Source: Candidatus Adlerbacteria bacterium
GTDB taxonomy: Bacteria > Patescibacteriota > Minisyncoccia > Phycocordibacterales > SBAW01
Length of the DNA: 64,000 bases
NCBI GenBank assembly: GCA_903819895.1
Contig: CAIJFH010000027.1
Coordinates: 1,675 to 65,674, forward strand
Direction of reading: 5' to 3'
Every line of letters begins with the position of its first letter. Positions within the stretch are counted from its first letter, which is position 1. This document shows positions 1 through 64,000 of the stretch, piece by piece. Both the position numbers and the translations under genes were made by a program. The notes beneath the pieces are model-generated. The model saw only the letters and a list, made by a program, of their open reading frames with translations, ran no database searches and was not told the origin of the DNA.

Positions 1-630
1 GTTGCTGCTCGACGCGCCCAGCACTTGGCCGGTTTTTTTGTTGTTCACCTGCTGTTTAGACCATGCGATGCCACTGTCGAGTATTTTTGCTGCGCCAACG
101 CGCGCCGAGTCGAGTGTCGAGAAGACGGGTTTGGAGGTGTTGGCGACGACGGGTGAAAAACTTGCGATGCTGTTTTGTATGTTCTGTGACGTGTCGACTG
201 CTCCGCCACCAAGCAGGTTGCCTGCGTTGGCTGCTGCTGCAGTGTTTTCAGTATTTTTTGCAGCTGGCTGCGGCTTGGTGTTGATGTCGAATGTTGCCTG
301 TTCTTGGCCTACCGAGGCGCCACTGCTGTCGGTCAACTCGGCGACGATGGTGTGCGACCCCGCAGTCGGCTCCCACGAGACAGACACCGTGCTTGCCTTG
401 CCAGCGGCCAGCGCGACCGGCACCGTGCCAACGGCCTTTCCTGCGTCAGTAAAGACAAGCGTGCCCGCAAATTTGTGCGCCGGGTCGTCGTTGGAGACAA
501 CGGTGTAGATGAGCACCGTGTCGCCCTCGGTCACGGTCGATTGGGAGAGAAAGAGCGACTGCTTGGCAAAGCCCGCGCCAAAGGCGATGCCTGGTAGCAG
601 CAACAAACCAACAATATAGAGAAAGCGCAT
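1..630 (-). CDS. Secreted CARDB-like (Ig-like beta-sandwich) domain protein, 5'-partial in window (start ATG at complement 628-630, gene runs off the window start)
   Basis: Reverse-complement translation from 630 gives MRFLYIVGLLLLPGIAFG (signal peptide), then TVTEGDTVLIYTVVSNDD...STVSVSWEPTAGSHTIVAELTD, a CARDB-like pattern. It is not in the ORF track because it has no in-window stop. The plus-strand ORF 2..508 is its shadow. Confidence 0.7.
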   Translation of the reverse strand, partial: MRFLYIVGLLLLPGIAFGAGFAKQSLFLSQSTVTEGDTVLIYTVVSNDDPAHKFAGTLVFTDAGKAVGTVPVALAAGKASTVSVSWEPTAGSHTIVAELTDSSGASVGQEQATFDINTKPQPAAKNTENTAAAANAGNLLGGGAVDTSQNIQNSIASFSPVVANTSKPVFSTLDSARVGAAKILDSGIAWSKQQVNNKKTGQVLGASSSN

Positions 631-815
631 ACCCGCAGTATACCTTTTTTTGCTGTGCTATACTCTTTTTATGCACAGATTTAGTCGCAATGCGCTGTTG
701 GTCGTGTTCGCGCTCGTGTTTACTATCGAAGGGTTTTTGATGACGGGGTTGGTGACGCGCCAAAGTGGGGAGCAATTTCTTGCGTCGGTTGTCTCTGCGT
801 TATAATATGAGCAGT

Positions 816-1298
816 ATGAGACCTATATCACTACAAACCGCTATCGCCATTGCTGCTGGGTTGGCAGTGGTGGCGTTATTTTTCTTTTTTCTGCGACCAG
901 CAACAACTGGCGAAACAACACAGGCAGGCGCTGCTCAAGCACAAGGAGGTGCACAGTTGATCGCACAGGATGAGGAGGTGGGCACCGGCGCGGTCGCAAC
1001 ATCCGGCAGTTTTGTCACCGTCAATTACACGGGCAAGCTGCAGGATGGCACCGTGTTCGACAGCACCACCGGGCGTGGGCCGTTCCAATTCCAACTGGGT
1101 GTCGGCAAAGTAATCCCTGGTTGGGACCAAGGTCTGCAGGGGATGAAAGTAGGTGGCCGCCGCTTGCTGATTATCCCACCGTCGCTTGCGTATGGATCAC
1201 AAGCGAATGGCCCGATCCCAGCCAACTCGACGCTTATTTTTGATGTGACGCTGCTGGGTGTCTCGGCAACCGCAGCGACCACAACCGCCACTCAGTAA
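816..1298 (+). CDS. FKBP-type peptidyl-prolyl cis-trans isomerase with N-terminal membrane anchor
   Basis: VTVNYTGKLQDGTVFDST...FQFQLGVGKVIPGWDQGLQGMKVGGRRLLIIPPSLAYG is a classic FKBP fold signature. The start is ambiguous (ATGs at 765, 807, 816). TATAAT at 801-806 directly abuts the ATG at 807, so 816 (MRPISLQ...) is preferred as a possible leaderless start. Confidence 0.85.
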   Translation: MRPISLQTAIAIAAGLAVVALFFFFLRPATTGETTQAGAAQAQGGAQLIAQDEEVGTGAVATSGSFVTVNYTGKLQDGTVFDSTTGRGPFQFQLGVGKVIPGWDQGLQGMKVGGRRLLIIPPSLAYGSQANGPIPANSTLIFDVTLLGVSATAATTTATQ

Positions 1299-2672
1299 AT
1301 GCGACCAATCCGGCTGGATATAGAAAAAGAGGCACCTCGCTCGGGCGGGGGCCTCGACGCGCGTGCAGGTGTGCTGCATACGCCACACGGTGACATCAAG
1401 ACGCCGGCGTTTGTTGGTGTTGCCACCAAGGCGACTATTAAAGGGGTGTCGTCGGCGCAGTTTGCCGAGCTGGGGCTGCAAACGGTCATCGCCAACACCT
1501 ATCATTTGTACCTCTCGCCCGGCGAGGAGATGGTGCAAAAGGCGGGCGGTGTCGCCACGTTTATGAATTGGAGCGGCCCCACCATGACCGACTCGGGCGG
1601 GTTTCAAGTGTTCTCACTTGGCACGGGGTTTGGTAAAAAGGTCTCGAAGTTTGGACAATCTTCAAAATCGGAAGAGGGGAAGGAGGAAGAAACGCAGCAG
1701 GAGAACGATCTTCTCCGGAGAGATGAATGGGAGCCCAACTCCTCCGAAGAGCGTTCTCCTGCTGCTGAGCGCAAAAATCATCCGCTGCCGACGCAATACG
1801 ACGAAGATCTTGCTACGTCACATGGCAAGCTTGCCATTGTCGATGACGACGGCGTGACCTTTACCTCGCACCTCGACGGCACGATGCATCGCTTTACGCC
1901 CGAGCGCTCGGTCGAGATCCAACACAAGTTGGGTGCCGATATCTTTTTTGCATTCGACGAGTGCACCGAGCCGACCGCAACCTACGAGTATCAAAAAGAG
2001 GCGATGGAGCGCACGCATCGTTGGGCCAAGCGCAGTGTCGCCGCACATCGACAAAATTTTGATGCCAACAATACGCAGGCAATCTACGGCATCGGCCAAG
2101 GCGGGCAGTTTGATGATTTGCGGCAGGAGAGCGCGCGTGCCATCGGCGACATGGGATTTGACGGCTTCGGGCTTGGTGGCTCGTTTAGTAAAAAGTATGG
2201 CGACAACTCGCTCCAGTCGGCGCTCAACATGCTCGAATTTTTGCCAAAAGAGATGCCCAAGCATGGGCTTGGGGTGGGCGAGCCGGAGGATTTGTTTTTG
2301 GGTGCTGCGTACGGCATCGACACGTTCGACTGCGTGATCCCGACACGCAATGGTCGCACGGGCACGATCTTTACCCACCAGGGCAATATTAATATCGAAA
2401 ACGCGCAGTACAAGCACGACCTTTCGTCGCTCGACCCCGAGTGCGACTGCGTGGTTTGCATGGGAAGTGTTGCAACTGGTGGTGTGGGGTTTACTAAATC
2501 GTACATCCATCACCTCTTCCGCACCAAAGAGATGCTGGCGCCGATGCTCGCGAGCCAGCACAACATCCGCTTCCTCACCCGTCTTATCGACCGCATCCGC
2601 GAGTCCATTCTTGATGGCAGGTTTGATGATTTTCGCGACTCTTTTTTGCGTCGGTATAAAAATAAACAGTAG
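1299..2672 (+). CDS. tgt: Queuine tRNA-ribosyltransferase (tRNA-guanine transglycosylase) with an ~80 aa acidic low-complexity insertion
   Basis: LHTPHGDIKTPAFVGVATKATIKG, TDSGGFQVFSLG and the zinc motif CDCVVC...HHL are present. The start codon follows the FKBP stop directly. The insertion GFGKKVSKFGQSSKSEEGKEEETQQEND...ERKNHPLPTQYDEDL interrupts the canonical fold. Confidence 0.9.
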   Translation: MRPIRLDIEKEAPRSGGGLDARAGVLHTPHGDIKTPAFVGVATKATIKGVSSAQFAELGLQTVIANTYHLYLSPGEEMVQKAGGVATFMNWSGPTMTDSGGFQVFSLGTGFGKKVSKFGQSSKSEEGKEEETQQENDLLRRDEWEPNSSEERSPAAERKNHPLPTQYDEDLATSHGKLAIVDDDGVTFTSHLDGTMHRFTPERSVEIQHKLGADIFFAFDECTEPTATYEYQKEAMERTHRWAKRSVAAHRQNFDANNTQAIYGIGQGGQFDDLRQESARAIGDMGFDGFGLGGSFSKKYGDNSLQSALNMLEFLPKEMPKHGLGVGEPEDLFLGAAYGIDTFDCVIPTRNGRTGTIFTHQGNINIENAQYKHDLSSLDPECDCVVCMGSVATGGVGFTKSYIHHLFRTKEMLAPMLASQHNIRFLTRLIDRIRESILDGRFDDFRDSFLRRYKNKQ

Positions 2673-2678
2673 CGAGAA

Positions 2679-3860
2679 CTACGGCAAAAACTTTTTAAAC
2701 CAGCGGAAGAAGTTTTTGAGGAGTTCTTTCAACTCGCTTTGGTGTGTCGGCTCGCCCATATCGCCACCTTGGGTGATGCCCCAAATGGTGAGCCCATAGG
2801 CGACTGCCCACGTGCCGTCTTTAAGCTGCACCTTGCTCCCTGCGCCATCCTCAAACGAGGCGAGCCGCGATGGGAGATGCAAAATGGTTTTGGCGAGGTC
2901 GGATGCGGTTTGGATCGCCGAGCCGCCGCCGGTGAGGATGATACCCGCGGGGAGCAGCTCATTTTTGCCGATCTTTTTTAAATGTGCCTCGATGAGTTTA
3001 AACATATCCGACACGCGCTTGGCGATGAGGTCGTCGATTTTCTTTTTGGGGAATGGTGCGCCCAGGACAGCGCCCTGCTTGAGTTGCTCGGCGTCCTCGG
3101 GTGCAATGCGCAAACCAAGTGCCAAGTCATTGGTGATATCGGACGCGCCGACCGGGAACACTTTGATAGAGATGGGTGTGGTGTCCTCAAACACCGCGAT
3201 CGACAATGTTTCGGCGCCGATGTTGGCGAGCACGCAGCCGACGCGTTTTTGCATCTTCGACAGTGTGACAAAGCTCGCGGCGATGGGTGCGGCGACGACG
3301 TCCTCGACCTCAAACCCGGCCTCCTCGACTGCCGAGACCAAATCGTTGACGTGCCGCTCGAGGCAGGTGATAAACAGTGTCTCGACCGCGATGCGCACAC
3401 CTTTCATCCCGATGGGGCTGCCGCCCATGACGCGTTGTCCATCGACCGCGTAGCGCAGAGGGATGGTGTGGATGATTTTTCGATTGAGAATGAGTGCTGG
3501 TGCGAGCGCCTTCTCGCTGGCGGCGATGGCGTGGGGGATGTCACGCTCGGTGATCTCGGCATTGCCTTTCTCGACAATCGACTCGCCGCGGCCAAACGCC
3601 TCGTCGAGCCCGATGCCGCCAAGCCCCAAGTAGACGCGCTTTACTTTGACATGTGCGGCTTTGGACGCTTGTGCCACCGCGGCCGCGACGGAGCGTGACA
3701 CCTCGGGGATCGAGGTGATGTAACCATTTTTAAGCCCGCGCGACTCGGCGTATCCGGTCGCCAAAATACGCGGCAGTTGCCGCGGATCTGCTGCTTGCTC
3801 GGCGATGACCACTTTGACATGGTAGGTGCCGACATCTATGCCAGTGACGATGGTGCTCAT
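2679..3860 (-). CDS. ftsA: Cell division protein FtsA (actin-like ATPase)
   Basis: The N-terminus MSTIVTGIDVGTYHVKVVIAE and the motifs GAETLSIAVFED and ILTGGGSAI are actin/FtsA signatures. The C-terminus has an amphipathic tail (KNFFRWFKKFLP). No ftsZ is adjacent. Confidence 0.9.
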   Translation of the reverse strand: MSTIVTGIDVGTYHVKVVIAEQAADPRQLPRILATGYAESRGLKNGYITSIPEVSRSVAAAVAQASKAAHVKVKRVYLGLGGIGLDEAFGRGESIVEKGNAEITERDIPHAIAASEKALAPALILNRKIIHTIPLRYAVDGQRVMGGSPIGMKGVRIAVETLFITCLERHVNDLVSAVEEAGFEVEDVVAAPIAASFVTLSKMQKRVGCVLANIGAETLSIAVFEDTTPISIKVFPVGASDITNDLALGLRIAPEDAEQLKQGAVLGAPFPKKKIDDLIAKRVSDMFKLIEAHLKKIGKNELLPAGIILTGGGSAIQTASDLAKTILHLPSRLASFEDGAGSKVQLKDGTWAVAYGLTIWGITQGGDMGEPTHQSELKELLKNFFRWFKKFLP

Positions 3861-4252
3861 TACGCGCGGAGCGCGAATTGTTTTAAGATTCGACGCTCTT
3901 CACGTTCCATTGTATCACCATGATCCAATCCTCGTAAGTGCAGTAATCCGTGGATAAATAAATACGCGATGAAGATGCGCGGCGTCATCGAAAATTCTTT
4001 GCACTCGCGTCGTGCAGTCGCCGGGCAGAGCAAGATCTCGCCCGATGTTTCGCTGAGGGGGAAGGAAAGTACGTTGGATGCTTTGTCTTTATGTTTTACT
4101 TCTTGTGTCACACGCGTCGCCTCGGCTGCGGTGAGCAGCGCCAGCGACAGCTCGTACTCCTCGCCGAGCACGGCGTTTTTGAGTGCTAAAAACGGAACTC
4201 GCGGCACGGCGCCGCGGGTCTTGTTGGTGAGAGAAAAATTCTTGGTGCTCAT
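3860..4252 (-). CDS. ybeY: Endoribonuclease YbeY (rRNA maturation factor)
   Basis: HGLLHLRGLDHGDTMEREERRIL matches the HGxLHLxGxDH zinc motif. The start is chosen at ATG 4250-4252 (MSTKNFSL) to avoid overlapping rpsU. The longer ORF extends to 4336. The stop overlaps the ftsA start (ATGA). Confidence 0.8.
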   Translation of the reverse strand: MSTKNFSLTNKTRGAVPRVPFLALKNAVLGEEYELSLALLTAAEATRVTQEVKHKDKASNVLSFPLSETSGEILLCPATARRECKEFSMTPRIFIAYLFIHGLLHLRGLDHGDTMEREERRILKQFALRA

Positions 4253-4268
4253 GTGAGCAAAGAGATGC

Positions 4269-4523
4269 CTAGCGGCGGCGAGGGCCACGGGTGGTGCGCT
4301 CCTCCATTTTGCCGAGTTTGATCTGCTCTTGGACATCCTCGCGGCGCTTGATGACCTTGAGTGTCTGCTTGCGACGGACTTCGCGCGACTTGATGCGCGA
4401 GTAGTAGCGGCGGCTGCGCATACCTTGGATCAACCCCGAGCCCTGGACGCGCTTGCTAAAACGGCGGATCAAATTGACCGCCGACTCGCCCTCGTTTTTC
4501 GATACTTCTGCATTGGTAGCCAT
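4269..4523 (-). CDS. rpsU: 30S ribosomal protein S21
   Basis: The basic small protein ...AVNLIRRFSKRVQGSGLIQGMRSRRYYSRIKSREVRRKQ aligns with the S21 pattern (ALRRFKR..AGVL.E.RRR.FYEKP). The ATG at 4521-4523 (MATNAEV) is preferred over the upstream GTG. Confidence 0.8.
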   Translation of the reverse strand: MATNAEVSKNEGESAVNLIRRFSKRVQGSGLIQGMRSRRYYSRIKSREVRRKQTLKVIKRREDVQEQIKLGKMEERTTRGPRRR

Positions 4524-4590
4524 GTAAAAAGATACTACCACACCGCACTATTGCGTGCAACCAACTACATAGGACGGACCTATGTAGTGG

Positions 4591-5742
4591 TTACCGCAGT
4601 GTCTTAAGGAGGCGGGGGAGGGCGTCGATGCGGAGGGTAGTTTGGGACGAGTTGGTGGTCGAACGCAGGATGATGGTGCCATCGAGCGCCTCGCGCTGGC
4701 CCATGATGAGCAGGTGCGACACACCCATCTGCCGCGCGTTGGCGAGCTGTGGCGCTAAACTTTTTGCATCAAACGACTGCGACATTGGCACCTGCGCTTG
4801 GCGCAGCATGTCGACGACCGCGAGCCCTTGGAGTTTGGCGCGCAGCCCCAATTGGACAAAGTAGACCTTGGGCACCGCTGGTTGGGGCGGGGTGGCATAG
4901 CTCGTGCGGTCGGCACCTTTTTTGCGAAAGAAGATGCTCGCCGACACTGCGGCGGTATCTTTTTTGTTGAGCGTGCGACGCAAGTACTCGTCGTAGCGGC
5001 CGCCAACGCTGCTCATGATGGTGCCGTCCCCTTCGGGCAGGTCGATTGCAAACAGGATGCGCGGCTCGCGCTCGTCACCCACCAGCAAATCATCCAGCTC
5101 GTAGGGGAAGCCGAGTCCTTCGATATGCTCGAGCACCTCGCGAAAGTGCGCGCGGCTTTTCTCGGAGAGAAAGTTCATCGCGCGTGGGCCGCCCTCGAGC
5201 ACCTCGCGGCACACATCGTTGGTGCAGGTGTATGTGGCGCAGGGCGCTTGGCCGATGCGGGCGCGACAGGCGTCGTCGAGCTCGTGCGCATGGCGGCGCA
5301 GGTAGGCGGTCAACTCGCGCTCAAAGCGTGCCTTGGAGTCGCGGTCGCCCAGCGCGTTGATCCGGATGCGCGGCGCTTTGACGCCCCACTCGGTGAGGAT
5401 CGCAAACAATGTTTTGATGATAATCACCTCGCCGATGCTCTCGGGCGAGCCGATTACCTGCAGGCCAAACTCGGCTATCTCGCGTGGCAGGTGGGCAGGT
5501 GGCAGGTGGGTTGGCGATGGTGTCGCATAAAACGCGAGCACCGGCTCGCCTGCGCGTGCTTGCATCAGCGCTGCGCAGGTTTGCGCGGCGGTAGCAAAGG
5601 TGTGCGGCCCGCGCGGGCGCAGTGTTGCAGGGATGCCACGCTCGATCTCTTTAATGGGGCGAAATCCGTAGAACGTCGCCACATCGCCGGCACGTCGAAT
5701 AAAGGTGATGGGTGAACCTTGGGTGATTGGACTCATAGTCAC
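4591..5742 (-). CDS. hisS: Histidyl-tRNA synthetase-like class II aaRS protein (HisRS or HisZ-like paralog) with anticodon-binding domain and possibly degenerate motif 2
   Basis: GGRYDEYL (HisRS motif 3 GGRYD) is present. The central region is collinear with E. coli HisRS (FERELTAYLRRHAHELDDACRARI..., NFLSEKSRAHFREVLEHIEGLGFPYELDDLLVGDEREPRILFAIDL). The C-terminus VYFVQLG...LLIMGQREALDGTIILRS is a class II anticodon-binding fold. The motif-2 arginines are not evident (PSPTHLPPAHLPREIAEFGLQV). Confidence 0.65.
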   Translation of the reverse strand: MTMSPITQGSPITFIRRAGDVATFYGFRPIKEIERGIPATLRPRGPHTFATAAQTCAALMQARAGEPVLAFYATPSPTHLPPAHLPREIAEFGLQVIGSPESIGEVIIIKTLFAILTEWGVKAPRIRINALGDRDSKARFERELTAYLRRHAHELDDACRARIGQAPCATYTCTNDVCREVLEGGPRAMNFLSEKSRAHFREVLEHIEGLGFPYELDDLLVGDEREPRILFAIDLPEGDGTIMSSVGGRYDEYLRRTLNKKDTAAVSASIFFRKKGADRTSYATPPQPAVPKVYFVQLGLRAKLQGLAVVDMLRQAQVPMSQSFDAKSLAPQLANARQMGVSHLLIMGQREALDGTIILRSTTNSSQTTLRIDALPRLLKTLR

Positions 5743-5750
5743 GCTAATGA

Positions 5751-6311
5751 TTATTGCGGCTCGGACGCACTACCAGGGAAGATGCCGATCGATTGTGGGG
5801 GAAGCAGGCGGAGGAAGACGTGTCCGACAATGTCGCCTTGCGGCAAAAATCCCCAAATGCGCGAGTCGGACGACTCGGGTCGGTTGTCGCCCATGACAAA
5901 GTAGTTGCCTGCGGGGACGACGTAGGTTTGGTTGCCGCCGTTGCCGTGGTTGACGACGTACTGTTCGTTAACGGTAACTGTTGATGTGCCGTCTGTGTGC
6001 GTGACGGTCACGCCAGTGTCGGTGATGTGCACGGTCTCGCCAGGGAGCCCAATGATGCGCTTGATAAAAAATTGTGATGGATCTTTGGGGTAGCGAAAGA
6101 CGATGACATCGCCGCGTCTTGGCTGCTCAAAATGGTACGAGAGCTCGTCGACAATGAGGTATTGGTCGTTTTGAAAGGTGGGAACCATCGACTCGCCCGA
6201 GACGATAAACGGTTGCGCAACAAAAAGACGCACCGGAACCACAATCACCAATGCGATGATTGCAAATTTGAGGAGTTCGGTGAAAAAGGTATCACGTTTC
6301 TCCTCTTGCAT
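5751..6311 (-). CDS. lepB: Signal peptidase I
   Basis: A TM anchor is followed by FIVSGESMVPTF (catalytic Ser box), RGDVIVFRYPKD, GLPGE and YFVMGDNRPESSDSR. The start is taken at ATG 6309-6311 (MQEEKRD). The longer ORF extends to 6395. Confidence 0.88.
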   Translation of the reverse strand: MQEEKRDTFFTELLKFAIIALVIVVPVRLFVAQPFIVSGESMVPTFQNDQYLIVDELSYHFEQPRRGDVIVFRYPKDPSQFFIKRIIGLPGETVHITDTGVTVTHTDGTSTVTVNEQYVVNHGNGGNQTYVVPAGNYFVMGDNRPESSDSRIWGFLPQGDIVGHVFLRLLPPQSIGIFPGSASEPQ

Positions 6312-6389
6312 GTGCACATTGTATACTGCTAATACAATCGCGCAAGTCGAGACGCTACACATCGTATAAAAAAGGAGTATGCTGAGTAT

Positions 6390-6983
6390 ATGCAATGGAT
6401 TTTAGTCGGCTTAGGCAACCCAGGGAGCGAGTATGTCGGCACGCGGCACAATGTCGGGCGCGAGATGTTGCAACACATCGTGCACGAGGCGGGCATTGGC
6501 GAGTGGAAGGTGGATAAAAAACTCCATGCGCAAGCGACCAAGGGCGAGATTGATGGCAAAAAAGTGCTCGTCGTGCTGCCCGATACCTACATGAACAGCT
6601 CTGGCGGCTCGCTCAAGACGCTTGTGCTGTCCAAAAAGCAGGCCGAGCAGACGGTCGTCTTGCACGACGACCTCGATATCCCGCTCGGCAAAATCAAACT
6701 CTCGTTTGGTAGTGGTGCCGGCGGGCACAAAGGTGTTGAGTCAATTCACAAAGTGATTAAGACAAAAGATGTGGTGCGCATCCGCATCGGCATATCTCCC
6801 GCAACACCAAAGGGGAAGTTGAAGAAGCCCGACAGCGCGGACATTGTCGACTTTGTGCTCGGGACGTTTAAACCCAGCGAGCGCGCAAAGTTGGAGACCG
6901 CAAAAAAGAATATCCACGACGCAATCACCCTGCTCCTTAGTGAGGGCAGGGCGAAGGCGATGACCGAAATCAATTCGCGATAA
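6390..6983 (+). CDS. pth: Peptidyl-tRNA hydrolase
   Basis: MQWILVGLGNPGSEYVGTRHNVG is a canonical Pth N-terminus. The RBS aaggag lies upstream. Confidence 0.92.
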   Translation: MQWILVGLGNPGSEYVGTRHNVGREMLQHIVHEAGIGEWKVDKKLHAQATKGEIDGKKVLVVLPDTYMNSSGGSLKTLVLSKKQAEQTVVLHDDLDIPLGKIKLSFGSGAGGHKGVESIHKVIKTKDVVRIRIGISPATPKGKLKKPDSADIVDFVLGTFKPSERAKLETAKKNIHDAITLLLSEGRAKAMTEINSR

Positions 6984-6987
6984 TTTT

Positions 6988-8079
6988 TTACTTCTTCTCT
7001 CCGGTGAAGGCGAGTGCCATGCGCATCTCTTTGGGGTCAAAGAGCGAGATGGTGAATGGGTAGCGCTTGCCGAGCTCGAGTGCGGCGCTGAGTTTCTCCT
7101 CGCTGCCAAACTCCGACACGTGCACCAAGCCAGCAATGCCCTCCTCTATAGACGCGAGCGCGCCGTGCTTGTTGAACTTGATGACCACGCCCTCGACCTT
7201 GTCGCCCTTGTTGTATTTCTTTGCGGCTTCGCTCCACGGGTTGCTCTTGAGCGCCTTGACCGACAGCGACACTTTGCCATCTTTGATGTCGATAATCTTG
7301 ACCTGCGTCTTGTCGCCAACTTTAAAGAAGTGGCGCGGGTCGTCCACCAAGCCCCAGTCGATCTCCGAGATATGCACCAAGCCCTCGAGGCCTTCCTGCA
7401 GTTTAACAAAGACGCCAAAGTCGACCATGCCGGTCACCTCGCCGTCGACGACGTCGCCAACCTGGTAGTTTTGCACGATCTGCTTCTTCTCTTTATCATC
7501 CGAGCCCTTCTCCGAGAAGATAAGCTTGCCCTCCTTCGGCGTTGCCGAGATGAGCATCACCGGCAACTTTTGCCCGACAAACTTGCGCAGCTCATCGAGG
7601 ATGCGATCCTTATCGCCGTCGGACACGCGCGGGTAGTGCTCGGCTTTGAGCTGCGACGCAGGAAGGAAGCCGACGATACCCTGCCACTCGAGCATGAGCC
7701 CGCCCTTGTTTGCCTCCTTGACCACCAACTCGAAGAGCTGCTTGTTTTTGACCGCGTCCTCGGCCTCGGCCCAGAGCACCGCTTGACGTGCCTCCTTGAG
7801 CGAGAGCTCGATGTAGCCGTCTTTGGTGTCGGTCGCGATGACCTTTGCCTGCACCGTGTCGCCGACGTTGGTGCGCTTAATCACCTCGCGGGCGTTCATG
7901 TACTCGCGGCCATAAATAACGCCCGTACCAAACGGCGGCAGGTCGATGTACAACTTCGCGCGGTCCAGAGCCAAGACCTTGCCCTCGATAATGTCACCCG
8001 CTTTGGGTGGCATCGGTGCCTGCTCCGCAAACGCGGTCATGAGACGCACAACACCATCCTTCTCGATTGTTTCTGTCAT
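6988..8079 (-). CDS. rpsA: 30S ribosomal protein S1 (short 4-domain form)
   Basis: Repeated S1 domains are present (GDIIEGKV..., GDVVDGEVTGMVDFGVFVKL, GDKVEGVVIKFNKHGALASI). A TTGCTA-17-TATAGT promoter and a structured leader lie upstream on the minus strand. Confidence 0.9.
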   Translation of the reverse strand: MTETIEKDGVVRLMTAFAEQAPMPPKAGDIIEGKVLALDRAKLYIDLPPFGTGVIYGREYMNAREVIKRTNVGDTVQAKVIATDTKDGYIELSLKEARQAVLWAEAEDAVKNKQLFELVVKEANKGGLMLEWQGIVGFLPASQLKAEHYPRVSDGDKDRILDELRKFVGQKLPVMLISATPKEGKLIFSEKGSDDKEKKQIVQNYQVGDVVDGEVTGMVDFGVFVKLQEGLEGLVHISEIDWGLVDDPRHFFKVGDKTQVKIIDIKDGKVSLSVKALKSNPWSEAAKKYNKGDKVEGVVIKFNKHGALASIEEGIAGLVHVSEFGSEEKLSAALELGKRYPFTISLFDPKEMRMALAFTGEKK

Positions 8080-8226
8080 ATAATCTATTGATTTGTACGA
8101 TAGGGGCTCTTTGGCTCGCCCCGAGCGACTCCTAGGAGTCGAAGGGCTGTTCCGCAGAGTTTACTCCTACGCGATTTCTCTAATAATTACCCGCCCACCG
8201 AAAGAGCGACGGGATAATTGCTCGAA

Positions 8227-8255
8227 ACTATAGGGGATTTGCTGAAAAATAGCAA
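8227..8255 (-). promoter_or_regulatory. Sigma70-like promoter for rpsA (TTGCTA-17nt-TATAGT on minus strand)
   Basis: The minus-strand sequence TTGCTATTTTTCAGCAAATCCCCTATAGT has correct -35/-10 spacing and sits about 150 nt upstream of the rpsA ATG. Confidence 0.5.
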
Positions 8256-8257
8256 GT

Positions 8258-8300
8258 ATAAAAAGCAAAACCACCCGAAAGCATGGGTAGCTTTGGGTGG
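8258..8300 (-). terminator. Rho-independent terminator (minus strand) downstream of small ORF 8386-8559
   Basis: The minus-strand hairpin CCACCCAAAGC...GCTTTCGGGTGG is followed by TTTTGCTTTTTAT. Confidence 0.55.
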
Positions 8301-8385
8301 GAGTGGGGGAGCCGAAGCTCCCCCGTAGACGGTTGATGGAGCTTGATTTGGTCGGGAAATCCCGACCCTTCGTCGTTGACTGCCG

Positions 8386-8559
8386 TTACGCGCTGCCGCC
8401 CTGGTGCGCCTCGGCGGTGATCTGGCCGGCCTGGGTGATGTGGCCGACGCCGTCCGACGAGTGGTGCTGCGCCGCATCGAGGGGCGGGGCGGTCTGACTG
8501 GCGACGGTGGCGGGCGGAGCAACGGCCGTCGGGCGCGGAATCGAATGGCATCCGGGCAT
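8386..8559 (-). CDS. Candidate small protein (57 aa, Pro/Ala/His-rich) with strong Shine-Dalgarno, own promoter and terminator; function unknown
   Basis: On the minus strand AAAGGAGGA is followed by a 7-nt spacer and then ATG. The product is MPGCHSIPRPTAVAPPATVASQTAPPLDAAQHHSSDGVGHITQAGQITAEAHQGGSA. The region is locally about 70% GC. The call is ab initio only. Confidence 0.3.
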   Translation of the reverse strand: MPGCHSIPRPTAVAPPATVASQTAPPLDAAQHHSSDGVGHITQAGQITAEAHQGGSA

Positions 8560-8666
8560 TGGAAGTCCTCCTTTGTTTCCCCGCGGCATTATGCCGACAG
8601 GGTCGAAGCCGCTCAAGAGTCAGCGAATCTTGTCCGGACAGTGTTTCGCACAAGAACGGCTACCAG

Positions 8667-8699
8667 CAAATCTATAAAATCTCCGTTTTGCTGTCAACT
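8667..8699 (-). promoter_or_regulatory. Candidate promoter (perfect -35 TTGACA, 16-17 nt spacer, TATAGA/TAGATT -10) on minus strand
   Basis: The minus-strand sequence GTTGACAGCAAAACGGAGATTTTATAGATTTGC lies about 115 nt upstream of the small ORF ATG. Confidence 0.4.
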
Positions 8700-8731
8700 A
8701 CTCAAAACGCGGGAGGTGTGGATAGGGTGAA

Positions 8732-8779
8732 GATAAAAAGAGAGTGCGGGCGAGATTCCTGTAAGGAATTCCCGCCCGC
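8732..8779 (-). terminator. Rho-independent terminator (minus strand) ending an upstream ORF-free transcript
   Basis: The minus-strand hairpin GCGGGCGGGAATTCCTTACAGGAATCTCGCCCGC is followed by ACTCTCTTTTTATC. Confidence 0.55.
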
Positions 8780-9075
8780 TTCCTACTTCACGCAGTTTCC
8801 CACGTGAGGGACGCCAAAATCGAGGCGTCCCTAGTCGTCAGCCGTTGGTACTCCGCCAGCTGACGGTGGTGGGCGGATCAACGTTGTTCCGCTCGACACC
8901 CGGCCCTCGGTGGCCACTCCGGAGGGCAGGCCGAAAAAGGGTCTTTTGCACGTGCATCCCTTTCGTGTTTGCCAGAGCGACGATGCTCTGGCGCGGCTGG
9001 TGCACCCAATAAGATTTAGACAGTGCACCCACCTAAACAGTACGTTCATTCACTCTTCATGTCAACAACAGATCT
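8780..9075 (-). ncRNA. Candidate structured non-coding RNA (identity unresolved) in ORF-free region between rpsA and MBL hydrolase gene
   Basis: The minus strand shows serial perfect hairpins (GCCAGAGC-GACGAT-GCTCTGGC; CGTCAGC...GCTGACG; GGGACGCC-TCGATTTT-GGCGTCCC). The segment is bounded by a TTGACA-containing promoter-like sequence near 9060-9080 and the terminator at 8732-8779. No ORF is present. No RNase P, tmRNA or SRP consensus was recognised by eye. Confidence 0.3.
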
Positions 9076-9133
9076 TGGATTGTTTGGATAGGGAAGTGGT
9101 GGAGAATGGTCGGGTGTGATAAAATACTGCTAT

Positions 9134-9781
9134 ATGGTGATCAGCTACCTCGGCGGTGAGTGTTTTAAAATTACCCAAGGCGATTTGACGATCGCAGTTA
9201 ACCCGCCCTCCAAGGACTCGACGCTGAAAGGTGTTAAGTTTGGCGCGGATATCACGCTCGTGTCGCAGGATCACCCCGACTTTAATGGTGTCGAGAGCAA
9301 CATTTTTGGCGAGCGCGAGCCGTTTGTCGTGCGCGGCCCCGGCGAGTACGAGGTGCGCGGCGTGGCGATCCGCGGCTTTGCGTCTGAGTCGCACTATGGC
9401 TTTTCTAATGGCAAGGCGGGGGCAGTGGAGGAATCTCATGTGAATACTATATATAGTATCGTCTTGGAGGGGATGAACCTCTGCTTTTTGGGTGCGCTCG
9501 GCTCGGCAACACTCCCCACTGCCGCCAAGCAGGAGTTGGATGATATTGATATACTATTTCTACCAATTGGAGGAGACGGCATTATCGACTACGCCGAGGC
9601 GTACAAATTGGCGGTGCAGTTGGAGCCCCGGGCAATTATCCCGATGCACTATACTCCCGAGACGCTCAAGCATTTTCTGAAGGAGGCGGGTGCAGACACG
9701 GTCGAGCCGCAGGAAAAACTGACGGTCAAAAAGAAGGATTTGGAAGGGAAGGAAAATGAGATTGTCGTGCTCGCATCGTAG
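9134..9781 (+). CDS. Metallo-beta-lactamase-fold hydrolase (UPF0173-like)
   Basis: The pattern MVISYLGGECFKI...GADITLVSQDHPDFNG...DILFLPIGG...IIPMHY matches the MBL fold of Zn-dependent hydrolases. The start is taken at the internal ATG (ORF from 9116). Confidence 0.75.
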   Translation: MVISYLGGECFKITQGDLTIAVNPPSKDSTLKGVKFGADITLVSQDHPDFNGVESNIFGEREPFVVRGPGEYEVRGVAIRGFASESHYGFSNGKAGAVEESHVNTIYSIVLEGMNLCFLGALGSATLPTAAKQELDDIDILFLPIGGDGIIDYAEAYKLAVQLEPRAIIPMHYTPETLKHFLKEAGADTVEPQEKLTVKKKDLEGKENEIVVLAS

Positions 9782-9807
9782 TTACTTGTAGTGAGCGAAG
9801 TCGAACT

Positions 9808-10134
9808 ATGAAAAAATATTTGCATCATATAAAATCCAAGCCGACCCACGAGCGCCGCGAGCATGCGATGCGTGTTGCGGGCGTGGTGACCGCGCTGGTC
9901 TTTTTTGGGTGGATCAGTACACTGGGTGTGCGCTTGGCGATCCACAGCTCGGCTGCGTCGGTCGCGAGTGCAGGTGATTCGACCGCGAGTGGCGACAGTA
10001 CGAGCGCCAACCAAACGCAGTTGGCGGGCGTTGCCGCGGCAGACCAGACAACCAACACCGCGCAAGGTGGAGGCGACACCGACCCAAACGCCAACCATCT
10101 GGAGGTGGCGACAACCAGCGTCTTTGCGCAGTAG
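9808..10134 (+). CDS. Hypothetical small membrane-anchored protein
   Basis: The ORF has an N-terminal TM helix (VAGVVTALVFFGWISTLGV) and a Ser/Ala/Thr-rich tail. There is no recognisable domain. Confidence 0.45.
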   Translation: MKKYLHHIKSKPTHERREHAMRVAGVVTALVFFGWISTLGVRLAIHSSAASVASAGDSTASGDSTSANQTQLAGVAAADQTTNTAQGGGDTDPNANHLEVATTSVFAQ

Positions 10135-10164
10135 GTTCTCATCCCGCACACTTTTTCTATCCGT

Positions 10165-12753
10165 ATGGCTGATAAAAATACAAAAAAAATTGAAGAATCG
10201 GCGCCAATGCCCGAGCGTGTGAACGTGATAGATCGCAACATTTCAACCGAGATGCGCGAGTCGTACCTCGATTACGCAATGTCGGTGATTACGACACGTG
10301 CGCTCCCCGATGTGCGCGATGGTTTGAAGCCCGTGCACCGCCGCATCCTCTACGCGATGCATCGCATGGGGCTCACCCCGGGCGCACGTTTTCGCAAGTC
10401 GGCGGCAGTGGTTGGTGATGTGCTGGGTAAGTACCATCCGCACGGCGATATTTCTGTATACGATGCAATGGTCAAGATGGCGCAAGAGTTCTCGATGCGC
10501 TACCCATTGGTTATTGGCCAAGGAAACTTCGGCTCAATCGACGGCGACTCGGCAGCAGCGATGCGCTACACCGAGGCAAAGATGTCGTCGATGGCGTCGC
10601 TCTTGTTGAACGATCTCGAGAAGGAGACCGTCGACTGGCGCCCCAACTACGACGGCACACTCAAAGAGCCCGAGGTGCTGCCCGCTGCGGTGCCAAATAT
10701 TTTGCTCAACGGTACACTCGGCATCGCCGTTGGTATGGCGACCTCTATCCCGCCACACAACCTCACCGAACTCACCAACGCGCTCACGCATTTGATAGAA
10801 AACCCCGATGCGACGGTCGAGGATTTGATGGAGCATGTCTCGGGCCCCGACTTCCCCACAGGCGCGGTCGCGTTTAATAAAAAGGATTTGCTGCACGCCT
10901 ACACCACCGGCAAGGGCGGCGTCGTGGTGCGCGGCCAGGCCGAAATTGTCGAGGATAAAAAAGGCAACTTCCAAATTATCATCACCTCCATCCCATACCG
11001 CGTCAACAAGTCCGACCTCATTGTCCGCATCGCCGATTTGGTGCGCGATAAAAAAATCGATGGCATCAGAGGGCTCCGCGATGAATCAACCCGCGACATC
11101 CGCGTCGTGGTCGACCTCAAGGTTGGTGCGCATCCACAAAAGGTGCTCAACTTTCTCTACAAGCACACGGCGCTCGAGGACACGTTCCACTTCAACATGG
11201 TCGTCTTGGTCGACGGCGTGCCGCAAACGCTGTCACTCAAAGGGATCCTCCAAGAGTTTATCAAGCACCGCAAGGTGATCGTGAAGCGTCGCACTGAGTA
11301 CGATTTGCGCAAAGCGCAAGAGCGCGAGCACATTTTGCTTGGCCTCACCAAAGCCCTCGATCATATCGACGAGGTGATCAAGACGATTCGCGCGTCCAAG
11401 GATGTGCCGGACGCAGCAGCCAACCTCATCAAAAAGTTTAAATTTTCCGACCTGCAAGCGGCAGCGATTTTGGAGATGCGCTTGTCGCGTCTTGCAAACC
11501 TCGAGCGCAAGAAGGTCGAAGACGAGTTAGCAGAAGTACAGGCGATGATCGCTGAGTGGACCGCGCTCTTGGGGAGTGAAAAGAAGATGCTCAGTGTCGT
11601 CAAAACAGAAATTGTCGCTGCGGGCGAGAAGTTTGGCGATGATCGCAACACCAAAGTCATTAAGGGTGCCGCAGGTATCATCAACGTCGAGGACTTGGTG
11701 CCCGAGGAGGAGCAGGTGCTCGTCCTCACCTCCGGCGGCTACGTCAAACGCACCAACCCCGAGGAGTACAAACGCCAAAAGCGCGGCGGCGTTGGTGTGA
11801 TTGACCTTGATACAAAGGAGGAGGATTTTGTCACCACGGTCCTCACCACCTCGAGCCACAGCGACCTGCTCTTTTTTACCGACCTTGGCAAAGCGTATCA
11901 AATCAAGATGTACGAGCTCCCCGAAGGGAAGCGTTCGACCAAAGGCAAGGCGATCGTCAACTTTTTGTCGATTGGTGACAACGAAAAGGTCACGAGTGTC
12001 TTGCCGATGCGCCTCTCTGCACACTCGACCAAGGGTAAAAAATCTGCCAAGGCGGATGGTGCGTCTGGCAAGGATGATGCTGCCGAGGGATCGCAGTCGC
12101 TGTACATGATCACCAAGTTGGGTGTCGCCAAGAAAGTTGATGCGACCGCGTTCCACGATGTGCGAAGATCGGGGCTCATCGCGATGCGGCTCGACGCAGG
12201 CGACCAGCTCATCGCAGCGCTGTTGGTGGGTAAGGGGGATGAAATTGTCCTCACCTCGCAGCGTGGGCAAGCGATCCGCTTTAAAGAAAGTGACATCCGC
12301 TCGATGGGTCGGACAGCCGGCGGCGTGCGCGGTATGAAGCTCGACAAAGACGATGTTATTGTCGGCGCCGATGTGGTGCGCCACGGCGACAAGGGGGCAG
12401 AGATCCTCGTCGTGACAAAGAATGGCTACGGCAAGACGACGCCTGCGAAAGAATATAAAACGCAGAATCGCGGCGGCTCGGGAATCAAGACGGTCAAAGT
12501 AACGCCAAAGACGGGGCAGCTGATCGCCGCGCGCGTGGTCTCAAAAGTTGGCGGCAATGCAAAGTCGTCTGGCAACGGCGACACGTCCGCCGACAACATC
12601 AACGACATGAGCGAGCTCGTCGTCGTCTCGCAAAAAGGCCAAGTGATCCGCACCGAGCTCTCCGAGATCCCATCCCTCTCGCGCGACACCCAAGGCGTCC
12701 GTATCATGAAACTCCGCGACGGCGACGCCATTGCGAGCTTTGTTTGTTTGTAA
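10165..12753 (+). CDS. gyrA: DNA gyrase subunit A
   Basis: [26 protein letters not shown], the catalytic Tyr region [11 protein letters not shown], GyrA-box and C-terminal beta-pinwheel repeats are present. The product is 862 aa. Confidence 0.95.
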
Positions 12754-12760
12754 AATCTTT

Positions 12761-13012
12761 ATGCTTGATAGAGAAAGTGACAATAAAATTATTGGTACAT
12801 TAGGTGCAACCAATACGAATCTCTTTCAAATACAGGGTACTCTTTCTAGTTTAGCGAGACAGTTTTCAGACTTAAACAAAAATCTGAGGGATTCGGCTGA
12901 ATCGTCCACAAAACTTACGAAAGCAATTAAAAACGTAACATTGTTTGGTGTCGGTGTCGCCGTTCTTTCTTTATGTTGGGATATTTACAAGACACTGTTT
13001 CTTCATGCCTAA
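12761..13012 (+). CDS. Hypothetical small protein with C-terminal TM helix, in AT-rich islet
   Basis: The ORF is AT-rich (about 38% GC against a host of about 58%). The product is MLDRESDNKIIGTLGATNTNLFQIQ...VTLFGVGVAVLSLCWDIY. Confidence 0.4.
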   Translation: MLDRESDNKIIGTLGATNTNLFQIQGTLSSLARQFSDLNKNLRDSAESSTKLTKAIKNVTLFGVGVAVLSLCWDIYKTLFLHA

Positions 13013-13020
13013 ATAGTCAT

Positions 13021-13302
13021 ATGAGGCAAGGACCAAAAAATATTTGTTCTCCACTGGAGCGTAAAACCCCCACACAATATTCAGGGCTGCAGCCAGATAG
13101 TGTAGATTTTCAGGAGTATTTTGATGCCTGGAGTTTGGAGGAACAGATAATGTGTGTGCGTTATGTAGAAAGAGATGCTTTTCGCTACGCATTTAAATTT
13201 GCGTTAGTTGTGGGCTTGATAATTGGTTTTTGCTTTGGCTTTCTTCTCGCTCAGAATCATTATTCTCGTGTGTTGATTGAGAAAGTCTTTGCTGGTCAGT
13301 AG
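13021..13302 (+). CDS. Hypothetical small membrane protein, AT-rich islet
   Basis: The product is MRQGPKNICSPLERK...FKFALVVGLIIGFCFGFLLAQNHY (C-terminal TM). It sits immediately upstream of the Fic/DOC gene. Confidence 0.35.
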   Translation: MRQGPKNICSPLERKTPTQYSGLQPDSVDFQEYFDAWSLEEQIMCVRYVERDAFRYAFKFALVVGLIIGFCFGFLLAQNHYSRVLIEKVFAGQ

Positions 13303-13408
13303 AAAATAGGTGCCAAGTATTTCTTCTGGCGCGTGTAGTAAGCAAGGCGTCGCCTTGCTAAAAAGCAAAAAAGCAAACCGTTGTCGAATTTTTTGCTATA
13401 CTTACGGT

Positions 13409-14392
13409 ATGGTACAGGCGAAGAAGAAAACAGGCGGGGTGGTGCTGTATCAGGCAAAGAACGGAGCGATTGAGCTGCGGGGTGATGCGTCACGCGAGAC
13501 GATTTGGGCGAACCGTATGCAGATGGCAGAAATCTTCGGCGTTAATCCACAGGCGATAACCAAGCATATCCAGCATATCTATGAGGAAAAAGAGTTGGAT
13601 CGAAAGGCAACTAGTTCCAAATTGGAACTAGTTCAAAACGAGTCTGGCAGAACAGTAAAACGACAGGTTGATATCTACAACTTGGACGTTATTATTGCTG
13701 TCGGCTATCGAATCAACTCGGTGATGGGGACAAACTTTCGCATCTGGGCGACCAAGACGCTGCGGGAGCATATTACAAAGGGGTACACCATCAACCGCAA
13801 GCAGATTGCCAAGAACTACGACGCGTTTATGAAAGTGGTTGGCGATGTGCAGGCGCTCTTGCCCGAGCATGTCGCACTCGACCCCAAAGGCGTGCTCGAA
13901 CTTATCAAAGAGTTTGCGGGCACGTGGGTGTCGCTCGACGCATACGACAAAGAGACACTCTCGACCAAAGGTGTCACCAAGAAGAGTGTGCGGCTTACTG
14001 GCGAGGAGTTGCGCACAGCGATTAGTGATCTCAAAAAAGAGTTGCTGCGCAAAGGCGAGGCAACAGAGCTCTGTGCTGCCGAGCGCGCGGCGGGGAGTGT
14101 CGAGGGAATTGTCGGCAACGTGATGCAATCCTTCGGCGGCAAGCCGGTTTACGCGACCGTCGAGGAGAAGGCAGCGCACCTCTTGTACTTTATGGTCAAA
14201 AATCATCCCTTTACCGACGGCAACAAGCGGTCGGGCGCTTTCGCGTTCGTGTGGTTCTTGCGAAAGACAGGCAGCCGTGGGAGCCGCAACATCAACCCAG
14301 CAGCGCTCACGGCACTGACATTACTTATTGCCGAAAGTAACCCGCACAAAAAAGATCAGATGGTCGCTCTGGTGACGCAGATGCTCAAATAG
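13409..14392 (+). CDS. Fic/DOC family protein with RhuM-like N-terminal domain
   Basis: The Fic motif HPFTDGNKRSGAFAFVWFL (HPFx[DE]GNxR) is present. The N-terminus (LYQAKNGAIELRGDASRETIWANRMQMAEIFGVNPQAITKHIQHIY) resembles virulence protein RhuM. The start is ATG 13409 (ORF from 13310). Confidence 0.75.
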   Translation: MVQAKKKTGGVVLYQAKNGAIELRGDASRETIWANRMQMAEIFGVNPQAITKHIQHIYEEKELDRKATSSKLELVQNESGRTVKRQVDIYNLDVIIAVGYRINSVMGTNFRIWATKTLREHITKGYTINRKQIAKNYDAFMKVVGDVQALLPEHVALDPKGVLELIKEFAGTWVSLDAYDKETLSTKGVTKKSVRLTGEELRTAISDLKKELLRKGEATELCAAERAAGSVEGIVGNVMQSFGGKPVYATVEEKAAHLLYFMVKNHPFTDGNKRSGAFAFVWFLRKTGSRGSRNINPAALTALTLLIAESNPHKKDQMVALVTQMLK

Positions 14393-14415
14393 ATAGTTGA
14401 TGGTATAGTACACTC

Positions 14416-14940
14416 ATGTCGTCGACGCATCGGCCCAAGGAGGATCAGAACGCGTGGAATATCTTTTTCTCTCTCGTCTTTGGCGGGATAGTGGTTGCTG
14501 CGCTGTGGTGGGTGTGGGGCAGGGGAGGCACCTTCCCACATGCGATACCGCTCTTTGACGCGCTACTCCTCTCGCTCGCGGCGTTTCGCATCACACGGCT
14601 GGTGGTGTATGACAAAATCATGCGCTGGTTCCGCGAGTTGTTTGTCGACGCGCGCGAGTATGACAAAGATGGTGCGACCTGGGTCGAGCTGGTGCCGCCT
14701 CGCGGTGGTGTGCGTCGCACGGTGCACGACTTGCTCGGCTGCCCATGGTGCATCGGCTTTTGGTCGGCGCTCATCGTCACTTGCTGCTACTACCTCTTTG
14801 CGTGGGCGTGGGTGGTGATTCTCTTTCTTGCGATCGCAGCGATGGGCTCGCTCTTTCAAATCATCGCCAATTTGGTTGGCTGGACAGCCGAAAACGGCAA
14901 GCTCGACGCGCACCGCAAAGAGCGCGAGCAAGAGCAGTAG
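14416..14940 (+). CDS. DUF1360-like membrane protein
   Basis: Multiple TM helices and the LLGCPWCIGFWSAL motif are typical of the DUF1360 family. Confidence 0.55.
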   Translation: MSSTHRPKEDQNAWNIFFSLVFGGIVVAALWWVWGRGGTFPHAIPLFDALLLSLAAFRITRLVVYDKIMRWFRELFVDAREYDKDGATWVELVPPRGGVRRTVHDLLGCPWCIGFWSALIVTCCYYLFAWAWVVILFLAIAAMGSLFQIIANLVGWTAENGKLDAHRKEREQEQ

Positions 14941-14999
14941 TATACAAAGGACAGTCCTTGGCATGCCGCCCGCGCGATTTTCTTTGCTACAATAGACGC

Positions 15000-15650
15000 A
15001 TGCAATCCATACGCGCATTCCAAAAACAAGTGCGCCGTGGGGTCGCGCGCCGCGTTGCACGAGTCAAACATTTTGCGGGGCTCATTCTCTTTCTCTTTAT
15101 CTCGCCCATCGTGATCCTCTACTTTGGCATCATCCCGTTTTCTGCACGGCTGTGGATACTCGGGCTGTACATGCTCGTTGCAATCAGTATTGTCATCCGC
15201 CAAGAGCGCTCGCTGCGCAGTTTGGGGATGCGCAGCGACAATCTCAAGACAACCGTCGTGCCCTACACCATCTTTACCTTGGTGAGCGTGCTGCTCTTGC
15301 TCCTCTTTGCACACATTCTCGGCAAAGAGCCGATACCCGAGTGGACACACAACTCGAGCTTGCTCTTTCTCTTTATCCCGATCAGCTTTACGCAGGAGTT
15401 TCTCTACCGGAGCGTCCTCATGACCGAGCTGCGCCGATTTTATGCATCAATCATCTCGGTGATTATCGTCAACTCGCTGCTGTTTACCTTTCTCCACATC
15501 ATCTACGGCGAGCCGTTTATCACGCTGCCCTTGGCGCTGGTCGCGGGGGTCGGCTTCTCGTTTATGTATTACAAATATCCCAACTTGTGGATGATCGCCC
15601 TGTCGCACAGTATCCTCAACTTTGTCGCCGTGCTGTACAGCTTTTTTTAG
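15000..15650 (+). CDS. CPBP (CAAX) family intramembrane metalloprotease
   Basis: The motifs FTQEFLYRSVL (EExxxR-like), FTFLH and LSHSILN lie in polytopic membrane context. The start is ATG 15000, just after an extended -10 TGCTACAAT (probably leaderless). The ORF-track N-terminal extension from 14745 was rejected. Confidence 0.7.
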   Translation: MQSIRAFQKQVRRGVARRVARVKHFAGLILFLFISPIVILYFGIIPFSARLWILGLYMLVAISIVIRQERSLRSLGMRSDNLKTTVVPYTIFTLVSVLLLLLFAHILGKEPIPEWTHNSSLLFLFIPISFTQEFLYRSVLMTELRRFYASIISVIIVNSLLFTFLHIIYGEPFITLPLALVAGVGFSFMYYKYPNLWMIALSHSILNFVAVLYSFF

Positions 15651-15690
15651 GGTCGATTTCGTGGTACGGTAGTGGAGTTCGCACAGCAGT

Positions 15691-15768
15691 CGCACCCTTA
15701 GCTCAGTTGGTAGAGCACACCCTTCACACGGGTGGGGTCGCAGGTTCGAGTCCTGCAGGGTGCACCAC
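15691..15768 (+). tRNA. tRNA-Val (anticodon CAC), CCA encoded
   Basis: The acceptor GCACCCT/AGGGTGC, D-arm GCTCAGTTGGTAGAGC, anticodon stem-loop CACCC-TTCACAC-GGGTG, T-arm GCAGGTTCGAGTCCTGC and a 3' ACCA are present. By my reading there are 2 extra nt between the D-stem and anticodon stem, possibly a transcription artefact of mine. Confidence 0.8.
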
Positions 15769-15914
15769 CCTGAGCAAGCAACCTGCGTTGCTTGCGTCAG
15801 GACGAGAAAGGCGGAGCATGTCGAGCCCAGCAGGGCGAGGCAGCGAGCCGGGGTCGCGGTCGAGGATGCGCGACGGCGCAGACGAGAACCGTGACCGAGT
15901 CGTTAGCAATAGTG

Positions 15915-15985
15915 CGGGCTGTAGTATACCGGTAGTACGCGCGCTTCGGGTGCGTGAAGACCGGGTTCGATTCCCGGCAGCCCGA
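15915..15985 (+). tRNA. tRNA-Pro (anticodon CGG), CCA not encoded
   Basis: The acceptor CGGGCTG/CAGCCCG, anticodon stem-loop CGCGC-TTCGGGT-GCGTG (G37) and T-arm CCGGGTTCGATTCCCGG are present. Confidence 0.75.
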
Positions 15986-16013
15986 CAAGTAGTGTAGAGT
16001 AAGTGAGACCGAG

Positions 16014-16055
16014 TTCGACCCGCCTGCCGGCGGGCAGGTTCCCGGCAGCCCGACA
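16014..16055 (+). terminator. Hairpin plus T-run after tRNA-Pro; contains second copy of tRNA-Pro 3' end (TTCCCGGCAGCCCGACA)
   Basis: The hairpin CTGCCGG-cgggcaggttc-CCGGCAG is followed by CCCGACAGAG and then TTTTTTT (16049-16055). Confidence 0.4.
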
Positions 16056-16102
16056 GAGTTTTTTTGTGTTACATTAATACGCGTGCCACATCGGCACGTT
16101 AG

Positions 16103-16173
16103 GGCCCATAGTTAAGTGGTAAAACGCTGCATTCGCATTGCAGAGGCGCGAGTCCGATTCTCGCTGGGTCCAC
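16103..16173 (+). tRNA. tRNA-Ala (anticodon CGC), G3:U70 present, CCA not encoded
   Basis: The acceptor GGGCCCA/TGGGTCC has a G3-U70 wobble. The anticodon stem-loop is CTGCA-TTCGCAT-TGCAG and the T-arm is GCGAGTCCGATTCTCGC. Confidence 0.8.
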
Positions 16174-16257
16174 AAATCATTGACAGATAAGAACATTCTG
16201 TTCTACATTGTTTGTAGACGATCTCCGACACAACCTCGCAAGAAAGGATTCTGCGTT

Positions 16258-17553
16258 ATGTACAGAGAGTTAAAGTCTCCTGTTGCGGTCCAACTGGAAC
16301 TAACGACAGGATGCAATGAAAGGTGCGTCCATTGCTACAACCACTGGAGAAGATCCTCCGAAGAAGACAGGACTTTGACCGAGGATGACGTCCGGCGAAT
16401 CATCGAGAACCTCAAGGATAGCGAAGTTCCAAACCTGCTCATCACAGGCGGAGAACCGATGCTCTACCCCGACCTATTGATCCGCACACTTGAACTTGGG
16501 AGGGAAGCTGGCCTCAAGTGCTCGCTGAACTCCAATTTGACGCTCGTGACGCCAGAGCTTGCTCGAGAGCTGAAAAGGCTCAAGGTCGGCATACTGACAT
16601 CGATCCTATCTTTTGACGAGAGACTGCACGATAAGCTCACAACCGTGCCTGGTTCCTTCGACATGCTCGTCAAGGGAATCAGGTTGGTCAGGGAATACGA
16701 AATCCCCGTTGGCGCGAACATGGTCGTGATGCAAATGAATGTGGACCAAATCTACGAGACGGGTAGGTTTATTCATAGCATGGGCGTGACTGCGTTTCGG
16801 GCAACGAAAGTACATCCCGCCCAAGGATCCCCATGCTTCGAGAGGATCAAGCTCCCTTCGGAACGCATTGTCGACATTTTCGACACCTTGATTAGGTTGC
16901 GGGATGAGCTCGGACTCGACGTCGATTCTCTGACTACCTACCCCACCTGCCTCCTCAAGGATATGAGCCGCTACGGCCAATTCGTCTCGAGAAGGAGCTG
17001 TAGCGCTGGAAAGACTGGCTGCACAATCGGCGCGGACGGACAAGTTCGCCCGTGCGGTCATTCCGACAACACCTACGGCAACTCTATTGTCGAGCCGCTT
17101 CTCGAAATCTGGCCTAGATTGCGGGAGTGGCGAGACGGCTCGCTGTTACCAACGGAATGCAAAGAATGCAAGCATGTTATTCAATGCAGCGGCGGCTGTC
17201 GTATGGATTGCAAGCACTACGGCAACATCAGTGGGATGGATCCATACGCCCCGGGCAAAGACTTCGCGTACACACCCCAACAACGAGAGGAGGTCACGCC
17301 TCTTGATCCTGAATCGGAGCTGGTCGTTAACTCGACCCTTCGCCTGAGAATCGAGACATTCGGCACAGCACTGATTGTCGATGGGAACTTCAAATCTATC
17401 GTCACCTCTGACACGGCCGAATTGTTGGAGCAGCTACGGAATGCAACTTTCACGCTCGGCTCAATCTCTGAGGAGTATGGTCTTGAGGTGGACATGCTGT
17501 GCAAGTTCTTTGCCAGCTTGCACGCCTTGAGAGTCGTCTACTTTGCCAGCTAG
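16258..17553 (+). CDS. Radical SAM enzyme with C-terminal SPASM domain (peptide-modifying or AnSME-like maturase)
   Basis: The ORF has a GGAG-type RBS (gaaagga). LELTTGCNERCVHCYN carries the CX3CX2C motif and LLITGGEPML the GGEP SAM-binding motif. A C-terminal Cys cluster (CSAGKTGCTIGADGQVRPCGH...CKECKHVIQCSGGCRMDC) matches SPASM. The start is ATG 16258 (ORF from 16138 overlaps tRNA-Ala). GC is lower than the flanking DNA. Confidence 0.85.
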   Translation: MYRELKSPVAVQLELTTGCNERCVHCYNHWRRSSEEDRTLTEDDVRRIIENLKDSEVPNLLITGGEPMLYPDLLIRTLELGREAGLKCSLNSNLTLVTPELARELKRLKVGILTSILSFDERLHDKLTTVPGSFDMLVKGIRLVREYEIPVGANMVVMQMNVDQIYETGRFIHSMGVTAFRATKVHPAQGSPCFERIKLPSERIVDIFDTLIRLRDELGLDVDSLTTYPTCLLKDMSRYGQFVSRRSCSAGKTGCTIGADGQVRPCGHSDNTYGNSIVEPLLEIWPRLREWRDGSLLPTECKECKHVIQCSGGCRMDCKHYGNISGMDPYAPGKDFAYTPQQREEVTPLDPESELVVNSTLRLRIETFGTALIVDGNFKSIVTSDTAELLEQLRNATFTLGSISEEYGLEVDMLCKFFASLHALRVVYFAS

Positions 17554-17661
17554 CACTTGTACTAAAATTGTGCTAGAAACAAACAAGAAAGGAGGCATCC
17601 TAGGAGTTCCCGAGAAGGTTAAGCCGACCACTAAACAACGTAAACAGCGAGGAGATAAGCC

Positions 17662-17778
17662 GTGAAGACACTGAATCTGGGTTTCGTCTCGATGACCACT
17701 ATCAAGGGGCGGGAACCCCAACCCATCCTTGGTCTGGATAGTTGCGACTGTTGGTGTGACTACGACAAGGGGAACTAA
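17662..17778 (+). CDS. Candidate RiPP precursor peptide, 38 aa from GTG (or 28 aa from ATG 17692): MKTLNLGFVSMTTIKGREPQPILGLDSCDCWCDYDKGN
   Basis: This ORF is not in the provided track. GAGGAG lies 7 nt before GTG 17662, and an in-frame ATG is at 17692. The C-terminus is Cys-rich (CDCWC). It sits 109 nt downstream of the rSAM/SPASM gene and is followed by two hairpins (17790-17859). Confidence 0.45.
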   Translation: MKTLNLGFVSMTTIKGREPQPILGLDSCDCWCDYDKGN

Positions 17779-17789
17779 TCCCCCAATGA

Positions 17790-17859
17790 CTGCGCATGAA
17801 TCCTTATGCGCAGAACCGCCGGCTAACGGAAACGTTAGCCGGCTTTCCATTTAATTTTA
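17790..17859 (+). terminator. Tandem hairpins (CTGCGCAT-gaatcctt-ATGCGCAG; CCGGCTAACG-gaaa-CGTTAGCCGG + T-rich) after candidate precursor peptide; possible attenuator/terminator
   Basis: Two perfect inverted repeats are seen directly. The second is followed by CTTTCCATTTAATTTTA. Confidence 0.4.
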
Positions 17860-17881
17860 TATATCATATACTGGAATATCT

Positions 17882-18730
17882 ATGAAAAAGATTATTTTAA
17901 AGGAGGATTTTGATGCAGAGATGCGTATTTTCCTTAATTTCTTGAACAGCAAAGAATATCCACAACATCGGAATATCATATTTTCTTGCTTCCCTGCATT
18001 GAAAGAAAAACTCGAGGCGAATGTCACAGATGAAAAATCGGTTGTTACGGCATTCATACAAGAGAAAAGGACACACAACGAACAAGCTATCCGGCAATCG
18101 GTTGCCTTTGTTAAGCATGAGCTAGAACAAAAAGGAGAGAAGACGTTAGAAATACTCGCCCAGCTGATGGATTATGTATGGGAATCTCAAGAGGATCCCT
18201 ACTTCTTGGTACCAACCATTTTCCCTCTGTCTCCCTTTAATAAGGATACATTCTTTTTCTCGATATACCCATCACTGCAAGGCAAAACAGAATATCCGAG
18301 AGTGCTGGCAGTTTCAGCTCACGAGATATCTCACATGATACTTCTCGACATCTTGAAAGAGCGAAACATACAGATGGGACAAGAACTGGTCTATTTTGTA
18401 AAAGAACTGATTGCTCCGGTGTTGGTATATCAAGATGATTTCGACGGTATGTTCAAGAAACAAATCGTGGGAAACTACAACGTGTTGGAGGTCTATTTTG
18501 AAGAAGGCGGAAAGTCGGTAACGGCTTTCGATTATTTTCTTGCTATGTTCGCAAATAACAGAGCTGAGGGCAAGAAATTCAATGCATTCCTCGATAATAT
18601 GATCTCTGTTTGTAGAAAAATAGAGCAGGAGATACAGGACAAGAGAGCGTTTGATGACGAATACGGCACACGAATACTAAAAGAGCCGGAACTACTGGAG
18701 AAATTTAGGGAGCCTATCGTGTTGATGTAA
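17882..18730 (+). CDS. HExxH-motif protein (putative zinc metallopeptidase), AT-rich gene
   Basis: The motif AVSAHEISHMILLDIL is present in the product. GC is about 38%, far below the host. No other recognisable domain is present. The gene is co-located with the rSAM/SPASM and peptide genes. Confidence 0.55.
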   Translation: MKKIILKEDFDAEMRIFLNFLNSKEYPQHRNIIFSCFPALKEKLEANVTDEKSVVTAFIQEKRTHNEQAIRQSVAFVKHELEQKGEKTLEILAQLMDYVWESQEDPYFLVPTIFPLSPFNKDTFFFSIYPSLQGKTEYPRVLAVSAHEISHMILLDILKERNIQMGQELVYFVKELIAPVLVYQDDFDGMFKKQIVGNYNVLEVYFEEGGKSVTAFDYFLAMFANNRAEGKKFNAFLDNMISVCRKIEQEIQDKRAFDDEYGTRILKEPELLEKFREPIVLM

Positions 18731-18990
18731 AGGGTTTTCACCACTCTAATCCAATACACTCATTGTGTATCTCTTGTTGCGCATCCGCTAGGCGCACTCT
18801 AGGGCTTTTCGTAGCATAGAGCTGCTCTGGTAATACTCCCAGAATCGGGAAATATAGCTTTTTACAGAGTCCAATGTTTTAATGGCTGTGTCCACTACTT
18901 CGCTCACTGTTTACAGACAGTCGCCGTGTTTCTTTTTTGGCGTAATTCATGTACGCTGCCATCGGCTACGCACAAACAAGGAGAAAAACG

Positions 18991-19224
18991 ATGCTGCAAC
19001 ATCCGGAACCGAAGCAGGTATTGTACCTGGACTATCCCCTTGGTGATTCTAGGGACGCGCCCGAAGTGATCGAATACGTCGCGCGCATGTTCTCTGAACG
19101 AGGACTGCCCGTTGTGTTTTCTTTCTGCGGGATTGCCTACGAATTCAACGGCACAGAGACCGTGCCCGAATGTCTCGAAAAGTGGAGGTATCGGTACCAC
19201 GTCTCCATGGATCTTGATGATTGA
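18991..19224 (+). CDS. Hypothetical protein (78 aa)
   Basis: The RBS aaggag lies before ATG 18991. The ORF is followed by a strong terminator. Confidence 0.45.
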   Translation: MLQHPEPKQVLYLDYPLGDSRDAPEVIEYVARMFSERGLPVVFSFCGIAYEFNGTETVPECLEKWRYRYHVSMDLDD

Positions 19225-19234
19225 GACGCGAAAG

Positions 19235-19288
19235 ACCGCCGCTAAGCACGCTGTGCTTAGCGGCGGTTCGCTGTATTTATTTTTTAAG
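19235..19288. terminator. Bidirectional rho-independent terminator
   Basis: The hairpin ACCGCCGCTAAGCACG-CTG-TGCTTAGCGGCGGT is followed by TCGCTGTATTTATTTTTT. Its complement is A-rich, serving the convergent minus ORF. Confidence 0.7.
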
Positions 19289-19453
19289 CGTACTAAACAC
19301 CGCGCCCACACCTGCTACTTGTTTGGCGACTTGGTCGACGATGGCGGTCTTGATGGGGTAGAGGAGGGAAGTGGGGGTCGCGTGGCTGGCGACCGCGGCG
19401 CTGCCGTAGCCGATGGCGGATAGGAGAATGAGCGAGCCGATGATTGTTGGCAT
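19277..19453 (-). CDS. Hypothetical small hydrophobic protein (58 aa)
   Basis: The product is MPTIIGSLILLSAIGYGSAAVASHATPTSLLYPIKTAIVDQVAKQVAGVGAVFSTLKK (signal/TM). Confidence 0.35.
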   Translation of the reverse strand: MPTIIGSLILLSAIGYGSAAVASHATPTSLLYPIKTAIVDQVAKQVAGVGAVFSTLKK

Positions 19454-19513
19454 ACAGCTAGTATATACCAACTTTCGCCAAGGGCTCTGGTGTGCTAGGA
19501 TGGGCGCATTGGT

Positions 19514-20329
19514 ATGGAGAAAAGCGGTTTACATATATCGCTCGCGGCGGAGCGGCTTGGTACGTTTTTGACGATACCAATCACCAACACGCTCGTTGCC
19601 GAGTTGACGGTCACGGTCGTGCTGCTTGCCACCGCCTTTTTGGTTGGGCGCCGTCCTACGTTGATCCCCGGCGCAGTGCAGAATTTTTTTGAGTCACTTG
19701 TCGAGTTTGTGCTCGGCTATATGGAGGGCGTGCTCGGCTCGCGTGCGCTCGCCGTCAAATTCTTCCCACTCGTCATCACCATCTTTCTGTTTATCGCGAC
19801 CTCCAACCTCTTCGACTTTTTGCCATTTGTTGGCAGTGTCGGCTTTATCCACCCGGGCAGCGAGTTTGTGCCACTCTTCCGCCCCGTCAACACCGACCTC
19901 AACGTCACGCTCGCGCTCGCGATTATTGCGGTAATCTCGATCGAGGTGTCTGGCATCGTCGCCGTGGGCTTTTGGCGCTACGCGGGCAAGTTCTTCAACT
20001 TCTCCTCACCGCTCAACTTTGTGGTCGGCATCATCGAGTTTGTTTCCGAGATGTCGCGATTCATCTCCTTCTCCTTCCGTCTCTTTGGCAACATCTTCGC
20101 GGGCGAGGTGTTGCTTGCGGTCGCGGGCTACTTTATGCCCTACCTCTTGCCGGTGCCCTTGATGGCGTTCGAGACCTTTATCGGCGTTGTCCAAGCGGCA
20201 GTGTTTGCACTCCTCACGCTCTTCTTTATCAAGCTGGCGATTGCTATGCCACACGGAGCAGAGGAGAGTCACCACCACACATCGAACGAGGCACCTGTCT
20301 CGGTCGAGGGTGCGGTTGTGAGCCAGTAG
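19514..20329 (+). CDS. atpB: F0F1 ATP synthase subunit a
   Basis: A polytopic protein with the conserved FSFRLFGNIFAGEVLL (essential Arg) is encoded. Confidence 0.9.
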   Translation: MEKSGLHISLAAERLGTFLTIPITNTLVAELTVTVVLLATAFLVGRRPTLIPGAVQNFFESLVEFVLGYMEGVLGSRALAVKFFPLVITIFLFIATSNLFDFLPFVGSVGFIHPGSEFVPLFRPVNTDLNVTLALAIIAVISIEVSGIVAVGFWRYAGKFFNFSSPLNFVVGIIEFVSEMSRFISFSFRLFGNIFAGEVLLAVAGYFMPYLLPVPLMAFETFIGVVQAAVFALLTLFFIKLAIAMPHGAEESHHHTSNEAPVSVEGAVVSQ

Positions 20330-20390
20330 CTGCGTGTTTTTAGTGAGGAAGTGTGTTAGAGTGGGCGCATTAGGAGATTAGTTCGCGTAA

Positions 20391-20633
<243 letters not shown>

Positions 20634-20654
20634 CCAGTTTACTTCGCATCCCGT

Positions 20655-21098
20655 ATGAACGCATTACTTGCTGCATTTGGTATCGATTGGCGCTTGCTGC
20701 TGATTAACCTGCTCAACTTTGGCCTGCTCTTTTGGCTATTGTCGCACTACTTGTACGGGCCGCTCACGCGGATGCTCGAGAGTCGCCGCGAGAAGATCGC
20801 CGAGGGTGTGCGCAATGCGGCCGAGGCCGAGCAAAAGCTGGAGGAGATTGCTGGCCTGCGCGCAGCGATGCTTGCTGACACGGGCAAGCAGGCCGACCAG
20901 TTGCTTGCCGACGCACGCGCCGTTGCTGCAGAAAAAGAGCGCAAAATCATCGCCGATGGCGAGGCAAATGCTGCGGTCATCATTAGTGACGCCAAGCGCC
21001 AAGCAGATGAGCTCCAGGCACAAGCGTTGGTCGAGAGCAAAAAAGAGGCGGCAAAGCTCATTGTGCTCGGGATGGAAAAACTCGCGCTCGGTAAATAA
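20655..21098 (+). CDS. atpF: F0F1 ATP synthase subunit b
   Basis: An N-terminal TM helix and a long charged Ala-rich coiled coil are encoded, in operon position. Confidence 0.85.
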   Translation: MNALLAAFGIDWRLLLINLLNFGLLFWLLSHYLYGPLTRMLESRREKIAEGVRNAAEAEQKLEEIAGLRAAMLADTGKQADQLLADARAVAAEKERKIIADGEANAAVIISDAKRQADELQAQALVESKKEAAKLIVLGMEKLALGK

Positions 21099-21103
21099 CC
21101 ACT

Positions 21104-21376
21104 ATGCACTACTCCGCCTATTATGCCCGCGCACTCTTTGACCTCGTCACCCGAGGTGGCGGGGCGAGCGAGCAGCAAGGGAGCATGTATCTCGAGAATC
21201 TCAAGCAGGTGCTCGCGCGACGCGGGCATCAATCGCTCTTGCCAAACATTTTTGCGGAGTATCAAAAGCTCGTACAACGCCGCGAGCGAGCCGCAAACCA
21301 GGCAAAGATAACCCCCGAGCGCGAGCGCACCAGAGTGCTGCTCGAGCTGTACCGCCGATTAGTAGCGACCCACTAG
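21104..21376 (+). CDS. atpH: F0F1 ATP synthase subunit delta, truncated (90 aa, N-terminal domain only)
   Basis: YARALFDLV matches the delta/OSCP N-terminus, and the gene is in operon position. It is about half the usual length. Confidence 0.7.
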
Positions 21377-21383
21377 ACCAGTT

Positions 21384-22949
<1,566 letters not shown>

Positions 22950-22989
22950 TGCGTGCTGTACTGGTTGGCAGATAGAGTAGAACAAACGT

Positions 22990-25342
<2,353 letters not shown>

Positions 25343-25363
25343 TACGGAGGACGGACCTCCGTA
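25343..25363. repeat. Palindromic intergenic hairpin family with core GGACGGACC (copy after atpD; other copies 4565-4587, 42713-42733, 43423-43441, 49526-49546, 60637-60655; degenerate 45184-45202, 61659-61679, 62172-62188)
   Basis: The form is TACGGA-GGACGGACC-TCCGTA. The arms co-vary (CTACATA/TATGTAG in two copies) while the 9-nt core is constant in either orientation. Confidence 0.7.
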
Positions 25364-25372
25364 GTAGAAACT

Positions 25373-25621
25373 ATGAAAGTAATTATTGCAAAAGTTGATG
25401 AGACACTCTTCTCCGGCGACGCCGTGTCACTTACCGTGCCGGGGAGCGAGGGCGAGATGACGGTGCTCGGCGAGCACGAGCCGCTGGTGACGACACTGCG
25501 GCCAGGTGTCGCCATTATCCGCAGCACGCAGGAGGGAAGCAGTGAGTTTGCTGTGCGCGAAGTCGCGATCCCTGGTGGTCTGCTCGAAGTTCGCCGCGAT
25601 GGCGCGACCATCATCCTTTAA
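25373..25621 (+). CDS. atpC: F0F1 ATP synthase subunit epsilon, short form (82 aa, beta-sandwich only)
   Basis: The ORF is in operon position. The N-terminal beta-sandwich pattern is present. The C-terminal helical hairpin is absent. Confidence 0.75.
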   Translation: MKVIIAKVDETLFSGDAVSLTVPGSEGEMTVLGEHEPLVTTLRPGVAIIRSTQEGSSEFAVREVAIPGGLLEVRRDGATIIL

Positions 25622-25648
25622 TCGCCCCGTTCAATTTTATTTGCGCGT

Positions 25649-26386
25649 ATGCTACAACCAATCATCCTGGTCGCAGGCAAGGGGACGCGGATGCAGACCG
25701 CCGAGCCAAAGACCCTGTTCCCCCTCAAGGGCAAGCCGATGATCAACTGGCTGCTTGATATGCTCGCCGAAGTCGAGGGCGCAAAGTCGCCACTGATTGT
25801 CATCGGCCACAATGGCGACATGATCCGCGAGCGCGTGGGCGATGCCTACACCTATGTGACCCAGACCGAGTTGACCGGCCCCGCGTCGGGTGTGGCAGTG
25901 TGCGCGCCAATTTTTTCTACACAGAGCGACCCTGTCGTCATCCTCTATGGCGACAATCCATTTGTTGCCGCGGACACTATCCGTGCTGCAGAAAATATTT
26001 TCAATACCGAAAAAGCGACACTGGTGTTTGGTGTGGTCGAGGTGCCACACTTTGCCGACGAGTATGCAGCGTTCTACAAATTTAGCCGGATACTGCGCAA
26101 GGCGGACGGTACGCTCGACAGGTTGGTGGAGTATAAGTACACCACCGAAGAGCAGCGCCAACTGCGCGAGGTGAGCCCGGGTGTTTTTTGTATCGACCCT
26201 GTGTGGCTCGCAGGAGCACTCCCGCGTGTGGTGCCTGCGGGCGAAGGTGGCGAGTACTACCTCACCGACCTGATCCGCATTGCGCTCGAGGACGGAGTCA
26301 CGATCGCGACTGTACCACTCGCGCCGCGCGAAGGGGTAGGCATCAATAGTATCGAGGATGCCGCCTGCGCACAGTTTTTCCTTTAA
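25649..26386 (+). CDS. Sugar-phosphate nucleotidyltransferase (NTP_transferase fold)
   Basis: ILVAGKGTRM matches the GxGTR(M/L) pyrophosphorylase motif, and the topology is GlmU-N/RmlA-like. Confidence 0.7.
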   Translation: MLQPIILVAGKGTRMQTAEPKTLFPLKGKPMINWLLDMLAEVEGAKSPLIVIGHNGDMIRERVGDAYTYVTQTELTGPASGVAVCAPIFSTQSDPVVILYGDNPFVAADTIRAAENIFNTEKATLVFGVVEVPHFADEYAAFYKFSRILRKADGTLDRLVEYKYTTEEQRQLREVSPGVFCIDPVWLAGALPRVVPAGEGGEYYLTDLIRIALEDGVTIATVPLAPREGVGINSIEDAACAQFFL

Positions 26387-26443
26387 ATCCCAAACAACTT
26401 GCGAGTACTGTAATACAGTGCTAGCATATGAGTATTAACCTCA

Positions 26444-26480
26444 CTGCCCCTGCCGCAAGGCAAGGGCAGTTTCCGTTTTG
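26444..26480 (+). terminator. Rho-independent terminator
   Basis: The nested hairpin CTGCCCCTGCC-gcaa-GGCAAGGGCAG is followed by TTTCCGTTTTGG. Confidence 0.6.
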
Positions 26481-26496
26481 GCAGTATACTATTTGA

Positions 26497-27045
26497 ATGC
26501 TAAACATCGAGGATCGAGTTTCTGTATATATCGACGGCGGGAATTTCTTTCGACGAGTGCGTGAAGCCGGTCTTGCAAAAGGGAGTAGAATGGACTATCC
26601 GGCATTGATTAACTTTCTTTTGCGTAAGCGAACCCTTGTAAGCAAAGCGTACTATATCGGCGTGGTTAGAAATCATGACCAAACAGAGCAAAGTCAGCGC
26701 ATGGTGGAAGACCAGCAAAAATTTCTTGCAAAACTCGAAGCAGAAGGGTTTGGTATAAAACGAGGGAGAATCGTGTATGACCACAAGATTCGTGAAAAAG
26801 GAGTCGATGTGCAACTCGCAATCGATTTGGTAATTGGAGCAGCAGAGAATCAGTATGATACCGCCATTGTTGTGAGCTCTGATACTGATCTCATTCCTGC
26901 CATACGATATGTTCGCAGCAAGGGTAAGCAAGTGGAGTATGTAGGATTTTCGACCCACCCTTCTCTTGGTATGGCCAAGGAGAGTTCATTGAGCATTCTG
27001 TTGCTGCCTGAAGATATACAGCAAAAATTCGTGCTACACTTTTAG
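26497..27045 (+). CDS. NYN/LabA-like (PIN-fold) domain protein
   Basis: The motifs VYIDGGNFF, KGVDVQLAIDLV and VVSSDTDLIPAI are present. Local GC is lower. Confidence 0.7.
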   Translation: MLNIEDRVSVYIDGGNFFRRVREAGLAKGSRMDYPALINFLLRKRTLVSKAYYIGVVRNHDQTEQSQRMVEDQQKFLAKLEAEGFGIKRGRIVYDHKIREKGVDVQLAIDLVIGAAENQYDTAIVVSSDTDLIPAIRYVRSKGKQVEYVGFSTHPSLGMAKESSLSILLLPEDIQQKFVLHF

Positions 27046-27046
27046 T

Positions 27047-27268
27047 ATGTTTGCGTCGTTGTTTGGACATAAAAAATCAGGCCGCCCGCCGATACCGCCC
27101 GCACCGCGGCCAAACGTTAGTGCCGCAGTTGCTACAGACGCCCATGCAGTTGCCATGGCTGCGCCACCACCTCCGCCACCATCGGGCGCGTCGGCAACAG
27201 GGTCGGAGCATTCTGGCCTGCGTGGGGTGACGGTGATGCCGCGCAATCCAGCCGAATTAAAAAAGTAA
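27047..27268 (+). CDS. Hypothetical Pro-rich small protein
   Basis: The ATG lies 1 nt after the NYN stop. The product is PPIPPAPRPN...APPPPPPSGASA. There is no homology basis. Confidence 0.3.
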   Translation: MFASLFGHKKSGRPPIPPAPRPNVSAAVATDAHAVAMAAPPPPPPSGASATGSEHSGLRGVTVMPRNPAELKK

Positions 27269-27295
27269 CAATACGCACCGCTTATCGTATCTACC

Positions 27296-27910
27296 ATGCA
27301 GCTCTTTCGCGACTATCCAAAAAAGAAAATTGTACTCTTGTTGGGGCATCCCGACGCATCACCGACACTCTGCAGTGAGCTCGCGTTGCTGTACGAGACC
27401 GCAGCAAAAAAGGCGGGCCACGAGGTGCGGCGATTCAACCTGGCCGAGATGCACTTTGACCCGATTTTGCATCAAGGGTACAAAGCGCGCCAAGAGCTCG
27501 AGCCCGACCTGCTCGCGCTGCAGGAGGCAGTGCGCTGGAGCGAGCATGTGGTGATTATCTACCCCACGTGGTGGTGCTCGATGCCAGCGCTGCTCAAGGG
27601 TTTGTTTGACCGCGCATGGCTCCCAGGGTTTGCATTCGCGATGTACAAGACCGGTTGGCGAGCCAAGTTGAGCATGAGTGCGCCGCTCTTGTCGGGCAAA
27701 ACCGCGCGTGTCATCACCACGTCGGCCGGGCAGCCGTTGCTCCTCGCACTCTTCCAAGCAAATCACACCGCTGTAATCCGCAATAGTATTTTGCAACTGG
27801 CGGGCATCAAGACGCGCGTGTTGCGGATCGGCCCGGCACTACTCGCGCCCGAGTGGCGACGCCAAGAGTGGCGCAAGCACGTTGCCTATTTGGGGCGCTT
27901 GGGCGAATAG
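27296..27910 (+). CDS. Flavodoxin-like NAD(P)H-dependent oxidoreductase (FMN reductase/quinone reductase family)
   Basis: KIVLLLGHP...GHEV...HVVIIYPTWW shows the Flavodoxin_2/NAD(P)H dehydrogenase (quinone) topology. Confidence 0.65.
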   Translation: MQLFRDYPKKKIVLLLGHPDASPTLCSELALLYETAAKKAGHEVRRFNLAEMHFDPILHQGYKARQELEPDLLALQEAVRWSEHVVIIYPTWWCSMPALLKGLFDRAWLPGFAFAMYKTGWRAKLSMSAPLLSGKTARVITTSAGQPLLLALFQANHTAVIRNSILQLAGIKTRVLRIGPALLAPEWRRQEWRKHVAYLGRLGE

Positions 27911-27945
27911 TGCAGCGCTTTACAAACCAAGAGTAGGAGTGTAGC

Positions 27946-28392
27946 GTGTGCCTAATGGTGAGAAATGGCATGCTTTTTTTGGGTTGCATCGTCTGTATTG
28001 TGGTATGCGCTGCTGCCTATTTTCATGCAGCGATATATGCCGAGATGGATTCGTGGTTGCTCATCCCGCGCCCCGAGCATTTTACCGAGTTGTCGTTTGA
28101 TAACTACACCGCTACTGCGGCGCATATTCCAAAACATGCCGCGCGGGGTCAACGTATCCCGTTTTCGTTCACCATCCACAATGTCGAAGGGCGCACCATG
28201 ACCTACACCTACGACGTGTTTGTTGTCGTGGGGCACAGCACAACAACAATCAATAGTGGTACGATCGCGGTGCCAGATGGCGCGGCGGTGCATATCCCTG
28301 AGGTGTATGTCGTGCGGGGGGCAGGTGACGCAGTGGTGTCGGTGTCATTACCCGAGCAGCAAGAATCGCTGCACTTATCGGTGCCGCAATAG
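27946..28392 (+). CDS. Hypothetical membrane-anchored protein
   Basis: An N-terminal TM helix (LFLGCIVCIVVCAAAYF) is followed by a beta-rich domain. No motif is recognisable. Confidence 0.45.
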   Translation: MCLMVRNGMLFLGCIVCIVVCAAAYFHAAIYAEMDSWLLIPRPEHFTELSFDNYTATAAHIPKHAARGQRIPFSFTIHNVEGRTMTYTYDVFVVVGHSTTTINSGTIAVPDGAAVHIPEVYVVRGAGDAVVSVSLPEQQESLHLSVPQ

Positions 28393-28400
28393 ATGTTGCC

Positions 28401-31391
28401 ATGGAACAGAAACGCAAAAAGATTGTCGCTCTCATCCCTTGCTATAACGAAGAGCGCGGTGTGGCCGCCGTGTTGCAGCGATTCCCGCACGACAAAATTG
28501 CTGCGCAGGGTTTTGATCTAGAAAGTATTGTTATCGACAACAACTCGACCGACAACACCGCCGCGGTTGCGCGCTCGCTTGGTGCGACAGTAATCCACGA
28601 GCCAAAAAAAGGGAAGGGCAATGCGATGCGGCGTGGATTTTATGCGATACCCGATGACGCCGACTACATTGTGATGCTCGATGGCGACGACACCTACCGC
28701 CCCGAAGAGATGTTGCGCCTGGTTGAGCTGCTCGACTCGGGGTTCTGCAGCGTAGCGATTGGCTCGCGGCTGGGTGGCCGCGTAGTCGAGGGCTCGATGC
28801 CGTTTGTAAATCGTGTAGGCAATTGGATTTTTTCGCACCTGGTGCGTTTTTTCTATCGCGCCAATGTTACCGATGTGCTCACAGGTTACTTTGCCTGGGA
28901 TCGTCGCGCACTCGAGCGGCTGCGGCCACACTTGGTGTCCGAAGGGTTTGCGATAGAGATGGAGATGGTGACCAAGCTGGCGCGGCTCGGCGAGGATATC
29001 TACTGCGTCCCCATCACCTACGTCTCCCGCGAGGGCAAGAGCAATTTGCGACCGTTCTACGATGGGCTGCGCATCTTGTGGATGGGTACCAAAAACTTTT
29101 TTTGGCGACCACCGGTTGAACAATTGGTGCCGCCTAGGTTGACACGCAAGCGTCTCGTTGTTGTTGCGCCTTATTTTTATCCAAAGATCGGCGGGCTCGA
29201 GAAGTATGCGCACACCGTTGCTACGGGTATGGCCGCAAGTGGCGAGTGGGAGGTGAGCATCGTCACCAGCAATCACGAAGGACGCGCGTACAAGAAAGAA
29301 GTTGTTGACGGCATGACTGTGCACCGACTGCCAGCGTGGTGGATACTTTCAAACACACCCATCAACCCGCTGTGGTTTTTTTGGCTGCGCCGATTCTATC
29401 GCCAAGAGCGTCCCGACCTAATTCATGTGCATTCGCCCGTGCCGTTTATTGCGGACATGGCGACCTTTGCTGCGGGCAGTATACCTGTGGTGATGACATA
29501 CCATGCCGGCAGCATGGCAAAAGGTCGTACGAGTATTGATCTGCTCATCCGTTTGTATGAAAAGACAGTGTTGCGCGCGGTATTTCGTCGTGTCGACGCG
29601 ATTGTTGCTGTGTCTGCGGCCGCAGCGCCGCAGGAGTTGGCATCGGTACAACACAAGGTGCACTACATATCCCCCAGCGTCGCCATCGAGTCGTTTACTC
29701 CCACACCGCTGCCGACACGGCGCGAGAAAGTAGTGCTGTTTGTGGGGCGGATCGAGCAGAGTTCTGCCTGGAAAGGGATTGATCCGCTATTGCAATCGAT
29801 TGCACTGCTGCGCCAACAGATGCCACAGGTGCGGCTGCATTTGGTGGGGAGCGGGGACGCAGTCGAGCAGTATCGTGCGCGAGCAACTGCGCTTGGTATT
29901 GGCGATTATGTTTCGTTTGCGGGCACCCAACGAGGCGCTGATTTGGCACAGCAGTATGCAAACGCCGATGTTGTCGTCTTGCCCTCAACTTCGGCGTCCG
30001 AGTCGTTTGGCACGGTACTCATCGAGGCAATGGCCTCGGGGCGGCCGGTGGTGGGCTCGCGTGTGGGCGGCATCCCGCAAGTGATCGACCACGAAGAGAC
30101 CGGGTTGCTGGTGCCACCCAACGACCCGCGTGCGCTGGCAGATGCGCTCGCGCGTATCTTGTCTGACACTTCGCTCGCGACACGTCTTGCCACGGCAGGG
30201 CTCCACAAAGCGCAAACAACCTACACCACACAGATACAACATGCACGTTACCGTTCGCTCTATGCGAATATGCTGCAACAAACACAGAGCGTGCCGGTGG
30301 TGCACCTTTCGGCATATTACCCACCACACACGGGTGGGCTCGAGCGGGTCGCACAAATGTGCGTTGAGGGGCTCGCGGCGCGCGGATACCCAACACGCAT
30401 CATCACCACGACGCAAAGCGGATTAGCACCTGGCACCACCACGACTGGCAATATCACCACCACCGTGCTGCGCAGTGTCGAAGTCGCGCATACGCCCGTG
30501 GCACCGGGGTTGGTGTGGGAGTTGTGCATGCTTCCGCGCGGCTCCGTCTTGCATATCCACCTGGCGCAAGCATTTTTCCCCGAGGTGCTGCTGATGGTGG
30601 CGTGGCTGCGCGGGATGCGGTACGTCGTGCACTTTCATCTGGACGTAGCGCCGTCGGGCACCTTTGGTCGTGTGTTTGTGCTCTACAAACGCATCGTGTG
30701 GCACGCGCTGTTGCAGCATGCTGCGCATGTTATTTCCTGCGCACAGGATCAGGTTACTATTCTCGAACAAAAATTTGGCGTACCGCCCGAGCGCGTCACC
30801 GTTATCCCAAACGCCGTTGGCACCGACTTTTTTAGCAATCGCGTGTATCAACCGTCGGATGATACCCTGCGCATCTTGTCTATTGGGCGACTCTCGGCAC
30901 AAAAGCGCATCGACCGATTACTCGAGGCATGTGCATTGCTCACCATCCCGTACACACTTACTATCACAGGTGATGGCGAAGAGCGTGCAGCACTCGAGGA
31001 GTTGGCCACGCGGCGCGGTCTCACCAACGTGGTGTTTGTGGGGAAGAAAACTGACAGGGAGATGCAAGCATTGCATCGCACACACGACCTGTTTGTCGTG
31101 CCGTCCGACAAAGAGGGGATGCCGCTTGCAGTGCTTGAGGCGATGGCAGCGGGACTGCCTATCCTAGCAACACGAGTCGAGGGTTTGGCCGAGCTGCTCG
31201 ACGGCGTTGGCGTGCTGGTTGATGCGCCCTACGAGCAAGCGCTCGCGCGTGCGATAGAACAGCTGTGGCACGACAAGACACAACTGGTCGCTCTGTCCCG
31301 CAAAAGTATTGCCAAAGCAGCTACCTATCGCTGGGAGCGTTTTATCGATTCGCTCTTGTCTGTTTATACTACCTACGTATGCGCACATTAA
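28401..31391 (+). CDS. Tri-domain glycosyltransferase fusion: N-terminal GT2 followed by two GT4 (GT-B) modules, 996 aa
   Basis: The GT2 module has IALIPCYNEERGV, DNNSTDNT and the DxD-like MLDGDD. The first GT4 module has ESFGTVLIEAMASGRPVVGSRVGGIPQVI...GLLVPPND. The second has EGMPLAVLEAMAAGLPILATRVEGLAELL. Confidence 0.85.
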   Translation: MEQKRKKIVALIPCYNEERGVAAVLQRFPHDKIAAQGFDLESIVIDNNSTDNTAAVARSLGATVIHEPKKGKGNAMRRGFYAIPDDADYIVMLDGDDTYRPEEMLRLVELLDSGFCSVAIGSRLGGRVVEGSMPFVNRVGNWIFSHLVRFFYRANVTDVLTGYFAWDRRALERLRPHLVSEGFAIEMEMVTKLARLGEDIYCVPITYVSREGKSNLRPFYDGLRILWMGTKNFFWRPPVEQLVPPRLTRKRLVVVAPYFYPKIGGLEKYAHTVATGMAASGEWEVSIVTSNHEGRAYKKEVVDGMTVHRLPAWWILSNTPINPLWFFWLRRFYRQERPDLIHVHSPVPFIADMATFAAGSIPVVMTYHAGSMAKGRTSIDLLIRLYEKTVLRAVFRRVDAIVAVSAAAAPQELASVQHKVHYISPSVAIESFTPTPLPTRREKVVLFVGRIEQSSAWKGIDPLLQSIALLRQQMPQVRLHLVGSGDAVEQYRARATALGIGDYVSFAGTQRGADLAQQYANADVVVLPSTSASESFGTVLIEAMASGRPVVGSRVGGIPQVIDHEETGLLVPPNDPRALADALARILSDTSLATRLATAGLHKAQTTYTTQIQHARYRSLYANMLQQTQSVPVVHLSAYYPPHTGGLERVAQMCVEGLAARGYPTRIITTTQSGLAPGTTTTGNITTTVLRSVEVAHTPVAPGLVWELCMLPRGSVLHIHLAQAFFPEVLLMVAWLRGMRYVVHFHLDVAPSGTFGRVFVLYKRIVWHALLQHAAHVISCAQDQVTILEQKFGVPPERVTVIPNAVGTDFFSNRVYQPSDDTLRILSIGRLSAQKRIDRLLEACALLTIPYTLTITGDGEERAALEELATRRGLTNVVFVGKKTDREMQALHRTHDLFVVPSDKEGMPLAVLEAMAAGLPILATRVEGLAELLDGVGVLVDAPYEQALARAIEQLWHDKTQLVALSRKSIAKAATYRWERFIDSLLSVYTTYVCAH

Positions 31392-33736
31392 GTACAAGAG
31401 TGGGCTTGGTCGTACTGGTGGCCATACTGTGGTCGCTGTTTGTCTGTCTGTGTGTGTCTGGCAACAACACGCTCCAGCTCGAGACACTGCTTGGTGTTGT
31501 GTTGTGCGGGTTCGTGCCCGGGTGGTGTTTGTTGCTTGGGTTTCGATTGCAATTCCCTCCATGGATACTACTCGCCTTGTCGGTCGCAGGGAGCATTCTC
31601 GCGCTGATGCTGGTGGTGCTCACGGGCAACACCGTGCTGCCATGGGTGGGCGTTGCCGCGCCGCTGGATGCGCCCGTGGTCTTGGTTGAGATCACCGCAC
31701 TACTCGCAGCGTCGCTCGTGTGTGCATGGTTTCAAATTAATGATTGGCAGTTGAGTATCAGCACCTGGGTGCGCACCGTCTACCCGCGCGGGCGGGATGT
31801 GTGGCTGTCGCTCCTGCCGCTTTTGTTTGTAGTGCAGGCAGTGTACGGCGCGTTTGTGCTCAACAATGGTGGCAGCGAGTACCTCACGCTCGCGCTCTTG
31901 GGCGAGATACTCATCTACTTCTCGGTGTTGGTGCGCATGGCGCCTTCGGTCGAGGACAACACCATCGCGACCGGCATGTCACTGGTTGGCGCGGCACTGC
32001 TGTTGATGACCAGCATGCGCGGGTGGCATATCACCGGCCATGATATCCAACGCGAGTTCGCGGTCTTTCAACTCACCAAAACCAATGGCGTGTGGAGCAT
32101 GGCTGCCTACCGCGACGCGTACAACGCATGTCTCAGCATCACCCTGTTGCCAACAGTGTTTGCCAACGTGCTGCGTCTCCCCGATGTGTATATTTTTAAA
32201 TTGCTCTTCCAGCTCTTTTTTGCGCTCGTGCCCGGGGTGGTCTACCTGACTAACCGATTTTGGCTACGCCGAGAGTACGCTATTTTGGCGACGATATATT
32301 TTGTTGGCTTTCCCACCTTTTTTCTCGATATGCCATTTTTGGTGCGGCAAGAAATCGCCTTCCTCTTTTTTAGTTTGATGCTCTATGTGCTGTTTGAGCC
32401 GACGCTTGGGCTGCGTGCGCGACGCCTGCTATTTATACTCTGTGGTGTTGGCGTAATTTTATCGCACTACTCGACCACCTACACCACGCTGTTTGTGCTG
32501 CTCTTGGCAACACTGACCTACCCGCTGCTTGTGCGCGCGCTCACCAGTACGTGGATGCCAAACCGGATTCGCGCCGCACCAGTGGTGGCGGCACTGTTGC
32601 GTGAGACGGCGCTGCGCGGTCGGCAACTCACCTTTGGTATGGTTGCCTGTTTGATCGCCCTCAGTTTGGTGTGGACATCGTCGGTGACACACACGGGTGG
32701 CAGCGTGACCCGCGTGGTGCTCGAGACACTGGGCGCAGTGCGCGATGGATTTACCGAAAATAGTCGATCGGTTGATGTGGTCAATCTATTTACGTTTAGC
32801 AAAGCGAGCCAACAGCAAGAGCTCGATGCATATATCAAAGACACCGTCGTACCAACACGCAACAGTGCTGTGCCAAGCACCTATGTGGCAACCTCAACCT
32901 ACGCGGCCTACACCTACACCGCGCTACCCGATGAAAAGCGCCCCGACACCGCGCTGAGTGTCAGCATCAAACAAGCGGTGGGCATTGACGCGGGCACCAC
33001 CAGCGCGCTGTTGGGACAATTGGTGGCAAAGTTGATGGAGTTGCTCGCGCCGCTTGGGCTTCTGTGTGTGTTGTGGCGGCGGGAGAGTGTGCGACGTATT
33101 AATTTGGAGTATCTGCTCTTGGTGATATTCTCTTTTGTATTTATTGCAATGAATATCATTCTGCCGGTGTTGTCGACCGAGTATGGCATCCTCCGCGCGC
33201 TCCTCCAGTCGTTGTTTATCATTGGTCCATTAATTGTCATTGCAACGGTGTTGCTCGGTGATGCACTCGCAACAATATCGACTACACACAGCTGGAGATC
33301 AAGCACTATCCCGCTCATCATCGCGCTGCTCTTCTTTGCTTACAGCACCGGGTTTGTGTCGCAGTTGTTTGGAGATAATGCGCCGCTCCTGCATCTCAAC
33401 AACAGTGGGCGCTACTACGACTCGTACCTGGTCCAGGGCGCAGGCATCGCTGCCGAGCGTTGGCTGCTCGCACAAAACAGAGGGGCAAGCACCATCGCGG
33501 TTGACCACAACTTCGCGCAGCAGTTTGCGCTGACAGATGTCTCGTTTGCAGATGGGATATTTCCCGGGCTTGTCCGCCGCGACGCGTTTGTGTTTGTGAC
33601 ACAACCCACCTACACAGATGGTCGCGCGTCGCTGCTCTACAACGGCGACCAGGTGGTGTACTCCTACCCGACGCAATTTCTCGACGCAACAAAAGATCGC
33701 ATCTACGACAACGGGTTTGCACACATATACCGATGA
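31379..33736 (+). CDS. Large polytopic membrane protein, putative GT-C-type glycosyltransferase/polymerase
   Basis: The start ATG 31379 (MRTLSTRV...) overlaps the GT stop by 13 nt. There are more than 12 hydrophobic helices, then a soluble C-terminal domain. The functional call is from architecture only. Confidence 0.5.
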   Translation: MRTLSTRVGLVVLVAILWSLFVCLCVSGNNTLQLETLLGVVLCGFVPGWCLLLGFRLQFPPWILLALSVAGSILALMLVVLTGNTVLPWVGVAAPLDAPVVLVEITALLAASLVCAWFQINDWQLSISTWVRTVYPRGRDVWLSLLPLLFVVQAVYGAFVLNNGGSEYLTLALLGEILIYFSVLVRMAPSVEDNTIATGMSLVGAALLLMTSMRGWHITGHDIQREFAVFQLTKTNGVWSMAAYRDAYNACLSITLLPTVFANVLRLPDVYIFKLLFQLFFALVPGVVYLTNRFWLRREYAILATIYFVGFPTFFLDMPFLVRQEIAFLFFSLMLYVLFEPTLGLRARRLLFILCGVGVILSHYSTTYTTLFVLLLATLTYPLLVRALTSTWMPNRIRAAPVVAALLRETALRGRQLTFGMVACLIALSLVWTSSVTHTGGSVTRVVLETLGAVRDGFTENSRSVDVVNLFTFSKASQQQELDAYIKDTVVPTRNSAVPSTYVATSTYAAYTYTALPDEKRPDTALSVSIKQAVGIDAGTTSALLGQLVAKLMELLAPLGLLCVLWRRESVRRINLEYLLLVIFSFVFIAMNIILPVLSTEYGILRALLQSLFIIGPLIVIATVLLGDALATISTTHSWRSSTIPLIIALLFFAYSTGFVSQLFGDNAPLLHLNNSGRYYDSYLVQGAGIAAERWLLAQNRGASTIAVDHNFAQQFALTDVSFADGIFPGLVRRDAFVFVTQPTYTDGRASLLYNGDQVVYSYPTQFLDATKDRIYDNGFAHIYR

Positions 33737-34920
33737 AAATTTTATGGATTACATCGTCCGGGTGGAAGGAGGGTGGTGTCGAGAACTACCTCGCACTCCT
33801 GCGTCCACAGCTCGAGGGGCTGGGGCACACAGTGCGCATCCTGTCGAGCAACGATCGCCCCGACATGCCGCACTTTAGTGATGTCGAATACGCAACCCCG
33901 TCGGGGCCACTGCGGCCACTTGGCTACAGCATCAACCCGAGCGCCTATCGGACACTGCGCCGCGTGCTCGCCGAGTATGCACCAGACCTCGTGCATATCC
34001 ACACTATTGGCCATGCATCGCCCGCGATACTGTTTGCGTTGCGCGATGTGCCAACCGTGTTGACGGTGCATGGGCCAGAAGGATTTATCAAAAGTTTGCT
34101 GGTGCATTGTCTCCCGATGTCCGACTTTGTTGGCGCCGTACGCAGTAAGCGCCACTTGCGATTTGTTGGATGGGCGAAATATGTGTACCACCGCTGCGTC
34201 AATGGGCCGCTCTATTGGTTGGGGTTCCGCAATGTCGATCTGGTGATTACGCCAAGTGTATACATGCAAACATTGGTTGCTCGCGATGGGTACGCCAACG
34301 TATGTATCCCCAACGGGACAGCATTGTTTGCGCATCATCCACTGTCTGCAACAGAACTCACGCCAACGGTTGTGTTTGCGGGGCGGCTCGAGACCTACAA
34401 AGGAGTCGATTGTTTATTGCGCGCGTTTGCAGAGGTACTCAAGACCATTCCCGATGCGCGGCTGATTATTGCGGGCGATGGCACCGAGCGAGAACATCTC
34501 GAGCAGTTGACGCGCGATCTCTCGCTTACTGCGGCAGTTGAGTTTGTAGGTCACGTGGGACGTAGCGAGGTAGAGAACATATATCAGCGTGCGGCGTTGG
34601 CCGTGATGCCATCCACCTGGGTTGAGGCGTTTGGACTCTCGGGTATCGAGGCGATGAGTGTTGGCCGCCCGGTCGTTGCGTCGCGGGTTGGTGGCATACC
34701 GGATTGGTTAATCGACGGCACAACCGGCTACTTGGTGCCGCCACAAGATACACGCGCGTTGGCAGGGGCGATCATCAAACTGCTTGCGAACCCTGACACG
34801 CTGCAAGCGATGATGCACAACGCGCGAGCGCGAGCAGAAGCGTTTGGTATCGAGCAGCACGCCGTGCAGATACTCGACCTTTATGCCGCTGTGGTGCGGC
34901 AGGTGCGCAGCAAGAGGTAG
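33733..34920 (+). CDS. GT4 family glycosyltransferase
   Basis: EAFGLSGIEAMSVGRPVVASRVGGIPDWLIDGTTGYLVPPQD matches the GT4 E-x7-E region. The start overlaps the previous stop (ATGA). Confidence 0.85.
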   Translation: MKILWITSSGWKEGGVENYLALLRPQLEGLGHTVRILSSNDRPDMPHFSDVEYATPSGPLRPLGYSINPSAYRTLRRVLAEYAPDLVHIHTIGHASPAILFALRDVPTVLTVHGPEGFIKSLLVHCLPMSDFVGAVRSKRHLRFVGWAKYVYHRCVNGPLYWLGFRNVDLVITPSVYMQTLVARDGYANVCIPNGTALFAHHPLSATELTPTVVFAGRLETYKGVDCLLRAFAEVLKTIPDARLIIAGDGTEREHLEQLTRDLSLTAAVEFVGHVGRSEVENIYQRAALAVMPSTWVEAFGLSGIEAMSVGRPVVASRVGGIPDWLIDGTTGYLVPPQDTRALAGAIIKLLANPDTLQAMMHNARARAEAFGIEQHAVQILDLYAAVVRQVRSKR

Positions 34921-36128
34921 CTCACAACACTCGCGACCACGTGGCCGGCAAGCCAGGCGACACCAATGCCAGCGAGGCCAAAGGGGAGCAGCACGTATCC
35001 GAGCCCGCATATCGTGCCCATATAAAAAATATTGATGATGATAAGCCAGTTAGAGTTGCCCACGACACGGAAGTAGGTCTCGAGCAGCGACAGCGCACAC
35101 ACCGCGAGCCCGGTTACGGCGACCAGTTGCAAAAAGCGAAAGCCCTCGACCGAGTACGCCTTCCCAAACATGCTCAGCAGCAACCCGCCGCCAACACACA
35201 GCACCACGACTGCGGGCACCATCACGGCGGCCATGAGTTTGAGCGATTTGCGCACATTGGCTGCAAGCGTCTCTGGGTCGCGCGACCCTTCGGCAAACAG
35301 CGAGCGCGTGGTTGTCCACGGCACGGCATAGAGCAAGTTGCCGATCATCATCGCAATACTAAAGAAGGCGGCTTTGGCCGGCCCGAGCGTGTCGATAATC
35401 ATAATCGGTAGTATCGTTGCTGGCAGGAGGTTGAGTATGCCCGCGACATAGTTGCCCGCCGAGTAGCCGCCGACGCGCCGGAGCACCTGGGCATCAATCT
35501 GCACCGCTGGCACGTAGGCAAAGGAGCGCAGCAGCACCAACACACTCAGCACTAGGCCAATGGTTTGTGACACGCCAACTGCAAGAAAGATACCAACCGT
35601 GCCGCTGTGTACAAAACACAACAGGAGCACAATCCGCGAGGCAGAAAAGAGCGTGTTGATAATGAACGTATACTTTGCCGCGCGATGTGCGAGAAAGATC
35701 GAGTCGGTAAGAATGTTAAGCGCCGTCGCTGCGCAGAGAAAGATAAAAATAAGTGGCAGCACGACGCCAGCGCGAATAAACAGCAGCACGGGTGCCAACA
35801 CACCAACAAGCGCAAGAAACACGCCCGCAATGAGCACCGCGGCGGCGGCAACCACCAGCATACCCGTGTTGATTGTCGCGTCTTTGTGTGTGGTACTAGG
35901 GAGAAATCGCACCAGCGCGGTGTCGAAGCCAAGCAAACTAAGCATCGCGATCAGGTTCATCACCGCGATGAGTGTGGTGGCGAGCCCAACGTCGGCAGGT
36001 GAGAAGATGCGCGATGCCAATAGCCAAAAAAAGAAACCAAACCCTGCCATCACTCCTGTGGCGAGCAAGAGGTAGAGCGAGTTGCGAAAGAGTCCATCAG
36101 CGTACCAAGCAAGAAAGCGTTTCTTCAT
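34881..36128 (-). CDS. Polysaccharide biosynthesis flippase (Wzx/MOP superfamily)
   Basis: The 415-aa product has about 12 predicted TM helices and a PST/Wzx-like N-terminus (FLAWYADGLFRNSLYLLLATG). Its 3' end overlaps the convergent GT4 by about 40 nt. Confidence 0.7.
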   Translation of the reverse strand: MKKRFLAWYADGLFRNSLYLLLATGVMAGFGFFFWLLASRIFSPADVGLATTLIAVMNLIAMLSLLGFDTALVRFLPSTTHKDATINTGMLVVAAAAVLIAGVFLALVGVLAPVLLFIRAGVVLPLIFIFLCAATALNILTDSIFLAHRAAKYTFIINTLFSASRIVLLLCFVHSGTVGIFLAVGVSQTIGLVLSVLVLLRSFAYVPAVQIDAQVLRRVGGYSAGNYVAGILNLLPATILPIMIIDTLGPAKAAFFSIAMMIGNLLYAVPWTTTRSLFAEGSRDPETLAANVRKSLKLMAAVMVPAVVVLCVGGGLLLSMFGKAYSVEGFRFLQLVAVTGLAVCALSLLETYFRVVGNSNWLIIINIFYMGTICGLGYVLLPFGLAGIGVAWLAGHVVASVVSYLLLRTCRTTAA

Positions 36129-36197
36129 ACTTCTATAGTGCGCATACTGGCATGCTTGGCACTATTTGTCGACTCGTGCATCTGCTATAGTGTACAT

Positions 36198-37370
36198 ATG
36201 CGTATCCAGCGAACAGTGTTCGCATTGGTGATGGTTGCCGTACTTGTGGCGACCGCTGCGGTGCTGTTTGCTGTAACAAATCATACAGCAACTGTCTTGA
36301 GTGTCTCTGCCAACGGACGAAGCGCAACGACGCGACAACACGCGGTCGCACAACCCAACCAGGAGGTGGGGTTGTCGGTAGGGAATACGCTTGAGTATGC
36401 AAACGACGCCAACCGCGATGCGGCACTCGACGACATACAGTCGCTTGGCGTCACCTGGCTGCGCTTTGATGTCGCATGGAGCGATGTGCAGAGCGACAAC
36501 AGCACCACCTACGATTGGACATCCGTCGACAACGTGGTTGCTGCAGCGCAGGCACGCGGGTTGCATCTCTTGCCGATTTTGGTTTATACGCCCACGTGGG
36601 CTCGGTTGCCAAGTTGTGCCAACACCGCATATTGCGCGCCTGCCGACCCCGACCAATTTGCCGCGTTTGCGCGCACTGCCGCAGAGCGTTATGCGCCGCA
36701 AGGCGTACACGACTGGGAGATTTGGAACGAGCCCAACATGGGTAGGTACTGGGGGAGCGCGGGCAATATCGTTGGGTATGCAACATTGCTTACCCACGCC
36801 AGTACTGCAATCCGCGCTGTTGACCCATCTGCAGTTGTGGTCACCGGCGGGTTGAGCCCTGCTGCAACCCGCGGCGCCGACATTTCCCCCACCGACTTTT
36901 TGGAGGGGTTGTACGACGCCGGCGCAGGCAACTCGTTTGATGCGGTGGGCGATCATCCCTACAGCTACCCGGTGCCACCCAGCTACGCCGAGGATTGGAA
37001 CGCGTGGCAGCAGATGGACGCGACACCAACGAGCATCCGCAGCGTCATGGCCGCACACGGCGACGCGGCGAAACAAATTTGGATTACCGAGTACGGCGCA
37101 CCAACCAACGGCCCAGGCACAGAGGCAACCGAGAACAACTACCAACTTGATAACGCGCCCGACCACGTCTCGGAGGCGCTCCAAGCGCGCATGTTGTCCG
37201 AGGCGCTCCAAGCGCACGCAGAGGATCCGTGGGCAGGGCCACTGTTTTGGTACTCATACAAAGACCTGGGCATCACGACCGATACCAACGAGAATTTTTT
37301 TGGATTGATTCGTTTTGACGGCAGCAAAAAGCCGTCTTACGCAATTCTTCAGCAAAACTTCATACAGTAA
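36198..37370 (+). CDS. Clan GH-A (GH5-like) glycoside hydrolase, secreted/anchored, paralog 1
   Basis: WEIWNEPN (acid/base NEP) and IWITEYG (nucleophile) are present. The start is ATG 36198 (MRIQRTVFALVMVAVLV signal anchor). The ORF begins at 36138. Confidence 0.75.
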   Translation: MRIQRTVFALVMVAVLVATAAVLFAVTNHTATVLSVSANGRSATTRQHAVAQPNQEVGLSVGNTLEYANDANRDAALDDIQSLGVTWLRFDVAWSDVQSDNSTTYDWTSVDNVVAAAQARGLHLLPILVYTPTWARLPSCANTAYCAPADPDQFAAFARTAAERYAPQGVHDWEIWNEPNMGRYWGSAGNIVGYATLLTHASTAIRAVDPSAVVVTGGLSPAATRGADISPTDFLEGLYDAGAGNSFDAVGDHPYSYPVPPSYAEDWNAWQQMDATPTSIRSVMAAHGDAAKQIWITEYGAPTNGPGTEATENNYQLDNAPDHVSEALQARMLSEALQAHAEDPWAGPLFWYSYKDLGITTDTNENFFGLIRFDGSKKPSYAILQQNFIQ

Positions 37371-37379
37371 TGCTAGTGT

Positions 37380-39437
37380 TTGGGTGTTATCTACCCATTA
37401 CACACGCTTTTTATCTTTTCATCCGTCATGATTAGTTCTTCACACGCAGCTCGTCGCATGTTTGTCGCCACGGTTTCATCTGGTGTATTGGTCGTTGCGC
37501 TCGCACTACTCGCGACACCACAGCGCTCGTTTGCTGCTGGGTCGGGATGTTCGTTGCACAACACGGTTGTCTATACCGTAGCGCACGAGGACGACTCGCT
37601 CTTGTTTCAAAGCCCCGACCTGTTGCACGACATTCAAAATGGCGATTGTGTCCGCACGGTGTTTATGACCGCAGGTGACGCAGGACAGGGCTCGACCTAC
37701 TGGCTTGGTCGCGAACAGGGTGCGCTGGCTGCATACGCAACGATGGCAGGCGTGTCCGACACATGGGCACAATCCGACGCAGGTGTTGCTGGCCGATCGA
37801 TCCCTTTGTTTACTCTTTCAAATAATCCAAAAATATCGGTTGCATTTTTGCGATTGCCAGACGGCGGTGTCGACGGGAGCGGGTTTGGCCACGGGAGTAT
37901 GCAACAGTTGTGGACCGGTGCCACCTCGACCTTGTCGACGGTTGATGGGCTCAATACGTACTCCAAGCAGGACATCGTCAACACACTCGCGACATTGCTC
38001 ATTGCCTATCAACCATCGCGCATCAACACGCAGGACTTTGTGGGCACCTTTGGCGGCGGCGACCATAGCGACCACTACGCGACCGGGCTCTTTACACAGA
38101 GCGCGCAAGCGGCATACCCCACGCCGCACACGCTCTATGGCTATGTGGGCTATTTGTCGGCGCTCCAACCTGCAAACGTGTTTGGTGCCGACCTTGCGGC
38201 AAAGATCCAAGCGTTCTTCGCATATACACCGTTTGATACAGACGCTTGTCAAAATTACGCGAGTTGCGGCGGTGCCTACGATGATTGGCTTAATCGCCAG
38301 TACTACGCGGGCTCCCAAGCAGGCGGCACGGTTGACCAATGCCCCAACCTCGATGGCATGCAAACCACAATCCCGAACGGGTATCAGCTCAACAGTGCTG
38401 GCAACTGTGTGCCGAACCCAAACATCTGCGAGTCGGTGGTGAGCGATACGACTGACCTTGCCAACGGTTTGCCCGTAGTCGCGGCCTTTGTGTCGCCCTT
38501 GTGGACAGCGGGTGCAAATATCCCAGGTGCCACATGGATCTGGAACGCATACCATGTCACCGACCCAGCAAACGGCGAGACGGTCACCTTTAGCAAAACC
38601 GTCTTTGCCACCACCACACCCACAAACGCATCCATTGTTGTTGCGGCAGATGATACCTTTACTGCGTCGCTCAATGGGACACAATTTGCCTCAAGCTCGG
38701 CAGCGGGGTTGTACTTGGCGGGCAATGAGCAGACCTACGACGTCACCGCGCTTATGCACGCGGGGTCAAACACATTGACCTTTGCGGTGCACAACATGGC
38801 AACCGGCGACACCAACCCCGAGCTAAACCCCGCAGGTCTTCGCTATAAACTTGATATCACCGAAGCATCGTGTGTTGCCACTTCGACCGCAACCTCGACA
38901 CCCGTCGTGCCGGCCCCAACCCCAGCACCCACGCCGGCCCCGGTCATCTTCCCAATAATCCCGCCAGTGTCTGGTGGCGGCGGCGGGATTCTCTCCGGCC
39001 CGCTGTCGTTCGGATACCATATACCAGCGCCCGTGGTCGCACCAACCACACCAACAGGCCAAGTGCTCGGCGCCTCGGCATACAACTTTACCGTTGACCT
39101 TTCGCTCGGATCCAACGGGGCGGCAGTGACGGCGCTGCAGCAACTGCTCTTGCAGGGCGGATTCTACAACGGCCCGATTACTGGCTACTTTGGCCCGATG
39201 ACGCTCGCGGCAGTAAAGAAGTTTCAGATTGCGCACAAAATTACTCCGGCAAACGGCTACGTTGGCCCAACCACCCGCACGATACTCAACCAAGGTGTAA
39301 CACCAAAAACAGCTAACGCCGGGTCGTCTACACCGCTCACGGCGGCACAAATCCAGTCGCTCGTACTCCTCTTGCAATCCCTCGGTGCGGACGCAACAAC
39401 AATCAACATCGTCAACACAGCGCTGAGCACTCGATAA
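37380..39437 (+). CDS. Secreted PIG-L/LmbE-family N-acetylglucosaminyl deacetylase fused to beta-sandwich and C-terminal peptidoglycan-binding domain
   Basis: VAHEDDSLLF and GGGDHSDHYATG are LmbE motifs. The Pro/Thr linker is APTPAPTPAP. The PG_binding_1-like segment is AAVTALQQLLLQGGFYNGPITGYFGPMTLAAVKKFQ. The start may be internal (37428). Confidence 0.75.
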   Translation: MGVIYPLHTLFIFSSVMISSSHAARRMFVATVSSGVLVVALALLATPQRSFAAGSGCSLHNTVVYTVAHEDDSLLFQSPDLLHDIQNGDCVRTVFMTAGDAGQGSTYWLGREQGALAAYATMAGVSDTWAQSDAGVAGRSIPLFTLSNNPKISVAFLRLPDGGVDGSGFGHGSMQQLWTGATSTLSTVDGLNTYSKQDIVNTLATLLIAYQPSRINTQDFVGTFGGGDHSDHYATGLFTQSAQAAYPTPHTLYGYVGYLSALQPANVFGADLAAKIQAFFAYTPFDTDACQNYASCGGAYDDWLNRQYYAGSQAGGTVDQCPNLDGMQTTIPNGYQLNSAGNCVPNPNICESVVSDTTDLANGLPVVAAFVSPLWTAGANIPGATWIWNAYHVTDPANGETVTFSKTVFATTTPTNASIVVAADDTFTASLNGTQFASSSAAGLYLAGNEQTYDVTALMHAGSNTLTFAVHNMATGDTNPELNPAGLRYKLDITEASCVATSTATSTPVVPAPTPAPTPAPVIFPIIPPVSGGGGGILSGPLSFGYHIPAPVVAPTTPTGQVLGASAYNFTVDLSLGSNGAAVTALQQLLLQGGFYNGPITGYFGPMTLAAVKKFQIAHKITPANGYVGPTTRTILNQGVTPKTANAGSSTPLTAAQIQSLVLLLQSLGADATTINIVNTALSTR

Positions 39438-39461
39438 TACTAGTGGTGCTATCATATACGT

Positions 39462-40406
39462 ATGACGGCAAAAAAAGGAGGTAGTCGTATCCGGCACCTA
39501 CTGCGCTACGAAGTCGTTGCTGGTGTACTCGTGTGTGTCCTGCTGGTCGAGGTGTTTGGGGTGCTGCAATCGTTTCGACTACAAAACTCTGCAACGCAAA
39601 TTGGTGTCGTGTTGCCAGCGGTGATTGTCGACATAACCAACGCACAACGTACGTCCAATGATCTCGGCACACTGACCCCAAACGCGACACTCGCCACAGC
39701 GGCACAAGCAGCGGCAGATGACATGGCAACCGAAGGGTACTTCGCGCACGTGAGCCCCAATGGGACAACGCCCTGGGATTGGCTCGCGCAGGCGGGGTAC
39801 TCCTACCAGTACGCGGGGGAGAATCTTGCCGTTAATTTTGATGATTCGCGACAACTGGTCGACGCGTGGATGAGCTCGCCCACGCACCGTGCCAACATCT
39901 TGGGCCAACACTTCACGGAGATCGGTGTTGGCATGGCGACCGGCACCTACCAAGGTCACATCGCGGTGTTTGTCGTGCAATTTTTTGGCTCACCGCTGCT
40001 TGCGACCCCATCAACATCTGCCAAACACGCCAGCCCGGTCGGGCACAATTCAGTCACCACATCTACACAACATACCGCTGCCCAAGATCTTGCAGTGGCG
40101 ACTCCACAACCAATACTTCCTGCGCTGCCAGCTGTTGCTGCTGCCGAGACCGAGGTTGCTACATCCCCGCACACCTACGCCACCGACGTGCTTGTTGCTA
40201 TCGGCACCGTGTTTGCGCTACTCCTCGTTGCTGGTGTCGTCCCCACACTGCGCCGCCTCCTTCATCCACATGCGCTTATCAACGGTGCAGCTCTGGTTGT
40301 GGTTATTATCGGATTATTGGTGCTCAACGAGCAGGTTCTCTTTGCAAACGTCACACTTCCTGCTGATACACAGAGTGCTAGTGTCGTCATGCAACAATCA
40401 CAGTAG
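39462..40406 (+). CDS. CAP/SCP (PR-1-like, YkwD-type) domain membrane protein
   Basis: GYFAHVSPNG...YAGENLAVNF...WMSSPTHRANIL...EIGVG is a CAP-domain signature. There are N-terminal and C-terminal TM helices. Confidence 0.75.
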   Translation: MTAKKGGSRIRHLLRYEVVAGVLVCVLLVEVFGVLQSFRLQNSATQIGVVLPAVIVDITNAQRTSNDLGTLTPNATLATAAQAAADDMATEGYFAHVSPNGTTPWDWLAQAGYSYQYAGENLAVNFDDSRQLVDAWMSSPTHRANILGQHFTEIGVGMATGTYQGHIAVFVVQFFGSPLLATPSTSAKHASPVGHNSVTTSTQHTAAQDLAVATPQPILPALPAVAAAETEVATSPHTYATDVLVAIGTVFALLLVAGVVPTLRRLLHPHALINGAALVVVIIGLLVLNEQVLFANVTLPADTQSASVVMQQSQ

Positions 40407-40424
40407 GTAGGGTATACTGGGGAG

Positions 40425-41735
40425 ATGAAAGGACGCTCCGCGTATCGTCGTCTCTTGTTTGTTGGGCTGGGCGCCTCGGTGGTGTTGGTGGGGCTCGTTG
40501 TAGCATATGCACGCCTCAGCACCAACCAACCAATACTGCTAACCGGATTGTTCCACGGGCCGCGCTACGACTCGTCGACATTACTGCCCGACACCTCCAT
40601 CGTGGCGAGTGTCGTGCACAGCATTTCTCACCGACAAACTCGGCCGACCACCACTCGCGGGCAAACCGGCGGTAGCACCGCAACAACCACCACAGGTAGC
40701 ACAAGCACAACGACACCAACACAAACAACGTCCGCATCAAAAACAGTGGCGTTTGGTATCGCCGCGGGTGGCGGGCTTACCGACCTCGACCAGCCAGCAC
40801 TCAACACCTACTTTCAAGCGCTCAAGACGCTGGGTGTCCAATGGGTGCGTTGGGATATCGATTGGGGAGTGGTACAACCAGATGATGCGACGCACTACAA
40901 CTGGGCAGCAATCGACCGCGTCGCAGCGACCGCCAAACAATATGGCATCAACTCGCTCGCGATCCTGACCTACACCCCTGCGTGGGCATACCCCAGCGGC
41001 TGCACTATGAGCCAGTGCCTCCCAGCCGACCCGAGCGCGTTCGCTACATTTGCTGGTGCTGCCGCCGCACGCTACAAGGACACCATCCACACCTGGGAGA
41101 TTTGGAACGAGCCCAACGTCGCACCAAATGCAAATGTTGCTGTCTATAGCACCGTGCTGCGCGGCAGCTACAGCGCCATCAAAGCAGTCGACCCAAGCGC
41201 CATGGTGCTGAGCGGTGGGCTCGCGCCAGCAGCCGACGGGGGTGGCAACATCGCTCCTGCAACATTTGTCCAAGCGCTCTATGCCGACCAAGACCGCGCC
41301 TACTTTGACGCGCTTGCGCTCCACCCTTACACCTACCCTGTGTCGGTTGGCTATCAAGCGATATGGAACAGCTGGTTGCAAATGGCGATTATTCAAAACA
41401 GTATGCAGGCCAACGGCGATGGCGCTAAAAAAATATGGATTACCGAGTTTGGGTCGCCAACCAACGGGCCGGGCTCGCTCCGACAGCAAAACCAACTCAC
41501 CTTTGTGTACGGGTCGGACTATTTGTCCGAACAAACACAGCAGACACTCCTGCAAGATGCGCTCGCGTACTACATACAAAACAGCGCATCCTTTGGGCCG
41601 TTCTTTTTTTACAGTTTGCATGACAACGGCACCAACACCAACACGCCAGAAAACTTTTTTGGCCTGCTGCGCTACGACTGGAGCCAAAAACCCGCGTATC
41701 AAACCTTCCAGCAAACCATCGCGCAGTATAAGTAA
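40425..41735 (+). CDS. Clan GH-A (GH5-like) glycoside hydrolase, paralog 2
   Basis: WEIWNEPN and IWITEFG are present. A Thr-rich linker follows the TM anchor. The product is collinear with the 36198-37370 protein. Confidence 0.75.
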   Translation: MKGRSAYRRLLFVGLGASVVLVGLVVAYARLSTNQPILLTGLFHGPRYDSSTLLPDTSIVASVVHSISHRQTRPTTTRGQTGGSTATTTTGSTSTTTPTQTTSASKTVAFGIAAGGGLTDLDQPALNTYFQALKTLGVQWVRWDIDWGVVQPDDATHYNWAAIDRVAATAKQYGINSLAILTYTPAWAYPSGCTMSQCLPADPSAFATFAGAAAARYKDTIHTWEIWNEPNVAPNANVAVYSTVLRGSYSAIKAVDPSAMVLSGGLAPAADGGGNIAPATFVQALYADQDRAYFDALALHPYTYPVSVGYQAIWNSWLQMAIIQNSMQANGDGAKKIWITEFGSPTNGPGSLRQQNQLTFVYGSDYLSEQTQQTLLQDALAYYIQNSASFGPFFFYSLHDNGTNTNTPENFFGLLRYDWSQKPAYQTFQQTIAQYK

Positions 41736-41832
41736 TCATTCTTGCCACATATAAAAAGAGAAGCGCCGAGGTTTAACCTCGGCGCTGATTGCTGCGTCCT
41801 TCTGTTTGAGATACTAGCGTGCGTATGGCTCG

Positions 41833-42420
41833 TTACGCGACCTCTGTCATCCTCGTTGCAAGATACTGCTCCCACCGTGGGCGCCACCTGTCTGCGGTTA
41901 CGATGAGGTGCACTTCATCTACAAACGTACCGTCTTTGGCGCGAATCCACTGCGGCAGCCGCCCAACTTCTTCGTACCCACACTTGCGTGCATAGGCGAT
42001 ACTCCGCTCATTAAACGCAAAGACGGGCGATAAGATGCACCGTAAGCCGAGCGTGTTGAACGCAAAGTCGAGCAACAGCATCTTCGCTTCGGTGCCGTAC
42101 CCCTTGCTGTACGCTGTCTTGTCCCAAATTACGCTCCCTGTCTTTGCGGTACCGTCCTTCCAGTTGATAGCATGCAGACCCATGGTGCCAATGAGTGCTT
42201 CGGTATTGTTGAGCATAATACCAAAGACGAAGTTTTTGTCGCTTTTGTTGAGTCCTGCAAGAACCTCTTCCTCTTCCTGCAAACTAATAGGCATCCAGCG
42301 TGCCAAGTACTGGGTGATGTCTGGGTCGTTCATAGCGATACATGCCGCACGCGCATCCGACTGCTCGACGATGCACAGCGACACGGCGATATGCCCGCGA
42401 CGAAAGATAATCCTGCTCAT
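41833..42420 (-). CDS. GNAT family N-acetyltransferase (RimJ/RimL-like)
   Basis: The Acetyltransf_3 pattern is present (FGIMLNNTEALIGTMGLHAINWKDGTAKTGSVIWDKTAYSKGYGTEA). Confidence 0.75.
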   Translation of the reverse strand: MSRIIFRRGHIAVSLCIVEQSDARAACIAMNDPDITQYLARWMPISLQEEEEVLAGLNKSDKNFVFGIMLNNTEALIGTMGLHAINWKDGTAKTGSVIWDKTAYSKGYGTEAKMLLLDFAFNTLGLRCILSPVFAFNERSIAYARKCGYEEVGRLPQWIRAKDGTFVDEVHLIVTADRWRPRWEQYLATRMTEVA

Positions 42421-42757
42421 GTGTTTTCTCCATAGTGTGTGTTGCTGTCAAAGATCTGCCGGAATACAAAAAACCCTCGGGCTTTGTATCCAGCCGAGGG
42501 GTTTCTAGGAGTGTGGTTTTCTAGTTCGATTACGAGGTCATACAAAATCCACGGCTGTATACAAGCTGGCTCTGCTCCTGCTTGTCGGAGACGACAGCAA
42601 AGAGCGCCCGGGTAGTCGGGGCAATAGCGCACGTATACATCTGGTGGACTGCGTATTTCATACTCTTACAAACTACACAAATATAGCCGTTGTGTCAATA
42701 CCTCGCAAAATACATAGGACGGACCTATGTAGACGGAGAATTTGCTATACTGCCGCT

Positions 42758-43417
42758 ATGGAAATCGTATCAACCACTATGACCACCGAGGAACTGATAC
42801 AAATTGTCTGGGACTACCAGTTGATGCATCAAGAGTTGTGCAAGGCGGATGCTCTTGTCGTGCTCGGCAATCACGATGTCCAAGTTGCTGAGTATGCAGC
42901 CAAGCTCTATCTCGACGGATGGGCGCCGCTACTCGTCTTTTCGGGCGGGTCGGGGAGGTCAACCGAGCAGTGGCAAAAAACTGAGGCCGAGATATTTACC
43001 AACGCAGCTGTGCGACTTGGTGTGCCCGCGGAGAAGATCCTGCTCGAGCGTAAAGCCGCCAACACAGGCGAGAATATTTTGTTTACGAAGGCGCTACTTG
43101 AAGAGAAGCGCATCGAGGTGCGCCAGATTATCGTCGTACAAAAGCCCTACATGGAGCGTCGTTCGTATGCTACCTGCAAAAAGCTTTGGCCCGAGGTCGA
43201 CGTCGTGGTCACCTCGCCGCCGATAGCGTGCAAGGACTATGCGCCCGCGGGCGTGTCGCGCGACCAATGGGTGAGTATTATGGTCGGCGACCTTCAGCGC
43301 ATCAAACTCTATGCCGAAAAAGGATTTATGATCCCGCAAGAAATCCCCGCAGACGTCTGGGCAGCGTATGAGGAACTTGTCGCGCGCGGCTATGACGCAC
43401 ATGTACTAAAAGAGTAG
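42758..43417 (+). CDS. DUF218/YdcF-like (ElyC/SanA family) protein
   Basis: ALVVLGNHD...LVFSGG...GVPAEKILLERKAANTGEN is the YdcF signature. The start is ATG 42758 (ORF from 42644). Confidence 0.75.
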   Translation: MEIVSTTMTTEELIQIVWDYQLMHQELCKADALVVLGNHDVQVAEYAAKLYLDGWAPLLVFSGGSGRSTEQWQKTEAEIFTNAAVRLGVPAEKILLERKAANTGENILFTKALLEEKRIEVRQIIVVQKPYMERRSYATCKKLWPEVDVVVTSPPIACKDYAPAGVSRDQWVSIMVGDLQRIKLYAEKGFMIPQEIPADVWAAYEELVARGYDAHVLKE

Positions 43418-43488
43418 AGAATACGGAGGTCCGTCCTCCGTGGTGTGAGGAGGGTAGGAAAACTGGTGTATCGTGGTATACTGTTTGT

Positions 43489-43692
43489 ATGATTACTGCG
43501 GGATTTAAAAACGTCGTTTGGCGGGAAGGGGGGCAGTATGTTGCCCAGTCCTTAAACGTGGACGTATCAAGTTTTGGAAATACACGAACAGAGGCGCTGT
43601 CTAACCTCAAAGAGGCACTCGAGTTGTATTTTGAAGACGCTCCCGCTGGCGCTGCGTCTTCGGTCGAAGAGCCCGAGATTGTGTCCATCTAA
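43489..43692 (+). CDS. hicB: HicB-family antitoxin (UPF0150)
   Basis: GGQYVAQSLNVDVSSFGNTRTEALSNLKEALELYFED resembles the HicB N-terminal domain. Confidence 0.65.
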   Translation: MITAGFKNVVWREGGQYVAQSLNVDVSSFGNTRTEALSNLKEALELYFEDAPAGAASSVEEPEIVSI

Positions 43693-43696
43693 GTGT

Positions 43697-43909
43697 ATGT
43701 CGAGGTTGCACTCCTCAAACCATATTATTTCTGTGTTAGAGCAAAACGACTTCTATTTTGTTTCGCAAAAAGGAAGTCATGCAAAGTATCGCAAAGAAAG
43801 CAATGGCAAGACACTCACCGTCATTGTGCCAGTAGACAAAAAAGAAATCCCTCGCGGCACATTCCGATCAATATTGCGGCAATCGCAACTAACACCACAG
43901 GATTTTTAA
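43697..43909 (+). CDS. hicA: HicA-family mRNA interferase toxin
   Basis: QKGSHAKYRKESNGKTLTVIVPVDKKEIPRGTFRSILRQSQL matches the HicA (YcfA-like) motif. The ATG lies 5 nt after the hicB stop. Confidence 0.7.
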   Translation: MSRLHSSNHIISVLEQNDFYFVSQKGSHAKYRKESNGKTLTVIVPVDKKEIPRGTFRSILRQSQLTPQDF

Positions 43910-43917
43910 AAACTATT

Positions 43918-44358
43918 ATGAACCAGGACAAGAAGTTTGAGATACGCTGTCGCGGAGTGATTGTGCACGAGGGGAAGTTGCTTGTAGTCAAACACACACA
44001 TGACACCACGTTTGCCGCGCTCCCGGGCGGGCACTTGGAGTTTGGCGAGGATGTGCAGGAGTGCCTGCGACGCGAGCTGGTCGAGGAACTTGGTATCGAA
44101 CCCGAGATTGGACGATTGTTGTATGTCAACACATATATCGAGTCCTACGGCGCACAGCCAGTGGAGTTCTTCTTCGAGATTCTAAACGGCGACGCATATG
44201 CAAAAGGGAGCAATGTTGCAGCGACGCATGCACACGAGCTTGCGGCAGTTGTTTGGATGCACCCTTCCGACGACATCCTACTGCGCCCAACCCAGTTTGC
44301 CGATGACTTTCGCGCAGGGGAATTGTTTGCAGACGAAGTGCGGTATATCAAGAAGTAA
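43918..44358 (+). CDS. NUDIX hydrolase
   Basis: The Nudix box GGHLEFGEDVQECLRRELVEELGI is present. The start is ATG 43918 (ORF from 43693). Confidence 0.8.
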   Translation: MNQDKKFEIRCRGVIVHEGKLLVVKHTHDTTFAALPGGHLEFGEDVQECLRRELVEELGIEPEIGRLLYVNTYIESYGAQPVEFFFEILNGDAYAKGSNVAATHAHELAAVVWMHPSDDILLRPTQFADDFRAGELFADEVRYIKK

Positions 44359-44381
44359 GAAAATGAGCTCCCAATACTTTT

Positions 44382-45143
44382 ATGATTGGTGAAAGTCAGA
44401 CAGAAAAACACCTGTTAAATGAAATTTTGGCAGATTTTGTATTCTTTACAAATCCTGAGCTCATGAAAGATGAATTTCGCCTACTGGTCGATACTTCTTC
44501 CGCAGATATTTCCCAAATAGAGAAATACCGCACCCTTCTTTCAAATATCCAATATGCATGGCAGAAAACCTTGAAGTATAGCATTTATTTTGCAGAGTTT
44601 TATCCGCCAGAGTCTAGGATAGAAAAAATTGAGGCGCTGAATCACCACACACATGCATATTTGCAGGATGCTGATACTTTGAAAAACAAAATAGAAATCT
44701 TTTTACAAACACTCAAAAAGGATTTAACTAAAACTGCATTAAACAAAGATGACGTGCGAGATTTTGTTGATGCTGGGATAGAAAAAACATACGGAGTCTT
44801 CGAGAACATTCTTAAACATCGACACGCTCATGTCCACTATGGTATGCGTTTTGTGGATGGCGATTTACTTAAAGCTGAGAATGCTCAAGTGACTCTGGTG
44901 ATGTTTGAAAAACCACCTTTTAACTCAATGTTGAATCCAGATCGTAAACCTGAACTTGTTGCAAAACTAGAAAAACAAAAAGATGAGTCTTTTGAGGTTG
45001 CCAAGGTGCGCTGGGTATCGACCGCTCAGAGAAACGATGAACAGATATCTGGCTTTCTGCGCGCTCTCCTGTTTGCATTACGGCCCAGTTTCTATGAGTT
45101 TCTTGGCATTCGTTCTGTGAAAGAGTTAATTATCTCCGAATAG
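44382..45143 (+). CDS. Hypothetical AT-rich protein with HEPN-like Rx4HxH motif (KHRHAHVH)
   Basis: GC is about 38%. There is no clear family. The R-x4-H motif is consistent with a HEPN fold but weak. Confidence 0.45.
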   Translation: MIGESQTEKHLLNEILADFVFFTNPELMKDEFRLLVDTSSADISQIEKYRTLLSNIQYAWQKTLKYSIYFAEFYPPESRIEKIEALNHHTHAYLQDADTLKNKIEIFLQTLKKDLTKTALNKDDVRDFVDAGIEKTYGVFENILKHRHAHVHYGMRFVDGDLLKAENAQVTLVMFEKPPFNSMLNPDRKPELVAKLEKQKDESFEVAKVRWVSTAQRNDEQISGFLRALLFALRPSFYEFLGIRSVKELIISE

Positions 45144-45150
45144 AATGACA

Positions 45151-45171
45151 ATCCAAGGGTAACCCTTGGAT
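45151..45171. repeat. Palindromic intergenic element ATCCAAGGGTAACCCTTGGAT (copy 1 of 4; others at 45653-45673, 46538-46556, 62933-62952)
   Basis: The same 19-21 nt perfect palindrome (stem TCCAAGGG, loop TAA) recurs immediately 3' of stop codons. Confidence 0.7.
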
Positions 45172-45221
45172 TGTAGCGACCATGGATGTCCGTCCTCTGT
45201 AGAGTTTGCTATACTGCTGTT

Positions 45222-45650
45222 ATGGATGAAGAATATATGCGTCGTGCTATTGCGCAGGCGAAACAGTCCAAGCAATATATTGGCTGCGGCGTAGTGATAG
45301 TAAAAGACGGGCACATTCTCGCAGAGACATACAACAAACAAAAAGAGTCATGCGATGCCACTGCGCATGCGGAGATTTTAGCAATACGCGCTGCGGGTGG
45401 GCAGCTTGGGCAAAAAGATCTGGATGGTTGTACCGTCTACTGCACCTGCGAGCCATGCACGATGTGTCTGTCGGCAATCATCTTTGCAAAAGTTCCACGA
45501 CTGGTTTATGGCACCTCGATGCAGGAGACATTTCCCGATAACTTGCCAATTACGCTCACCAGCCAAGAGTTGCTCGCGCACGCGCCCCATCATATCGACA
45601 TTGTTTCAGGGTACTTGCACGACGAATGCGCGACATTGTTGAGCAAATAG
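45222..45650 (+). CDS. Cytidine/deoxycytidylate deaminase-family protein (TadA-like)
   Basis: HAEILAI and CEPCTMC zinc ligand motifs are present. The start is ATG 45222 (ORF from 45186). Confidence 0.8.
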   Translation: MDEEYMRRAIAQAKQSKQYIGCGVVIVKDGHILAETYNKQKESCDATAHAEILAIRAAGGQLGQKDLDGCTVYCTCEPCTMCLSAIIFAKVPRLVYGTSMQETFPDNLPITLTSQELLAHAPHHIDIVSGYLHDECATLLSK

Positions 45651-45701
45651 TCATCCAAGGGTAACCCTTGGATTGTGATAAAATACGCCCAGTTGTAGTA
45701 T

Positions 45702-46022
45702 GTGGTTATGGGGAAGTATAAAGTCGTGGTAACTGTTCCAGTAAGTCATGCCAATATGGTGCGTGAGGCGATTGGGCAAGCTGGCGGTGGCAGAGTCGGC
45801 AACTACTCTTTTTGTAGTTTTTCGGTGCGCGGTGTTGGGCGTTTTAAGCCGAACGAACATGCGCGTCCGTTCGTGGGCGGGACTGGATTGCTGGAGGAGG
45901 TCGAGGAAGAGCGGATAGAGGTAACTTGCGATGCTGCCGAGCTTGATGCGGTAGTTGCTGCAATCAAACGTGTGCATCCGTACGAAGAAGTTGTGCTGGA
46001 TGTGTATGAATTAAATTCATGA
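45702..46022 (+). CDS. Small NIF3-C-terminal-like/PII-like fold protein, function unknown
   Basis: GNYSFCSF...GRFKPNEHARPFVGGTG...RIEVTCDAAELDAVVAAIKRVHPYEEVVLDVYEL resembles the NIF3 C-terminal segment. Confidence 0.5.
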   Translation: MVMGKYKVVVTVPVSHANMVREAIGQAGGGRVGNYSFCSFSVRGVGRFKPNEHARPFVGGTGLLEEVEEERIEVTCDAAELDAVVAAIKRVHPYEEVVLDVYELNS

Positions 46023-46528
46023 GAATCACCATCATCGGACATTGTGGGAGTGGGAAGAGTACGCTCGCGGCACAAATCAGCGAGAAGTTGCATATCCCGT
46101 ACCTCCACCTAGACCGATTGTGGTTTGAGGCGGGTGGGCACGTCGTGCCCAAGAGTGACACCGTTGCTCGAAAGAAGATGGACGAGACGATTAGGGAGCG
46201 TGCGCAAGAGTTCGTACGACAAGATGCGTGGGTGTCCGACGGCTGGCACGGAACGATACAGCCCGTCATTGTCGAGCGTGCCGACCAGATTGTCTTTCTC
46301 GACATCCCGCTATGGCGACGAGTGTGGAATCATATCTATCGCATATTTTTTACGACACGACACGCAGAACTTACAAAGTGGCAGGATTTCAAATTTACGT
46401 GGCAGATTATCCGGCGCACCTACCGACACGGTCCCGCGATGCGCGCCTTTATCCACGAACATGCCGACAAGGTGGTCACCCTTCGCAACTATGCTGCAGT
46501 AAAGCGATATGTGGCGGGGTTGCAGTAA
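46019..46528 (+). CDS. P-loop NTPase (adenylate-kinase-like/topology modulation protein-like)
   Basis: The Walker A sequence IIGHCGSGKSTLA is present. Confidence 0.65.
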   Translation: MRITIIGHCGSGKSTLAAQISEKLHIPYLHLDRLWFEAGGHVVPKSDTVARKKMDETIRERAQEFVRQDAWVSDGWHGTIQPVIVERADQIVFLDIPLWRRVWNHIYRIFFTTRHAELTKWQDFKFTWQIIRRTYRHGPAMRAFIHEHADKVVTLRNYAAVKRYVAGLQ

Positions 46529-46627
46529 TTGAGCTGTACAAGGGTAACCCTTGGATTATACAAAGGACTGTCCTCTGTACGCAAAAAGGTAATGCGCTAA
46601 ACATCTTCACTGTGCTATATTTCCATC

Positions 46628-47236
46628 ATGCATATATTTTTTATCCGGCACGGCGAGACGACGGGTGACGTAGAGAATCGCTACGGCGGCACATACGACG
46701 ACCATTTGTCCGAAAAGGGGGTCGAGCAAGTGGGCGCACTTGCCGAGGCGCTGCGCGGCAAGGGGATACAAACAATTTTCTCTAGCCCGCTCATTCGCGC
46801 ACAAGAAACATCTCAGCTACTTGCTGGTGCGCTCGACTGCCCAGTACAAACCATTGCCGACTTGCGCGAGCGCAATCAGTACAGTTTTTTGTCGGGCATG
46901 AAAAAGGACGAGGCGCTAGAGCGCTACCCACAGGAGGTCGAGCTGCTCAAAAATCGATACAACACCATTGCTGGTGCGGAGTCGTACGAGGATTTTAGTG
47001 CGCGCATTGCAGAGGTGTTTCGATCAATTGCAAGCACTGTCGAGCATGAGTCCATCGCGATGGTCTCTCACGGTGGGCCGGTGCGCGTTTTGTTTCGCGA
47101 CATTCTACAATGGGGCGAGATGAAAGAGATTGGCGACTGCGCGTTTGTCGAATTACAAAAAACGGGCGACACCTATTCCTACATCACCTCGAGCGGATTG
47201 GTTCCCGCATTTGGTTTTGAGGAGCACACAGTGTAA
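46628..47236 (+). CDS. Histidine phosphatase family protein (phosphoglycerate mutase-like), paralog 1
   Basis: FIRHGET and the catalytic His (SHGG) are present. Confidence 0.8.
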   Translation: MHIFFIRHGETTGDVENRYGGTYDDHLSEKGVEQVGALAEALRGKGIQTIFSSPLIRAQETSQLLAGALDCPVQTIADLRERNQYSFLSGMKKDEALERYPQEVELLKNRYNTIAGAESYEDFSARIAEVFRSIASTVEHESIAMVSHGGPVRVLFRDILQWGEMKEIGDCAFVELQKTGDTYSYITSSGLVPAFGFEEHTV

Positions 47237-47314
47237 TTACCAACACGTATACAAAGGACTGTCCTTGGTAGTGATGTGGTAGTCAAACCGGCGGATTTCA
47301 GTTACTATGCGGCG

Positions 47315-48415
47315 ATGGCGCTACGCATCGGCATTGTTGGGCTCCCCAATGTGGGCAAGTCGACACTCTTTCAAGCACTCACTAAAAAGAGTGTCTTGGT
47401 GGCCAATTACCCTTTTGCAACCATCGACCCATCGGTTGGTGTTGTTGCTGTGCCCGACGAGCGGCTCGACCAGTTGGCAGCATTTTCCGAATCGGCAAAA
47501 AAGGTGCCCGCCGCTGTCGAGTTTGTCGACATTGCGGGGCTGGTCAAGGGTGCCTCCGAGGGCGAGGGGCTTGGCAACCAGTTTCTCTCGCATATCCGCG
47601 AGGTAGATGCGATCGCCCACATGGTGCGCATTTTTGACAACACGGACATTATGCATGTTGATGGCGAGGTCGAGCCGCTGCGCGATATCGAGACCATCAA
47701 CCTGGAGCTGATTTTGGCCGACCTCGAGACGGTCGAGAAGCGTCTATCATCCCTGGAGCGCGAGGTGAAGAGGGGTAATAAAGAGATTGCCACCGAGCAC
47801 GCGGCGATTCAAAAAGCACACGAGATGCTCCGCGACAGCAAGCTCGCACGTACTGCCGACTACACACCCGAGGAGCTACTCTCCATCAAAGGTCTCCACT
47901 TGTTGACCATGAAGCCGATGCTGTATGTGCTCAATCGCGAGGCGGGTGGGCATAATATCGACGAGCAGCGCGACGGCCGCTGGGAGAAAGTGCAGCATTT
48001 TTTTGAGACAACCGGCGCGTCGTACACCTTTGTGGATGCAAATATCGAAAATGAGTTGCGCGACCTGCACACCGAGGACAAAGCGACCTTTCGTCAAGAG
48101 TATGGCGTCGAGGATGACGGGGTCAATGGGCTGATCCGCGCGGGCTATGCGCTCTTGGGGTTGATGAGTTTTTTTACCACCGGCCCCGATGAGACGCGCG
48201 CATGGACAATCCCCGTTGGCTCGACTGCGCCCGAGGCAGGTGCGGCGATCCACACCGATTTTAAAGATAAATTTATCCGCGCCGAGGTGATCAACTGGCA
48301 GCAACTCATCCAATCGGGCTCCTATGCCAAAGCGCGCGAGCAGGGGTTGGTGCGCACCGAGGGCAAAGAATATGTTGTCCACAATGGCGATGTGATGGAA
48401 TTTTTGCACTCATAG
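47315..48415 (+). CDS. ychF: Ribosome-binding ATPase YchF
   Basis: IGIVGLPNVGKSTLF, the TGS domain and the C-terminus GDVMEFLHS are present. The start is ATG 47315. Confidence 0.92.
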   Translation: MALRIGIVGLPNVGKSTLFQALTKKSVLVANYPFATIDPSVGVVAVPDERLDQLAAFSESAKKVPAAVEFVDIAGLVKGASEGEGLGNQFLSHIREVDAIAHMVRIFDNTDIMHVDGEVEPLRDIETINLELILADLETVEKRLSSLEREVKRGNKEIATEHAAIQKAHEMLRDSKLARTADYTPEELLSIKGLHLLTMKPMLYVLNREAGGHNIDEQRDGRWEKVQHFFETTGASYTFVDANIENELRDLHTEDKATFRQEYGVEDDGVNGLIRAGYALLGLMSFFTTGPDETRAWTIPVGSTAPEAGAAIHTDFKDKFIRAEVINWQQLIQSGSYAKAREQGLVRTEGKEYVVHNGDVMEFLHS

Positions 48416-48496
48416 CAACACACTATATTCGTTTTTTGAAATGCAAAAGGTGTGGTATGCTAAGTTGACTTTAGCACTAACGCATCCTCTATCTCT

Positions 48497-49519
48497 ATGG
48501 ATAAACCAAAGACGACGCCGAAGGATTTCTTTTTGTGGGCAGGGGTAGTCGCCGCGCTCTATGTCAGCGTATTTAACTACATCGCGCTCGTGTGGGATTA
48601 CATCAACTACGCCTTCCCAACGCCAACGACCGCAACGTACTACGTCGACCCCTACCAAAACGGCATCAGTTGGGAGATGGCGACGCTCATCGTGCTCTCG
48701 CCCGTCTGTTTTGGCTTGTTGTTGCTGATCCGTCGCGACATTGTGCGCGACCCGGTGCGGCGCGAGTTGTGGGTGCGGCGCTGGGCGCTGTTTCTCACCC
48801 TGTTTATCGCGGGCGCAACAGCGGTGGTCGACCTCATCTACGTTTTGTACGCATTCCTCAACGGCACCGATGTGACCGCACAGTTTTTGCTCAAGGCGTT
48901 GGTGGTGCTGCTCGTTGCAGCGATGGTCTTTATGCACTTTATCGCCGATCTGTGGAACTATTGGGAGCAGTATCCGCGCCGCAACCGCTCGGTTGTTGTC
49001 GCCGTGGGCGCGCTGGTGTTGGTGACTATTGTTGCAGGGTTCTTTATTGTCGGCACACCACAGCAAGCGCGGACCTACCGCCAAGATGCACAGCGCGTGT
49101 CCGACCTGCAAACCATCCAGTATCAAATCACCAACTATTGGCAGCACACGCAGACACTCCCCACAACCCTGGCCGAGGTGCGCGACCCACTTTCGGGTGT
49201 CACCATCCCTGTCGACCCGGCAACCGGCGCGCCGTATGTCTACCAAGCAATGGGCGCAACCTCGTTTAAAATCTGCGCGACCTTTGGTGCCGTAAGCCAG
49301 CAGGGGCAGACATACCCCAACAGCCCGTATTCATTGCAATCTGCGCCGATTGCGCAACCAACAGCAACAGTACCAGCCGAGCCCGCGGGCCTTGGCGGCG
49401 GCGCAGAACTAACTGACACCTGGCAGCATGCAGCAGGGGAGGTGTGCTTTGCTCGCACCATCAACCCCAAGTTGTATCCACCGATTACCACCCAAGCCGC
49501 GATGCCAGCGGGGAAGTAA
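48497..49519 (+). CDS. Membrane protein with C-terminal pilin/pseudopilin-like domain (hypothetical)
   Basis: There are 4-5 TM helices. The C-terminus RQDAQRVSDLQTIQYQITNYW...LPTTLAEVRDP...PVDPATGAPYVYQ resembles a GspG/type IV pilin core. The call is inferential. Confidence 0.5.
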   Translation: MDKPKTTPKDFFLWAGVVAALYVSVFNYIALVWDYINYAFPTPTTATYYVDPYQNGISWEMATLIVLSPVCFGLLLLIRRDIVRDPVRRELWVRRWALFLTLFIAGATAVVDLIYVLYAFLNGTDVTAQFLLKALVVLLVAAMVFMHFIADLWNYWEQYPRRNRSVVVAVGALVLVTIVAGFFIVGTPQQARTYRQDAQRVSDLQTIQYQITNYWQHTQTLPTTLAEVRDPLSGVTIPVDPATGAPYVYQAMGATSFKICATFGAVSQQGQTYPNSPYSLQSAPIAQPTATVPAEPAGLGGGAELTDTWQHAAGEVCFARTINPKLYPPITTQAAMPAGK

Positions 49520-49558
49520 CATCACTACGGAGGTCCGTCCTCCGTATCTTGCATATAT

Positions 49559-52048
49559 ATGGAACAATACGATCACAAAAAAATAGAAAAAAAGTGGCAG
49601 CAGCGGTGGCGGGACACCAAGTTGTATCGCACTACCGAGGATTCGTCTAAGCCGAAGTCGTATGTGCTCGACATGTTCCCGTACCCATCCGGCGAGGGGC
49701 TGCATGTTGGTCACCCCAAAGGATACATCGCGACCGACATTTACTCGCGCTACAAGCGGATGCAGGGGCACAATGTACTGCACCCAATGGGCTGGGATGC
49801 GTTTGGTTTGCCTGCCGAAAATTACGCACTCAAAAACAAAGTCCACCCGCGTGTCGCGGTCGAGAAGAACATTGCCACGTTTAAAGACCAACTCGCGCAC
49901 ATTGGCTTTAATTATGATTGGGAGCGTGAGATCTCGACCACCGACCCGGCGTTTTACAAATGGACGCAATGGATTTTTTTGCAGATGTATAAAAAAGGGC
50001 TGGCGTTCCAATCCAACGAGCCGATTAACTGGTGCCCATCGTGCAAGACAGGGCTTGCCAACGAAGATCTTGACGGCAACACATGCGAGCGCTGTGGCAC
50101 CGTTGTCGAGAAAAAGCGCTTGCCGCAGTGGGTGCTCAAAATTACCGACTATGCCGACCGCATGCTCGCCGACCTCGACCTGCTCGACTGGCCCGAGCAC
50201 ATTAAAACCGCGCAGCGCAACTGGATCGGCCGCAGCGAGGGCGCAGAGATTGATTTTGCTATCGTTGGTTCAGATACAAAAATAAAAGTATTTACCACGC
50301 GCCCGGATACGCTGTTTGGTGCAACGTACATGGTGCTTGCGCCAGAGCACTCACTCGTCTCTTCACTCCTCAACGATACTGCGTCGGCAGTATCGAACAA
50401 GAAAGAGGTCGCAGCATATGTTGCGCAAGCCGCAAAAAAGACCGAGATTGAGCGTGGAGGCGATAAAGAAAAAACAGGCGTCGAGCTGCAAGGAATCAAG
50501 GCAATCAACCCAGCAAACAAAAAAGAAATTCCGATTTTTGTTGCCGATTATGTACTCGGCGGCTATGGCACAGGCGCCATCATGGCTGTGCCCGCGCACG
50601 ACGAACGCGATGCTGCTTTTGCTCGAGCCTACAAATTGCAAGCTAAAGCTGTGATAATTCCAAGAAATCTTGAAGTCCTGCACTCTTATGTGCCCAAAGG
50701 TCTGCCAGATAAAACAGATTCACAATATGACTCTGCACTAAGAGATCTTTCTTTGAAATATCTAGTGCACCCAATGGTGTTAGACGGAACTCTTATAAAC
50801 TCTGATCAATTTGATGGATTGTCAGTGGAGGAAGCAAAAAAGAAAATCACCGAGTTTGTTGGCGGGAAGATAGCGACGACGTACAAACTCAAGGACTGGG
50901 TGTTTTCGCGGCAGCGATACTGGGGCGAACCAATCCCGATCATCCACTGCCCAACACACGGTGCGGTCGCGGTGCCCGAGGAGCAGCTGCCGGTCTTGCT
51001 GCCCAACGTGGAGTCATATGAACCAAGCGGCACTGGCGAGTCGCCACTGGCGAATATGACTGAGTGGGTCAATACAACCTGCCCAACCTGCGGCGGCCCC
51101 GCCAAGCGCGAGACAAACACGATGCCGCAGTGGGCGGGCTCGTCGTGGTACTACCTGCGCTTTATGGATCCAAACAACAACACAGCGCTGGTTGGCAAAG
51201 ACAAAGAAAAATACTGGGCACCCGTTGATGTCTATGTCGGTGGCGACCACGCCGTGCGTCATCTCATTTATGCACGCTTTTGGCATAAATTTCTCTACGA
51301 TATTGGCACGGTGAGCACGGTTGAGCCCTTTGCGCGCCTCGAGTTCTTGGGTTTTATCCTTGCCGAAGACGGCCGCAAGATGAGCAAGCGCTACGGCAAC
51401 GTGATCAACCCAACTGAGGTGATTGCAAACTATGGCGCGGACGCATTTCGCATCTACGAGATGTTTATGGGTCCGTTTGAGAACACGGTCGCGTGGAACA
51501 TGGCGTCGATTGCAGGCACGACCCGTTTTGTCGAACGAGCGTGGGCGATACAAGACATGGTCACCAAGGATACATCTCCCGAATTGGAGGTGGTGTTACA
51601 TCAATCCATCAAGAAAGTGAGCGAGGACATCGAGGCGTTTAAATTTAATACCGCGGTGAGCCAACTCATGATACTGCTTAACGCGATAGAAAAGCAGGGT
51701 AGCATCGGGCGCGAGCAGTGGGACGTATGTCTGCGTCTTTTGGCACCACTTGCACCACACACCACCGAGGAGCTGTGGGAGAAATTGGGGCACACCGAGT
51801 CAATCCATGTTGCACCGTGGCCCACCTATGACCCAGCAAAGTTGGTGGCGAGTGTGGCAAAGGTGGCAGTGCAGGTCAACGGGAAGGTGCGCGCGGTGCT
51901 TGAGTTATCCACAACCGCGAGCGAGACGGAGGCGCTTGCAGCAGCGCGTGCCGAGCCCACAATCACCAAGTGGCTCAGCGAAGGGCGGGAGACAAAGGCG
52001 GTGTATGTGCCGGGCAAAATTATCAGCTTCGCGGTAGAGCCCCAGTAG
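49559..52048 (+). CDS. leuS: Leucyl-tRNA synthetase
   Basis: PYPSGEGLHVGHPKGY (HIGH) and KMSKR are present. The product is 829 aa. Confidence 0.95.
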   Translation: MEQYDHKKIEKKWQQRWRDTKLYRTTEDSSKPKSYVLDMFPYPSGEGLHVGHPKGYIATDIYSRYKRMQGHNVLHPMGWDAFGLPAENYALKNKVHPRVAVEKNIATFKDQLAHIGFNYDWEREISTTDPAFYKWTQWIFLQMYKKGLAFQSNEPINWCPSCKTGLANEDLDGNTCERCGTVVEKKRLPQWVLKITDYADRMLADLDLLDWPEHIKTAQRNWIGRSEGAEIDFAIVGSDTKIKVFTTRPDTLFGATYMVLAPEHSLVSSLLNDTASAVSNKKEVAAYVAQAAKKTEIERGGDKEKTGVELQGIKAINPANKKEIPIFVADYVLGGYGTGAIMAVPAHDERDAAFARAYKLQAKAVIIPRNLEVLHSYVPKGLPDKTDSQYDSALRDLSLKYLVHPMVLDGTLINSDQFDGLSVEEAKKKITEFVGGKIATTYKLKDWVFSRQRYWGEPIPIIHCPTHGAVAVPEEQLPVLLPNVESYEPSGTGESPLANMTEWVNTTCPTCGGPAKRETNTMPQWAGSSWYYLRFMDPNNNTALVGKDKEKYWAPVDVYVGGDHAVRHLIYARFWHKFLYDIGTVSTVEPFARLEFLGFILAEDGRKMSKRYGNVINPTEVIANYGADAFRIYEMFMGPFENTVAWNMASIAGTTRFVERAWAIQDMVTKDTSPELEVVLHQSIKKVSEDIEAFKFNTAVSQLMILLNAIEKQGSIGREQWDVCLRLLAPLAPHTTEELWEKLGHTESIHVAPWPTYDPAKLVASVAKVAVQVNGKVRAVLELSTTASETEALAAARAEPTITKWLSEGRETKAVYVPGKIISFAVEPQ

Positions 52049-52120
52049 GTCATCGTGTGCCGATGTGGCATAATTTGTTGACCAATAAAGTAATCCGTGA
52101 TACAACGTATTCACAACTAT

Positions 52121-53176
52121 ATGACACAACCAGTCGAGAAAACCGCCGACAAGACCAGCTTTAAGCCCAAAACAATCGTCAAAAAGCTCCTTTCTGCCTT
52201 GCCCGAGCGCTCGCGCATTGTGCTGGAGGCGCGTTTTGGCCTTGGTGCCGACACCGAGCGCGTCACGCTCGAGTCCATCGGCCAGCGCTACGGGATCACC
52301 CGCGAGCGTGTCCGCCAGATCGAAAACCACGCGATTGCCACTCTCAAAAAGTCGCCAACATTTGCCGACGCTGCAGTTGCCTTTGCCGAGCTGGAGCAGA
52401 TTATCGACTCGCTTGGCGGTATTGTCTGCGAGGATGACCTGTTGGCATTTATTACCAAAGACCGTTCGATGCAGAACCATATCTACTTCTTGCTTGTCTT
52501 GGGTGACCCGTTTAAATATCGCAAAGAGGATGATGAAATTGAGCGCTGCTGGTATGTCGACCAAGACCTCGCCAACAAGATCGAGAAATCGCTCCAGGCG
52601 CTCTACCACAGCATCTCCGACGAGGATCTGATCCCCGAGGGCGAAATGATCGACCGTTTTCTCAAACAGCTGGAGACCATCAACGACAAACACCACAACG
52701 ACGAGGTGCTCAAGCGCTGGCTTTCTATCTCTAAAAACATCGGCAAAAACCCGCTCGGCGAGTGGGGACATGCAGCGTCGCCAAACGTCAAAACCAAAGG
52801 CGTGCGCGACTACGCCTACCTTGCAGTCAAAAAGCATGGGAGCCCGCTCCACTTTCGCGAGGTGGCAAAGTTGATCGAGAAGACCTTCAACCGCGCGGCA
52901 CACGTGGCAACAACGCACAACGAGCTGATTAAAGACGACCGCTTTGTCTTGGTTGGTCGCGGCATGTACGCACTCAAAGAGTGGGGCTACACCTCGGGCG
53001 TGGTGCGCGACGTGATCCGCGAGATGCTCAAACGCGATGGTGCGCTCACTAAAGACGAGATCATCGACCGCGTGCTCAAAGAGCGTCACGTCAAGCCGGG
53101 CACGATTGTCGTCAACCTCCAAAACCAAAAATATTTTAAGCGCAGCAAAGAAGGGAAGTTCTCGGTAGTTCGCTAA
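52121..53176 (+). CDS. Sigma-70 region-4-like HTH domain protein with C-terminal winged-HTH-like domain; function unknown
   Basis: LPERSRIVLEARFGL...TLESIGQRYGITRERVRQIENHAIATLKK is a sigma70_r4 signature. There are no region 2 motifs. Confidence 0.6.
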   Translation: MTQPVEKTADKTSFKPKTIVKKLLSALPERSRIVLEARFGLGADTERVTLESIGQRYGITRERVRQIENHAIATLKKSPTFADAAVAFAELEQIIDSLGGIVCEDDLLAFITKDRSMQNHIYFLLVLGDPFKYRKEDDEIERCWYVDQDLANKIEKSLQALYHSISDEDLIPEGEMIDRFLKQLETINDKHHNDEVLKRWLSISKNIGKNPLGEWGHAASPNVKTKGVRDYAYLAVKKHGSPLHFREVAKLIEKTFNRAAHVATTHNELIKDDRFVLVGRGMYALKEWGYTSGVVRDVIREMLKRDGALTKDEIIDRVLKERHVKPGTIVVNLQNQKYFKRSKEGKFSVVR

Positions 53177-53210
53177 CAAACACTTCTCACCACAAACTAC
53201 AAAGCATCCG

Positions 53211-53600
53211 TTAGTGTCCACCACCAGCGGATGCTTTTGATTTAAAAAAGATAATCCAGATTGCAAGAAAGATGATGAGGAGGATGCTCACCACCGTGTT
53301 TGCCGTGTCGTAGCCAAACCAGGTTGCCACAAAGCGCAAAATCTCCCAAAAGATAAACGCTGCCGTGATCTGAAATGCGCCAGTCATTGCATCTATTTGC
53401 GCATGATGCTGGTGCTCGGCGTGGCCATCGTGGAGGAGTATGTAGCCCGACCCAGAGAGGAAGCCGCGCAAAAAGGTGGTAAACCCGTACGTTGCGAGCA
53501 CACACAAGCACGCGCCGATATAGAGGAGCGGATTGTCGAGCAGCGACTGCGAGAGCGTGTGGATCCAAATAGCAAAGTCGTTGAATGTTTGCATAGTCAT
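53211..53600 (-). CDS. Hypothetical membrane protein with His-rich segment (HDGHAEHQHH)
   Basis: The start is chosen at ATG 53598-53600 (MTMQTFND) to avoid overlapping the divergent gene. It encodes 3 TM helices. Confidence 0.45.
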   Translation of the reverse strand: MTMQTFNDFAIWIHTLSQSLLDNPLLYIGACLCVLATYGFTTFLRGFLSGSGYILLHDGHAEHQHHAQIDAMTGAFQITAAFIFWEILRFVATWFGYDTANTVVSILLIIFLAIWIIFFKSKASAGGGH

Positions 53601-53642
53601 GACTGGTGGATGTCCCGTATCGTACGGTATACTATACCATGT

Positions 53643-54989
53643 ATGTTTCTGCACACCGAAGCAGCAAAGACCGCCGACAAGCTCAGCAGCAAAGGTGTCG
53701 AGCCCATTGTCGCCGCGAGTGCGTACCTTGTACTGCTTTGCATTTTTGTGACCATCTACGACCCGGGTGCGGTGTACAACTTTGTATTTTCGACCGTTGT
53801 CACCGCGCCGTTTTGGTTGCCGTTTTTTATGCTCACGATTTTTTGGATTATCTGGATGCACTATGTCCGCTTTGTATTCTTTTTCTCAAATAGAAATGTC
53901 TTGCTGGAGGTGCAGCTCCCGCCCGAGGTAGAAAAATCGCCACTGACAATCGAGCTCTTTCTCGCCACGCTCAACAACTCCGGCGGCGAGGCGACCATTC
54001 TTGCCCGCGCATGGAGAGGTCAACATCGTGCCATCTGGTCGCTCGAGATCGCCAGCAACGAGGGGCGCATCGGGTTTTATATCCGCACACGCGATGGCTA
54101 CCGCCACATTATCGAGGCGCGCATCTATGGCCAGTTCCCCGAGGCAAAAGTGTTCGAGGTAGACGACTATGTCAACCAAATCCCACCCGACACCAAGGGC
54201 TACACGGTGTGGGGCAACGAGTTTAAAAAAGGCGAACCACAAGCGCTGCCGATCCGCACCTATGTCGACTTTAAAATGGATAAGGATCCGAAAGAGGAGT
54301 TTAAGATTGATCCGCTTGCCAACCTGCTCGAGCTCTTGGGCCAAATCGGCCCAGGCGAACACTTGTGGTTTCAAATTATTCTCAAAGCACGCAAAGCAGA
54401 CGAGTGGTACGGTTTCTATCTCGATGGGGACAGCTACAAAGACGCTGCCAAAAAAGAAATCAAAGCGATTATGGCAGGAGCGGCGGCACGCGCAAAAGAG
54501 GTGATTGCCGAAAATGACATCACCGAGGGCAAGACGTCGCTCCTCACCGATGGCGAAAAGCGCCGCATCGACGCCATCGAGCGTGCCATGAGCAAGCCAG
54601 TGTTTGAGTGCGGCCTGCGCGGCGTGTACATCGCAAAAAATGAACTGTTTAACGGCATCAACGTGCCTGGCGTCATCAACCTTCTTGGACAATTTAAAGG
54701 CGGGGTAGAGTACAACGGCTTTATCCCCACCCGCGGCTTGGCGTTTATGGATTACCCTTGGCAGGATTATAAAGATTATCGCAAGAGCCGCATCGCCAAG
54801 CAGGTGTTTTTCCACTACAAGCATCGTGCATACTTTTACGTGCCGTACGACCAAGTGCCGGTCTTTCTCAATACCGAAGAGATCGCATCGCTGTGGCACT
54901 TCCCGGGCTCGAGCATCCGCACACCGGGGTTGTCGCGCGTACCGTCGCGCCGCGGCGAGGCGCCGGTCAATTTGCCGACGGGGCAATAA
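53643..54989 (+). CDS. Hypothetical membrane-anchored protein (2 N-terminal TM helices plus large Lys-rich soluble domain)
   Basis: The start is ATG 53643 (MFLHTEAAKT). There is no recognisable motif. Confidence 0.5.
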   Translation: MFLHTEAAKTADKLSSKGVEPIVAASAYLVLLCIFVTIYDPGAVYNFVFSTVVTAPFWLPFFMLTIFWIIWMHYVRFVFFFSNRNVLLEVQLPPEVEKSPLTIELFLATLNNSGGEATILARAWRGQHRAIWSLEIASNEGRIGFYIRTRDGYRHIIEARIYGQFPEAKVFEVDDYVNQIPPDTKGYTVWGNEFKKGEPQALPIRTYVDFKMDKDPKEEFKIDPLANLLELLGQIGPGEHLWFQIILKARKADEWYGFYLDGDSYKDAAKKEIKAIMAGAAARAKEVIAENDITEGKTSLLTDGEKRRIDAIERAMSKPVFECGLRGVYIAKNELFNGINVPGVINLLGQFKGGVEYNGFIPTRGLAFMDYPWQDYKDYRKSRIAKQVFFHYKHRAYFYVPYDQVPVFLNTEEIASLWHFPGSSIRTPGLSRVPSRRGEAPVNLPTGQ

Positions 54990-55013
54990 TCAACAACGTC
55001 TTCTTGTATTTCT

Positions 55014-56018
55014 ATGGAACCGTCACGTTTTACGAACACGCAGTGGTATATCGAGCAGTGGCAGCGCTATAATCGCTTGCTGCCAACCGCATTTCTCTTT
55101 GGCATACTCTGTTTCCTGATTTATTTTGTGACTCTCGCAGCACCACTCGATTTCCCCACGGCGACCTACCTCAAAATTAGTCCGGGCGAAACGTCCGCGC
55201 AGGTGGCACAGGATCTGGCCGAGCGACAGATTATCCAATCGGCACCGATTTTTACCCACATCCTCGCGCTCTACAAAAAACAGGGCGAGCCCGCACCGGG
55301 CGAATACTTCTTCCCTGGGCCAGAGGGGGTGATTGTGGTTGCCAAGCGCATTGCCCGTGGCGACTTCGAGCTCACCCCTGTGCGCGTGACGATCCCCGAA
55401 GGCGCAAACTCGCACGAGATGGGGGATTTGCTCGCGCAAAAATTGCCCGACTTCGACGAGCCAGCATTCCTCCGTGACGCACAACCCAAAGAGGGGTACT
55501 TGTTTCCTGACACCTACTTTTTTCTCCCGGGGCAAAACCCCGACACCGTGTTGACCATGCTGTCCAACAATTTTGCCAACCATGTGGCACAGGCGCAGGT
55601 CGTGCAGGCAATCACCACGTTTGGAAAACCATTGCCCGATGTGGTCACGATGGCATCGCTGCTCGAAAAAGAGGCGCCGAAGACGGCAGATCGAAAGATT
55701 ATTGCAGGTATCTTGTGGCGGCGCATCGCGATCGGCATGCCGCTGCAGGTGGACGCGGTTTTTCCCTACATCATGGGCAAAAACTCCTTCCAACTCACGC
55801 GCGCCGACCTCCGGACACCATCGCCCTACAACACCTATGTCAACAAAGGTCTGCCCGTGGGGCCGATTACCAACCCGGGACTTGATGCGATTCTCGACGC
55901 AGTGACCCCAACCAAGACGCCATATCTCTACTACCTCTCCGACATGCACGGGAACATGCACTACAGCAAGACCTATGCCGAGCAGCTCGCCAACCAGAAA
56001 AAATATCTCTCCAATTAA
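55014..56018 (+). CDS. mltG: Endolytic murein transglycosylase MltG (YceG-like)
   Basis: An N-terminal TM helix, EGYLFPDTYFF and YNTYVNKGLPVGPITNPG are present. Confidence 0.88.
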   Translation: MEPSRFTNTQWYIEQWQRYNRLLPTAFLFGILCFLIYFVTLAAPLDFPTATYLKISPGETSAQVAQDLAERQIIQSAPIFTHILALYKKQGEPAPGEYFFPGPEGVIVVAKRIARGDFELTPVRVTIPEGANSHEMGDLLAQKLPDFDEPAFLRDAQPKEGYLFPDTYFFLPGQNPDTVLTMLSNNFANHVAQAQVVQAITTFGKPLPDVVTMASLLEKEAPKTADRKIIAGILWRRIAIGMPLQVDAVFPYIMGKNSFQLTRADLRTPSPYNTYVNKGLPVGPITNPGLDAILDAVTPTKTPYLYYLSDMHGNMHYSKTYAEQLANQKKYLSN

Positions 56019-56087
56019 AGGTGTCAGGAACCTTTTATACCTCTTTATCTCTTTGCGCCACAACGCAAAATGCGCTACTGTCGTGCT

Positions 56088-57197
56088 ATGAACGTGTTTG
56101 TCGGACTCTCGGGCGGGGTGGACTCCGCCGTATCAGCAGCACTGCTCCAGCAGCAGGGTTTTGACGTGGTCGGTGTGTTTATCCGCATCGCGCTGCCGGG
56201 CTACCCATGCACCGCCGGCACCGACAAGATCGAGGCGATGCGTGTCGCGGCACATCTCCACATCCCGTTTATCGAGATTGATTTGTCGAGTGAGTACGAG
56301 CAGGCAGTGTTCCAGACGAGCGTGCGCGAGTTTGCAAAGGGCAACACACCCAACCCCGACACCTTGTGCAACAAAGAAATCAAGTTTGGTGTCTTTTACC
56401 ACTGGGCGATGGCGCACGGCGCCGACCTGGTCGCCACGGGGCACTACGCACAATTGCAACACAACGCCGACGGCTCGGTCGAACTCTTGGCAGGCAAAGA
56501 TGCAGAGAAGGATCAAAGCTACTTTTTGTGGATGGTGCCCGAGGAGGCGCTGCGGCACACCCGCTTTCCGGTTGGTGGGATGGAAAAGCGCGAGGTCCGC
56601 GCACTGGCAAAAAAGTTTGCACTCCCCAACGCCACGCGCAAAGACAGTCAGGGCTTATGCTTTCTTGGTGACATATCAATCGCACAAATGCTCAACAAAG
56701 AACTGACTCTCGTGCCGGGTGATGTGTTGTCAGAGCAAGGGGAGGTGATTGGCACACACGATGGCGCAGCGCTCTACACTTTGGGGCAGCGGCACGGGTT
56801 TATGGTCACGGCACTTCCAACAAAAAATCAGACAAGAGAAAACGAGCAGGTGCATTCGAAAGAGTTACTGCCCCATTTTGTAATCTCAAAAGACATAGCA
56901 CACAACACAATTACTGTGTCGACCGAGCGATATCCAAAGAATAAAACCTGCACGAGTGTCTTGCTGCGTAACGTGCAGTGGATTGGTGACGTGGCACCCG
57001 GCGCATGCAGCGCGCGCTTTCGCTATCGACAAGAACTGATTCCCGCTACACTCGAGCACCCCACGAGCAATAGCGAGAACCGTGCGACCGTGATACTACA
57101 GGCGCCACACTATGTGCCCGAGGGCCAGTCGTTGGTGCTCTACCGAGGCGAGCGTTGCTTAGGCGGTGGGATCATCGAGCGCGGGGAATTGGGGTGA
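56088..57197 (+). CDS. mnmA: tRNA-specific 2-thiouridylase MnmA
   Basis: VGLSGGVDSAV (PP-loop) and CNKEIKFGVF are present. The start is ATG 56088. Confidence 0.9.
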   Translation: MNVFVGLSGGVDSAVSAALLQQQGFDVVGVFIRIALPGYPCTAGTDKIEAMRVAAHLHIPFIEIDLSSEYEQAVFQTSVREFAKGNTPNPDTLCNKEIKFGVFYHWAMAHGADLVATGHYAQLQHNADGSVELLAGKDAEKDQSYFLWMVPEEALRHTRFPVGGMEKREVRALAKKFALPNATRKDSQGLCFLGDISIAQMLNKELTLVPGDVLSEQGEVIGTHDGAALYTLGQRHGFMVTALPTKNQTRENEQVHSKELLPHFVISKDIAHNTITVSTERYPKNKTCTSVLLRNVQWIGDVAPGACSARFRYRQELIPATLEHPTSNSENRATVILQAPHYVPEGQSLVLYRGERCLGGGIIERGELG

Positions 57198-57248
57198 CGT
57201 GTTGATAACTTGCCACACGCGCCAAGAGAAAGAGCGTATACTCTGAGT

Positions 57249-57743
57249 ATGGCAAACGACAAGCGCAAGAGCCACCACTTGCTGGCAGGGTTGCTGGTTG
57301 TGTTGGTGCTCGCATTTTTGGCATTGTGGTATGTCGAGTCCACAACACAACACCCAAGCCCAACACCCGTGACAACCGCAACACCAACAAAGCCAGCACT
57401 CGTGCTCCCCGACGGATACACTTCTGACCCGACATACCAACAGCCGTCCACTCTCGCGCTGCGCCACACCAAGAGCAAACACGACCACATATATAGTGGT
57501 GCGTTGGTGGCATCTCCGTGCGACACATTCTCCAGCAGCGTGAGCACCCAGGGCGGGCCGCCCGCACACATCACACTTGGGCTGGTTATCCTGCGACCCG
57601 TGGGCACCTGTGTTGATGGTCCTGCAACCTCAACCCCATTTAGCTTTAGCGTCTCGGCAGCAGGCAGCTCGGCGACAAACCCGGTGTTTGACGCAGTCAC
57701 CATCAATGGCGAGCCAGTGACCATAACCACCACTGACCGATAA
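57249..57743 (+). CDS. Hypothetical membrane-anchored secreted protein
   Basis: A TM helix (LLAGLLVVLVLAFLALWYV) is followed by a Thr/Pro-rich linker and a small domain. Confidence 0.45.
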   Translation: MANDKRKSHHLLAGLLVVLVLAFLALWYVESTTQHPSPTPVTTATPTKPALVLPDGYTSDPTYQQPSTLALRHTKSKHDHIYSGALVASPCDTFSSSVSTQGGPPAHITLGLVILRPVGTCVDGPATSTPFSFSVSAAGSSATNPVFDAVTINGEPVTITTTDR

Positions 57744-57749
57744 TCACTC

Positions 57750-58577
57750 ATGGCCACTCTTGTTGCAAAAGCGGACGGCACCGCAGAACCGTTCGACCCA
57801 TCAAAGCTGCGCACCTCGCTGCGTCGCTCGGGTGCCGATGATGACGTCGCTGAAGAAATCTCCAAAGAAATCGAGACCGAGTTGTACAACAGTATCACCA
57901 CCAGCGAGATTTATCGCCGCGCATTTGCACATCTGCGCGATCATCGCCACAGCGCTGCCGCACGCTACTCGCTCAAGCGCGCGATACTCGACTTTGGCCC
58001 ATCGGGGTTCCCGTTTGAGGCATACCTCGCCGAGCTGTTTCGCACACAAGGGTACAGCGCAAGTATTGATCAAATCGTCAAAGGCGGCTGCGTCGAGCAC
58101 GAGGTAGATGTCGTGCTCAAGAAAGGGGATGAGACAACCTATGTCGAAGCCAAGTTCCACAACACGGCGGGATTTAAGACCGACCTCAAGACAACACTGT
58201 ATGTCAAAGCGCGCATCGACGACATCCGCGCTGCGCGTCCAAACGAGCAGGTGCGTGGGTTGCTGGTCACCAACACCAAATTTACGAGCGTCGCGATGCA
58301 GTACGCGCTGTGCGAGGGGTTGCCACTCCTGGGGTGGGAGTACCCCAACGAGCACAACCTCCATGACCAGATCGACGAAGCAAAGTTGTATCCGATTACC
58401 GCGCTCACCACACTCAGCAAACGTGAGAAAATGGCCCTACTCGGCGACAGAAAAGTCCTCTGTAGCGCCTTGTCGCACGACTCGGACGCGCTGTCGCGGA
58501 TTGGTATCCATGGCAAACGCGCCGACACCATACTCCAAGAGGTGGGGGCATTGTGCCTCCCCAAGAAGGAGCTATAA
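57750..58577 (+). CDS. ATP-cone domain fused to Mrr-like PD-(D/E)xK restriction-endonuclease domain
   Basis: The N-terminus LVAKADGTAEPFDPSKLRTSLRRSG...SEIYRRAFAHL matches the ATP-cone pattern (V.KRDG..E.FD..KI). The D...EAK core is VEHEVDVVLKKGDETTYVEAKFH, with Mrr_cat-like topology. Confidence 0.7.
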   Translation: MATLVAKADGTAEPFDPSKLRTSLRRSGADDDVAEEISKEIETELYNSITTSEIYRRAFAHLRDHRHSAAARYSLKRAILDFGPSGFPFEAYLAELFRTQGYSASIDQIVKGGCVEHEVDVVLKKGDETTYVEAKFHNTAGFKTDLKTTLYVKARIDDIRAARPNEQVRGLLVTNTKFTSVAMQYALCEGLPLLGWEYPNEHNLHDQIDEAKLYPITALTTLSKREKMALLGDRKVLCSALSHDSDALSRIGIHGKRADTILQEVGALCLPKKEL

Positions 58578-58620
58578 TACTAGTGATGGGCATTTTATAA
58601 ATCTTTAGCCGAACAAGCGT

Positions 58621-59349
58621 ATGCAAACGAACAGCAATCAGGGACAGGGGAGCAATCAGAATAATCAGCAAGGCGGACAGCAGAAGTCGACGCTTTCGTG
58701 GTCACAGCCAACCAATACACAAGGCAACAAGCCACAGCAGCAAAGCCAGCCAAGCCGCCCGCTGCCACCAACCGTGCCTGCCTCATCGGGCAGCAACACG
58801 CCGTGGGTTATCGCGGGTGTTATCATTGTTATCGCGCTCATCGTCTGGGGCTTTAACTCGGGACGCAACACAGGCGACCAGCAAGGTGCCGAGAACGCAA
58901 CCAGCACCAACTCGGTAGCAACCGAGACAACCTCCAGCACCACGCCGAGCACATCGGACACTACTGCGACAACCGACAATACCTCTGGTGCTGCAGCCAC
59001 TACGGCAACTACACCAACTACTGCGGGCACGATTGCTGGGCTCACTATTCCATCACCACAAACAGCTGGCATGCAAGTTGCAGTTGCTGCGGTTGATGTC
59101 AGCACCCCAACATGGGTGGTTGTCTACGAGGACAACAACGGCGTCCCGGGCAACGTGCTTGGCGCTGGTCTCTTTACCTCCAGCAACAAAAGCGGTGTTG
59201 TCGAGTTGCTCCGCGGCACGCTCCCGGGCCAGACCTACTTTGTCGGCGAGTCACGCGACGATGGCGACCGTATGTACTCGATGACCAACGACCCGGCAAC
59301 GCGCGACCAGAGCGGCAACCCCGTGTTGACCACCTTCCAAACCAAATAA
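58621..59349 (+). CDS. Hypothetical membrane protein with Q/N-rich N-terminus, Ser/Thr-rich linker and C-terminal beta domain
   Basis: The composition is low-complexity and there is a single TM helix (WVIAGVIIVIALIVWGF). Confidence 0.45.
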   Translation: MQTNSNQGQGSNQNNQQGGQQKSTLSWSQPTNTQGNKPQQQSQPSRPLPPTVPASSGSNTPWVIAGVIIVIALIVWGFNSGRNTGDQQGAENATSTNSVATETTSSTTPSTSDTTATTDNTSGAAATTATTPTTAGTIAGLTIPSPQTAGMQVAVAAVDVSTPTWVVVYEDNNGVPGNVLGAGLFTSSNKSGVVELLRGTLPGQTYFVGESRDDGDRMYSMTNDPATRDQSGNPVLTTFQTK

Positions 59350-59355
59350 GCATCT

Positions 59356-59838
59356 ATGGATACACTGCTGCACACTATATCGCCATTTGGGCTCGCTGAG
59401 TTTGGGTTTATCTGGCGACTCTTGGTGGCAGCGGTGCTGGGCACCCTGATGGGGCTCGAGCGATCCATCGCTGGCAAACATGCAGGCATGCGCACCTACG
59501 CACTCGTGGCGATGGGCTCATGCCTCTTTTGCTTGATCAGTGTCTTGGCGGGGTTTGAGCTCACCAGTTTTGCCGCAACCAACCCGCTTCTTATTGCATC
59601 CTCGGTGGTGGTTGGCATCGGCTTTATCGGCAGCGGGCTGGCGCTCACCCATGGCGAGAAGCTCGGCGAGCTGACCACCGCCTCGGGCGTGTGGGTCGTC
59701 GCTGGTGTTGGCATGGCGTGCGGCTTTGGACTGTTTATCACTGCAGCGGTTGCAACCATTCTCACTATCATCATCTTCTCGTTCTTCTCGCGGGTCGAGC
59801 GCTACCTGCGCATCACTTGGGGAGTTGATGGGCAATAG
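59356..59838 (+). CDS. MgtC/SapB family membrane protein
   Basis: LLVAAVLGTLMGLERSIAGKHAGMRTYALVAMGSCLF is the MgtC signature. Confidence 0.85.
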   Translation: MDTLLHTISPFGLAEFGFIWRLLVAAVLGTLMGLERSIAGKHAGMRTYALVAMGSCLFCLISVLAGFELTSFAATNPLLIASSVVVGIGFIGSGLALTHGEKLGELTTASGVWVVAGVGMACGFGLFITAAVATILTIIIFSFFSRVERYLRITWGVDGQ

Positions 59839-59873
59839 GGTACAATAGGAGCTCGCCTCGCGAGTACGATACT

Positions 59874-60746
59874 ATGAGCTCCTACTATAAACCACATCGC
59901 AACACGGGCTGGAACTATGGTGGCCGCAATTGGCGCCTCTCGCGCAGCAAAATCGCGCTCTTTGTCGAGTGCGCACGTTGCTTCTATATCGACAACAAGC
60001 TCGGCACGGCGCGGCCACCAGGGTTCCCCTTCAATCTCAACTCGGCGGTCGACGCATTGCTCAAGAAAGAGTTCGATATACACCGCACTGCTGCATCGTC
60101 ACACCCGATTATGCAGCAGTATGGCGTCGACGCGGTGCCGTACCAGCATGCCGAGATGGATATTTGGCGCGAGAACTTTAAAGGCATCGAGTTTCGCCAT
60201 CTGCCAACGGGCTTTACTATCGCGGGCGCGGTCGACGATGTGTGGGTCAACCCCCAAGGCGAGCTGATTGTCGTCGACTACAAATCGACCAGCAAGGATG
60301 AAAAAATCGATGCGCTCGACGCCGACTGGCACGACGGCTACAAGCGGCAGATGGAGACGTACCAATGGTTGCTGCGCCAGCGCGGGTTTAAGGTCTCCAA
60401 CACGGGCTACTTTGTCTATGCCAACGCGAGCAAAGATCGCCCCGCGTTCGACGGCAAGCTGGAGTTTGACCTCACGCTGATCCCGCATGTCGGCAATACC
60501 GACTGGATCGAACCAACCATTGCCAAACTCAAACTCTGCCTCGACAGCAACGCGCTCCCCGCCGCTGCACCCGACTGCGACTACTGCACCTACCGCCAAG
60601 CCGTCGAGGATGATTTGCGCGAACACGAGTCAAAACACGGAGGACGGACCTCCGTATCAAAAGAAGTAGAACCCACGCCAGCACCAGCCACAAAACCAGT
60701 AAGCAAAAAATCCAACAGCAGCGAACCAACGGGGCAGCTATTCTAA
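59874..60746 (+). CDS. Cas4/RecB-like PD-(D/E)xK nuclease with four-Cys cluster (orphan, no CRISPR context)
   Basis: N-terminal ECARCFY, the ELIVVDYKSTS core (D, E, K) and C-terminal PDCDYCTY are present. A palindromic GGACGGACC hairpin lies inside the 3' end (60637-60655), so the true stop may be earlier or the tail is a low-complexity extension. Confidence 0.65.
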   Translation: MSSYYKPHRNTGWNYGGRNWRLSRSKIALFVECARCFYIDNKLGTARPPGFPFNLNSAVDALLKKEFDIHRTAASSHPIMQQYGVDAVPYQHAEMDIWRENFKGIEFRHLPTGFTIAGAVDDVWVNPQGELIVVDYKSTSKDEKIDALDADWHDGYKRQMETYQWLLRQRGFKVSNTGYFVYANASKDRPAFDGKLEFDLTLIPHVGNTDWIEPTIAKLKLCLDSNALPAAAPDCDYCTYRQAVEDDLREHESKHGGRTSVSKEVEPTPAPATKPVSKKSNSSEPTGQLF

Positions 60747-60752
60747 CTACCC

Positions 60753-61406
60753 ATGGTTGAAACATCAACAGAAAAAATCATTTACCTTGTCCGACACGGG
60801 CAAACTCATGGGAACGTCGACCCAGTGTTTCAAGGTGTCGACTCAACGCTCAATACGACAGGACGCGAGCAAGCGGAACAAGTAGCGCAACGTGTTGCAA
60901 GATTATCTTTCGATACATTGGTTGCAAGCCCGCGCATGCGCACAAGGGAGACAGCTGAGATTATCGCCCGAGCAACTGGCAAAACTCCGGAATATGCGGA
61001 CGTGTTTGTCGAACGCACCAAACCAACACGCGTCGATGGCAGACCATACACAGACACCGAAGCAAATGCACTCTGGCAGTTATGGGAACAGAGCATCTAT
61101 ACACCGGGCATGCGCGCAGAGGATGGCGAAAATTTTGATGACATTATTGCACGTGCGGACAAGGCGCTCGATTTTCTCCAAAACCGATTCGAACAAGCGC
61201 TCGTGGTCGTAACACATGGACACTTTTTGCGCACACTTGTTGCCCGCATTTTGCTCGGCAGTTCTCTTACTGGCGATAATTTTAGACACTTCCAAGCGAG
61301 CATCAAAACAGAAAATACGGGTATCACTGTATTGAAGTATGACGCAGCACGAACAGAAGCGCCTTGGCGTTTGTGGATCTATAACGACCATGCACATCTT
61401 GGATAA
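60753..61406 (+). CDS. Histidine phosphatase family protein, paralog 2
   Basis: LVRHGQT and VVTHGHF are present. Confidence 0.8.
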   Translation: MVETSTEKIIYLVRHGQTHGNVDPVFQGVDSTLNTTGREQAEQVAQRVARLSFDTLVASPRMRTRETAEIIARATGKTPEYADVFVERTKPTRVDGRPYTDTEANALWQLWEQSIYTPGMRAEDGENFDDIIARADKALDFLQNRFEQALVVVTHGHFLRTLVARILLGSSLTGDNFRHFQASIKTENTGITVLKYDAARTEAPWRLWIYNDHAHLG

Positions 61407-61665
61407 ATCAACATCTTTCGCCGAGCGCGTCCGCGCGGTTGTGGCGCAAATTCCGAAAGGCGAGACAATGACATACCAGCAAGTGGCAACGAAGGCGGGG
61501 AACGCAAACGCTGCGCGAGCGGTTGGCACAGTGATGTCAAAGAACTTTGACCCGAACATCCCGTGCCACCGGGTCGTCCGCTCCGACGGCACACCTGGTG
61601 GGTACAACCGCGGCGGGAGTACTCGCAAAGCAGCACTCCTCCAAGCCGAACACTCGCACACATAG
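61390..61665 (+). CDS. Methylated-DNA-protein-cysteine methyltransferase DNA-binding domain protein (Ogt C-terminal domain only)
   Basis: The PCHRVV active-site motif and the ETMTYQQVA helix are present. The start ATG 61390 overlaps the previous gene by 17 nt. Confidence 0.75.
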   Translation: MHILDKSTSFAERVRAVVAQIPKGETMTYQQVATKAGNANAARAVGTVMSKNFDPNIPCHRVVRSDGTPGGYNRGGSTRKAALLQAEHSHT

Positions 61666-61691
61666 GTCCGTCCTTTGTGCTGCGAAACAAC

Positions 61692-62126
61692 TTACTCGCC
61701 TGACATCTCTGAAAACGCGACACCTTGTTTGATGAGGGGGAGTGCAGCGGCGACTTCTTCAACAACGTTTGTACCAAGCTCGGCGAGCGTCGCCCAGCGC
61801 AAGTCGCCGATTTTCTCTGGCTCGTTGTTGACGGGCTCGCCCTGCCACTTGGTGGTGGTGAAAAAATACTCAACAAGAATGTCCTCGCGATACAGCACAT
61901 GCACAAAACGTAGGTCGTCCGGAGCAATATCGATACCAACCTCCTCTTTTGCCTCGCGAATCATCGCCTCGGTTGGGAGCTCGCCCAGGTCGACATGTCC
62001 TGCGGGCAAGCTATAAAAACCCTCGTGGTAGTCGGTATTTTTCCGCTGTGCAAAAAGATATGTACCATCTTTCTCCAGCACCAAATACACCGCCACCCGC
62101 ACCCGGAGTCGCTCGGTTGTTGTCAT
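61692..62126 (-). CDS. NUDIX hydrolase
   Basis: The Nudix box GHVDLGELPTEAMIREAKEEVGI is present. Confidence 0.8.
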   Translation of the reverse strand: MTTTERLRVRVAVYLVLEKDGTYLFAQRKNTDYHEGFYSLPAGHVDLGELPTEAMIREAKEEVGIDIAPDDLRFVHVLYREDILVEYFFTTTKWQGEPVNNEPEKIGDLRWATLAELGTNVVEEVAAALPLIKQGVAFSEMSGE

Positions 62127-62209
62127 ACTTCAAAGATACCACATATCCATATTGCGACTATATGTCCGTCCTCTGTGCCCCTCTATACCAACTCTTGTAT
62201 ACTAACTGC

Positions 62210-62929
62210 ATGGATGCCAAGGATGTGAAGATGGAGGAGTCATGGAAACGGCGGCTGGCGGGGGAGTTTGAGAAGCCGTACTTTGCCGAGCTGTCGGCGT
62301 TTGTGCGGCAGGAGTACAAAAACGAGGTGGTGTATCCGCCGCCGAAATATATCTTCCGCGCGTTTGACTTGTGCCCGTTCGAGCAGGTGCAGGTCGTGAT
62401 ACTCGGGCAGGATCCGTACCACGGGCCAAAGCAGGCAAACGGCTTGTGCTTCGCGGTCGACGAGGGGACGAAACTCCCGCCCTCGCTGCAAAATATTTTT
62501 AAAGAGATTGCGAGCGAGTATTCAGCAACAGCGTCGGGAGGTGAAACCTCCCAACAAACGAAAGAAGAGCGCGAGGCGCGTGCCCTGCGTAGCTTTAGCG
62601 AAGTAGGGGTGCAGGGCGTATTACTTTTAAATGCGACGCTCACGGTGCGTGCGCATATGGCGGGCTCGCATCAGGGCAAGGGCTGGGAGGAGTTTACCGA
62701 CGCGGCGGTTGCGGCGCTCTCGCAGGAGCGCGAGCATCTCGTCTTTATGCTGTGGGGCAACTACGCAAAAGCAAAAGGCGCACACATCGACCGCACGAAA
62801 CACCTCGTACTCGAAGCGGCGCACCCATCGCCATTCTCTGCCTACAACGGATTCTTCGGCTGCGGACATTTCAAAAAAGCCAACGACTATTTGGTCGCGC
62901 ATGGCAAAAAGCCGATTGATTGGCTGTAA
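62210..62929 (+). CDS. ung: Uracil-DNA glycosylase (family 1)
   Basis: VVILGQDPYHG, GVLLLN and HPSPF are present. The start is ATG 62210 (the ORF extension from 61949 overlaps the Nudix gene). Confidence 0.88.
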   Translation: MDAKDVKMEESWKRRLAGEFEKPYFAELSAFVRQEYKNEVVYPPPKYIFRAFDLCPFEQVQVVILGQDPYHGPKQANGLCFAVDEGTKLPPSLQNIFKEIASEYSATASGGETSQQTKEEREARALRSFSEVGVQGVLLLNATLTVRAHMAGSHQGKGWEEFTDAAVAALSQEREHLVFMLWGNYAKAKGAHIDRTKHLVLEAAHPSPFSAYNGFFGCGHFKKANDYLVAHGKKPIDWL

Positions 62930-62994
62930 CTCATCCAAGGGTAACCCTTGGACAGCCGCTTTTTATATAGAGAGTTCTTCGGTATACTGCCCAC

Positions 62995-64000
62995 ATGAAA
63001 CTCAAGACCACGTGGGATTTGTCGAGGTTGTATTATCCGTCGCTCGGGGACAAAAAACTGATGCAAGATGTCGACACAGGGGACAAGGCGGTTGACGCGT
63101 TTGTCGAGACGTATAGCAAAAACAAAAAGTGGTTGAGCGATCCGAAGGAGCTCAAGAAGGCGCTTGCCGAATACGAAGGGTTGATAAAAAAAGTGTCGCC
63201 ATCGCCGCTGTACTACACAATGTACCGCAAGGAGCTCGACGCGACCGACAAAAAAGCCGAGGCGCTGCAGAACCTGCTCGACGAGCGCTACACCAAGCGC
63301 GGCAACAAGCTGCTCTTTTTTGATTTGGAATTAGCAAAAGTAAGCGCCGCGACGCAAAAGAAGTTTCTCGCTGCGAAAGAGTTGGAGGATTTGCACTACT
63401 GGCTCGAGAAGTTGTTTGAACACGCGCGACACAACCTTTCGGAGAGCGAGGAGCGGCTGCTCTCACTACTCGGCGATGTGTCGTTTGGCCGCTGGGTGCA
63501 GGCAGTTGATAACATTCTCAACACACGCACAGTCACTTGGGGCGGTAAGCAGATCCCGCTCAACGAGGCGCAAGAGACATTAAAGACCTTGCCGATGAAG
63601 CAGCGCCGCGCGCTACACCTTGTTGTTATCGCCGCATACAAGTCGGTCGCCGACATGGCAGAGAGCGAGCTCAACGCGATTGTCACAAAGAAGAAGATTA
63701 CCGACGAGCTGCGCGGCTACGCGGAGCCCTACGACGCGACGATTATGGGCTACGAGAACAATCGCGAAAGTGTCTTGGCACTCGTCGAGGCAGTGACCAA
63801 GCGGTTTGATATCTCCAAGAAGTTTTATCGTGTCAAAGCAAAGATGCTCAAGGAAAAAAAGTTGACCTACGCCGACCGCTCGGCACCGGTGGGCAAGATC
63901 GCCAAGAAAATCCCCTTTGACGAAGCAGCAAAAATCGTCGGCGAAACATTTGGCAAGCTGCATCCGCGCTACAAAGAGATTTTTGAACGACTGCTCCAAA
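62995..64000 (+). CDS. pepF: Oligoendopeptidase F (M3 family), 3'-partial at window end
   Basis: The N-terminal PepF pattern MKLKTTWDLSRLYYPSLGD...WLEKLFEHARHNLSESEERLLSL is present. There is no stop before 64000. Confidence 0.7.
   Translation, partial: MKLKTTWDLSRLYYPSLGDKKLMQDVDTGDKAVDAFVETYSKNKKWLSDPKELKKALAEYEGLIKKVSPSPLYYTMYRKELDATDKKAEALQNLLDERYTKRGNKLLFFDLELAKVSAATQKKFLAAKELEDLHYWLEKLFEHARHNLSESEERLLSLLGDVSFGRWVQAVDNILNTRTVTWGGKQIPLNEAQETLKTLPMKQRRALHLVVIAAYKSVADMAESELNAIVTKKKITDELRGYAEPYDATIMGYENNRESVLALVEAVTKRFDISKKFYRVKAKMLKEKKLTYADRSAPVGKIAKKIPFDEAAKIVGETFGKLHPRYKEIFERLLQ

What the first reader, a model, noticed from the sequence alone, without database searches (positions are those of the whole stretch)
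4591..5742. HisRS-like protein with anticodon-binding domain but apparently degenerate catalytic motif 2
Motif 3 (GGRYDEYL) and the C-terminal anticodon-binding domain are clear, and the middle region aligns with E. coli HisRS. Where HisRS has FRHERPQKGRYRQFHQ, this protein has ...PSPTHLPPAHLPREIAEFGLQV, without the catalytic arginines by my reading. It is also short (383 aa). It is either a very divergent functional HisRS or a pseudo-synthetase/HisZ-like regulator that retained the anticodon-binding domain.
Basis: partly seen in the sequence, partly recalled or inferred. Interest (0 to 1): 0.5.

Follow-up and report, generated by a model that had tools for sequence, protein, structure and literature searches.

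The report
Catalytically dead HisRS at hisS locus
In this candidate-phyla-radiation bacterium, the gene at the usual histidyl-tRNA synthetase position encodes a strongly conserved copy that has lost its catalytic motifs but keeps the residues that read the tRNA-His anticodon, so it probably binds tRNA-His without charging it, and how these bacteria charge tRNA-His is unresolved.

Summary
The ORF (4591-5742, minus strand, 383 aa) is real and HisRS-like. Motif 2 is degenerate. The TXE loop is deleted, the HisA arginine and tyrosines are replaced, and the true motif 3 arginine is lost.

This is not a pseudogene. It belongs to a large Patescibacteria (Paceibacteria) family with conserved length, dN/dS of 0.05-0.08, and a confident HisRS fold.

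The gene sits in the same lepB-hisS-rpsU-ybeY-ftsA slot that holds canonical hisS in other CPR bacteria, so it is the positional ortholog of hisS. The three side chains that read the GUG anticodon are 98-100% conserved across every degenerate subgroup. The catalytic motifs are present in 0 of 369 members.

In a sample of 120 metagenome loci, all 107 with slot genes carried CPR-type canonical hisS inside that slot, and only one short, ambiguous locus might lie outside it. These lineages therefore appear to lack their own type of active HisRS.

Best reading: a non-catalytic pseudo-synthetase that binds tRNA-His. It is not HisZ. Whether a foreign HisRS exists elsewhere in these genomes could not be tested.

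The parts
4591..5742 (-). hisS-derived pseudo-synthetase gene ('hisX'). 383 aa from GTG 5742; public calls start at ATG 5736 (381 aa); stop codon at 4591-4593.
5656..5712 (-). Residues 11-29: retained class II motif 1 (long helix plus strand, ...DVATFYGFRP...), which forms the dimer interface in HisRS.
   Evidence: AF2 helix 11-24. Alignment to canonical 'EVAVYYGFKP'. G26 and F27 are invariant. The conserved strand proline of canonical enzymes is lost in this subgroup.
5452..5541 (-). Residues 68-97: remnant of motif 2 (strand-loop-strand). R113, E115 and Q127 equivalents are lost; Q127 becomes E91 (invariant) and E131 becomes Q95. The loop is variable with indels across the family.
5107..5352 (-). 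Residues ~131-212: HisRS insertion domain, strongly conserved (NALGDRDSK.RFERE...GPRAMNFLSEKSR.HF.EVLE).
5059..5094 (-). Residues 217-228: remnant of the HisA/histidine-1 motif (DDLLVGDEREPR). The catalytic R259 and Y263/Y264 equivalents are lost. R225 is invariant in this subgroup.
4990..5004 (-). Residues 247-251: GGRYD, the retained HisB/histidine-2 motif.
4915..4950 (-). Residues 265-276: remnant of the true class II motif 3 (AVSASIFFRKKG). The conserved glycines and R311 are lost.
4594..4875 (-). Residues 290-383: HGTP-type anticodon-binding domain.
   Evidence: Pfam PF03129; AF2
4642..4701 (-). Residues 348-367 (GQREALDGTIILRSTTNSSQ). E351, R360 and Q367 match T. thermophilus E388, K397 and Q404, which read G34, G36 and U35 of tRNA-His.
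   Evidence: PMC4357726; spacing check against E. coli. Conserved 98-100% in all groups. Invariant.
5751..6395 (-). lepB (signal peptidase I), immediately upstream; part of the conserved slot.
4269..4523 (-). rpsU (S21, 84 aa), immediately downstream; part of the slot.
3860..4336 (-). ybeY; part of the slot.
2679..3860 (-). ftsA; part of the slot.
6390..6983 (+). pth (peptidyl-tRNA hydrolase), divergent from lepB; a conserved neighbour of the slot.
4564..4588 (-). Perfect 10-bp inverted repeat with a 5-nt loop, 3 nt after the hisX stop codon and before rpsU.
   Evidence: Read directly from the sequence. Not scored as a terminator. Function not tested.

Best explanation
The gene is the in-place descendant (positional ortholog) of the CPR histidyl-tRNA synthetase gene. 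It has become a catalytically dead pseudo-synthetase.

It has lost the elements that activate histidine and transfer it to tRNA: the TXE/ordering loop, the motif 2 and motif 3 arginines, the HisA R-G-L-D-Y-Y motif, and the N-terminal strand and motif 2 loop that hold G-1 and the acceptor end.

It keeps the class II fold, the motif 1 dimer interface, the insertion domain, and a complete ABD with the three side chains that read G34, U35 and G36.

It most likely acts as a dimeric, non-catalytic protein that binds tRNA-His through the GUG anticodon. The role could be tRNA-His handling, sequestering or sensing, or it could be the tRNA-holding partner of another enzyme. It does not aminoacylate.

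Shown: loss of motifs, retention of the anticodon readers, fold, orthologous locus, purifying selection, family breadth.

Inferred: tRNA-His binding, dimerisation, lack of activity, and that histidylation is supplied by something else in the cell.
For: (1) Catalytic motifs. TXE, motif 2 and HisA occur in 0% of 369 family members (three subgroups), against 99%, 97% and 98% of 120 canonical Paceibacteria HisRS. Per-site comparison: E83, R121, R123, Q127, E131, R259, Y263, Y264, G304, G308 and R311 are 100% conserved in canonical enzymes and replaced or deleted here. A 55-sequence alignment of the whole family has only 13 invariant columns; apart from the glycine and arginine of the retained HisB motif, none falls at a catalytic-site position.

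(2) Anticodon readers. E351, R360 and Q367 match Tth E388, K397 and Q404 (PMC4357726). They are 98-100% conserved in every group and account for 3 of those 13 invariant columns.

(3) Fold. AF2 pLDDT 88.4 and pTM 0.88, with all three HisRS domains. The Foldseek top 50 are all HisRS. The family profile hits only HisRS in PDB.

(4) Selection. dN/dS is 0.052 and 0.077 in two independent pairs at ~89% identity, matching neighbouring lepB, pth, S1 and ybeY. Every domain is <=0.12. More than 446 clusters have the same ~380-aa length, and 507 representatives at 50% identity score E<1e-30.

(5) Orthologous locus. The arrangement S1 | pth | lepB-X-rpsU-ybeY-ftsA-ftsZ holds the dead gene in the window, L003/L004, L005, L257, L259 and L260, and in part in L258. 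The same slot holds canonical hisS in L006, L007, L130, L134, L135 and in Saccharibacteria L129 and L132.

(6) No spare copy of the lineage's own enzyme. Of 120 metagenome loci carrying the canonical CPR motif 2, 107 are in the slot. Of the other 13, eight look non-CPR, four are too short to judge, and one (L242) is ambiguous. No flank carries a second HisRS-like gene.

(7) The window's proteins use histidine normally (2.5%).
Against: No biochemical data exist; inactivity and tRNA binding are inferred from sequence.

I could not read any whole genome of these lineages. The existence of another HisRS, for example a horizontally acquired non-CPR type, is assumed rather than shown. No active CPR-type copy was found, so the dead gene may be the only HisRS homolog, which would favour some residual or unconventional activity.

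The window's subgroup keeps HisB (GGRYD) and basic residues (R-K-K) at the motif 3 position, and subgroup-invariant residues line the former pocket (E91, R225). Ligand binding in the pocket cannot be excluded for this subgroup.

dS is ~1, close to saturation, so dN/dS values are approximate.
Confidence: 0.62

Rival explanations
1. It is still the cell's working HisRS, with a radically remodelled active site that uses residues other than the canonical ones.
For: It sits in the hisS slot and is the only HisRS homolog seen in the 64-kb window and in all related loci. No CPR-type canonical hisS was found outside the slot. The cell needs His-tRNA, since histidine makes up 2.5% of residues. The whole former catalytic core is under strong purifying selection. 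HisB GGRYD and an R/K-K pair at the motif 3 position are kept in this subgroup.
Against: No active class II synthetase is known without the motif 2 and motif 3 arginines (established knowledge). TXE, motif 2 and HisA are all missing. The replacement residues differ between subgroups; E91 and R225 are invariant only in the window's subgroup. In the AT-rich subgroup the second HisB glycine is Val/Ile/Leu, and the milder G286A change in T. thermophilus HisRS already costs more than 30-fold activity (PMC4357726). The motif 2 loop varies in length. It scores 103.7 bits against the 286.75-bit cutoff of TIGR00442.
Confidence: 0.12
2. It is the non-catalytic subunit of a two-component HisRS. It would heterodimerise through motif 1 with a separately encoded, catalytically active HisRS-like protein and contribute the ABD, as SLIMP does with SerRS2.
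For: Motif 1 (dimer interface) and the ABD are the best-kept parts. In HisRS the tRNA contacts both subunits of the dimer (PMC4357726). Dead paralogs that pair with active synthetases are known (SLIMP; review PMC9437257, and own knowledge).
Against: No partner gene was found. There is no second HisRS-like ORF in the window, in about 130 flanks, or in the Pfam lists around eight family loci. CPR-type canonical hisS never appeared outside the slot. No contig carries both types in the lists.
Confidence: 0.15
3. It is a HisZ-like regulatory subunit of ATP phosphoribosyltransferase (HisG) in histidine biosynthesis.
For: It is a HisRS homolog without catalytic motifs, as HisZ is. There is a weak hit to a HisZ model (E=0.15).
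Against: HisZ lacks the ABD, which this protein keeps. The HisZ model scores 10.7 bits against a 643-bit cutoff. The family profile hits no HisZ structure in PDB. The histidine-contacting residues (TXE, E131, Y263/Y264) are lost. No hisG or other his gene lies in the window or in any neighbourhood list. The locus is the hisS slot among translation and division genes.
Confidence: 0.02
4. It is a decaying pseudogene or an assembly or annotation artefact.
For: Catalytic motifs are lost and the protein is truncated relative to HisRS.
Against: The reading frame is intact and the length constant (~376-393 aa) in more than 100 listed homologs from independent assemblies. dN/dS is 0.05-0.08. The AF2 model is confident. 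The identical protein occurs on six independent contigs.
Confidence: 0.01

Closest known systems
Canonical bacterial histidyl-tRNA synthetase (HisRS, TIGR00442), specifically the Patescibacteria/Paceibacteria type (e.g. P0193; Yonathbacteria, Azambacteria)
   Same: Same three-domain fold: class II core with motif 1, insertion domain and HGTP ABD. Same genomic slot, lepB-hisS-rpsU-ybeY-ftsA. Same anticodon-reading E/R/Q triad and HisB arginine. The ABD and insertion domain are so similar that canonical P0193 scores 251 bits against the family profile.
   Different: The TXE loop is deleted, motif 2 is replaced by a variable loop, the HisA R-GLDYY motif and the motif 3 arginine are lost, and the N-terminal 'RGM.D' strand is missing. 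It falls below the TIGR00442 cutoff. It evolves much faster than canonical HisRS: long branches, and only 32-34% identity between family subgroups.
HisZ (HisRS paralog; regulatory subunit of ATP phosphoribosyltransferase HisG)
   Same: A bacterial HisRS homolog without aminoacylation activity. It is the only HisRS-like protein listed in the 2022 review of aaRS paralogs (PMC9437257).
   Different: HisZ has no ABD, keeps histidine binding and works with HisG. This protein keeps the ABD, has lost the histidine-binding residues, has no his-operon context, and is an ortholog in the hisS locus rather than a paralog.
HisRS-like domain of the eukaryotic kinase Gcn2
   Same: It keeps the HisRS catalytic-domain and ABD folds, lacks the elements for histidyl-adenylate formation and aminoacylation, and is repurposed to bind (deacylated) tRNA (PMC11363354).
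   Different: The Gcn2 domain is part of a multidomain eukaryotic kinase, and its ABD 'lacks anticodon-decoding side chains' (section heading), so it binds many tRNAs. Here the protein stands alone, is bacterial, and keeps the tRNA-His-specific anticodon readers. The family profile finds no Gcn2 chain in PDB.
[quoted passage not shown]
   Same: A catalytically inactive class II synthetase homolog kept under selection for a non-catalytic role (PMC9437257). SLIMP pairs with the active SerRS2 (own knowledge).
   Different: SLIMP is a paralog that coexists with the active enzyme. Here no coexisting active copy of the same lineage was found, and the dead gene occupies the ancestral locus.

Membership tests
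HisRS (histidine--tRNA ligase, class IIa; NCBIfam TIGR00442) | Class II motif 2 with the invariant arginine and the fRxE/…GR.R..Q..E strand-loop-strand | tested here: not met
   R113, E115 and Q127 equivalents are replaced. The motif occurs in 0/369 family members against 97% of 120 canonical sequences.
HisRS (histidine--tRNA ligase, class IIa; NCBIfam TIGR00442) | Class II motif 3 (G.G.G.(D/E)R) with the invariant arginine | tested here: not met
   GFAMGLER aligns to SASIFFRK. The R311 position is K (89%), N or R in the window's subgroup and unconserved elsewhere.
HisRS (histidine--tRNA ligase, class IIa; NCBIfam TIGR00442) | HisRS-specific TXE/ordering loop (RPEGT) and HisA motif (R259-G-L-D-Y-Y) | tested here: not met
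   The TXE hairpin is deleted. HisA becomes G-D-E-R-E-P. Both occur in 0/369 members.
HisRS (histidine--tRNA ligase, class IIa; NCBIfam TIGR00442) | HisB/histidine-2 motif (GGRYD) | tested here: met
   G247, G248, R249 and D251 are invariant in the subgroup. In other subgroups the motif is relaxed to G.RY(D/N).
HisRS (histidine--tRNA ligase, class IIa; NCBIfam TIGR00442) | C-terminal HGTP ABD with residues reading GUG | tested here: met
   PF03129. E351, R360 and Q367 match Tth E388, K397 and Q404 and are 98-100% conserved.
HisRS (histidine--tRNA ligase, class IIa; NCBIfam TIGR00442) | Score at or above the curated equivalog cutoff | tested here: not met
   103.7 bits against a cutoff of 286.75; only residues 87-370 align.
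HisRS (histidine--tRNA ligase, class IIa; NCBIfam TIGR00442) | Overall three-domain HisRS fold and orthologous genomic position | tested here: met
   AF2 pLDDT 88.4. Foldseek top hits are all HisRS. The slot is shared with canonical hisS.
HisRS (histidine--tRNA ligase, class IIa; NCBIfam TIGR00442) | Histidine activation and tRNA-His aminoacylation activity | not testable with these tools
   Requires ATP-PPi exchange and aminoacylation assays.
HisZ (ATP phosphoribosyltransferase regulatory subunit) | HisRS catalytic-domain homolog that lacks the ABD | tested here: not met
   The ABD is present and highly conserved.
HisZ (ATP phosphoribosyltransferase regulatory subunit) | Matches HisZ profiles or structures | tested here: not met
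   NF008942 scores 10.7 bits against a 643-bit cutoff. There is no HisZ chain among the PDB profile hits.
HisZ (ATP phosphoribosyltransferase regulatory subunit) | Co-occurs with short-form hisG / histidine biosynthesis genes | tested here: inconclusive
   None occurs in the 64-kb window or in the neighbourhoods of the related loci listed. Whole genomes could not be read.
Dead aaRS homolog that binds tRNA (Gcn2 HisRS-like domain type) | HisRS core and ABD folds kept, adenylate-forming elements lost | tested here: met
   definition from PMC11363354.
Dead aaRS homolog that binds tRNA (Gcn2 HisRS-like domain type) | Embedded in a kinase; ABD without anticodon-decoding side chains | tested here: not met
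   The protein is a stand-alone 383-aa chain and the anticodon-reading triad is retained. This is an analogy of mechanism, not membership.
Dead subunit paired with an active paralog (SLIMP type) | An active synthetase of the same family is encoded in the same genome | tested here: inconclusive
   No CPR-type canonical hisS was seen outside the slot (107 of 120 sampled loci in slot, 1 ambiguous), and no contig is shared between the two types. A foreign-type HisRS elsewhere in the genome could not be excluded.

The most novel reading that the evidence does not exclude
A large, ancient group of Paceibacteria (including Adlerbacteria- and Taylorbacteria-labelled MAGs) may encode no active HisRS of any conventional kind. 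Their hisS would have been converted in place into a tRNA-His-binding pseudo-enzyme. tRNA-His would then be charged by something unrecognised: a non-homologous or highly atypical enzyme, a partner that uses this protein as its tRNA-binding subunit, or a host-derived activity in these episymbionts. The evidence does not exclude this. The dead gene is the only HisRS homolog seen, it holds the ancestral locus, and the lineage's own type of active hisS was not seen elsewhere in the sample.
Probability: 0.15. Interest if true: 0.92.

Novelty: new variant of a known kind. Interest (0 to 1): 0.72.

Why it matters
Aminoacyl-tRNA synthetases are treated as universal, single-copy markers. hisS (TIGR00442) is, from my own knowledge, used for genome completeness estimates and phylogenomics.

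A whole radiation of CPR bacteria carries, at the hisS locus, a protein that automated pipelines and submitters often call 'histidyl-tRNA synthetase' (JGI and some NCBI names). It lacks the residues needed for catalysis, and it is selected as strongly as its essential neighbours.

This matters for three reasons:
- It adds a bacterial, stand-alone example to the short list of dead synthetases that keep tRNA recognition. Until now HisZ was the only bacterial HisRS-like protein in reviews.
- It is unusual in being an ortholog converted in place rather than a spare paralog.
- It makes a concrete question testable: how is tRNA-His charged in these reduced episymbionts, and what is a tRNA-His-specific non-enzyme for?

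It also warns that counts of 'complete aaRS sets' in CPR genomes may be overstated.

Tried and rejected
- **Second hisS in the window.** tblastn with E. coli HisRS found only this gene. Pfam scans of 30 further ORFs found LeuRS but no class II HisRS-like protein.
- **Extending beyond the window.** The window lies at one end of its 170-kb contig. Pfam lists about 10 kb around hisX (reaching ~5 kb past the window's left edge) and to the contig end on the right show no HisRS. One look-up failed on start-codon choice.
- **Same-contig co-occurrence by contig length.** I compared contig lengths between canonical HisRS and degenerate proteins. There were no coincidences. Each list shows only 120 rows, so this test is weak.
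- **GC-biased motif 2 hunt in 185,579 species genomes.** This aimed to find a canonical copy in GC-rich relatives. It gave 9 hits. All 5 CPR hits were canonical hisS in the slot and the rest were non-CPR.
- **Unbiased motif 2 scan of metagenome contigs**. The loci without slot genes were inspected and judged non-CPR, for example L156 with a hisS-aspS operon. L242 remained ambiguous.
- **HisZ and Gcn2 membership.** Rejected.
- **Pseudogene.** Rejected.
- **Rfam.** No T-box or other leader in the window.
- **Promoter/terminator scan around the gene.** Nothing convincing.
- **tRNA-His gene.** None in the window or in 10 related loci, so its identity elements could not be examined.
- **Literature.** Searches for HisRS with CPR, Patescibacteria or Parcubacteria found no description of this family.
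Full report
**What is there**

The window carries an uninterrupted ORF at 4591-5742 on the minus strand. It is 383 aa from GTG; public gene calls use the ATG two codons later. It cannot be longer, because the lepB stop codon lies 8 nt upstream.

The protein is clearly HisRS-like. phmmer gives S. aureus HisRS E=3.7e-25 and E. coli HisRS E=4e-19. Pfam recognises only the C-terminal HGTP anticodon-binding domain, ABD (PF03129). The NCBIfam hisS equivalog model scores 103.7 bits against a cutoff of 286.75 and aligns only residues 87-370.

The surrounding genes and all named homologs place the window in a Patescibacteria/CPR genome of about 55% GC. These genes include ftsA, ybeY, rpsU, lepB, pth, S1, gyrA, an F-type ATPase, glycosyltransferases, LeuRS and MnmA.

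**Checking the observation**

I aligned E. coli HisRS (positions verified), a canonical CPR HisRS (P0193) and the family.

- The beta-hairpin and TXE loop (KEMY...LRPEGT) are deleted.
- The N-terminal 'RGM.D' strand is absent.
- HisA (R259-GLDYY) has become G-DEREP.
- The true motif 3 (GFAMGLER311) has become SASIFFRK.

The motif 1 helix and strand are also retained, although the strand proline conserved in canonical enzymes is lost in this subgroup. The two deletions account for the short length.

**It is a family, not an accident**

A search of 5.8 billion proteins returned more than 446 relatives. The 120 listed are 54-100% identical and nearly all 376-393 aa. They come from many independent assemblies labelled Adlerbacteria, Paceibacterota or Patescibacteria.

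A profile search of 1.84 billion representatives found 507 clusters (50% identity level) at E<1e-30. A profile of the AT-rich members found about 2,100 more proteins, many labelled Taylorbacteria or 'Pacebacteria'.

| Feature | 369 family members | 120 canonical Paceibacteria HisRS |
|---|---|---|
| TXE | 0% | 99% |
| Motif 2 | 0% | 97% |
| HisA | 0% | 98% |

Source; per-site table.

A few partly degenerate forms exist (P0249, P0211).

In two independent pairs at ~89% identity, dN/dS is 0.052 and 0.077, the same as for lepB, pth, S1 and ybeY next door. Every domain, including the dead core, is <=0.12. dS is ~1, so these values are approximate. An AF2 model built from the family alignment is confident (pLDDT 88.4), and its 50 best PDB matches are all HisRS.

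**What is kept**

The T. thermophilus HisRS-tRNA-His structure shows G34 read by E386-E388, G36 by K397 and U35 by Q404 (PMC4357726). By spacing and alignment these match E351, R360 and Q367 of the window protein.

These three residues are 98-100% conserved in canonical CPR HisRS and in every degenerate subgroup. They make up 3 of only 13 invariant columns in a 55-sequence alignment of the whole family. The other invariant columns lie in motif 1 (YGF), the core strand NS.GD, the insertion domain, the strand that follows HisA, HisB (G.R) and two further ABD positions.

By contrast, the residues that hold G-1, C74 and A76 and the acceptor backbone are gone. In Tth numbering these are R7, E64, E114, R115, Q117, K118, R120 and R122, and they lie in the deleted or replaced segments.

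The protein therefore looks built to recognise the tRNA-His anticodon, and probably to dimerise. It does not look built to dock the acceptor end productively or to make histidyl-adenylate.

**Where it sits**

| Gene state in the slot | Loci |
|---|---|
| Dead gene | window, L003/L004 (518-kb contig), L005 (GCA_964841545.1), L259, L260, AT-rich L257 (GCA_040387635.1, 566 kb); L258 in part |
| Canonical hisS | L006, L007 (Yonathbacteria), L130, L134, L135, Saccharibacteria L129 and L132 |

In all of these the order is S1 | pth | lepB-X-rpsU-ybeY-ftsA-ftsZ. The slot is therefore ancestral for CPR, and the dead gene is the positional ortholog of hisS.

An NJ tree puts all degenerate sequences in one long-branched clade, sister to the canonical Paceibacteria enzymes. 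Long-branch attraction is a caveat. Flanking proteins are slightly more similar among degenerate-bearing loci than to canonical-bearing loci. Both results fit one old inactivation event followed by diversification.

**Is there another HisRS?**

I could not read whole genomes, so I used indirect tests.
- There is none in the window or in the Pfam lists around it.
- There are no contig-length coincidences between canonical and degenerate lists. This test is weak.
- A GC-biased motif 2 hunt across 185,579 species genomes found 5 CPR hits, all in the slot.
Of these, 107 contain slot genes. Of the other 13, eight look non-CPR (for example L156, a hisS-aspS operon), four are too short to judge, and one (L242) is ambiguous. 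No flank holds a second HisRS-like gene.

In degenerate-bearing genomes the slot is occupied by the dead gene. An additional CPR-type active copy would therefore have to lie outside the slot. None was seen among 107, although such organisms occur in the same samples: L258 and several canonical loci come from Ga0209541.

If even 5% of sampled genomes carried such a copy, seeing none would have probability of about 0.004. The true proportion is unknown.

So these lineages appear to lack their own type of active HisRS. A foreign-type HisRS remains possible and untested. Histidine makes up 2.5% of the window's proteins, so His-tRNA is needed.

**Interpretation**

The best-supported reading is a catalytically dead HisRS ortholog, retained as a tRNA-His (GUG anticodon)-binding and probably dimeric protein.

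Its cellular role is inferred only. It may sequester, sense or chaperone tRNA-His, or serve as the tRNA-holding partner of another enzyme.

The main rival is a remodelled but active HisRS. It gains weight from the failure to find another copy. It conflicts with the loss of all the residues that class II enzymes use for catalysis, and with the lack of any conserved replacement across the family.

HisZ is excluded for four reasons: the ABD is present, the profile scores are far below threshold, the histidine-binding residues are lost, and there is no his-gene context. A pseudogene is excluded.

**Comparison with what is known**

- **Canonical CPR HisRS.** This is its parent.
- **HisZ.** This is the only bacterial HisRS-like protein listed in a 2022 review (PMC9437257).
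- **Gcn2 HisRS-like domain.** It also lacks adenylate-forming elements and binds tRNA, but it has lost the anticodon-decoding side chains and is part of a kinase (PMC11363354).
- **SLIMP-type dead subunits.** These coexist with an active paralog.

This protein resembles the Gcn2 domain in mechanism. It differs in three ways: it is a stand-alone bacterial protein, it is specific for the tRNA-His anticodon, and it is an ortholog converted in place.

Seven literature searches found no description of this family.

**Verdict**

The open and testable question is who charges tRNA-His in these bacteria.

Noticed in passing
window 4564-4588 (minus strand): A perfect 10-bp inverted repeat with a 5-nt loop (ACTACATAGG-TCCGT-CCTATGTAGT) lies 3 nt after the hisX stop codon, before rpsU. 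It has no T-run and the terminator scan did not flag it. It could be an RNA processing or attenuation site between lepB-hisX and rpsU-ybeY-ftsA.
   Followed up: partly
proteins P0249 (440 aa) and P0211 (434 aa): These HisRS are partly degenerate. P0249 keeps the N-terminal GMTD, part of motif 2 and HisB, but has HPDGR for RPEGT and GVDT for the motif 3 GVDR. P0211 keeps the motif 3 'ER' but has lost motif 2 and HisA. Both branch with the canonical enzymes in the NJ tree, which suggests that catalytic decay of hisS has started more than once in CPR.
   Followed up: partly
database names: JGI names many of these dead proteins 'histidyl-tRNA synthetase', and some GenBank submitters use 'Histidine-tRNA ligase' (e.g. 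Parcubacteria GW2011_GWA2_47_16). NCBI PGAP calls them 'His/Gly/Thr/Pro-type tRNA ligase C-terminal domain-containing protein' or hypothetical. Counts of aaRS complements and marker-based completeness for these CPR lineages may therefore be misleading.
   Followed up: no
L004 9157-10546 (relative of the window organism): A reverse transcriptase (RVT_1, 344 aa) lies next to a bAvd accessory protein (117 aa). This is the signature pair of a diversity-generating retroelement. It sits a few kb downstream of the ftsZ-trxB end of the slot.
   Followed up: no
window 12731-14392: A RhuM plus Fic/DOC domain protein (13310-14392) is preceded by two small ORFs with very low GC3 (0.31-0.35, against ~0.69 for the genome), directly after gyrA. 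This may be a foreign insert. The same RhuM/Fic gene appears in the 170-kb contig listing.
   Followed up: no
window 15692-17553: A tRNA cluster Val(CAC)-Pro(CGG)-Ala(CGC) lies at 15692-16173. The mechanical TTG start (16138) of the following radical SAM/SPASM ORF overlaps tRNA-Ala, so the real start must be further downstream.
   Followed up: no
window 57750-58577: This 275-aa protein combines an N-terminal ATP-cone with an Mrr-type restriction endonuclease catalytic domain, which is an unusual fusion.
   Followed up: no
window 28401-41735: A large cell-envelope and glycan block. It contains a 996-aa triple glycosyltransferase fusion (GT2 plus two GT4 units), DUF2206, a further GT4, a flippase-like protein, two GH5 'cellulase'-like proteins, a PIG-L deacetylase with a peptidoglycan-binding domain, and a CAP-domain protein.
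   Followed up: no
window ~44000-46000: GC content dips locally to 0.465, and one ORF (44382-45143) has GC3 of 0.36. This may be horizontally acquired DNA.
   Followed up: no
L006 1845-6158 (canonical-hisS genome, 583-kb contig): Five tandem ORFs of ~279-281 aa have no Pfam hit. This is a local paralog array of unknown function upstream of the slot.
   Followed up: no
L129, L132 (Saccharibacteria) versus Paceibacteria loci: The lepB-hisS-rpsU-ybeY-ftsA order is shared between Saccharibacteria and Paceibacteria. It was present in 107 of 120 sampled CPR-type hisS loci, which is unusually stable synteny across CPR classes.
   Followed up: partly

Follow-up and report, generated by a model that had tools for sequence, protein, structure and literature searches.

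RESULTS

A gene-free kilobase between rpsA and a hydrolase gene

The locus studied here lies in a 64-kb stretch of genome from an uncultured member of the Adlerbacteria, a lineage of the Candidate Phyla Radiation (CPR); we refer to the whole stretch as the window. Two divergent genes border it. The rpsA gene, on the minus strand, has its ATG at 8079, and an open reading frame (ORF) for an MBL-fold hydrolase opens on the plus strand at 9116, with its likely true ATG at 9134. The gene callers use this start, which gives a protein of 215 amino acids (aa) with a match to the Pfam family Lactamase_B_3 (E 1.5e-28). On a crude ORF map, the gap between the two genes (8080-9115, 1036 nt) is the largest in the window, as an earlier note based on the sequence had recognized when it described the longest stretch without a convincing gene. 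Nearly all of the sequence features that it listed are present, at the same positions or within a few bases of them. These include a segment of about 70% G+C, for which we measured 68-70% at 8300-8600 against approximately 55% in the surroundings. None of the nine ORFs of the interval has a Pfam match.

An extended -10 box sits 8 nt 5' of the hydrolase ATG. The hydrolase mRNA thus appears to be essentially leaderless, so that the spacer is probably dispensable for this gene. Because the two neighbors are transcribed away from each other and the hydrolase gene carries its own -10 box, the promoters and terminators on the minus strand of the gap, the promoter of rpsA itself apart, would belong to neither neighbor. 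They delimit three promoter-led units in the order unit 1, unit 2, and unit 3, the last consisting of the rpsA promoter and leader (Table 1). We rejected the idea that unit 1 is, read on the plus strand, a long leader of the hydrolase, given the -10 box of that gene at its ATG and the relatives that manage with spacers of 119-178 nt.

Table 1. Features of the interval between rpsA and the hydrolase gene, in window coordinates
Feature	Position	Strand	Description	Basis
Hydrolase extended -10 box and ATG	9117..9136	+	TGaTAAAAT 9117-9125; ATG 9134	Read from sequence
Motif upstream of P1	9082..9093	-	CCCTATCCAAAC; 16 nt 5' of GTTGACA; copy of the motif of P2	
P1 (promoter-like)	9037..9065	-	TTGACA 9065-9060, 17 nt, TACTGT 9042-9037	Sequence
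Unit 1	8733..9032	-	Degenerate copy of ribosome-binding-site region AAACACGAAAGGGATG, 8970-8955	Fold
T1 (terminator-like)	8735..8779	-	Stem GCGGGCGGGAAUUCC / GGAAUcUCGCCCGC 8779-8746, ACUCUC, UUUUU 8739-8735	Sequence and fold
Motif upstream of P2	8716..8727	-	CCCTATCCACAC; 18 nt 5' of GTTGACA; TTATCCACAC in L043	
P2 (promoter)	8669..8697	-	TTGACA 8697-8692, 17 nt, TAGATT 8674-8669	Scanner, 10/12
Unit 2 leader	8560..8662	-	Variable 5' hairpin domain; hairpin CCCUGUCGGCAUAAUGCCGCGGGG 8602-8579; unpaired AAACAAAGGAGGA Shine-Dalgarno sequence 8574-8566	
57-aa ORF	8386..8559	-	MPGCHSIPRPTAVAPPATVASQTAPPLDAAQHHSSDGVGHITQAGQITAEAHQGGSA; orphan, Pro/Ala/His-rich, predicted disordered	ORF list
Hairpin A, after ORF stop	8367-8350	-	GGUCGGG-AUUU-CCCGACC; kept in L043	Folds and alignment
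Hairpin B, after ORF stop	8324-8305	-	GGGGGAGC-UUCG-GCUCCCCC; kept in L043	Folds and alignment
T2 (intrinsic terminator of unit 2)	8260..8300	-		Scanner and folds
P3 (rpsA promoter)	8227..8255	-	TTGCTA 8255-8250, 17 nt, TATAGT 8232-8227	Scanner, 9/12
rpsA structured leader	8082..8222	-	141 nt	RNAalifold, covariance model R1
Leader hairpin H1	8219-8182	-		Fold
Leader stem P2	8170-8166 / 8104-8100	-	GUAGG / CCUAU	Fold
Leader stem P3	8159-8156 / 8110-8107	-	CUCU / AGAG; encloses lineage-specific insert	

Promoters and terminators

Promoter-like sites were scored against TTGACA, 16-18 nt, and TATAAT; a site had to match at 9 or more of the 12 positions and at 4 or more in each hexamer. The scan found four such sites, compared to 0.6 +/- 0.7 in shuffled sequence; three are on the minus strand, in the order expected. 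By this definition P2 and P3 are sigma-70-type promoters, and in this respect the earlier readings of a second promoter at 8667-8699 and of an rpsA promoter TTGCTA-17-TATAGT were correct. P3 is also conserved across relatives. The remaining promoter of the earlier note, placed near 9060-9080, holds up in part: a perfect -35 is present at P1, but the -10 is weak (3/6, for a total of 9/12), and the scanner did not call a site that falls short of four matches in one hexamer. P1 and P2 have an upstream motif in common. The pattern CCTATCCAMAC-N10-22-TTGACA occurs twice in the 64 kb, where none is expected, and CCCTATCCAMAC-N-GTTGACA is found solely before P1 and P2.

The terminator that had been read at 8258-8300 was called by the scanner as T2, a G+C-rich hairpin with a U-run directly after it. 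This U-run adjoins the -35 of the rpsA promoter. T1 has a comparable G+C-rich stem of 14-15 bp, and the strict scanner missed it because its U-run begins 6 nt past the stem. We therefore regard T1, as read from its sequence, as a near-miss of a canonical terminator, that is, a hairpin with a displaced U-run.

Unit 2 and the 57-aa ORF

Unit 2 (~8662-8260) comprises a promoter, a conserved hairpin, a strong Shine-Dalgarno (SD) sequence, the 57-aa ORF, two further hairpins, and a terminator. Both the ORF and the perfect SD reported earlier are present. AGGAGG (8572-8567) precedes the ATG at 8559 by 7 nt, the spacing originally given, or by 6 nt if counted from AAAGGAGGA. The statement that no annotation captures these elements does not apply to the 57-aa ORF, which gene callers predict and which is present in public protein sets, unnamed in the collection that we searched (P0001).

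The codon usage of the ORF is gene-like in that frame only. The score is 0.22-0.36 per codon and negative in the other frames (wrong frames overall, -0.59 +/- 0.21, 99th percentile -0.04), and it lies inside the range of true chunks of 57-60 codons. G+C content by codon position follows the order GC3 > GC1 > GC2. Among 5.8 billion proteins, the peptide has exact copies only and no further homologue. A single-sequence AlphaFold model shows no secondary structure (pLDDT 62.6, pTM 0.17).

Conservation of unit 2 in a sister species

To find relatives, genome and metagenome contigs were scanned with S1, and the clusters of S1 and of the hydrolase at 90% identity were expanded. Unit 2 is carried by one sister species only (L043, L145-151), whose S1 is 96% identical in L043; the other contigs recovered belong to the same species as the window, at 99.9% identity. 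Exact-seed scans of viral contigs gave 0 matches.

The signals for expression of unit 2 are 98-100% conserved in L043. The surroundings of P2 are identical over 58 nt but for one base, and the block of hairpin, SD, and ATG is 98% identical over 47 nt with diverged flanks. Also kept are the upstream motif, hairpins A and B, the terminator, and the rpsA promoter. The stem of T2 has a different sequence in L043 and retains its pairing. Thus, the 57-aa ORF has an SD within 5-10 nt of its start codon that is conserved in a relative. Minimum-free-energy folds leave this SD unpaired in the window and also in L043, where it is weaker (AAAGGGGA).

The transcript start and the body of the ORF have diverged. 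From the same ATG, the ORF of L043 runs for 28 aa instead of 57, and most of the body cannot be aligned. The indels between the alignable blocks are in frame. ATVA(S)QT is common to both peptides across a 3-nt indel, as is GH(I/A)TQA, with the synonymous codon changes TCG/AGC, GGC/GGT, ACC/ACG, and GCC/GCG. The match between the peptides (BLASTP E 0.066) comes from one relative, and the motifs were aligned post hoc.

Unit 1, a probable diverged copy of unit 2

Unit 1 (~9030-8733) would yield a transcript of ~300 nt with about nine consecutive hairpins. The minus strand of 8730-9050 folds at -150.4 kcal/mol (z -7.6; plus strand, z -5.7), and fold z-scores of the unit range from -5.6 to -7.6. 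When the window was tiled in 199 segments of 320 nt (mean z -0.56, sd 1.27), one other tile was equally extreme. Of the transcript described in the earlier note (~290 nt, hairpin rich, without an ORF, and ending at a clean terminator), the strong structure is borne out, but a frame exists and the terminator is a near-miss. This frame (8838-9032, stop at 8838) could start at GTG 9032 (64 aa) or ATG 8957 (39 aa). Neither start has a usable SD; GAAAGGG directly abuts ATG 8957 and leaves no usable spacing. The codon score is borderline at 0.059, higher than in 99% of wrong frames, and G+C content by codon position again follows GC3 > GC1 > GC2. Against the collection of 5.8 billion proteins the 64-aa frame matched nothing, not even its own sequence, and no gene is called there on the contigs fetched for the locus. 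We consider it doubtful that unit 1 is coding.

Units 1 and 2 align colinearly, in blocks of modest similarity. The score of their global alignment is 176.5, against 140.6 +/- 10.1 for 246 control segments that excluded the region of the two units; none of the controls scored as high (z ~3.6). A 22-mer is common to both units at 91% identity and is read in the same frame in each (V[AD]PP[AT]TV), although BLASTP found no match between the translated frame of unit 1 and the 57-aa ORF. Given the colinear alignment, unit 1 probably arose by tandem duplication of the unit 2 cassette and has since diverged. Unit 1 is absent from the sister species, and the collections searched contain no homologue from outside its own species.

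The same slot in related genomes

We compared 47 nonredundant relatives whose spacer measures 350 nt or more. In 15 of them, an SD-led ORF of 35-100 aa and, after it, a terminator are present on the same strand as rpsA; such a pair is found on the opposite strand in none (0/47). Relatives with spacers of 119-178 nt lack a small-ORF unit altogether. Some of the slot ORFs form small families conserved at the protein level; 19 slot ORFs from relatives had no match in Pfam or NCBIfam. We had considered that they might constitute one fast-evolving family, and a joint alignment showed no common family. A putative leader motif (CTGTACC..CAGACARG) common to the window, L044, L103, and L106 was also set aside, as the matches were too few and too weak. 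On sequence, no homology can be demonstrated between the 57-aa ORF and the slot ORFs of the other relatives, and the slot is an argument from position and not from orthology. The earlier proposal of small independent transcription units is supported for unit 2, based on its conservation in L043 and on the 15 of 47 relatives, but unit 1 looks more like a diverged tandem copy.

A structured leader precedes rpsA

The best-supported RNA element of the interval is one that the earlier note did not contain, the 5' leader of rpsA. In addition to H1 and the two stems P2 and P3 (Table 1), it has a conserved internal loop, AGUAAA, and an A/C-rich single-stranded tail that runs to the AUG without an SD. 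In a plain MAFFT alignment, RNAalifold found compensatory changes in 8/9 pairs. Covariance model R1 matched 79/95 sources, once per locus and always directly 5' of rpsA. In the resulting alignment of 67 distinct sequences, 93.9% of cells are paired and 17/18 pairs have changes on both sides. The covariation score is 0.586, compared to 0.241 for shuffled alignments (0/500) and at most 0.16 for slid ones. The leader is, accordingly, a structure whose conservation across Adlerbacteria is backed by covariation and which is situated directly upstream of a ribosomal protein gene. It has no Rfam match, in the window or in three strong relatives.

Comparison with known RNA families

Rfam cmscan of the whole window at the gathering score returned only 3 tRNAs, and ARAGORN likewise found 3 tRNAs and no tmRNA. 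With permissive filters and E <=10, Rfam 15 had no match to RNase P, tmRNA, SRP, or 6S RNA in 7900-9300. The suggestion of an overlooked RNase P RNA, tmRNA, or SRP RNA of divergent sequence thus finds no support in these searches, and cmscan, the check proposed for the region, assigned it to no known family that would explain the hairpins. The sole matches in 7900-9300 were a noise miRNA and a subthreshold Yfr1 (RF01116) in T2, at 8324-8269. We rejected the latter, whose 26.9 bits are below the gathering score of 38 (E 0.007, in a small search space). Like the cyanobacterial small RNA, this segment has two G+C-rich hairpins flanking a C-rich stretch. However, the defining ACUCCUCACAC box is interrupted here and aligned with a 3-nt gap, the second "hairpin" is the longer T2, which takes in the C-rich stretch in the minimum-free-energy fold, the phylum is the wrong one, and the match falls on what would be the end of a small-ORF mRNA. 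Unit 2 also seemed to carry a 3'-terminal, single-stranded "CCCACCC seed," which we discarded because the folds pair it inside T2.

DISCUSSION

We conclude that the spacer is probably a slot for small monocistronic cassettes, here a 57-aa gene and its decayed tandem copy, followed by a regulatory leader for S1. Transcription of units 1 and 2 and translation of the 57-aa ORF are inferred from the signals in the DNA. In unit 2, a sigma-70-type promoter with a conserved upstream motif would drive a leader of ~100 nt, in which the conserved hairpin would leave the strong SD free. The mRNA would encode a fast-evolving, disordered orphan protein of 57 residues and end in two hairpins and an intrinsic terminator. 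Unit 1 seems to retain a promoter-like site and a hairpin resembling a terminator and to have lost a usable ribosome-binding site. Given the poor -10 of P1 and the displaced U-run of T1, it may be weakly transcribed or silent; if it is transcribed, the product would be a hairpin-rich RNA of ~300 nt, probably noncoding. In unit 3, which consists of the rpsA promoter and the folded leader of 141 nt, the leader would govern initiation of S1 translation, probably with feedback by S1.

Other readings of the two upstream units have to be weighed against this one. Unit 2 could be a noncoding or dual-function RNA, in which the hairpins and the "SD" are functional and G+C-rich sequence has left a 57-aa frame open by accident. 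Conservation with L043 is lowest in the ORF body, which shrinks from 57 to 28 codons, and highest in three places: the promoter, the block of hairpin and SD, and the 3' hairpins. The peptide has no protein homologue and no predicted fold. Open frames are expected at 70% G+C, where one of 57 codons arises by chance about 1 time in 3, and two other frames, of 141 and 111 aa, are open across the ORF. An SD is found at just 3/31 of the long ORFs of the window (at crude start sites). However, AGGAGG and the ATG are conserved and unpaired in both species, gene-like codon usage is confined to the ORF frame, the indels are in frame, and the common motifs survive synonymous changes. Gene callers select the ORF, no Rfam family matches the unit, and in relatives the slot repeatedly holds small ORFs with an SD and a terminator, some of them clearly conserved as proteins. 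We therefore regard an RNA function for unit 2 as unlikely, although it deserves to be kept in mind. That unit 1 encodes another small protein, paralogous to the 57-aa product and made from a leaderless start at GTG 9032 or a start at ATG 8957, seems rather improbable to us. The position of GTG 9032, 5 nt past the -10 of P1, is consistent with this idea in a genome whose genes often look leaderless, as are the codon score and G+C pattern of the frame, the best in unit 1, and the 22-mer read in the same frame in both units. GUG, however, is a poor start for leaderless mRNAs, and the spacing before ATG 8957 is unusable. The frame also holds six stable hairpins, which is unusual for coding sequence, and lacks a called gene, a homologue, and a BLASTP match to the 57-aa protein.

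Two explanations that invoke familiar regulatory or housekeeping elements fare worse. An attenuator, in which translation of the small ORF as a leader peptide, together with T2, would decide whether transcripts from P2 continue into rpsA, is very unlikely in our judgment. In its favor, the terminator of the small-ORF unit lies immediately 5' of rpsA, the Pro-Pro motifs of the peptide could stall ribosomes, and several relatives carry elements of a hairpin and U-run early in the corresponding units. Yet the well-conserved promoter of rpsA lies past T2, a distance of ~90 nt, occupied by two stable hairpins, separates the stop codon from T2, and no alternative antiterminator pairing is evident in the folds. 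The peptide, moreover, is long and not conserved, its PP motifs are missing in L043, and relatives with 119-178 nt spacers have no small-ORF unit at all. Scarcely credible is the idea that unit 1 is a housekeeping RNA, or some other known RNA, too divergent to be recognized by eye (RNase P, tmRNA, SRP, 6S, or a riboswitch, for example). The length of ~300 nt and the strong structure would suit a stable RNA, and CPR genomes are divergent, but Rfam 15 returned only tRNAs and the weak matches rejected above, ARAGORN found no tmRNA, none of ~150 related loci has a counterpart, and the unit resembles unit 2 and not any RNA family.

Viewed as small cassettes in a slot, units 1 and 2 resemble known systems only in part. 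Unit 1 shares with trans-acting small RNAs a promoter-like site, strong structure, a terminator-like 3' hairpin, and the lack of a usable ribosome-binding site. It differs in being long (~300 nt) and species specific, with a weak -10 and a displaced U-run, and it looks derived from the neighboring small-ORF cassette. Unit 2 has what orphan bacterial genes for small proteins have: a promoter, a leader, a strong SD, an ATG, a short ORF, and a terminator, as well as gene-like codons, fast turnover, predicted disorder, and no known domain. Unusual are its position, in a slot filled by unrelated small ORFs in many Adlerbacteria, and the degenerate tandem copy at this locus.

The leader of rpsA has parallels elsewhere. 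The S1 gene has a known translational leader (Boni et al. 2001; survey, PMC3616713) that is confined to the gamma-proteobacteria (PMC3616713). It and the cyanobacterial Cyano-S1 motif have in common with the Adlerbacteria leader a structured 5' untranslated region directly before rpsA, an A-rich single strand without an SD around the start codon, and several hairpins that covary within one lineage. The gamma-proteobacterial leader consists of three hairpins with GGA loops, in contrast to H1 and P2/P3 with an AGUAAA internal loop here, and the Cyano-S1 motif is unrelated. We found no ribosomal protein leader from the CPR described in Rfam 15 or by Eckert and Weinberg 2020. The leader most likely governs initiation of S1 translation, and we infer that S1 probably exerts feedback on it.

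Overall, the interval is locally interesting and yet represents no new kind of biology. What appeared to be an "empty" kilobase in the genome of this uncultured bacterium is now resolved into defined parts. The rpsA leader is the most useful outcome: it could enter Rfam as a new family, for which it makes a clean candidate, and it is a covariation-supported candidate S1 leader outside the gamma-proteobacteria and cyanobacteria. It offers a handle on the control of S1 synthesis, and on SD-independent initiation generally, in reduced genomes. As a more speculative view, to which we give little weight, the spacer between the hydrolase gene and rpsA in Adlerbacteria would be a hotspot of small-gene birth, tandem duplication, and loss, with cassettes that are perhaps tied to S1 or the ribosome. 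Cassettes may arise or land there, duplicate, as units 1 and 2 would have done, and decay, and their small disordered proteins or RNAs may modulate S1-dependent initiation in a CPR genome that is largely SD poor and prone to leaderless genes. The strand-specific, recurrent slot and its pair of units that exemplify duplication and decay provide a tractable natural case of rapid small-gene turnover, one that is traceable across the many available Adlerbacteria genomes.

The rpsA-hydrolase spacer

The conserved RNA element of this interval, not flagged in the earlier note, is the leader of rpsA, and it is the firmest result of our analysis. The sequence features read there before, including promoter P2, the rpsA promoter, terminator T2 and the 57-aa ORF, were all found present, and the spacer does prove to be the longest stretch lacking a convincing gene: the 1036 nt from rpsA to the next gene form the largest gap in a crude ORF map of otherwise tightly packed genes. 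The interval holds nothing beyond known kinds of features.

The neighboring MBL-fold hydrolase gene points away from rpsA, with a 108-aa ORF and gyrA coming after it in that order. Its -10 box adjoins ATG 9134, the start chosen by gene callers, so the spacer is unnecessary as a hydrolase leader; as the flanking genes also diverge, the minus-strand terminators in the spacer belong to separate units. Metagenome-assembled genomes of Candidatus Adlerbacteria and Paceibacteria encode the closest relatives of the S1 protein, the best match being to the sister-species locus L043 (96% amino-acid identity; remaining matches, ≤88%). Among the 31 long ORFs of the window, only 3 have an SD-like motif at crude longest-ORF starts (start sites unrefined). 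In many of them a -10-like box (TATAxT) stands just a few bases 5' of the start codon, which suggests that leaderless mRNAs are frequent in this genome.

Features of the rpsA-hydrolase spacer and its flanks (window positions)
Feature	Position	Strand	Remarks
rpsA (S1 protein)	6988-8079	-	
Leader tail		-	CGUACAAAUCAAUA; A/C-rich, unpaired, reaches AUG; without SD
Leader helix P2 (distinct from promoter P2)	8170-8166 with 8104-8100	-	
Leader helix P3	8159-8156 with 8110-8107	-	encloses lineage-specific insert
Leader internal loop		-	AGUAAA
Leader H1	8219-8182	-	
P3 (rpsA promoter)	8255-8227	-	consensus scan, 9/12
57-aa ORF (unit 2)	8386-8559	-	
P2 (unit 2 promoter)	8697-8669	-	consensus scan, 10/12
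T1 (unit 1 terminator-like hairpin)	stem 8779-8746	-	long, G+C-rich stem; U-run starts 6 nt past stem
Unit 1 frame	GTG 9032 or ATG 8957 to 8838	-	codon score 0.059, borderline
P1 (unit 1 promoter-like site)	TTGACA 9065-9060, 17 nt, TACTGT	-	-35 perfect, -10 weak
Hydrolase extended -10 box	9117-9125	+	TGaTAAAAT; 8 nt before ATG 9134
MBL-fold hydrolase gene	9116 or 9134 to 9781	+	Pfam Lactamase_B_3, E 1.5e-28

A consensus scan of 7900-9400 returned four promoter-like sites, compared with 0.6 ± 0.7 in shuffles, and also detected T2; P1 and T1 both fell below the criteria of the strict scanner. G+C reaches 68-70% in 8300-8600. Folding of 8730-9050, which covers the predicted transcript of unit 1 (the unit from P1 to T1), gave -150.4 kcal/mol (z -7.6) on the minus strand and -138.7 kcal/mol (z -5.7) on the plus strand, where the window averages z -0.56 (SD 1.27; 199 tiles of 320 nt). 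Just one further tile is as extreme (19201-19520; z -5.7). The second-largest apparent gap, 18731-19513, contains a 77-aa ORF (18991-19224, plus strand) with AAACAAGGAG 7 nt 5' of its ATG, a 16-bp terminator hairpin (19234-19268), and what may be a short minus-strand open frame at about 19290-19450. Unusually low values also occur within apparent coding regions, at 59841-60160 (z -4.7) and 1601-1920 (z -4.2).

The interval hides no housekeeping RNA. The earlier suggestion that RNase P, tmRNA, or SRP RNA might occur here in a divergent form, for which cmscan against Rfam was the proposed check, is not supported. With Rfam 15 at gathering score, the whole window yielded three tRNAs and nothing else; permissive filters (E ≤ 10) over 7900-9300 added only a Yfr1-like match and a noise miRNA match, and ARAGORN found no tmRNA in the window. 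We rejected the Yfr1-like match (8269-8324; 26.9 bits against a gathering score of 38), as it is the last hairpin and terminator of unit 2, with the C-rich "box" paired within the terminator. A match to NsiR1 in the related genome L044 (1332-1388, minus strand; 29.4 bits against a gathering score of 39, E 0.04) is below threshold and probably due to chance.

The rpsA leader RNA

When 29 compact leaders were aligned by plain MAFFT, RNAalifold identified two helices, in which 8 of 9 pairs had compensatory changes. A covariance model built from these helices, plus an obvious 5' hairpin, matched 79 of 95 sources, with exactly one match per locus, always directly 5' of rpsA; the window, L043, and the related locus L001 were matched from outside the seed. 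The window leader (8222-8082) scored 35.6 bits (E 4e-4). When 67 distinct rows were fitted to the model, 93.9% of cells were paired and 17 of 18 pairs had both partners changed. Covariation scored 0.586; shuffles gave 0.241, with 0 of 500 reaching the observed value, and sliding partners by 1 to 3 columns gave no more than 0.16. RNAalifold applied to the unfitted alignment agreed. Rfam assigned no family to the leaders of the window and three strong relatives.

A survey from 2020 that describes new ribosomal leaders has no mention of rpsA or CPR. The S1 leader known from experiments is limited to gamma-proteobacteria, and the cyanobacterial rpsA motif is unrelated (PMC3616713). The Adlerbacteria leader, like both of these, lies directly 5' of rpsA, and by analogy it probably controls S1 translation initiation and S1 feedback.

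Unit 2 and its 57-aa frame

When the interval was compared by blastn to about 150 related loci, it matched only L043 and identical contigs. The 58 nt around P2, including the upstream motif TATCCACAC, differ from L043 by one base, a 47-nt block made up of hairpin CCCUGUCGGCAUAAUGCCGCGGGG, SD, and ATG is 98% identical, and the rpsA promoter and leader start are near-identical. The first ~60 nt of the transcript have diverged, and the ORF body is mostly unalignable (57 codons versus 28 in L043). Hairpins A and B, 3' of the stop codon, are present in L043 too, and the T2 stem has changed in sequence with pairing retained. From conserved signals around a diverged ORF body, we infer that the expression signals of unit 2 are constrained and that its ORF content is unconstrained or only weakly so.

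Several features of its sequence make a small orphan protein gene the most likely reading of unit 2. AGGAGG lies 7 nt 5' of the ATG, and both SD and ATG are unpaired in folds of the two species. This frame is the only one with gene-like codon usage (0.22-0.36 per codon; references, 0.37 ± 0.21 for true 60-codon chunks and -0.59 ± 0.21 for wrong frames), and its GC3 exceeds GC1, which exceeds GC2. Two motifs are common to the window and L043 peptides: ATVA(S)QT, for which the DNA reads GCCACCGTCGCC[AGT]CAGACC with a 3-nt indel, and GH(I/A)TQA, whose codons differ synonymously at four places. Several results count against translation. The two peptides match by BLASTP at E 0.066 only, and an open frame of 57 codons is unremarkable at 70% G+C. 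A search of 5.8 billion proteins returned exact copies of the peptide and no other homologue; Pfam has no match to the ORF, nor Pfam or NCBIfam to the peptide. AlphaFold on the single sequence predicted no secondary structure (pLDDT 62.6, pTM 0.17).

Origin and coding status of unit 1

Unit 1 has no homologue in any related locus, including the sister species, and the further contigs that carry it are of the same species (99.9% identity). In the sister species, a rearrangement with its breakpoint exactly in this spacer has parted the hydrolase gene, now preceded by a 63-aa ORF, a 50-aa ORF, and thrS, from rpsA, which is preceded by an RND-MFP gene and unit 2. Between thrS and the hydrolase gene (L152:2900-3500), the hairpin element GCGCCACC..GGTGGCGC (gtgcaccacctgccccaaggtggcgcat) is repeated twice.

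Inside the window, colinear blocks of similarity link unit 1 to unit 2. The combination of CCCTATCCAMAC, 16-18 nt, and GTTGACA occurs in the 64 kb only 5' of these two units (0 expected). Both have CACTGTC early in the transcript, a hairpin followed by AAACA..AAGG..ATG (in unit 1, AAACACGAAAGGGATG at 8970-8955), a GAAG(C)GGKCGGGAWTTCC hairpin, and a 22-mer of 91% identity, which reads V-D-P-P-T-T-V in the unit 1 frame and V-A-P-P-A-T-V in the 57-aa protein. Their global alignment scores 176.5 (z 3.6 against shuffles); 246 other window segments score 140.6 ± 10.1, and none reaches it. Because of the colinear blocks and this score above controls, we consider unit 1 to be probably a diverged tandem copy of the unit 2 cassette.

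Unit 1 is most likely a structured, non-coding, possibly functionless transcript. The main alternative, a small leaderless gene, draws on the borderline codon score of its frame, and we regard it as unlikely: no gene is called there on the contigs fetched for this locus, the frame matches nothing in the protein collection, itself included, nor the 57-aa protein by BLASTP, and it contains six stable hairpins. ATG 8957 has an unusable SD spacing, and GTG 9032 would require leaderless initiation. The earlier interpretation is partly supported: the independent small units hold up, one being most likely a small protein gene; the other, described as an sRNA, is indeed structured, but its likeness to unit 2 makes degenerate sister cassette the better term.

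Small genes in the spacers of relatives

The divergent hydrolase-rpsA order is kept in about 40 genomes, with spacers of 119 to ~1270 nt, of which only the last 120-170 nt can be aligned. In many longer spacers, the rpsA strand carries a small unit just 5' of the rpsA promoter: a promoter of the form TTGACA-17-TATAxT, an ORF of 45-80 codons preceded by an SD, and an intrinsic terminator; two such units stand in tandem in L004 and L060. Of 47 non-redundant spacers with a length of 350 nt or more, counted uniformly, 15 had an SD-led ORF of 35-100 aa followed by a terminator on the rpsA strand, and none had one on the opposite strand.

In four relatives (L103:-892..-821 and L106:-531..-460, relative to rpsA; L044; L008), the small-ORF units open, about 50 nt past the promoter and before the SD, with a short conserved element (CUGUACC..CAGACAGG, hairpin, U-run) that resembles an early terminator of the attenuator or riboswitch type. 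In L093, L074, L080, and L091 (about -420 to -170 before rpsA), the slot has another occupant, a conserved 69-107-aa ORF (~80 aa from its SD-led start in the first three) with a hydrophobic, signal-peptide-like N-terminal segment and the motif STLPWPF.

The slot peptides are heterogeneous. Among them are hydrophilic, Q/G/P-rich ones in which DAG[LVM]G recurs, a group that has MQRHGGSN in common, and an 80-aa group with a hydrophobic N-terminal segment resembling a signal peptide. Certain of them are conserved across several genomes; a joint comparison revealed no single common family, and no Pfam or NCBIfam model matched. Judged by position, and with no bearing on function, the hydrolase-rpsA spacer is a slot occupied by small monocistronic genes in these bacteria, which raises the likelihood that the window holds a real small gene.

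Follow-up and report, generated by a model that had tools for sequence, protein, structure and literature searches.

The tRNA cluster and its repeat

The window, by which we refer to the whole 64-kb stretch of DNA analysed, contains genes for three tRNAs followed by a variable islet. The cluster comprises the following features, all on the forward strand.

15692–15767: tRNA-Val(CAC), CCA encoded (ARAGORN; Rfam RF00005, 69.9 bits)
15915–15986 (15915–15987 with the discriminator-adjacent base): intact tRNA-Pro(CGG), CCA not encoded (ARAGORN, Rfam)
15971–15987: first copy of a 17-mer, the 3′ end of the intact tRNA-Pro(CGG)
15988–16002: linker AGTAGTGTAGAGTAA, 15 nt, from the intact tRNA-Pro to a truncated copy
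16003–16018: first part of the truncated tRNA-Pro copy, GTGAGACCGAGTTCGA (variable loop, T-stem 5′ strand, T-loop start)
16019–16038: GC palindrome CCCGCCTGCCGGCGGGCAGG, 20 nt, splitting the T-loop of the truncated copy
16039–16055: second copy of the 17-mer (T-loop end, T-stem 3′ strand, acceptor 3′ strand, discriminator, CA)
16056–16101: putatively ancestral tRNA-Pro trailer and tRNA-Ala leader, including a T7 run at 16059–16065
16102–16173: tRNA-Ala(CGC) with G3:U70 (ARAGORN, Rfam); the variable islet has its left edge at the 3′ end of this gene

The three tRNA genes named in the initial annotation were confirmed by ARAGORN and Rfam, with Rfam tRNA scores of 55–70 bits. The 17-nt 3′ end of tRNA-Pro (TTCCCGGCAGCCCGACA) is repeated exactly, as had been noted, but the second copy is located at 16039–16055 rather than 16029–16045, and 51 nt separate the copies (68 nt start to start), not 55 nt. 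The 17-mer had exactly two occurrences in 64 kb, even with two mismatches allowed, and two matches were obtained in 0 of 100 shuffles. The search for further copies that had been proposed was run on the 64-kb window and returned no third one. The intervening 51 nt consist of the 15-nt linker, 16 nt of tRNA-like sequence and the 20-nt palindrome. Seventeen nucleotides is the length of the exact part of the repeat, but the duplication itself is longer, at approximately 33 nt with GTGAGACCGAGTTCGA. This segment aligned to 15954–15970, the 17 nt before the 17-mer in tRNA-Pro, with 15 identities, one gap and one mismatch, a score reached in 12 of 5000 shuffles, and it ends exactly at the 17-mer junction. 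The duplicated part of tRNA-Pro(CGG) is 5′-truncated and spans 16003–16055 with the palindrome inside. The second 17-mer forms the end of this broken duplicate of the tRNA-Pro gene.

The linker at 15988–16002 showed a weak, non-significant resemblance to the tRNA-Pro leader and D-arm (score reached in 1188 of 5000 shuffles), and no 5′ fragment of tRNA-Pro was found in the Val–Pro spacer. Both 17-mer copies were found in three assemblies of the same species. The 17-mer was also present in eight viral contigs, none of which had a predicted tRNA gene or tRNA-like sequence around the match. These matches were rejected as the attP of a phage or element, being chance-like and located in non-tRNA sequence.

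Comparison with the nearest relatives

Relatives were identified by the CAAX gene, with the 216-aa form of the ORF as the query. The CAAX genes of L098 and L099, both short contigs, were 86% identical to that of the window; L098 is the closest relative with DNA. Both contigs contained a single tRNA-Pro 3′ end, followed by the flank ..CCAGAG..TTTTTTGTGTTAAATTAATAC..tRNA-Ala. The flank right after the sole tRNA-Pro of L098 is the one that follows the second 17-mer in the window (GAG, T-run and tRNA-Ala leader), so that the window has 68 extra nt, either gained in its lineage or lost in L098. Window positions 16039–16174 were 91% identical to L098 1729–1874, and the aligned tRNA-Pro region was 97.4% identical, with mismatches that by eye fall outside the gene body. 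The tRNA-Val of L098 is on the opposite strand.

The second 17-mer had been described as embedded in a terminator-like hairpin. The 17-mer lies outside the stem, however, and the T7 run starts approximately 20 nt past the hairpin. A functional RNA signal at this site, whether a hairpin and T-run ending tRNA-Val/Pro transcription or a tRNA-like minihelix guiding processing, would account for the presence of a GC hairpin with a T7 run after it. In contrast to this expectation, the fold was no better than that of shuffled sequences (z = +0.7), the terminator scan did not report it as a canonical terminator, and L098 has neither the repeat nor the hairpin while retaining the T-run and flank. We consider such a signal very improbable.

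Fragments of tRNA genes and a trailing element in Patescibacteria

Among 120 metagenome loci with the tRNA-Pro 3′ 28-mer, at least 14 had an intact tRNA-Pro with an additional 3′ fragment downstream. The fragment in L150 has the same start point as that of the window and likewise a palindrome in its T-loop. Palindromes like that of the window (CCTGCC..GGCAGG, TCTGCC..GGCAGA) were located inside the tRNA fragments of L118, L134, L150 and L153, and a similar one was located downstream of the tRNA-Pro fragment of L121. In related genomes, extra 3′ fragments were also observed for the tRNAs of Leu, Lys, Arg, Gly and Cys. An AGAG trailer accompanied tRNA-Pro(CGG) or its displaced 3′ end in L142, L115, L134 and L145, and was not seen with tRNA-Pro(GGG). 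Extra 3′ fragments beside tRNA genes are common in Patescibacteria, many of them closing a conserved structured element, and the tRNA-Pro fragment of the window is an ordinary, recurrent kind of scar. Truncated copies of this kind, located some tens of bases from the gene they derive from, can lead island finders astray and distort the tRNA counts behind genome-completeness estimates.

A full copy of the structured element, here called E, follows tRNA-Val in the window.

15768–15904, forward strand: element E, full copy after tRNA-Val (covariance model R1 hit at 15788–15904)
15769–15801: hairpin of E
15798–15808: segment antisense to the tRNA-Val T-arm
15809–15817: conserved block AGGCGGAGC
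15843–15859: conserved block GCGAGCCGGGGTCGCGG
15889–15896: closing CCGTGACC, then CGAGTC, repeating 6 nt of the tRNA-Val T-loop

R1 is a covariance model defined in this analysis. It scored the Val unit of the window, a member of its seed alignment, at 57.7 bits (E 2e-14), with the core (CGAG.CGGGGUCG ... GUGAC) present in a three-stem fold, and it recovered 17 further members outside the seed. The family shows strong covariation, and 54 copies were detected in approximately 2.2 Mb of Patescibacteria DNA. Twenty-six of 34 copies start 12–94 nt after a tRNA on the same strand and six more 135–812 nt after. Terminal direct repeats of the tRNA 3′ part were exact over 18–26 nt in five copies and shorter in the rest; the Val unit of the window keeps only CGAGTC. 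E was absent from L098 and L099, and its core was not detected in the spacer between tRNA-Pro and tRNA-Ala (best 1.4 bits, filters off).

A cmscan of 11–21 kb against Rfam 15 at E ≤ 1 yielded only the three tRNAs and sub-threshold noise, and on nine related loci Rfam yielded tRNAs only. Known ribozymes and introns were rejected on this result for the nested or trailing structures. The sole 'viral' contig with E has cellular-looking genes, so there was no sign of phage-borne E. No account of either the trailing element or nested tRNA-Pro genes came up in full-text literature searches directed at them, which does not by itself prove novelty. As far as sequence can indicate, E is an apparently new, conserved folded RNA motif with no Rfam match, trailing many tRNA genes in Patescibacteria.

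The mean duplex energy of the 5′ segment of E with its own tRNA was −15.9 kcal/mol, compared with −11.7 kcal/mol for cross pairs (p = 0.007; a crude test in which some segments were mis-parsed). The same test gave a weak result for the terminal repeat (p = 0.09). Since the 5′ segment is antisense to the tRNA 3′ part and the 3′ end of E copies that part, the antisense segment can pair with either. It is possible, though we rate it well below an even chance, that E belongs to a class of functional structured RNAs that has gone undescribed and that arose from tRNA 3′ trailers. The antisense 5′ segment would pair with its own tRNA or with the 3′ copy, as a toggle around a three-way junction that would control tRNA maturation or provide a tRNA-specific guide or decoy. 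Under this reading, the short duplications of tRNA 3′ ends, including the tRNA-Pro fragment of the window, would be its products or relics and not integrase scars. If functional, E would add something new to the tRNA biology of organisms noted for their reduced RNA-processing machinery.

Origin of the tRNA-Pro fragment

For the fragment in the window we tentatively favour another reading, which we place just short of an even chance: the second 17-mer would be the surviving tail of a 5′-truncated tRNA-Pro(CGG), most likely the original 3′ part of the gene displaced 68 nt downstream. This reading draws on the exact repeat, unlikely by chance, together with the approximately 33-nt tRNA-derived extension ending at the junction, and on the flank shared with the sole tRNA-Pro of L098 and L099. 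The AGAG after the second copy, a trailer of the Pro(CGG) type, and the similar fragments elsewhere in the phylum further support it. In the order of events and mechanism of insertion that we infer, a short DNA piece with a replacement 3′ part would have recombined into, or been inserted in, the tRNA-Pro gene, pushing the original 3′ part 68 nt downstream following the logic by which tRNA-targeting elements form attL/attR. The insert would have been almost wholly lost, with 15 nt left, and the 20-nt GC palindrome would have landed later in the displaced T-loop; tRNA-Pro would be supplied by the intact upstream gene. Most probably the fragment is a relic with no function, neither a terminator nor the edge of the radical SAM (rSAM) islet described below.

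Several observations argue against a displaced 3′ part. No integrase and no foreign DNA were found between the 17-mer copies, and every known integrative element is much longer than the 51 nt between them. It is awkward to suppose that an element was almost completely lost while its repeats were kept, and the model of the trailing element reached at most 1.4 bits in the Pro–Ala spacer with filters off. Additionally, a tandem duplication of leader and tRNA with internal deletions aligns equally tidily.

A duplication of this kind belongs to an alternative that we regard as doubtful, in which the fragment would be the remnant of a complete second tRNA-Pro, either a tandem Pro(CGG) duplicate or the Pro(GGG) found in relatives between Pro(CGG) and Ala(CGC). 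Deletions would have removed the acceptor 5′ strand and the anticodon arm, and L098 would have lost the whole copy by recombination of identical 3′ ends. Consistent with such a paralogue, L142, L126, L111 and L148 contain the array Val-Pro(CGG)-Pro(GGG)-Ala(CGC). L179, whose locus stops short of any Ala gene, has Val-Pro(CGG)-Pro(GGG). The 3′ 28-mer is common to Pro isoacceptors, and leader plus tRNA is colinear with linker plus fragment in a global alignment (CAA-TAGTG/CAAGTAGTG, TGTAG, AGTA). However, these 5′ similarities were within the shuffle range given above for the linker, so the leader lends no support to a tandem gene duplication, and the AGAG after the second copy is unlike the trailer of Pro(GGG). 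Decay of a paralogue would also require at least two internal deletions and one insertion, whereas the usual pattern elsewhere is a 3′-only fragment without any 5′ part.

It is unlikely, in our assessment, that the fragment is a vestige of E in which deletion of the core would have spared the linker, GTGAGACC (cf. the closing GUGACC of the family) and the terminal repeat. A full E unit is located 150 nt upstream, after tRNA-Val, and E units close with 18–26-nt exact repeats of the 3′ part of their own tRNA. A vestigial E of approximately 25 nt (AAGCGGAGC..CGTGACC) follows tRNA-Val in L115, and other tRNA-Pro loci have related units with an antisense T-arm and terminal repeat. In contrast, the core is undetectable in the Pro–Ala spacer, the repeats of E units begin at T-loop C56 whereas the fragment of the window begins in the variable loop, and GTGAGACC is better explained by the tRNA's own GTGAAGACC.

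The variable islet at tRNA-Ala

Downstream of tRNA-Ala, the window contains a RiPP-like cassette.

16174–18884, forward strand: variable islet with RiPP-like cassette (Pfam, NCBIfam, homologous cassettes)
16180–16209: promoter-like site
16258–17553: radical SAM/SPASM gene (Pfam Radical_SAM, Fer4_12, SPASM)
17662–17778: Cys-rich peptide, 38 aa
17818–17843: hairpin and T-tail
17882–18730: HExxH gene, 282 aa, putative peptidase
18885–18895, forward strand: GCTGTGTCCAC, a possible decayed right-hand repeat (compare GCTGGGTCCAC at the end of tRNA-Ala), located where GC steps up

A low-GC rSAM islet had been reported to begin right after tRNA-Ala. A variable region does start there, but the GC content of the rSAM gene (16.0–17.5 kb) is 0.51–0.55, and low GC is limited to 17.5–19.0 kb (0.41–0.44), with flanks of 0.55–0.60. 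The match of GCTGTGTCCAC, the sole candidate for a right-hand repeat in the window, to the 3′-terminal 11-mer of tRNA-Ala was weak (10/11; 14/24 overall, inside the shuffle null), and its position coincides with the GC rise at approximately 18.9–19.0 kb. No repeat of the tRNA-Ala 3′ end at 18/21 or better was found in the window. The reported lack of an integrase was borne out, as the Pfam gene table covering the approximately 10 kb that flank the rSAM gene on each side contained no recombinase. A tblastn search of the window for a serine recombinase remnant returned only an antisense-tRNA-Ala artefact. All 25 listed matches to NCBIfam rSAM/SPASM maturase families were below the cut-offs, the best being NirJ2 with 116 bits against a cut-off of 500.

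The initial annotation had suggested comparing the locus with related genomes to see whether the islet is absent from them. The blastn homology between the window and L098 ended at 16174, the 3′ end of tRNA-Ala, where L098 carries a reverse-strand ORF for a large serine recombinase that runs into tRNA-Ala. In a 68% relative, unrelated genes fill the interval from the CAAX gene/tRNA-Val to atp. The tRNA-to-atp interval holds different genes in the P0003 relative, L142, L113 and L130. The cassette of rSAM, Cys-rich peptide and HExxH genes is located in other contexts in relatives, with the peptides conserved. A homologous cassette follows tRNA-Ala(UGC) in L224, where a repeat of approximately 21 nt of the tRNA end and trailer was seen by eye and was not listed by the repeat finder (seed 9). 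L226 has a 74% rSAM homologue beside a tyrosine integrase (PF00589). In a gyrA-anchored comparison of 80 species genomes, synteny was conserved upstream of gyrA and lost right after its stop codon; the first 40 loci all lacked the CAAX/tRNA/atp neighbourhood, which left gyrA unsuitable as an anchor for testing the islet.

The islet idea thus gains support, via tRNA-Ala, from the break and recombinase in L098, the gene turnover in relatives and the portable cassette. The rSAM/peptide/HExxH cassette is probably an accessory island that settled at the 3′ end of tRNA-Ala. This end, which lies upstream of the atp operon, appears to be a gene-turnover hotspot in Adlerbacteria-like genomes, with a serine recombinase reading into the tRNA in a relative and a portable RiPP-like cassette in the window.

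The two 17-mers had been interpreted as the att pair, or its scar, of the element that brought the islet. The tRNA cluster does adjoin a real variable region, with a recombinase there in a relative. However, both copies are upstream of tRNA-Ala and enclose 51 nt, none is located beyond the islet within 64 kb at up to two mismatches, and the hairpin is no terminator. Divergence from L098 begins at tRNA-Ala rather than tRNA-Pro, and the viral-contig matches are those expected by chance. An att pair of the islet is scarcely credible on these grounds, and the 17-mer is unfit for delimiting the islet in annotation. What stands of the proposed integration scar is a partial tRNA 3′ duplicate of the recombination type, unduplicated in L098.

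Comparison with known systems

Integrative elements at tRNA and tmRNA genes leave partial tRNA duplications (attL/attR), as stated with reference to Reiter 1989 and Williams 2002 in van der Gulik et al. 2023 (PMC9897764). As in those cases, the window has an intact tRNA and a direct 3′ repeat that bears the original downstream flank, and a relative has the unduplicated site. Unlike the known cases, which enclose kilobases of element DNA and an integrase, the window repeat encloses 51 nt and no gene, and its displaced copy is split by a palindrome.

The tRNA-Ala site resembles the ssrA-specific genomic islands of Dehalococcoides with the serine recombinase DsiB, where dsiB overlaps attL/ssrA (McMurdie et al. 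2011, PMC3146451). The serine recombinase ORF of L098 runs into tRNA-Ala in the same manner, and in both systems a tRNA-like gene is the target of insertion at its 3′ end, the terminal repeats (putative ones at tRNA-Ala) are short, and gene turnover downstream is high. They differ in that the target is tRNA-Ala and not tmRNA, that the window has no recombinase and a weak right-hand repeat (10/11), and that the L098 element is known from its tRNA-Ala end only.

In Archaea, disrupted and fragmented tRNA genes have been attributed to mobile-element integration, and population heterogeneity at a locus points to mobile-element recombination (Sugahara et al. 2012, PMC3293823). There too, 5′ or 3′ tRNA fragments are located near a functional copy. 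The archaeal system has spliced introns and a 1.8-kb recombinase-bearing insert, whereas the present locus showed no intron signal and no recombinase. Within the same phylum, tRNA genes with introns have been reported (PMC13011429, 2026), located in the anticodon loop (35/36), longer than 200 nt and matching group I models. Both they and E concern tRNA genes interrupted by or tied to structured RNA that standard annotation overlooks. Unlike these introns, E follows the tRNA, measures approximately 105–130 nt and has no Rfam match.

The 3′ETS-leuZ of E. coli is an sRNA derived from a tRNA 3′ external transcribed spacer. E is possibly analogous to such RNAs, being encoded right after a tRNA and presumably freed by tRNA 3′ processing. 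It differs in its conserved three-stem core and in its ends, one of them antisense to its own tRNA and the other a copy of it; to our knowledge, such ends are not a described feature of 3′ETS sRNAs.

Finally, the NCBIfam scores of the window cassette are far below the family cut-offs, unlike those of Radical SAM/SPASM RiPP cassettes. In common with them, it has an rSAM gene with SPASM, after which come a short Cys-rich peptide that is conserved along with the enzyme and a gene for a putative HExxH peptidase.

Organism and gene context

The window was assigned by sequence to a Patescibacteria (CPR) genome because its GyrA (10165-12753) was 74-94% identical to that of Candidatus Adlerbacteria, Nomurabacteria and Paceibacterota MAGs. 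The gyrA gene is followed by a low-GC stretch with a RhuM/Fic gene, DUF1360, a CAAX-type protease and three tRNAs, and then by a radical SAM (rSAM)/SPASM gene, a 282-aa gene and the atp operon. Several same-species assemblies had the identical arrangement, including both copies of the 17-mer described below.

Synteny with all gyrA-anchored relatives (L001-L080) broke at the gyrA stop codon (window 12753-14392), and a Leu-Lys-Leu-Cys tRNA cluster 7-10 kb past gyrA replaced the window content in relatives. The low-GC stretch (GC 0.38-0.46 at 12.75-13.75 kb) precedes the RhuM/Fic(DOC) gene; a RhuM fragment (75 aa, 100% identical) also followed gyrA in L004, and L012 had a 73% copy. Short likenesses connected the stretch with the rSAM 5' region (13157-13174 with 16252-16269; 12938-12958 with 16205-16225; TGCGTTATGTAGAAAGAG and TGCGTTATGTACAGAGAG, 16/18). 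As their spacing is not colinear, they possibly arose by chance.

A truncated tRNA-Pro copy behind the intact gene

ARAGORN and Rfam agreed on all three tRNAs of the initial annotation:

15692-15767, + strand: tRNA-Val(CAC)
15915-15986, + strand: tRNA-Pro(CGG)
16102-16173, + strand: tRNA-Ala(CGC)

The 17-mer TTCCCGGCAGCCCGACA runs from the penultimate base of the tRNA-Pro T-loop through the 3' strands of T-stem and acceptor to the discriminator and CA. The reported exact repeat stood (0/100 shuffles reached two matches), with the second copy shifted by 10 nt from its annotated position: the copies occupy 15971-15987 and 16039-16055, and 51 rather than 55 nt separate them. A search of the 64-kb window for the 17-mer elsewhere found no third copy at ≤2 mismatches. 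The duplication exceeds 17 nt, as GTGAGACCGAGTTCGA (16003-16018) resembles the 17 nt preceding the 17-mer in the tRNA-Pro gene (score reached by 12/5000 shuffles). Since this match stops exactly at the 17-mer junction, with a 20-nt GC palindrome (16019-16038) between it and the 17-mer, copy 2 is the tail of a 5'-truncated tRNA-Pro copy of about 33 nt, beginning 15 nt after the intact gene, whose T-loop was interrupted by an insertion.

Small GC-rich palindromes also recurred in or near tRNA fragments on unrelated contigs (L118, L134, L121, L150, L153, L211), in the forms CCTGCC(TGCC)GGCAGGCAGG, TCTGCC..GGCAGA and TCCGCC..GGCGGA; L211 and L107 differed by two such hairpins. They may represent a miniature palindromic insertion element.

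Copy 2 had been placed within a terminator-like hairpin. The hairpin proved to lie upstream of it, with the T7 run (16059-16065) beginning about 20 nt past the hairpin, a fold whose stability does not exceed that of shuffles (z = +0.7) and no report at this site in the terminator scan. A functional terminator was rejected as unlikely.

The nearest relatives, L098 and L099 (short contigs; CAAX protein 86% identical, DNA 82%), had the order DUF1360-CAAX, tRNA-Val (opposite strand), tRNA-Pro, tRNA-Ala. Their single tRNA-Pro 3' end is followed by CCAGAG..TTTTTTGTGTTAAATTAATAC..tRNA-Ala, a flank matching that after window copy 2 (91% identity over 16039-16174). Given the single end and the common flank, the window has 68 bases more than L098/L099 at tRNA-Pro, which may be a gain in the window or a loss in the relatives. 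The Val-Pro spacers of the window and L098 showed no similarity.

tRNA fragments in Patescibacteria

Scanning metagenome contigs with the tRNA-Pro 3' 28-mer returned at least 120 loci, those listed holding tRNA-Pro CGG, GGG or TGG. An extra 3' fragment lay downstream of intact tRNA-Pro in at least 14 among the 120 loci listed; that of L150 has its start point in the tRNA in common with the window fragment and likewise contains a palindrome in the T-loop. Non-Pro tRNAs in gyrA-anchored genomes also had 3' fragments within 400 nt.

Six nested loci (L145, L134, L118, L154, L126, L172) consisted of a tRNA-Pro 5' fragment, a complete tRNA-Pro and a 3' fragment, with two identical 5' fragments in L172; Rfam detected the inner tRNAs only. 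AGAG and tRNA-Ala followed the outer 3' fragment in L134 and L145, as in the window. These loci look as if a tRNA-bearing unit had been inserted into a resident tRNA-Pro at its anticodon loop. Nested genes were also seen in L102 and L153. The 5' fragments of L126 and L172 extend through the anticodon, the 3' fragment matches the 5' one, and a complementary leader/trailer helix flanks the inner tRNA. By eye, such helices of 10-13 bp surrounded tRNA-Pro(CGG) in L142, L126, L179, L115 and L111; sequence varied among genomes while pairing was kept, which suggests a processing stalk. The window tRNA-Pro has no such helix.

A structured element trailing tRNAs

A conserved non-coding unit, here called E, sits between many of the tRNAs and their 3' fragments. 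It opens with a hairpin and a stretch antisense to the T-arm or 3' end of its own tRNA. The block GAGGCGSAGC follows, and a variable hairpin separates it from the block GCGAG.CGGGGUCGCG. After a second hairpin, whose loop is often GACGR, come YGUGAC(C/G) and finally a direct repeat of the tRNA 3' part. The blocks CGAG.CGGGGUCG and GUGAC are invariant, and there are three stems. The covariance model R1 and the three-stem consensus were derived from an 18-sequence alignment. R1 found one strong copy in the window:

15768-15904, + strand: E unit directly after tRNA-Val (R1 match 15788-15904, 57.7 bits)

This unit is absent from L098, where tRNA-Val is inverted (1492-1567 vs window 15692-15767).

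With R1, the gyrA loci (1.39 Mb) gave 28 copies and the tRNA-Pro loci (0.58 Mb) gave 7, with 2 further copies elsewhere; examples include L102, L015, L005, L059, L151 and L213. The statistics for E come from model-fitted alignments and from loci picked via gyrA or tRNA-Pro. In the 28-copy alignment, fitted to the model, standard pairs made up 94.5% of pair cells, 13/17 pairs showed compensatory changes, and covariation was strong, with a score of 0.546 vs 0.195 in shuffles (0/500 reached it) and ≤0.09 in slid controls. The frequency of G.U pairs (26/28 at one pair, 11/28 at another) indicates that the predicted folded strand is the tRNA strand. Most copies (26/34) began 12-94 nt past a same-strand tRNA (Lys, Leu, Cys, Tyr, Arg, Gly, Ala, Val); 6/34 began at 135-812 nt, several being second tandem units. 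Terminal repeats reached 18-26 exact nt; each agreed in sequence with the tRNA of its own copy, also in cases where the orthologous tRNAs of different species are not the same.

No Rfam 15 family matched E, and full-text literature searches found no description of such a tRNA-trailing element; the tRNA introns known from Patescibacteria belong to group I and interrupt the anticodon loop (PMC13011429). The only 'viral' contig with E (IMG/VR; L222 2900-3319, tandem copies) carries cellular-looking genes (serine acetyltransferase, GalE, cytidine deaminase), with no tRNA called in the stretch examined.

Origin of the repeat

The evidence establishes a 5'-truncated tRNA-Pro copy with ancestral flank that the nearest relative lacks; its origin is a matter of inference. 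We tentatively favour, with slightly less than even confidence, that copy 2 is the original tRNA-Pro 3' end: a small insertion or recombination into tRNA-Pro would have displaced it, with the topology of an att duplication, the insert would then have been lost and the palindrome gained. We prefer this displacement because 3'-only fragments recur in the phylum and because the AGAG trailing copy 2 is of the tRNA-Pro(CGG) type. A serious but less likely rival is that a second, formerly complete tRNA-Pro decayed; the 5' similarities supporting it are not significant. A vestigial E unit, for which L115 offers a precedent, seems improbable: the Pro-Ala spacer lacks the E core (R1 ≤1.4 bits) and so, by the model, falls outside the family.

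A turnover hotspot and a probable island at tRNA-Ala

In a relative with a 68% identical CAAX protein, compared at the DNA level as far as tRNA-Val, the atp operon again shares one neighbourhood with the CAAX gene and tRNA-Val. The intervening genes are HD, Sua5/YrdC, glyoxalase and two others, and no rSAM gene is among them. Intervening genes differed again in distant contigs with tRNA-Pro upstream of atpB; L142 had a full Val-Pro-Pro-Ala array there. Because L098 homology ends at the final bases of tRNA-Ala and relatives hold different genes before atp, the tRNA-Ala to atp interval is a turnover hotspot. The 17-mer pair cannot bound it, as both copies lie upstream of tRNA-Ala, and the islet boundary initially proposed there is unlikely.

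The interval contains a cassette (16258-18730):

16258-17553: rSAM/SPASM gene
17662-17778: 38-aa peptide gene (..LGFVSMTT..CDCWCDYDKGN)
17818-17843: hairpin with T-tail
after this hairpin: HExxH 282-aa gene

The islet had been described as low-GC from the end of tRNA-Ala; this held at 17.5-19.0 kb (0.41-0.44) and not for the rSAM gene (0.51-0.55). Homologous cassettes, all with the peptide motif, occurred in L223 (96% identity, context as in the window), L224 (75%; 324 nt past tRNA-Ala(UGC), with, by eye, a repeat of about 21 nt of tRNA end and trailer after the cassette), L226 (74%; adjoining a tyrosine integrase with integrase-fragment repeats) and L225 and L227 (68%; unrelated contexts, direct repeats on the flanks). 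The only candidate right-hand repeat in the window, GCTGTGTCCAC (18885-18895), sits at the GC step and matches the tRNA-Ala end at 10/11 positions, which is not significant alone. On balance, the cassette looks like a portable RiPP-like island that has settled at tRNA-Ala.

The precursor is Cys-rich and conserved (LGFVSMTT leader, C.C.C.CDCWCD core), and the HExxH protein had no match in Pfam or NCBIfam. A TTGAC-type promoter-like site lay upstream of the cassette in each of three lineages (window 16258-18730; L224 8001-10396; L225 8001-10387). In L223 (1-37; a 95%-identical strain), window homology begins at GTCCACAAATC, with which tRNA-Ala ends, but the 31 nt upstream differ from tRNA-Ala (..GGGTGCCTGTCCAC). 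An alternative left junction, islands in tandem or an artefact of the contig end could account for this.

Past tRNA-Ala, L098 instead encodes a 530-aa large serine recombinase on the reverse strand (Resolvase, Recombinase and zinc ribbon), whose final 24 codons are antisense to tRNA-Ala. Dehalococcoides ssrA islands show T-loop insertion, a 20 bp direct repeat and tandem islands, and their recombinase gene overlaps attL/ssrA (PMC3146451); the L098 recombinase running into tRNA-Ala has the same layout.
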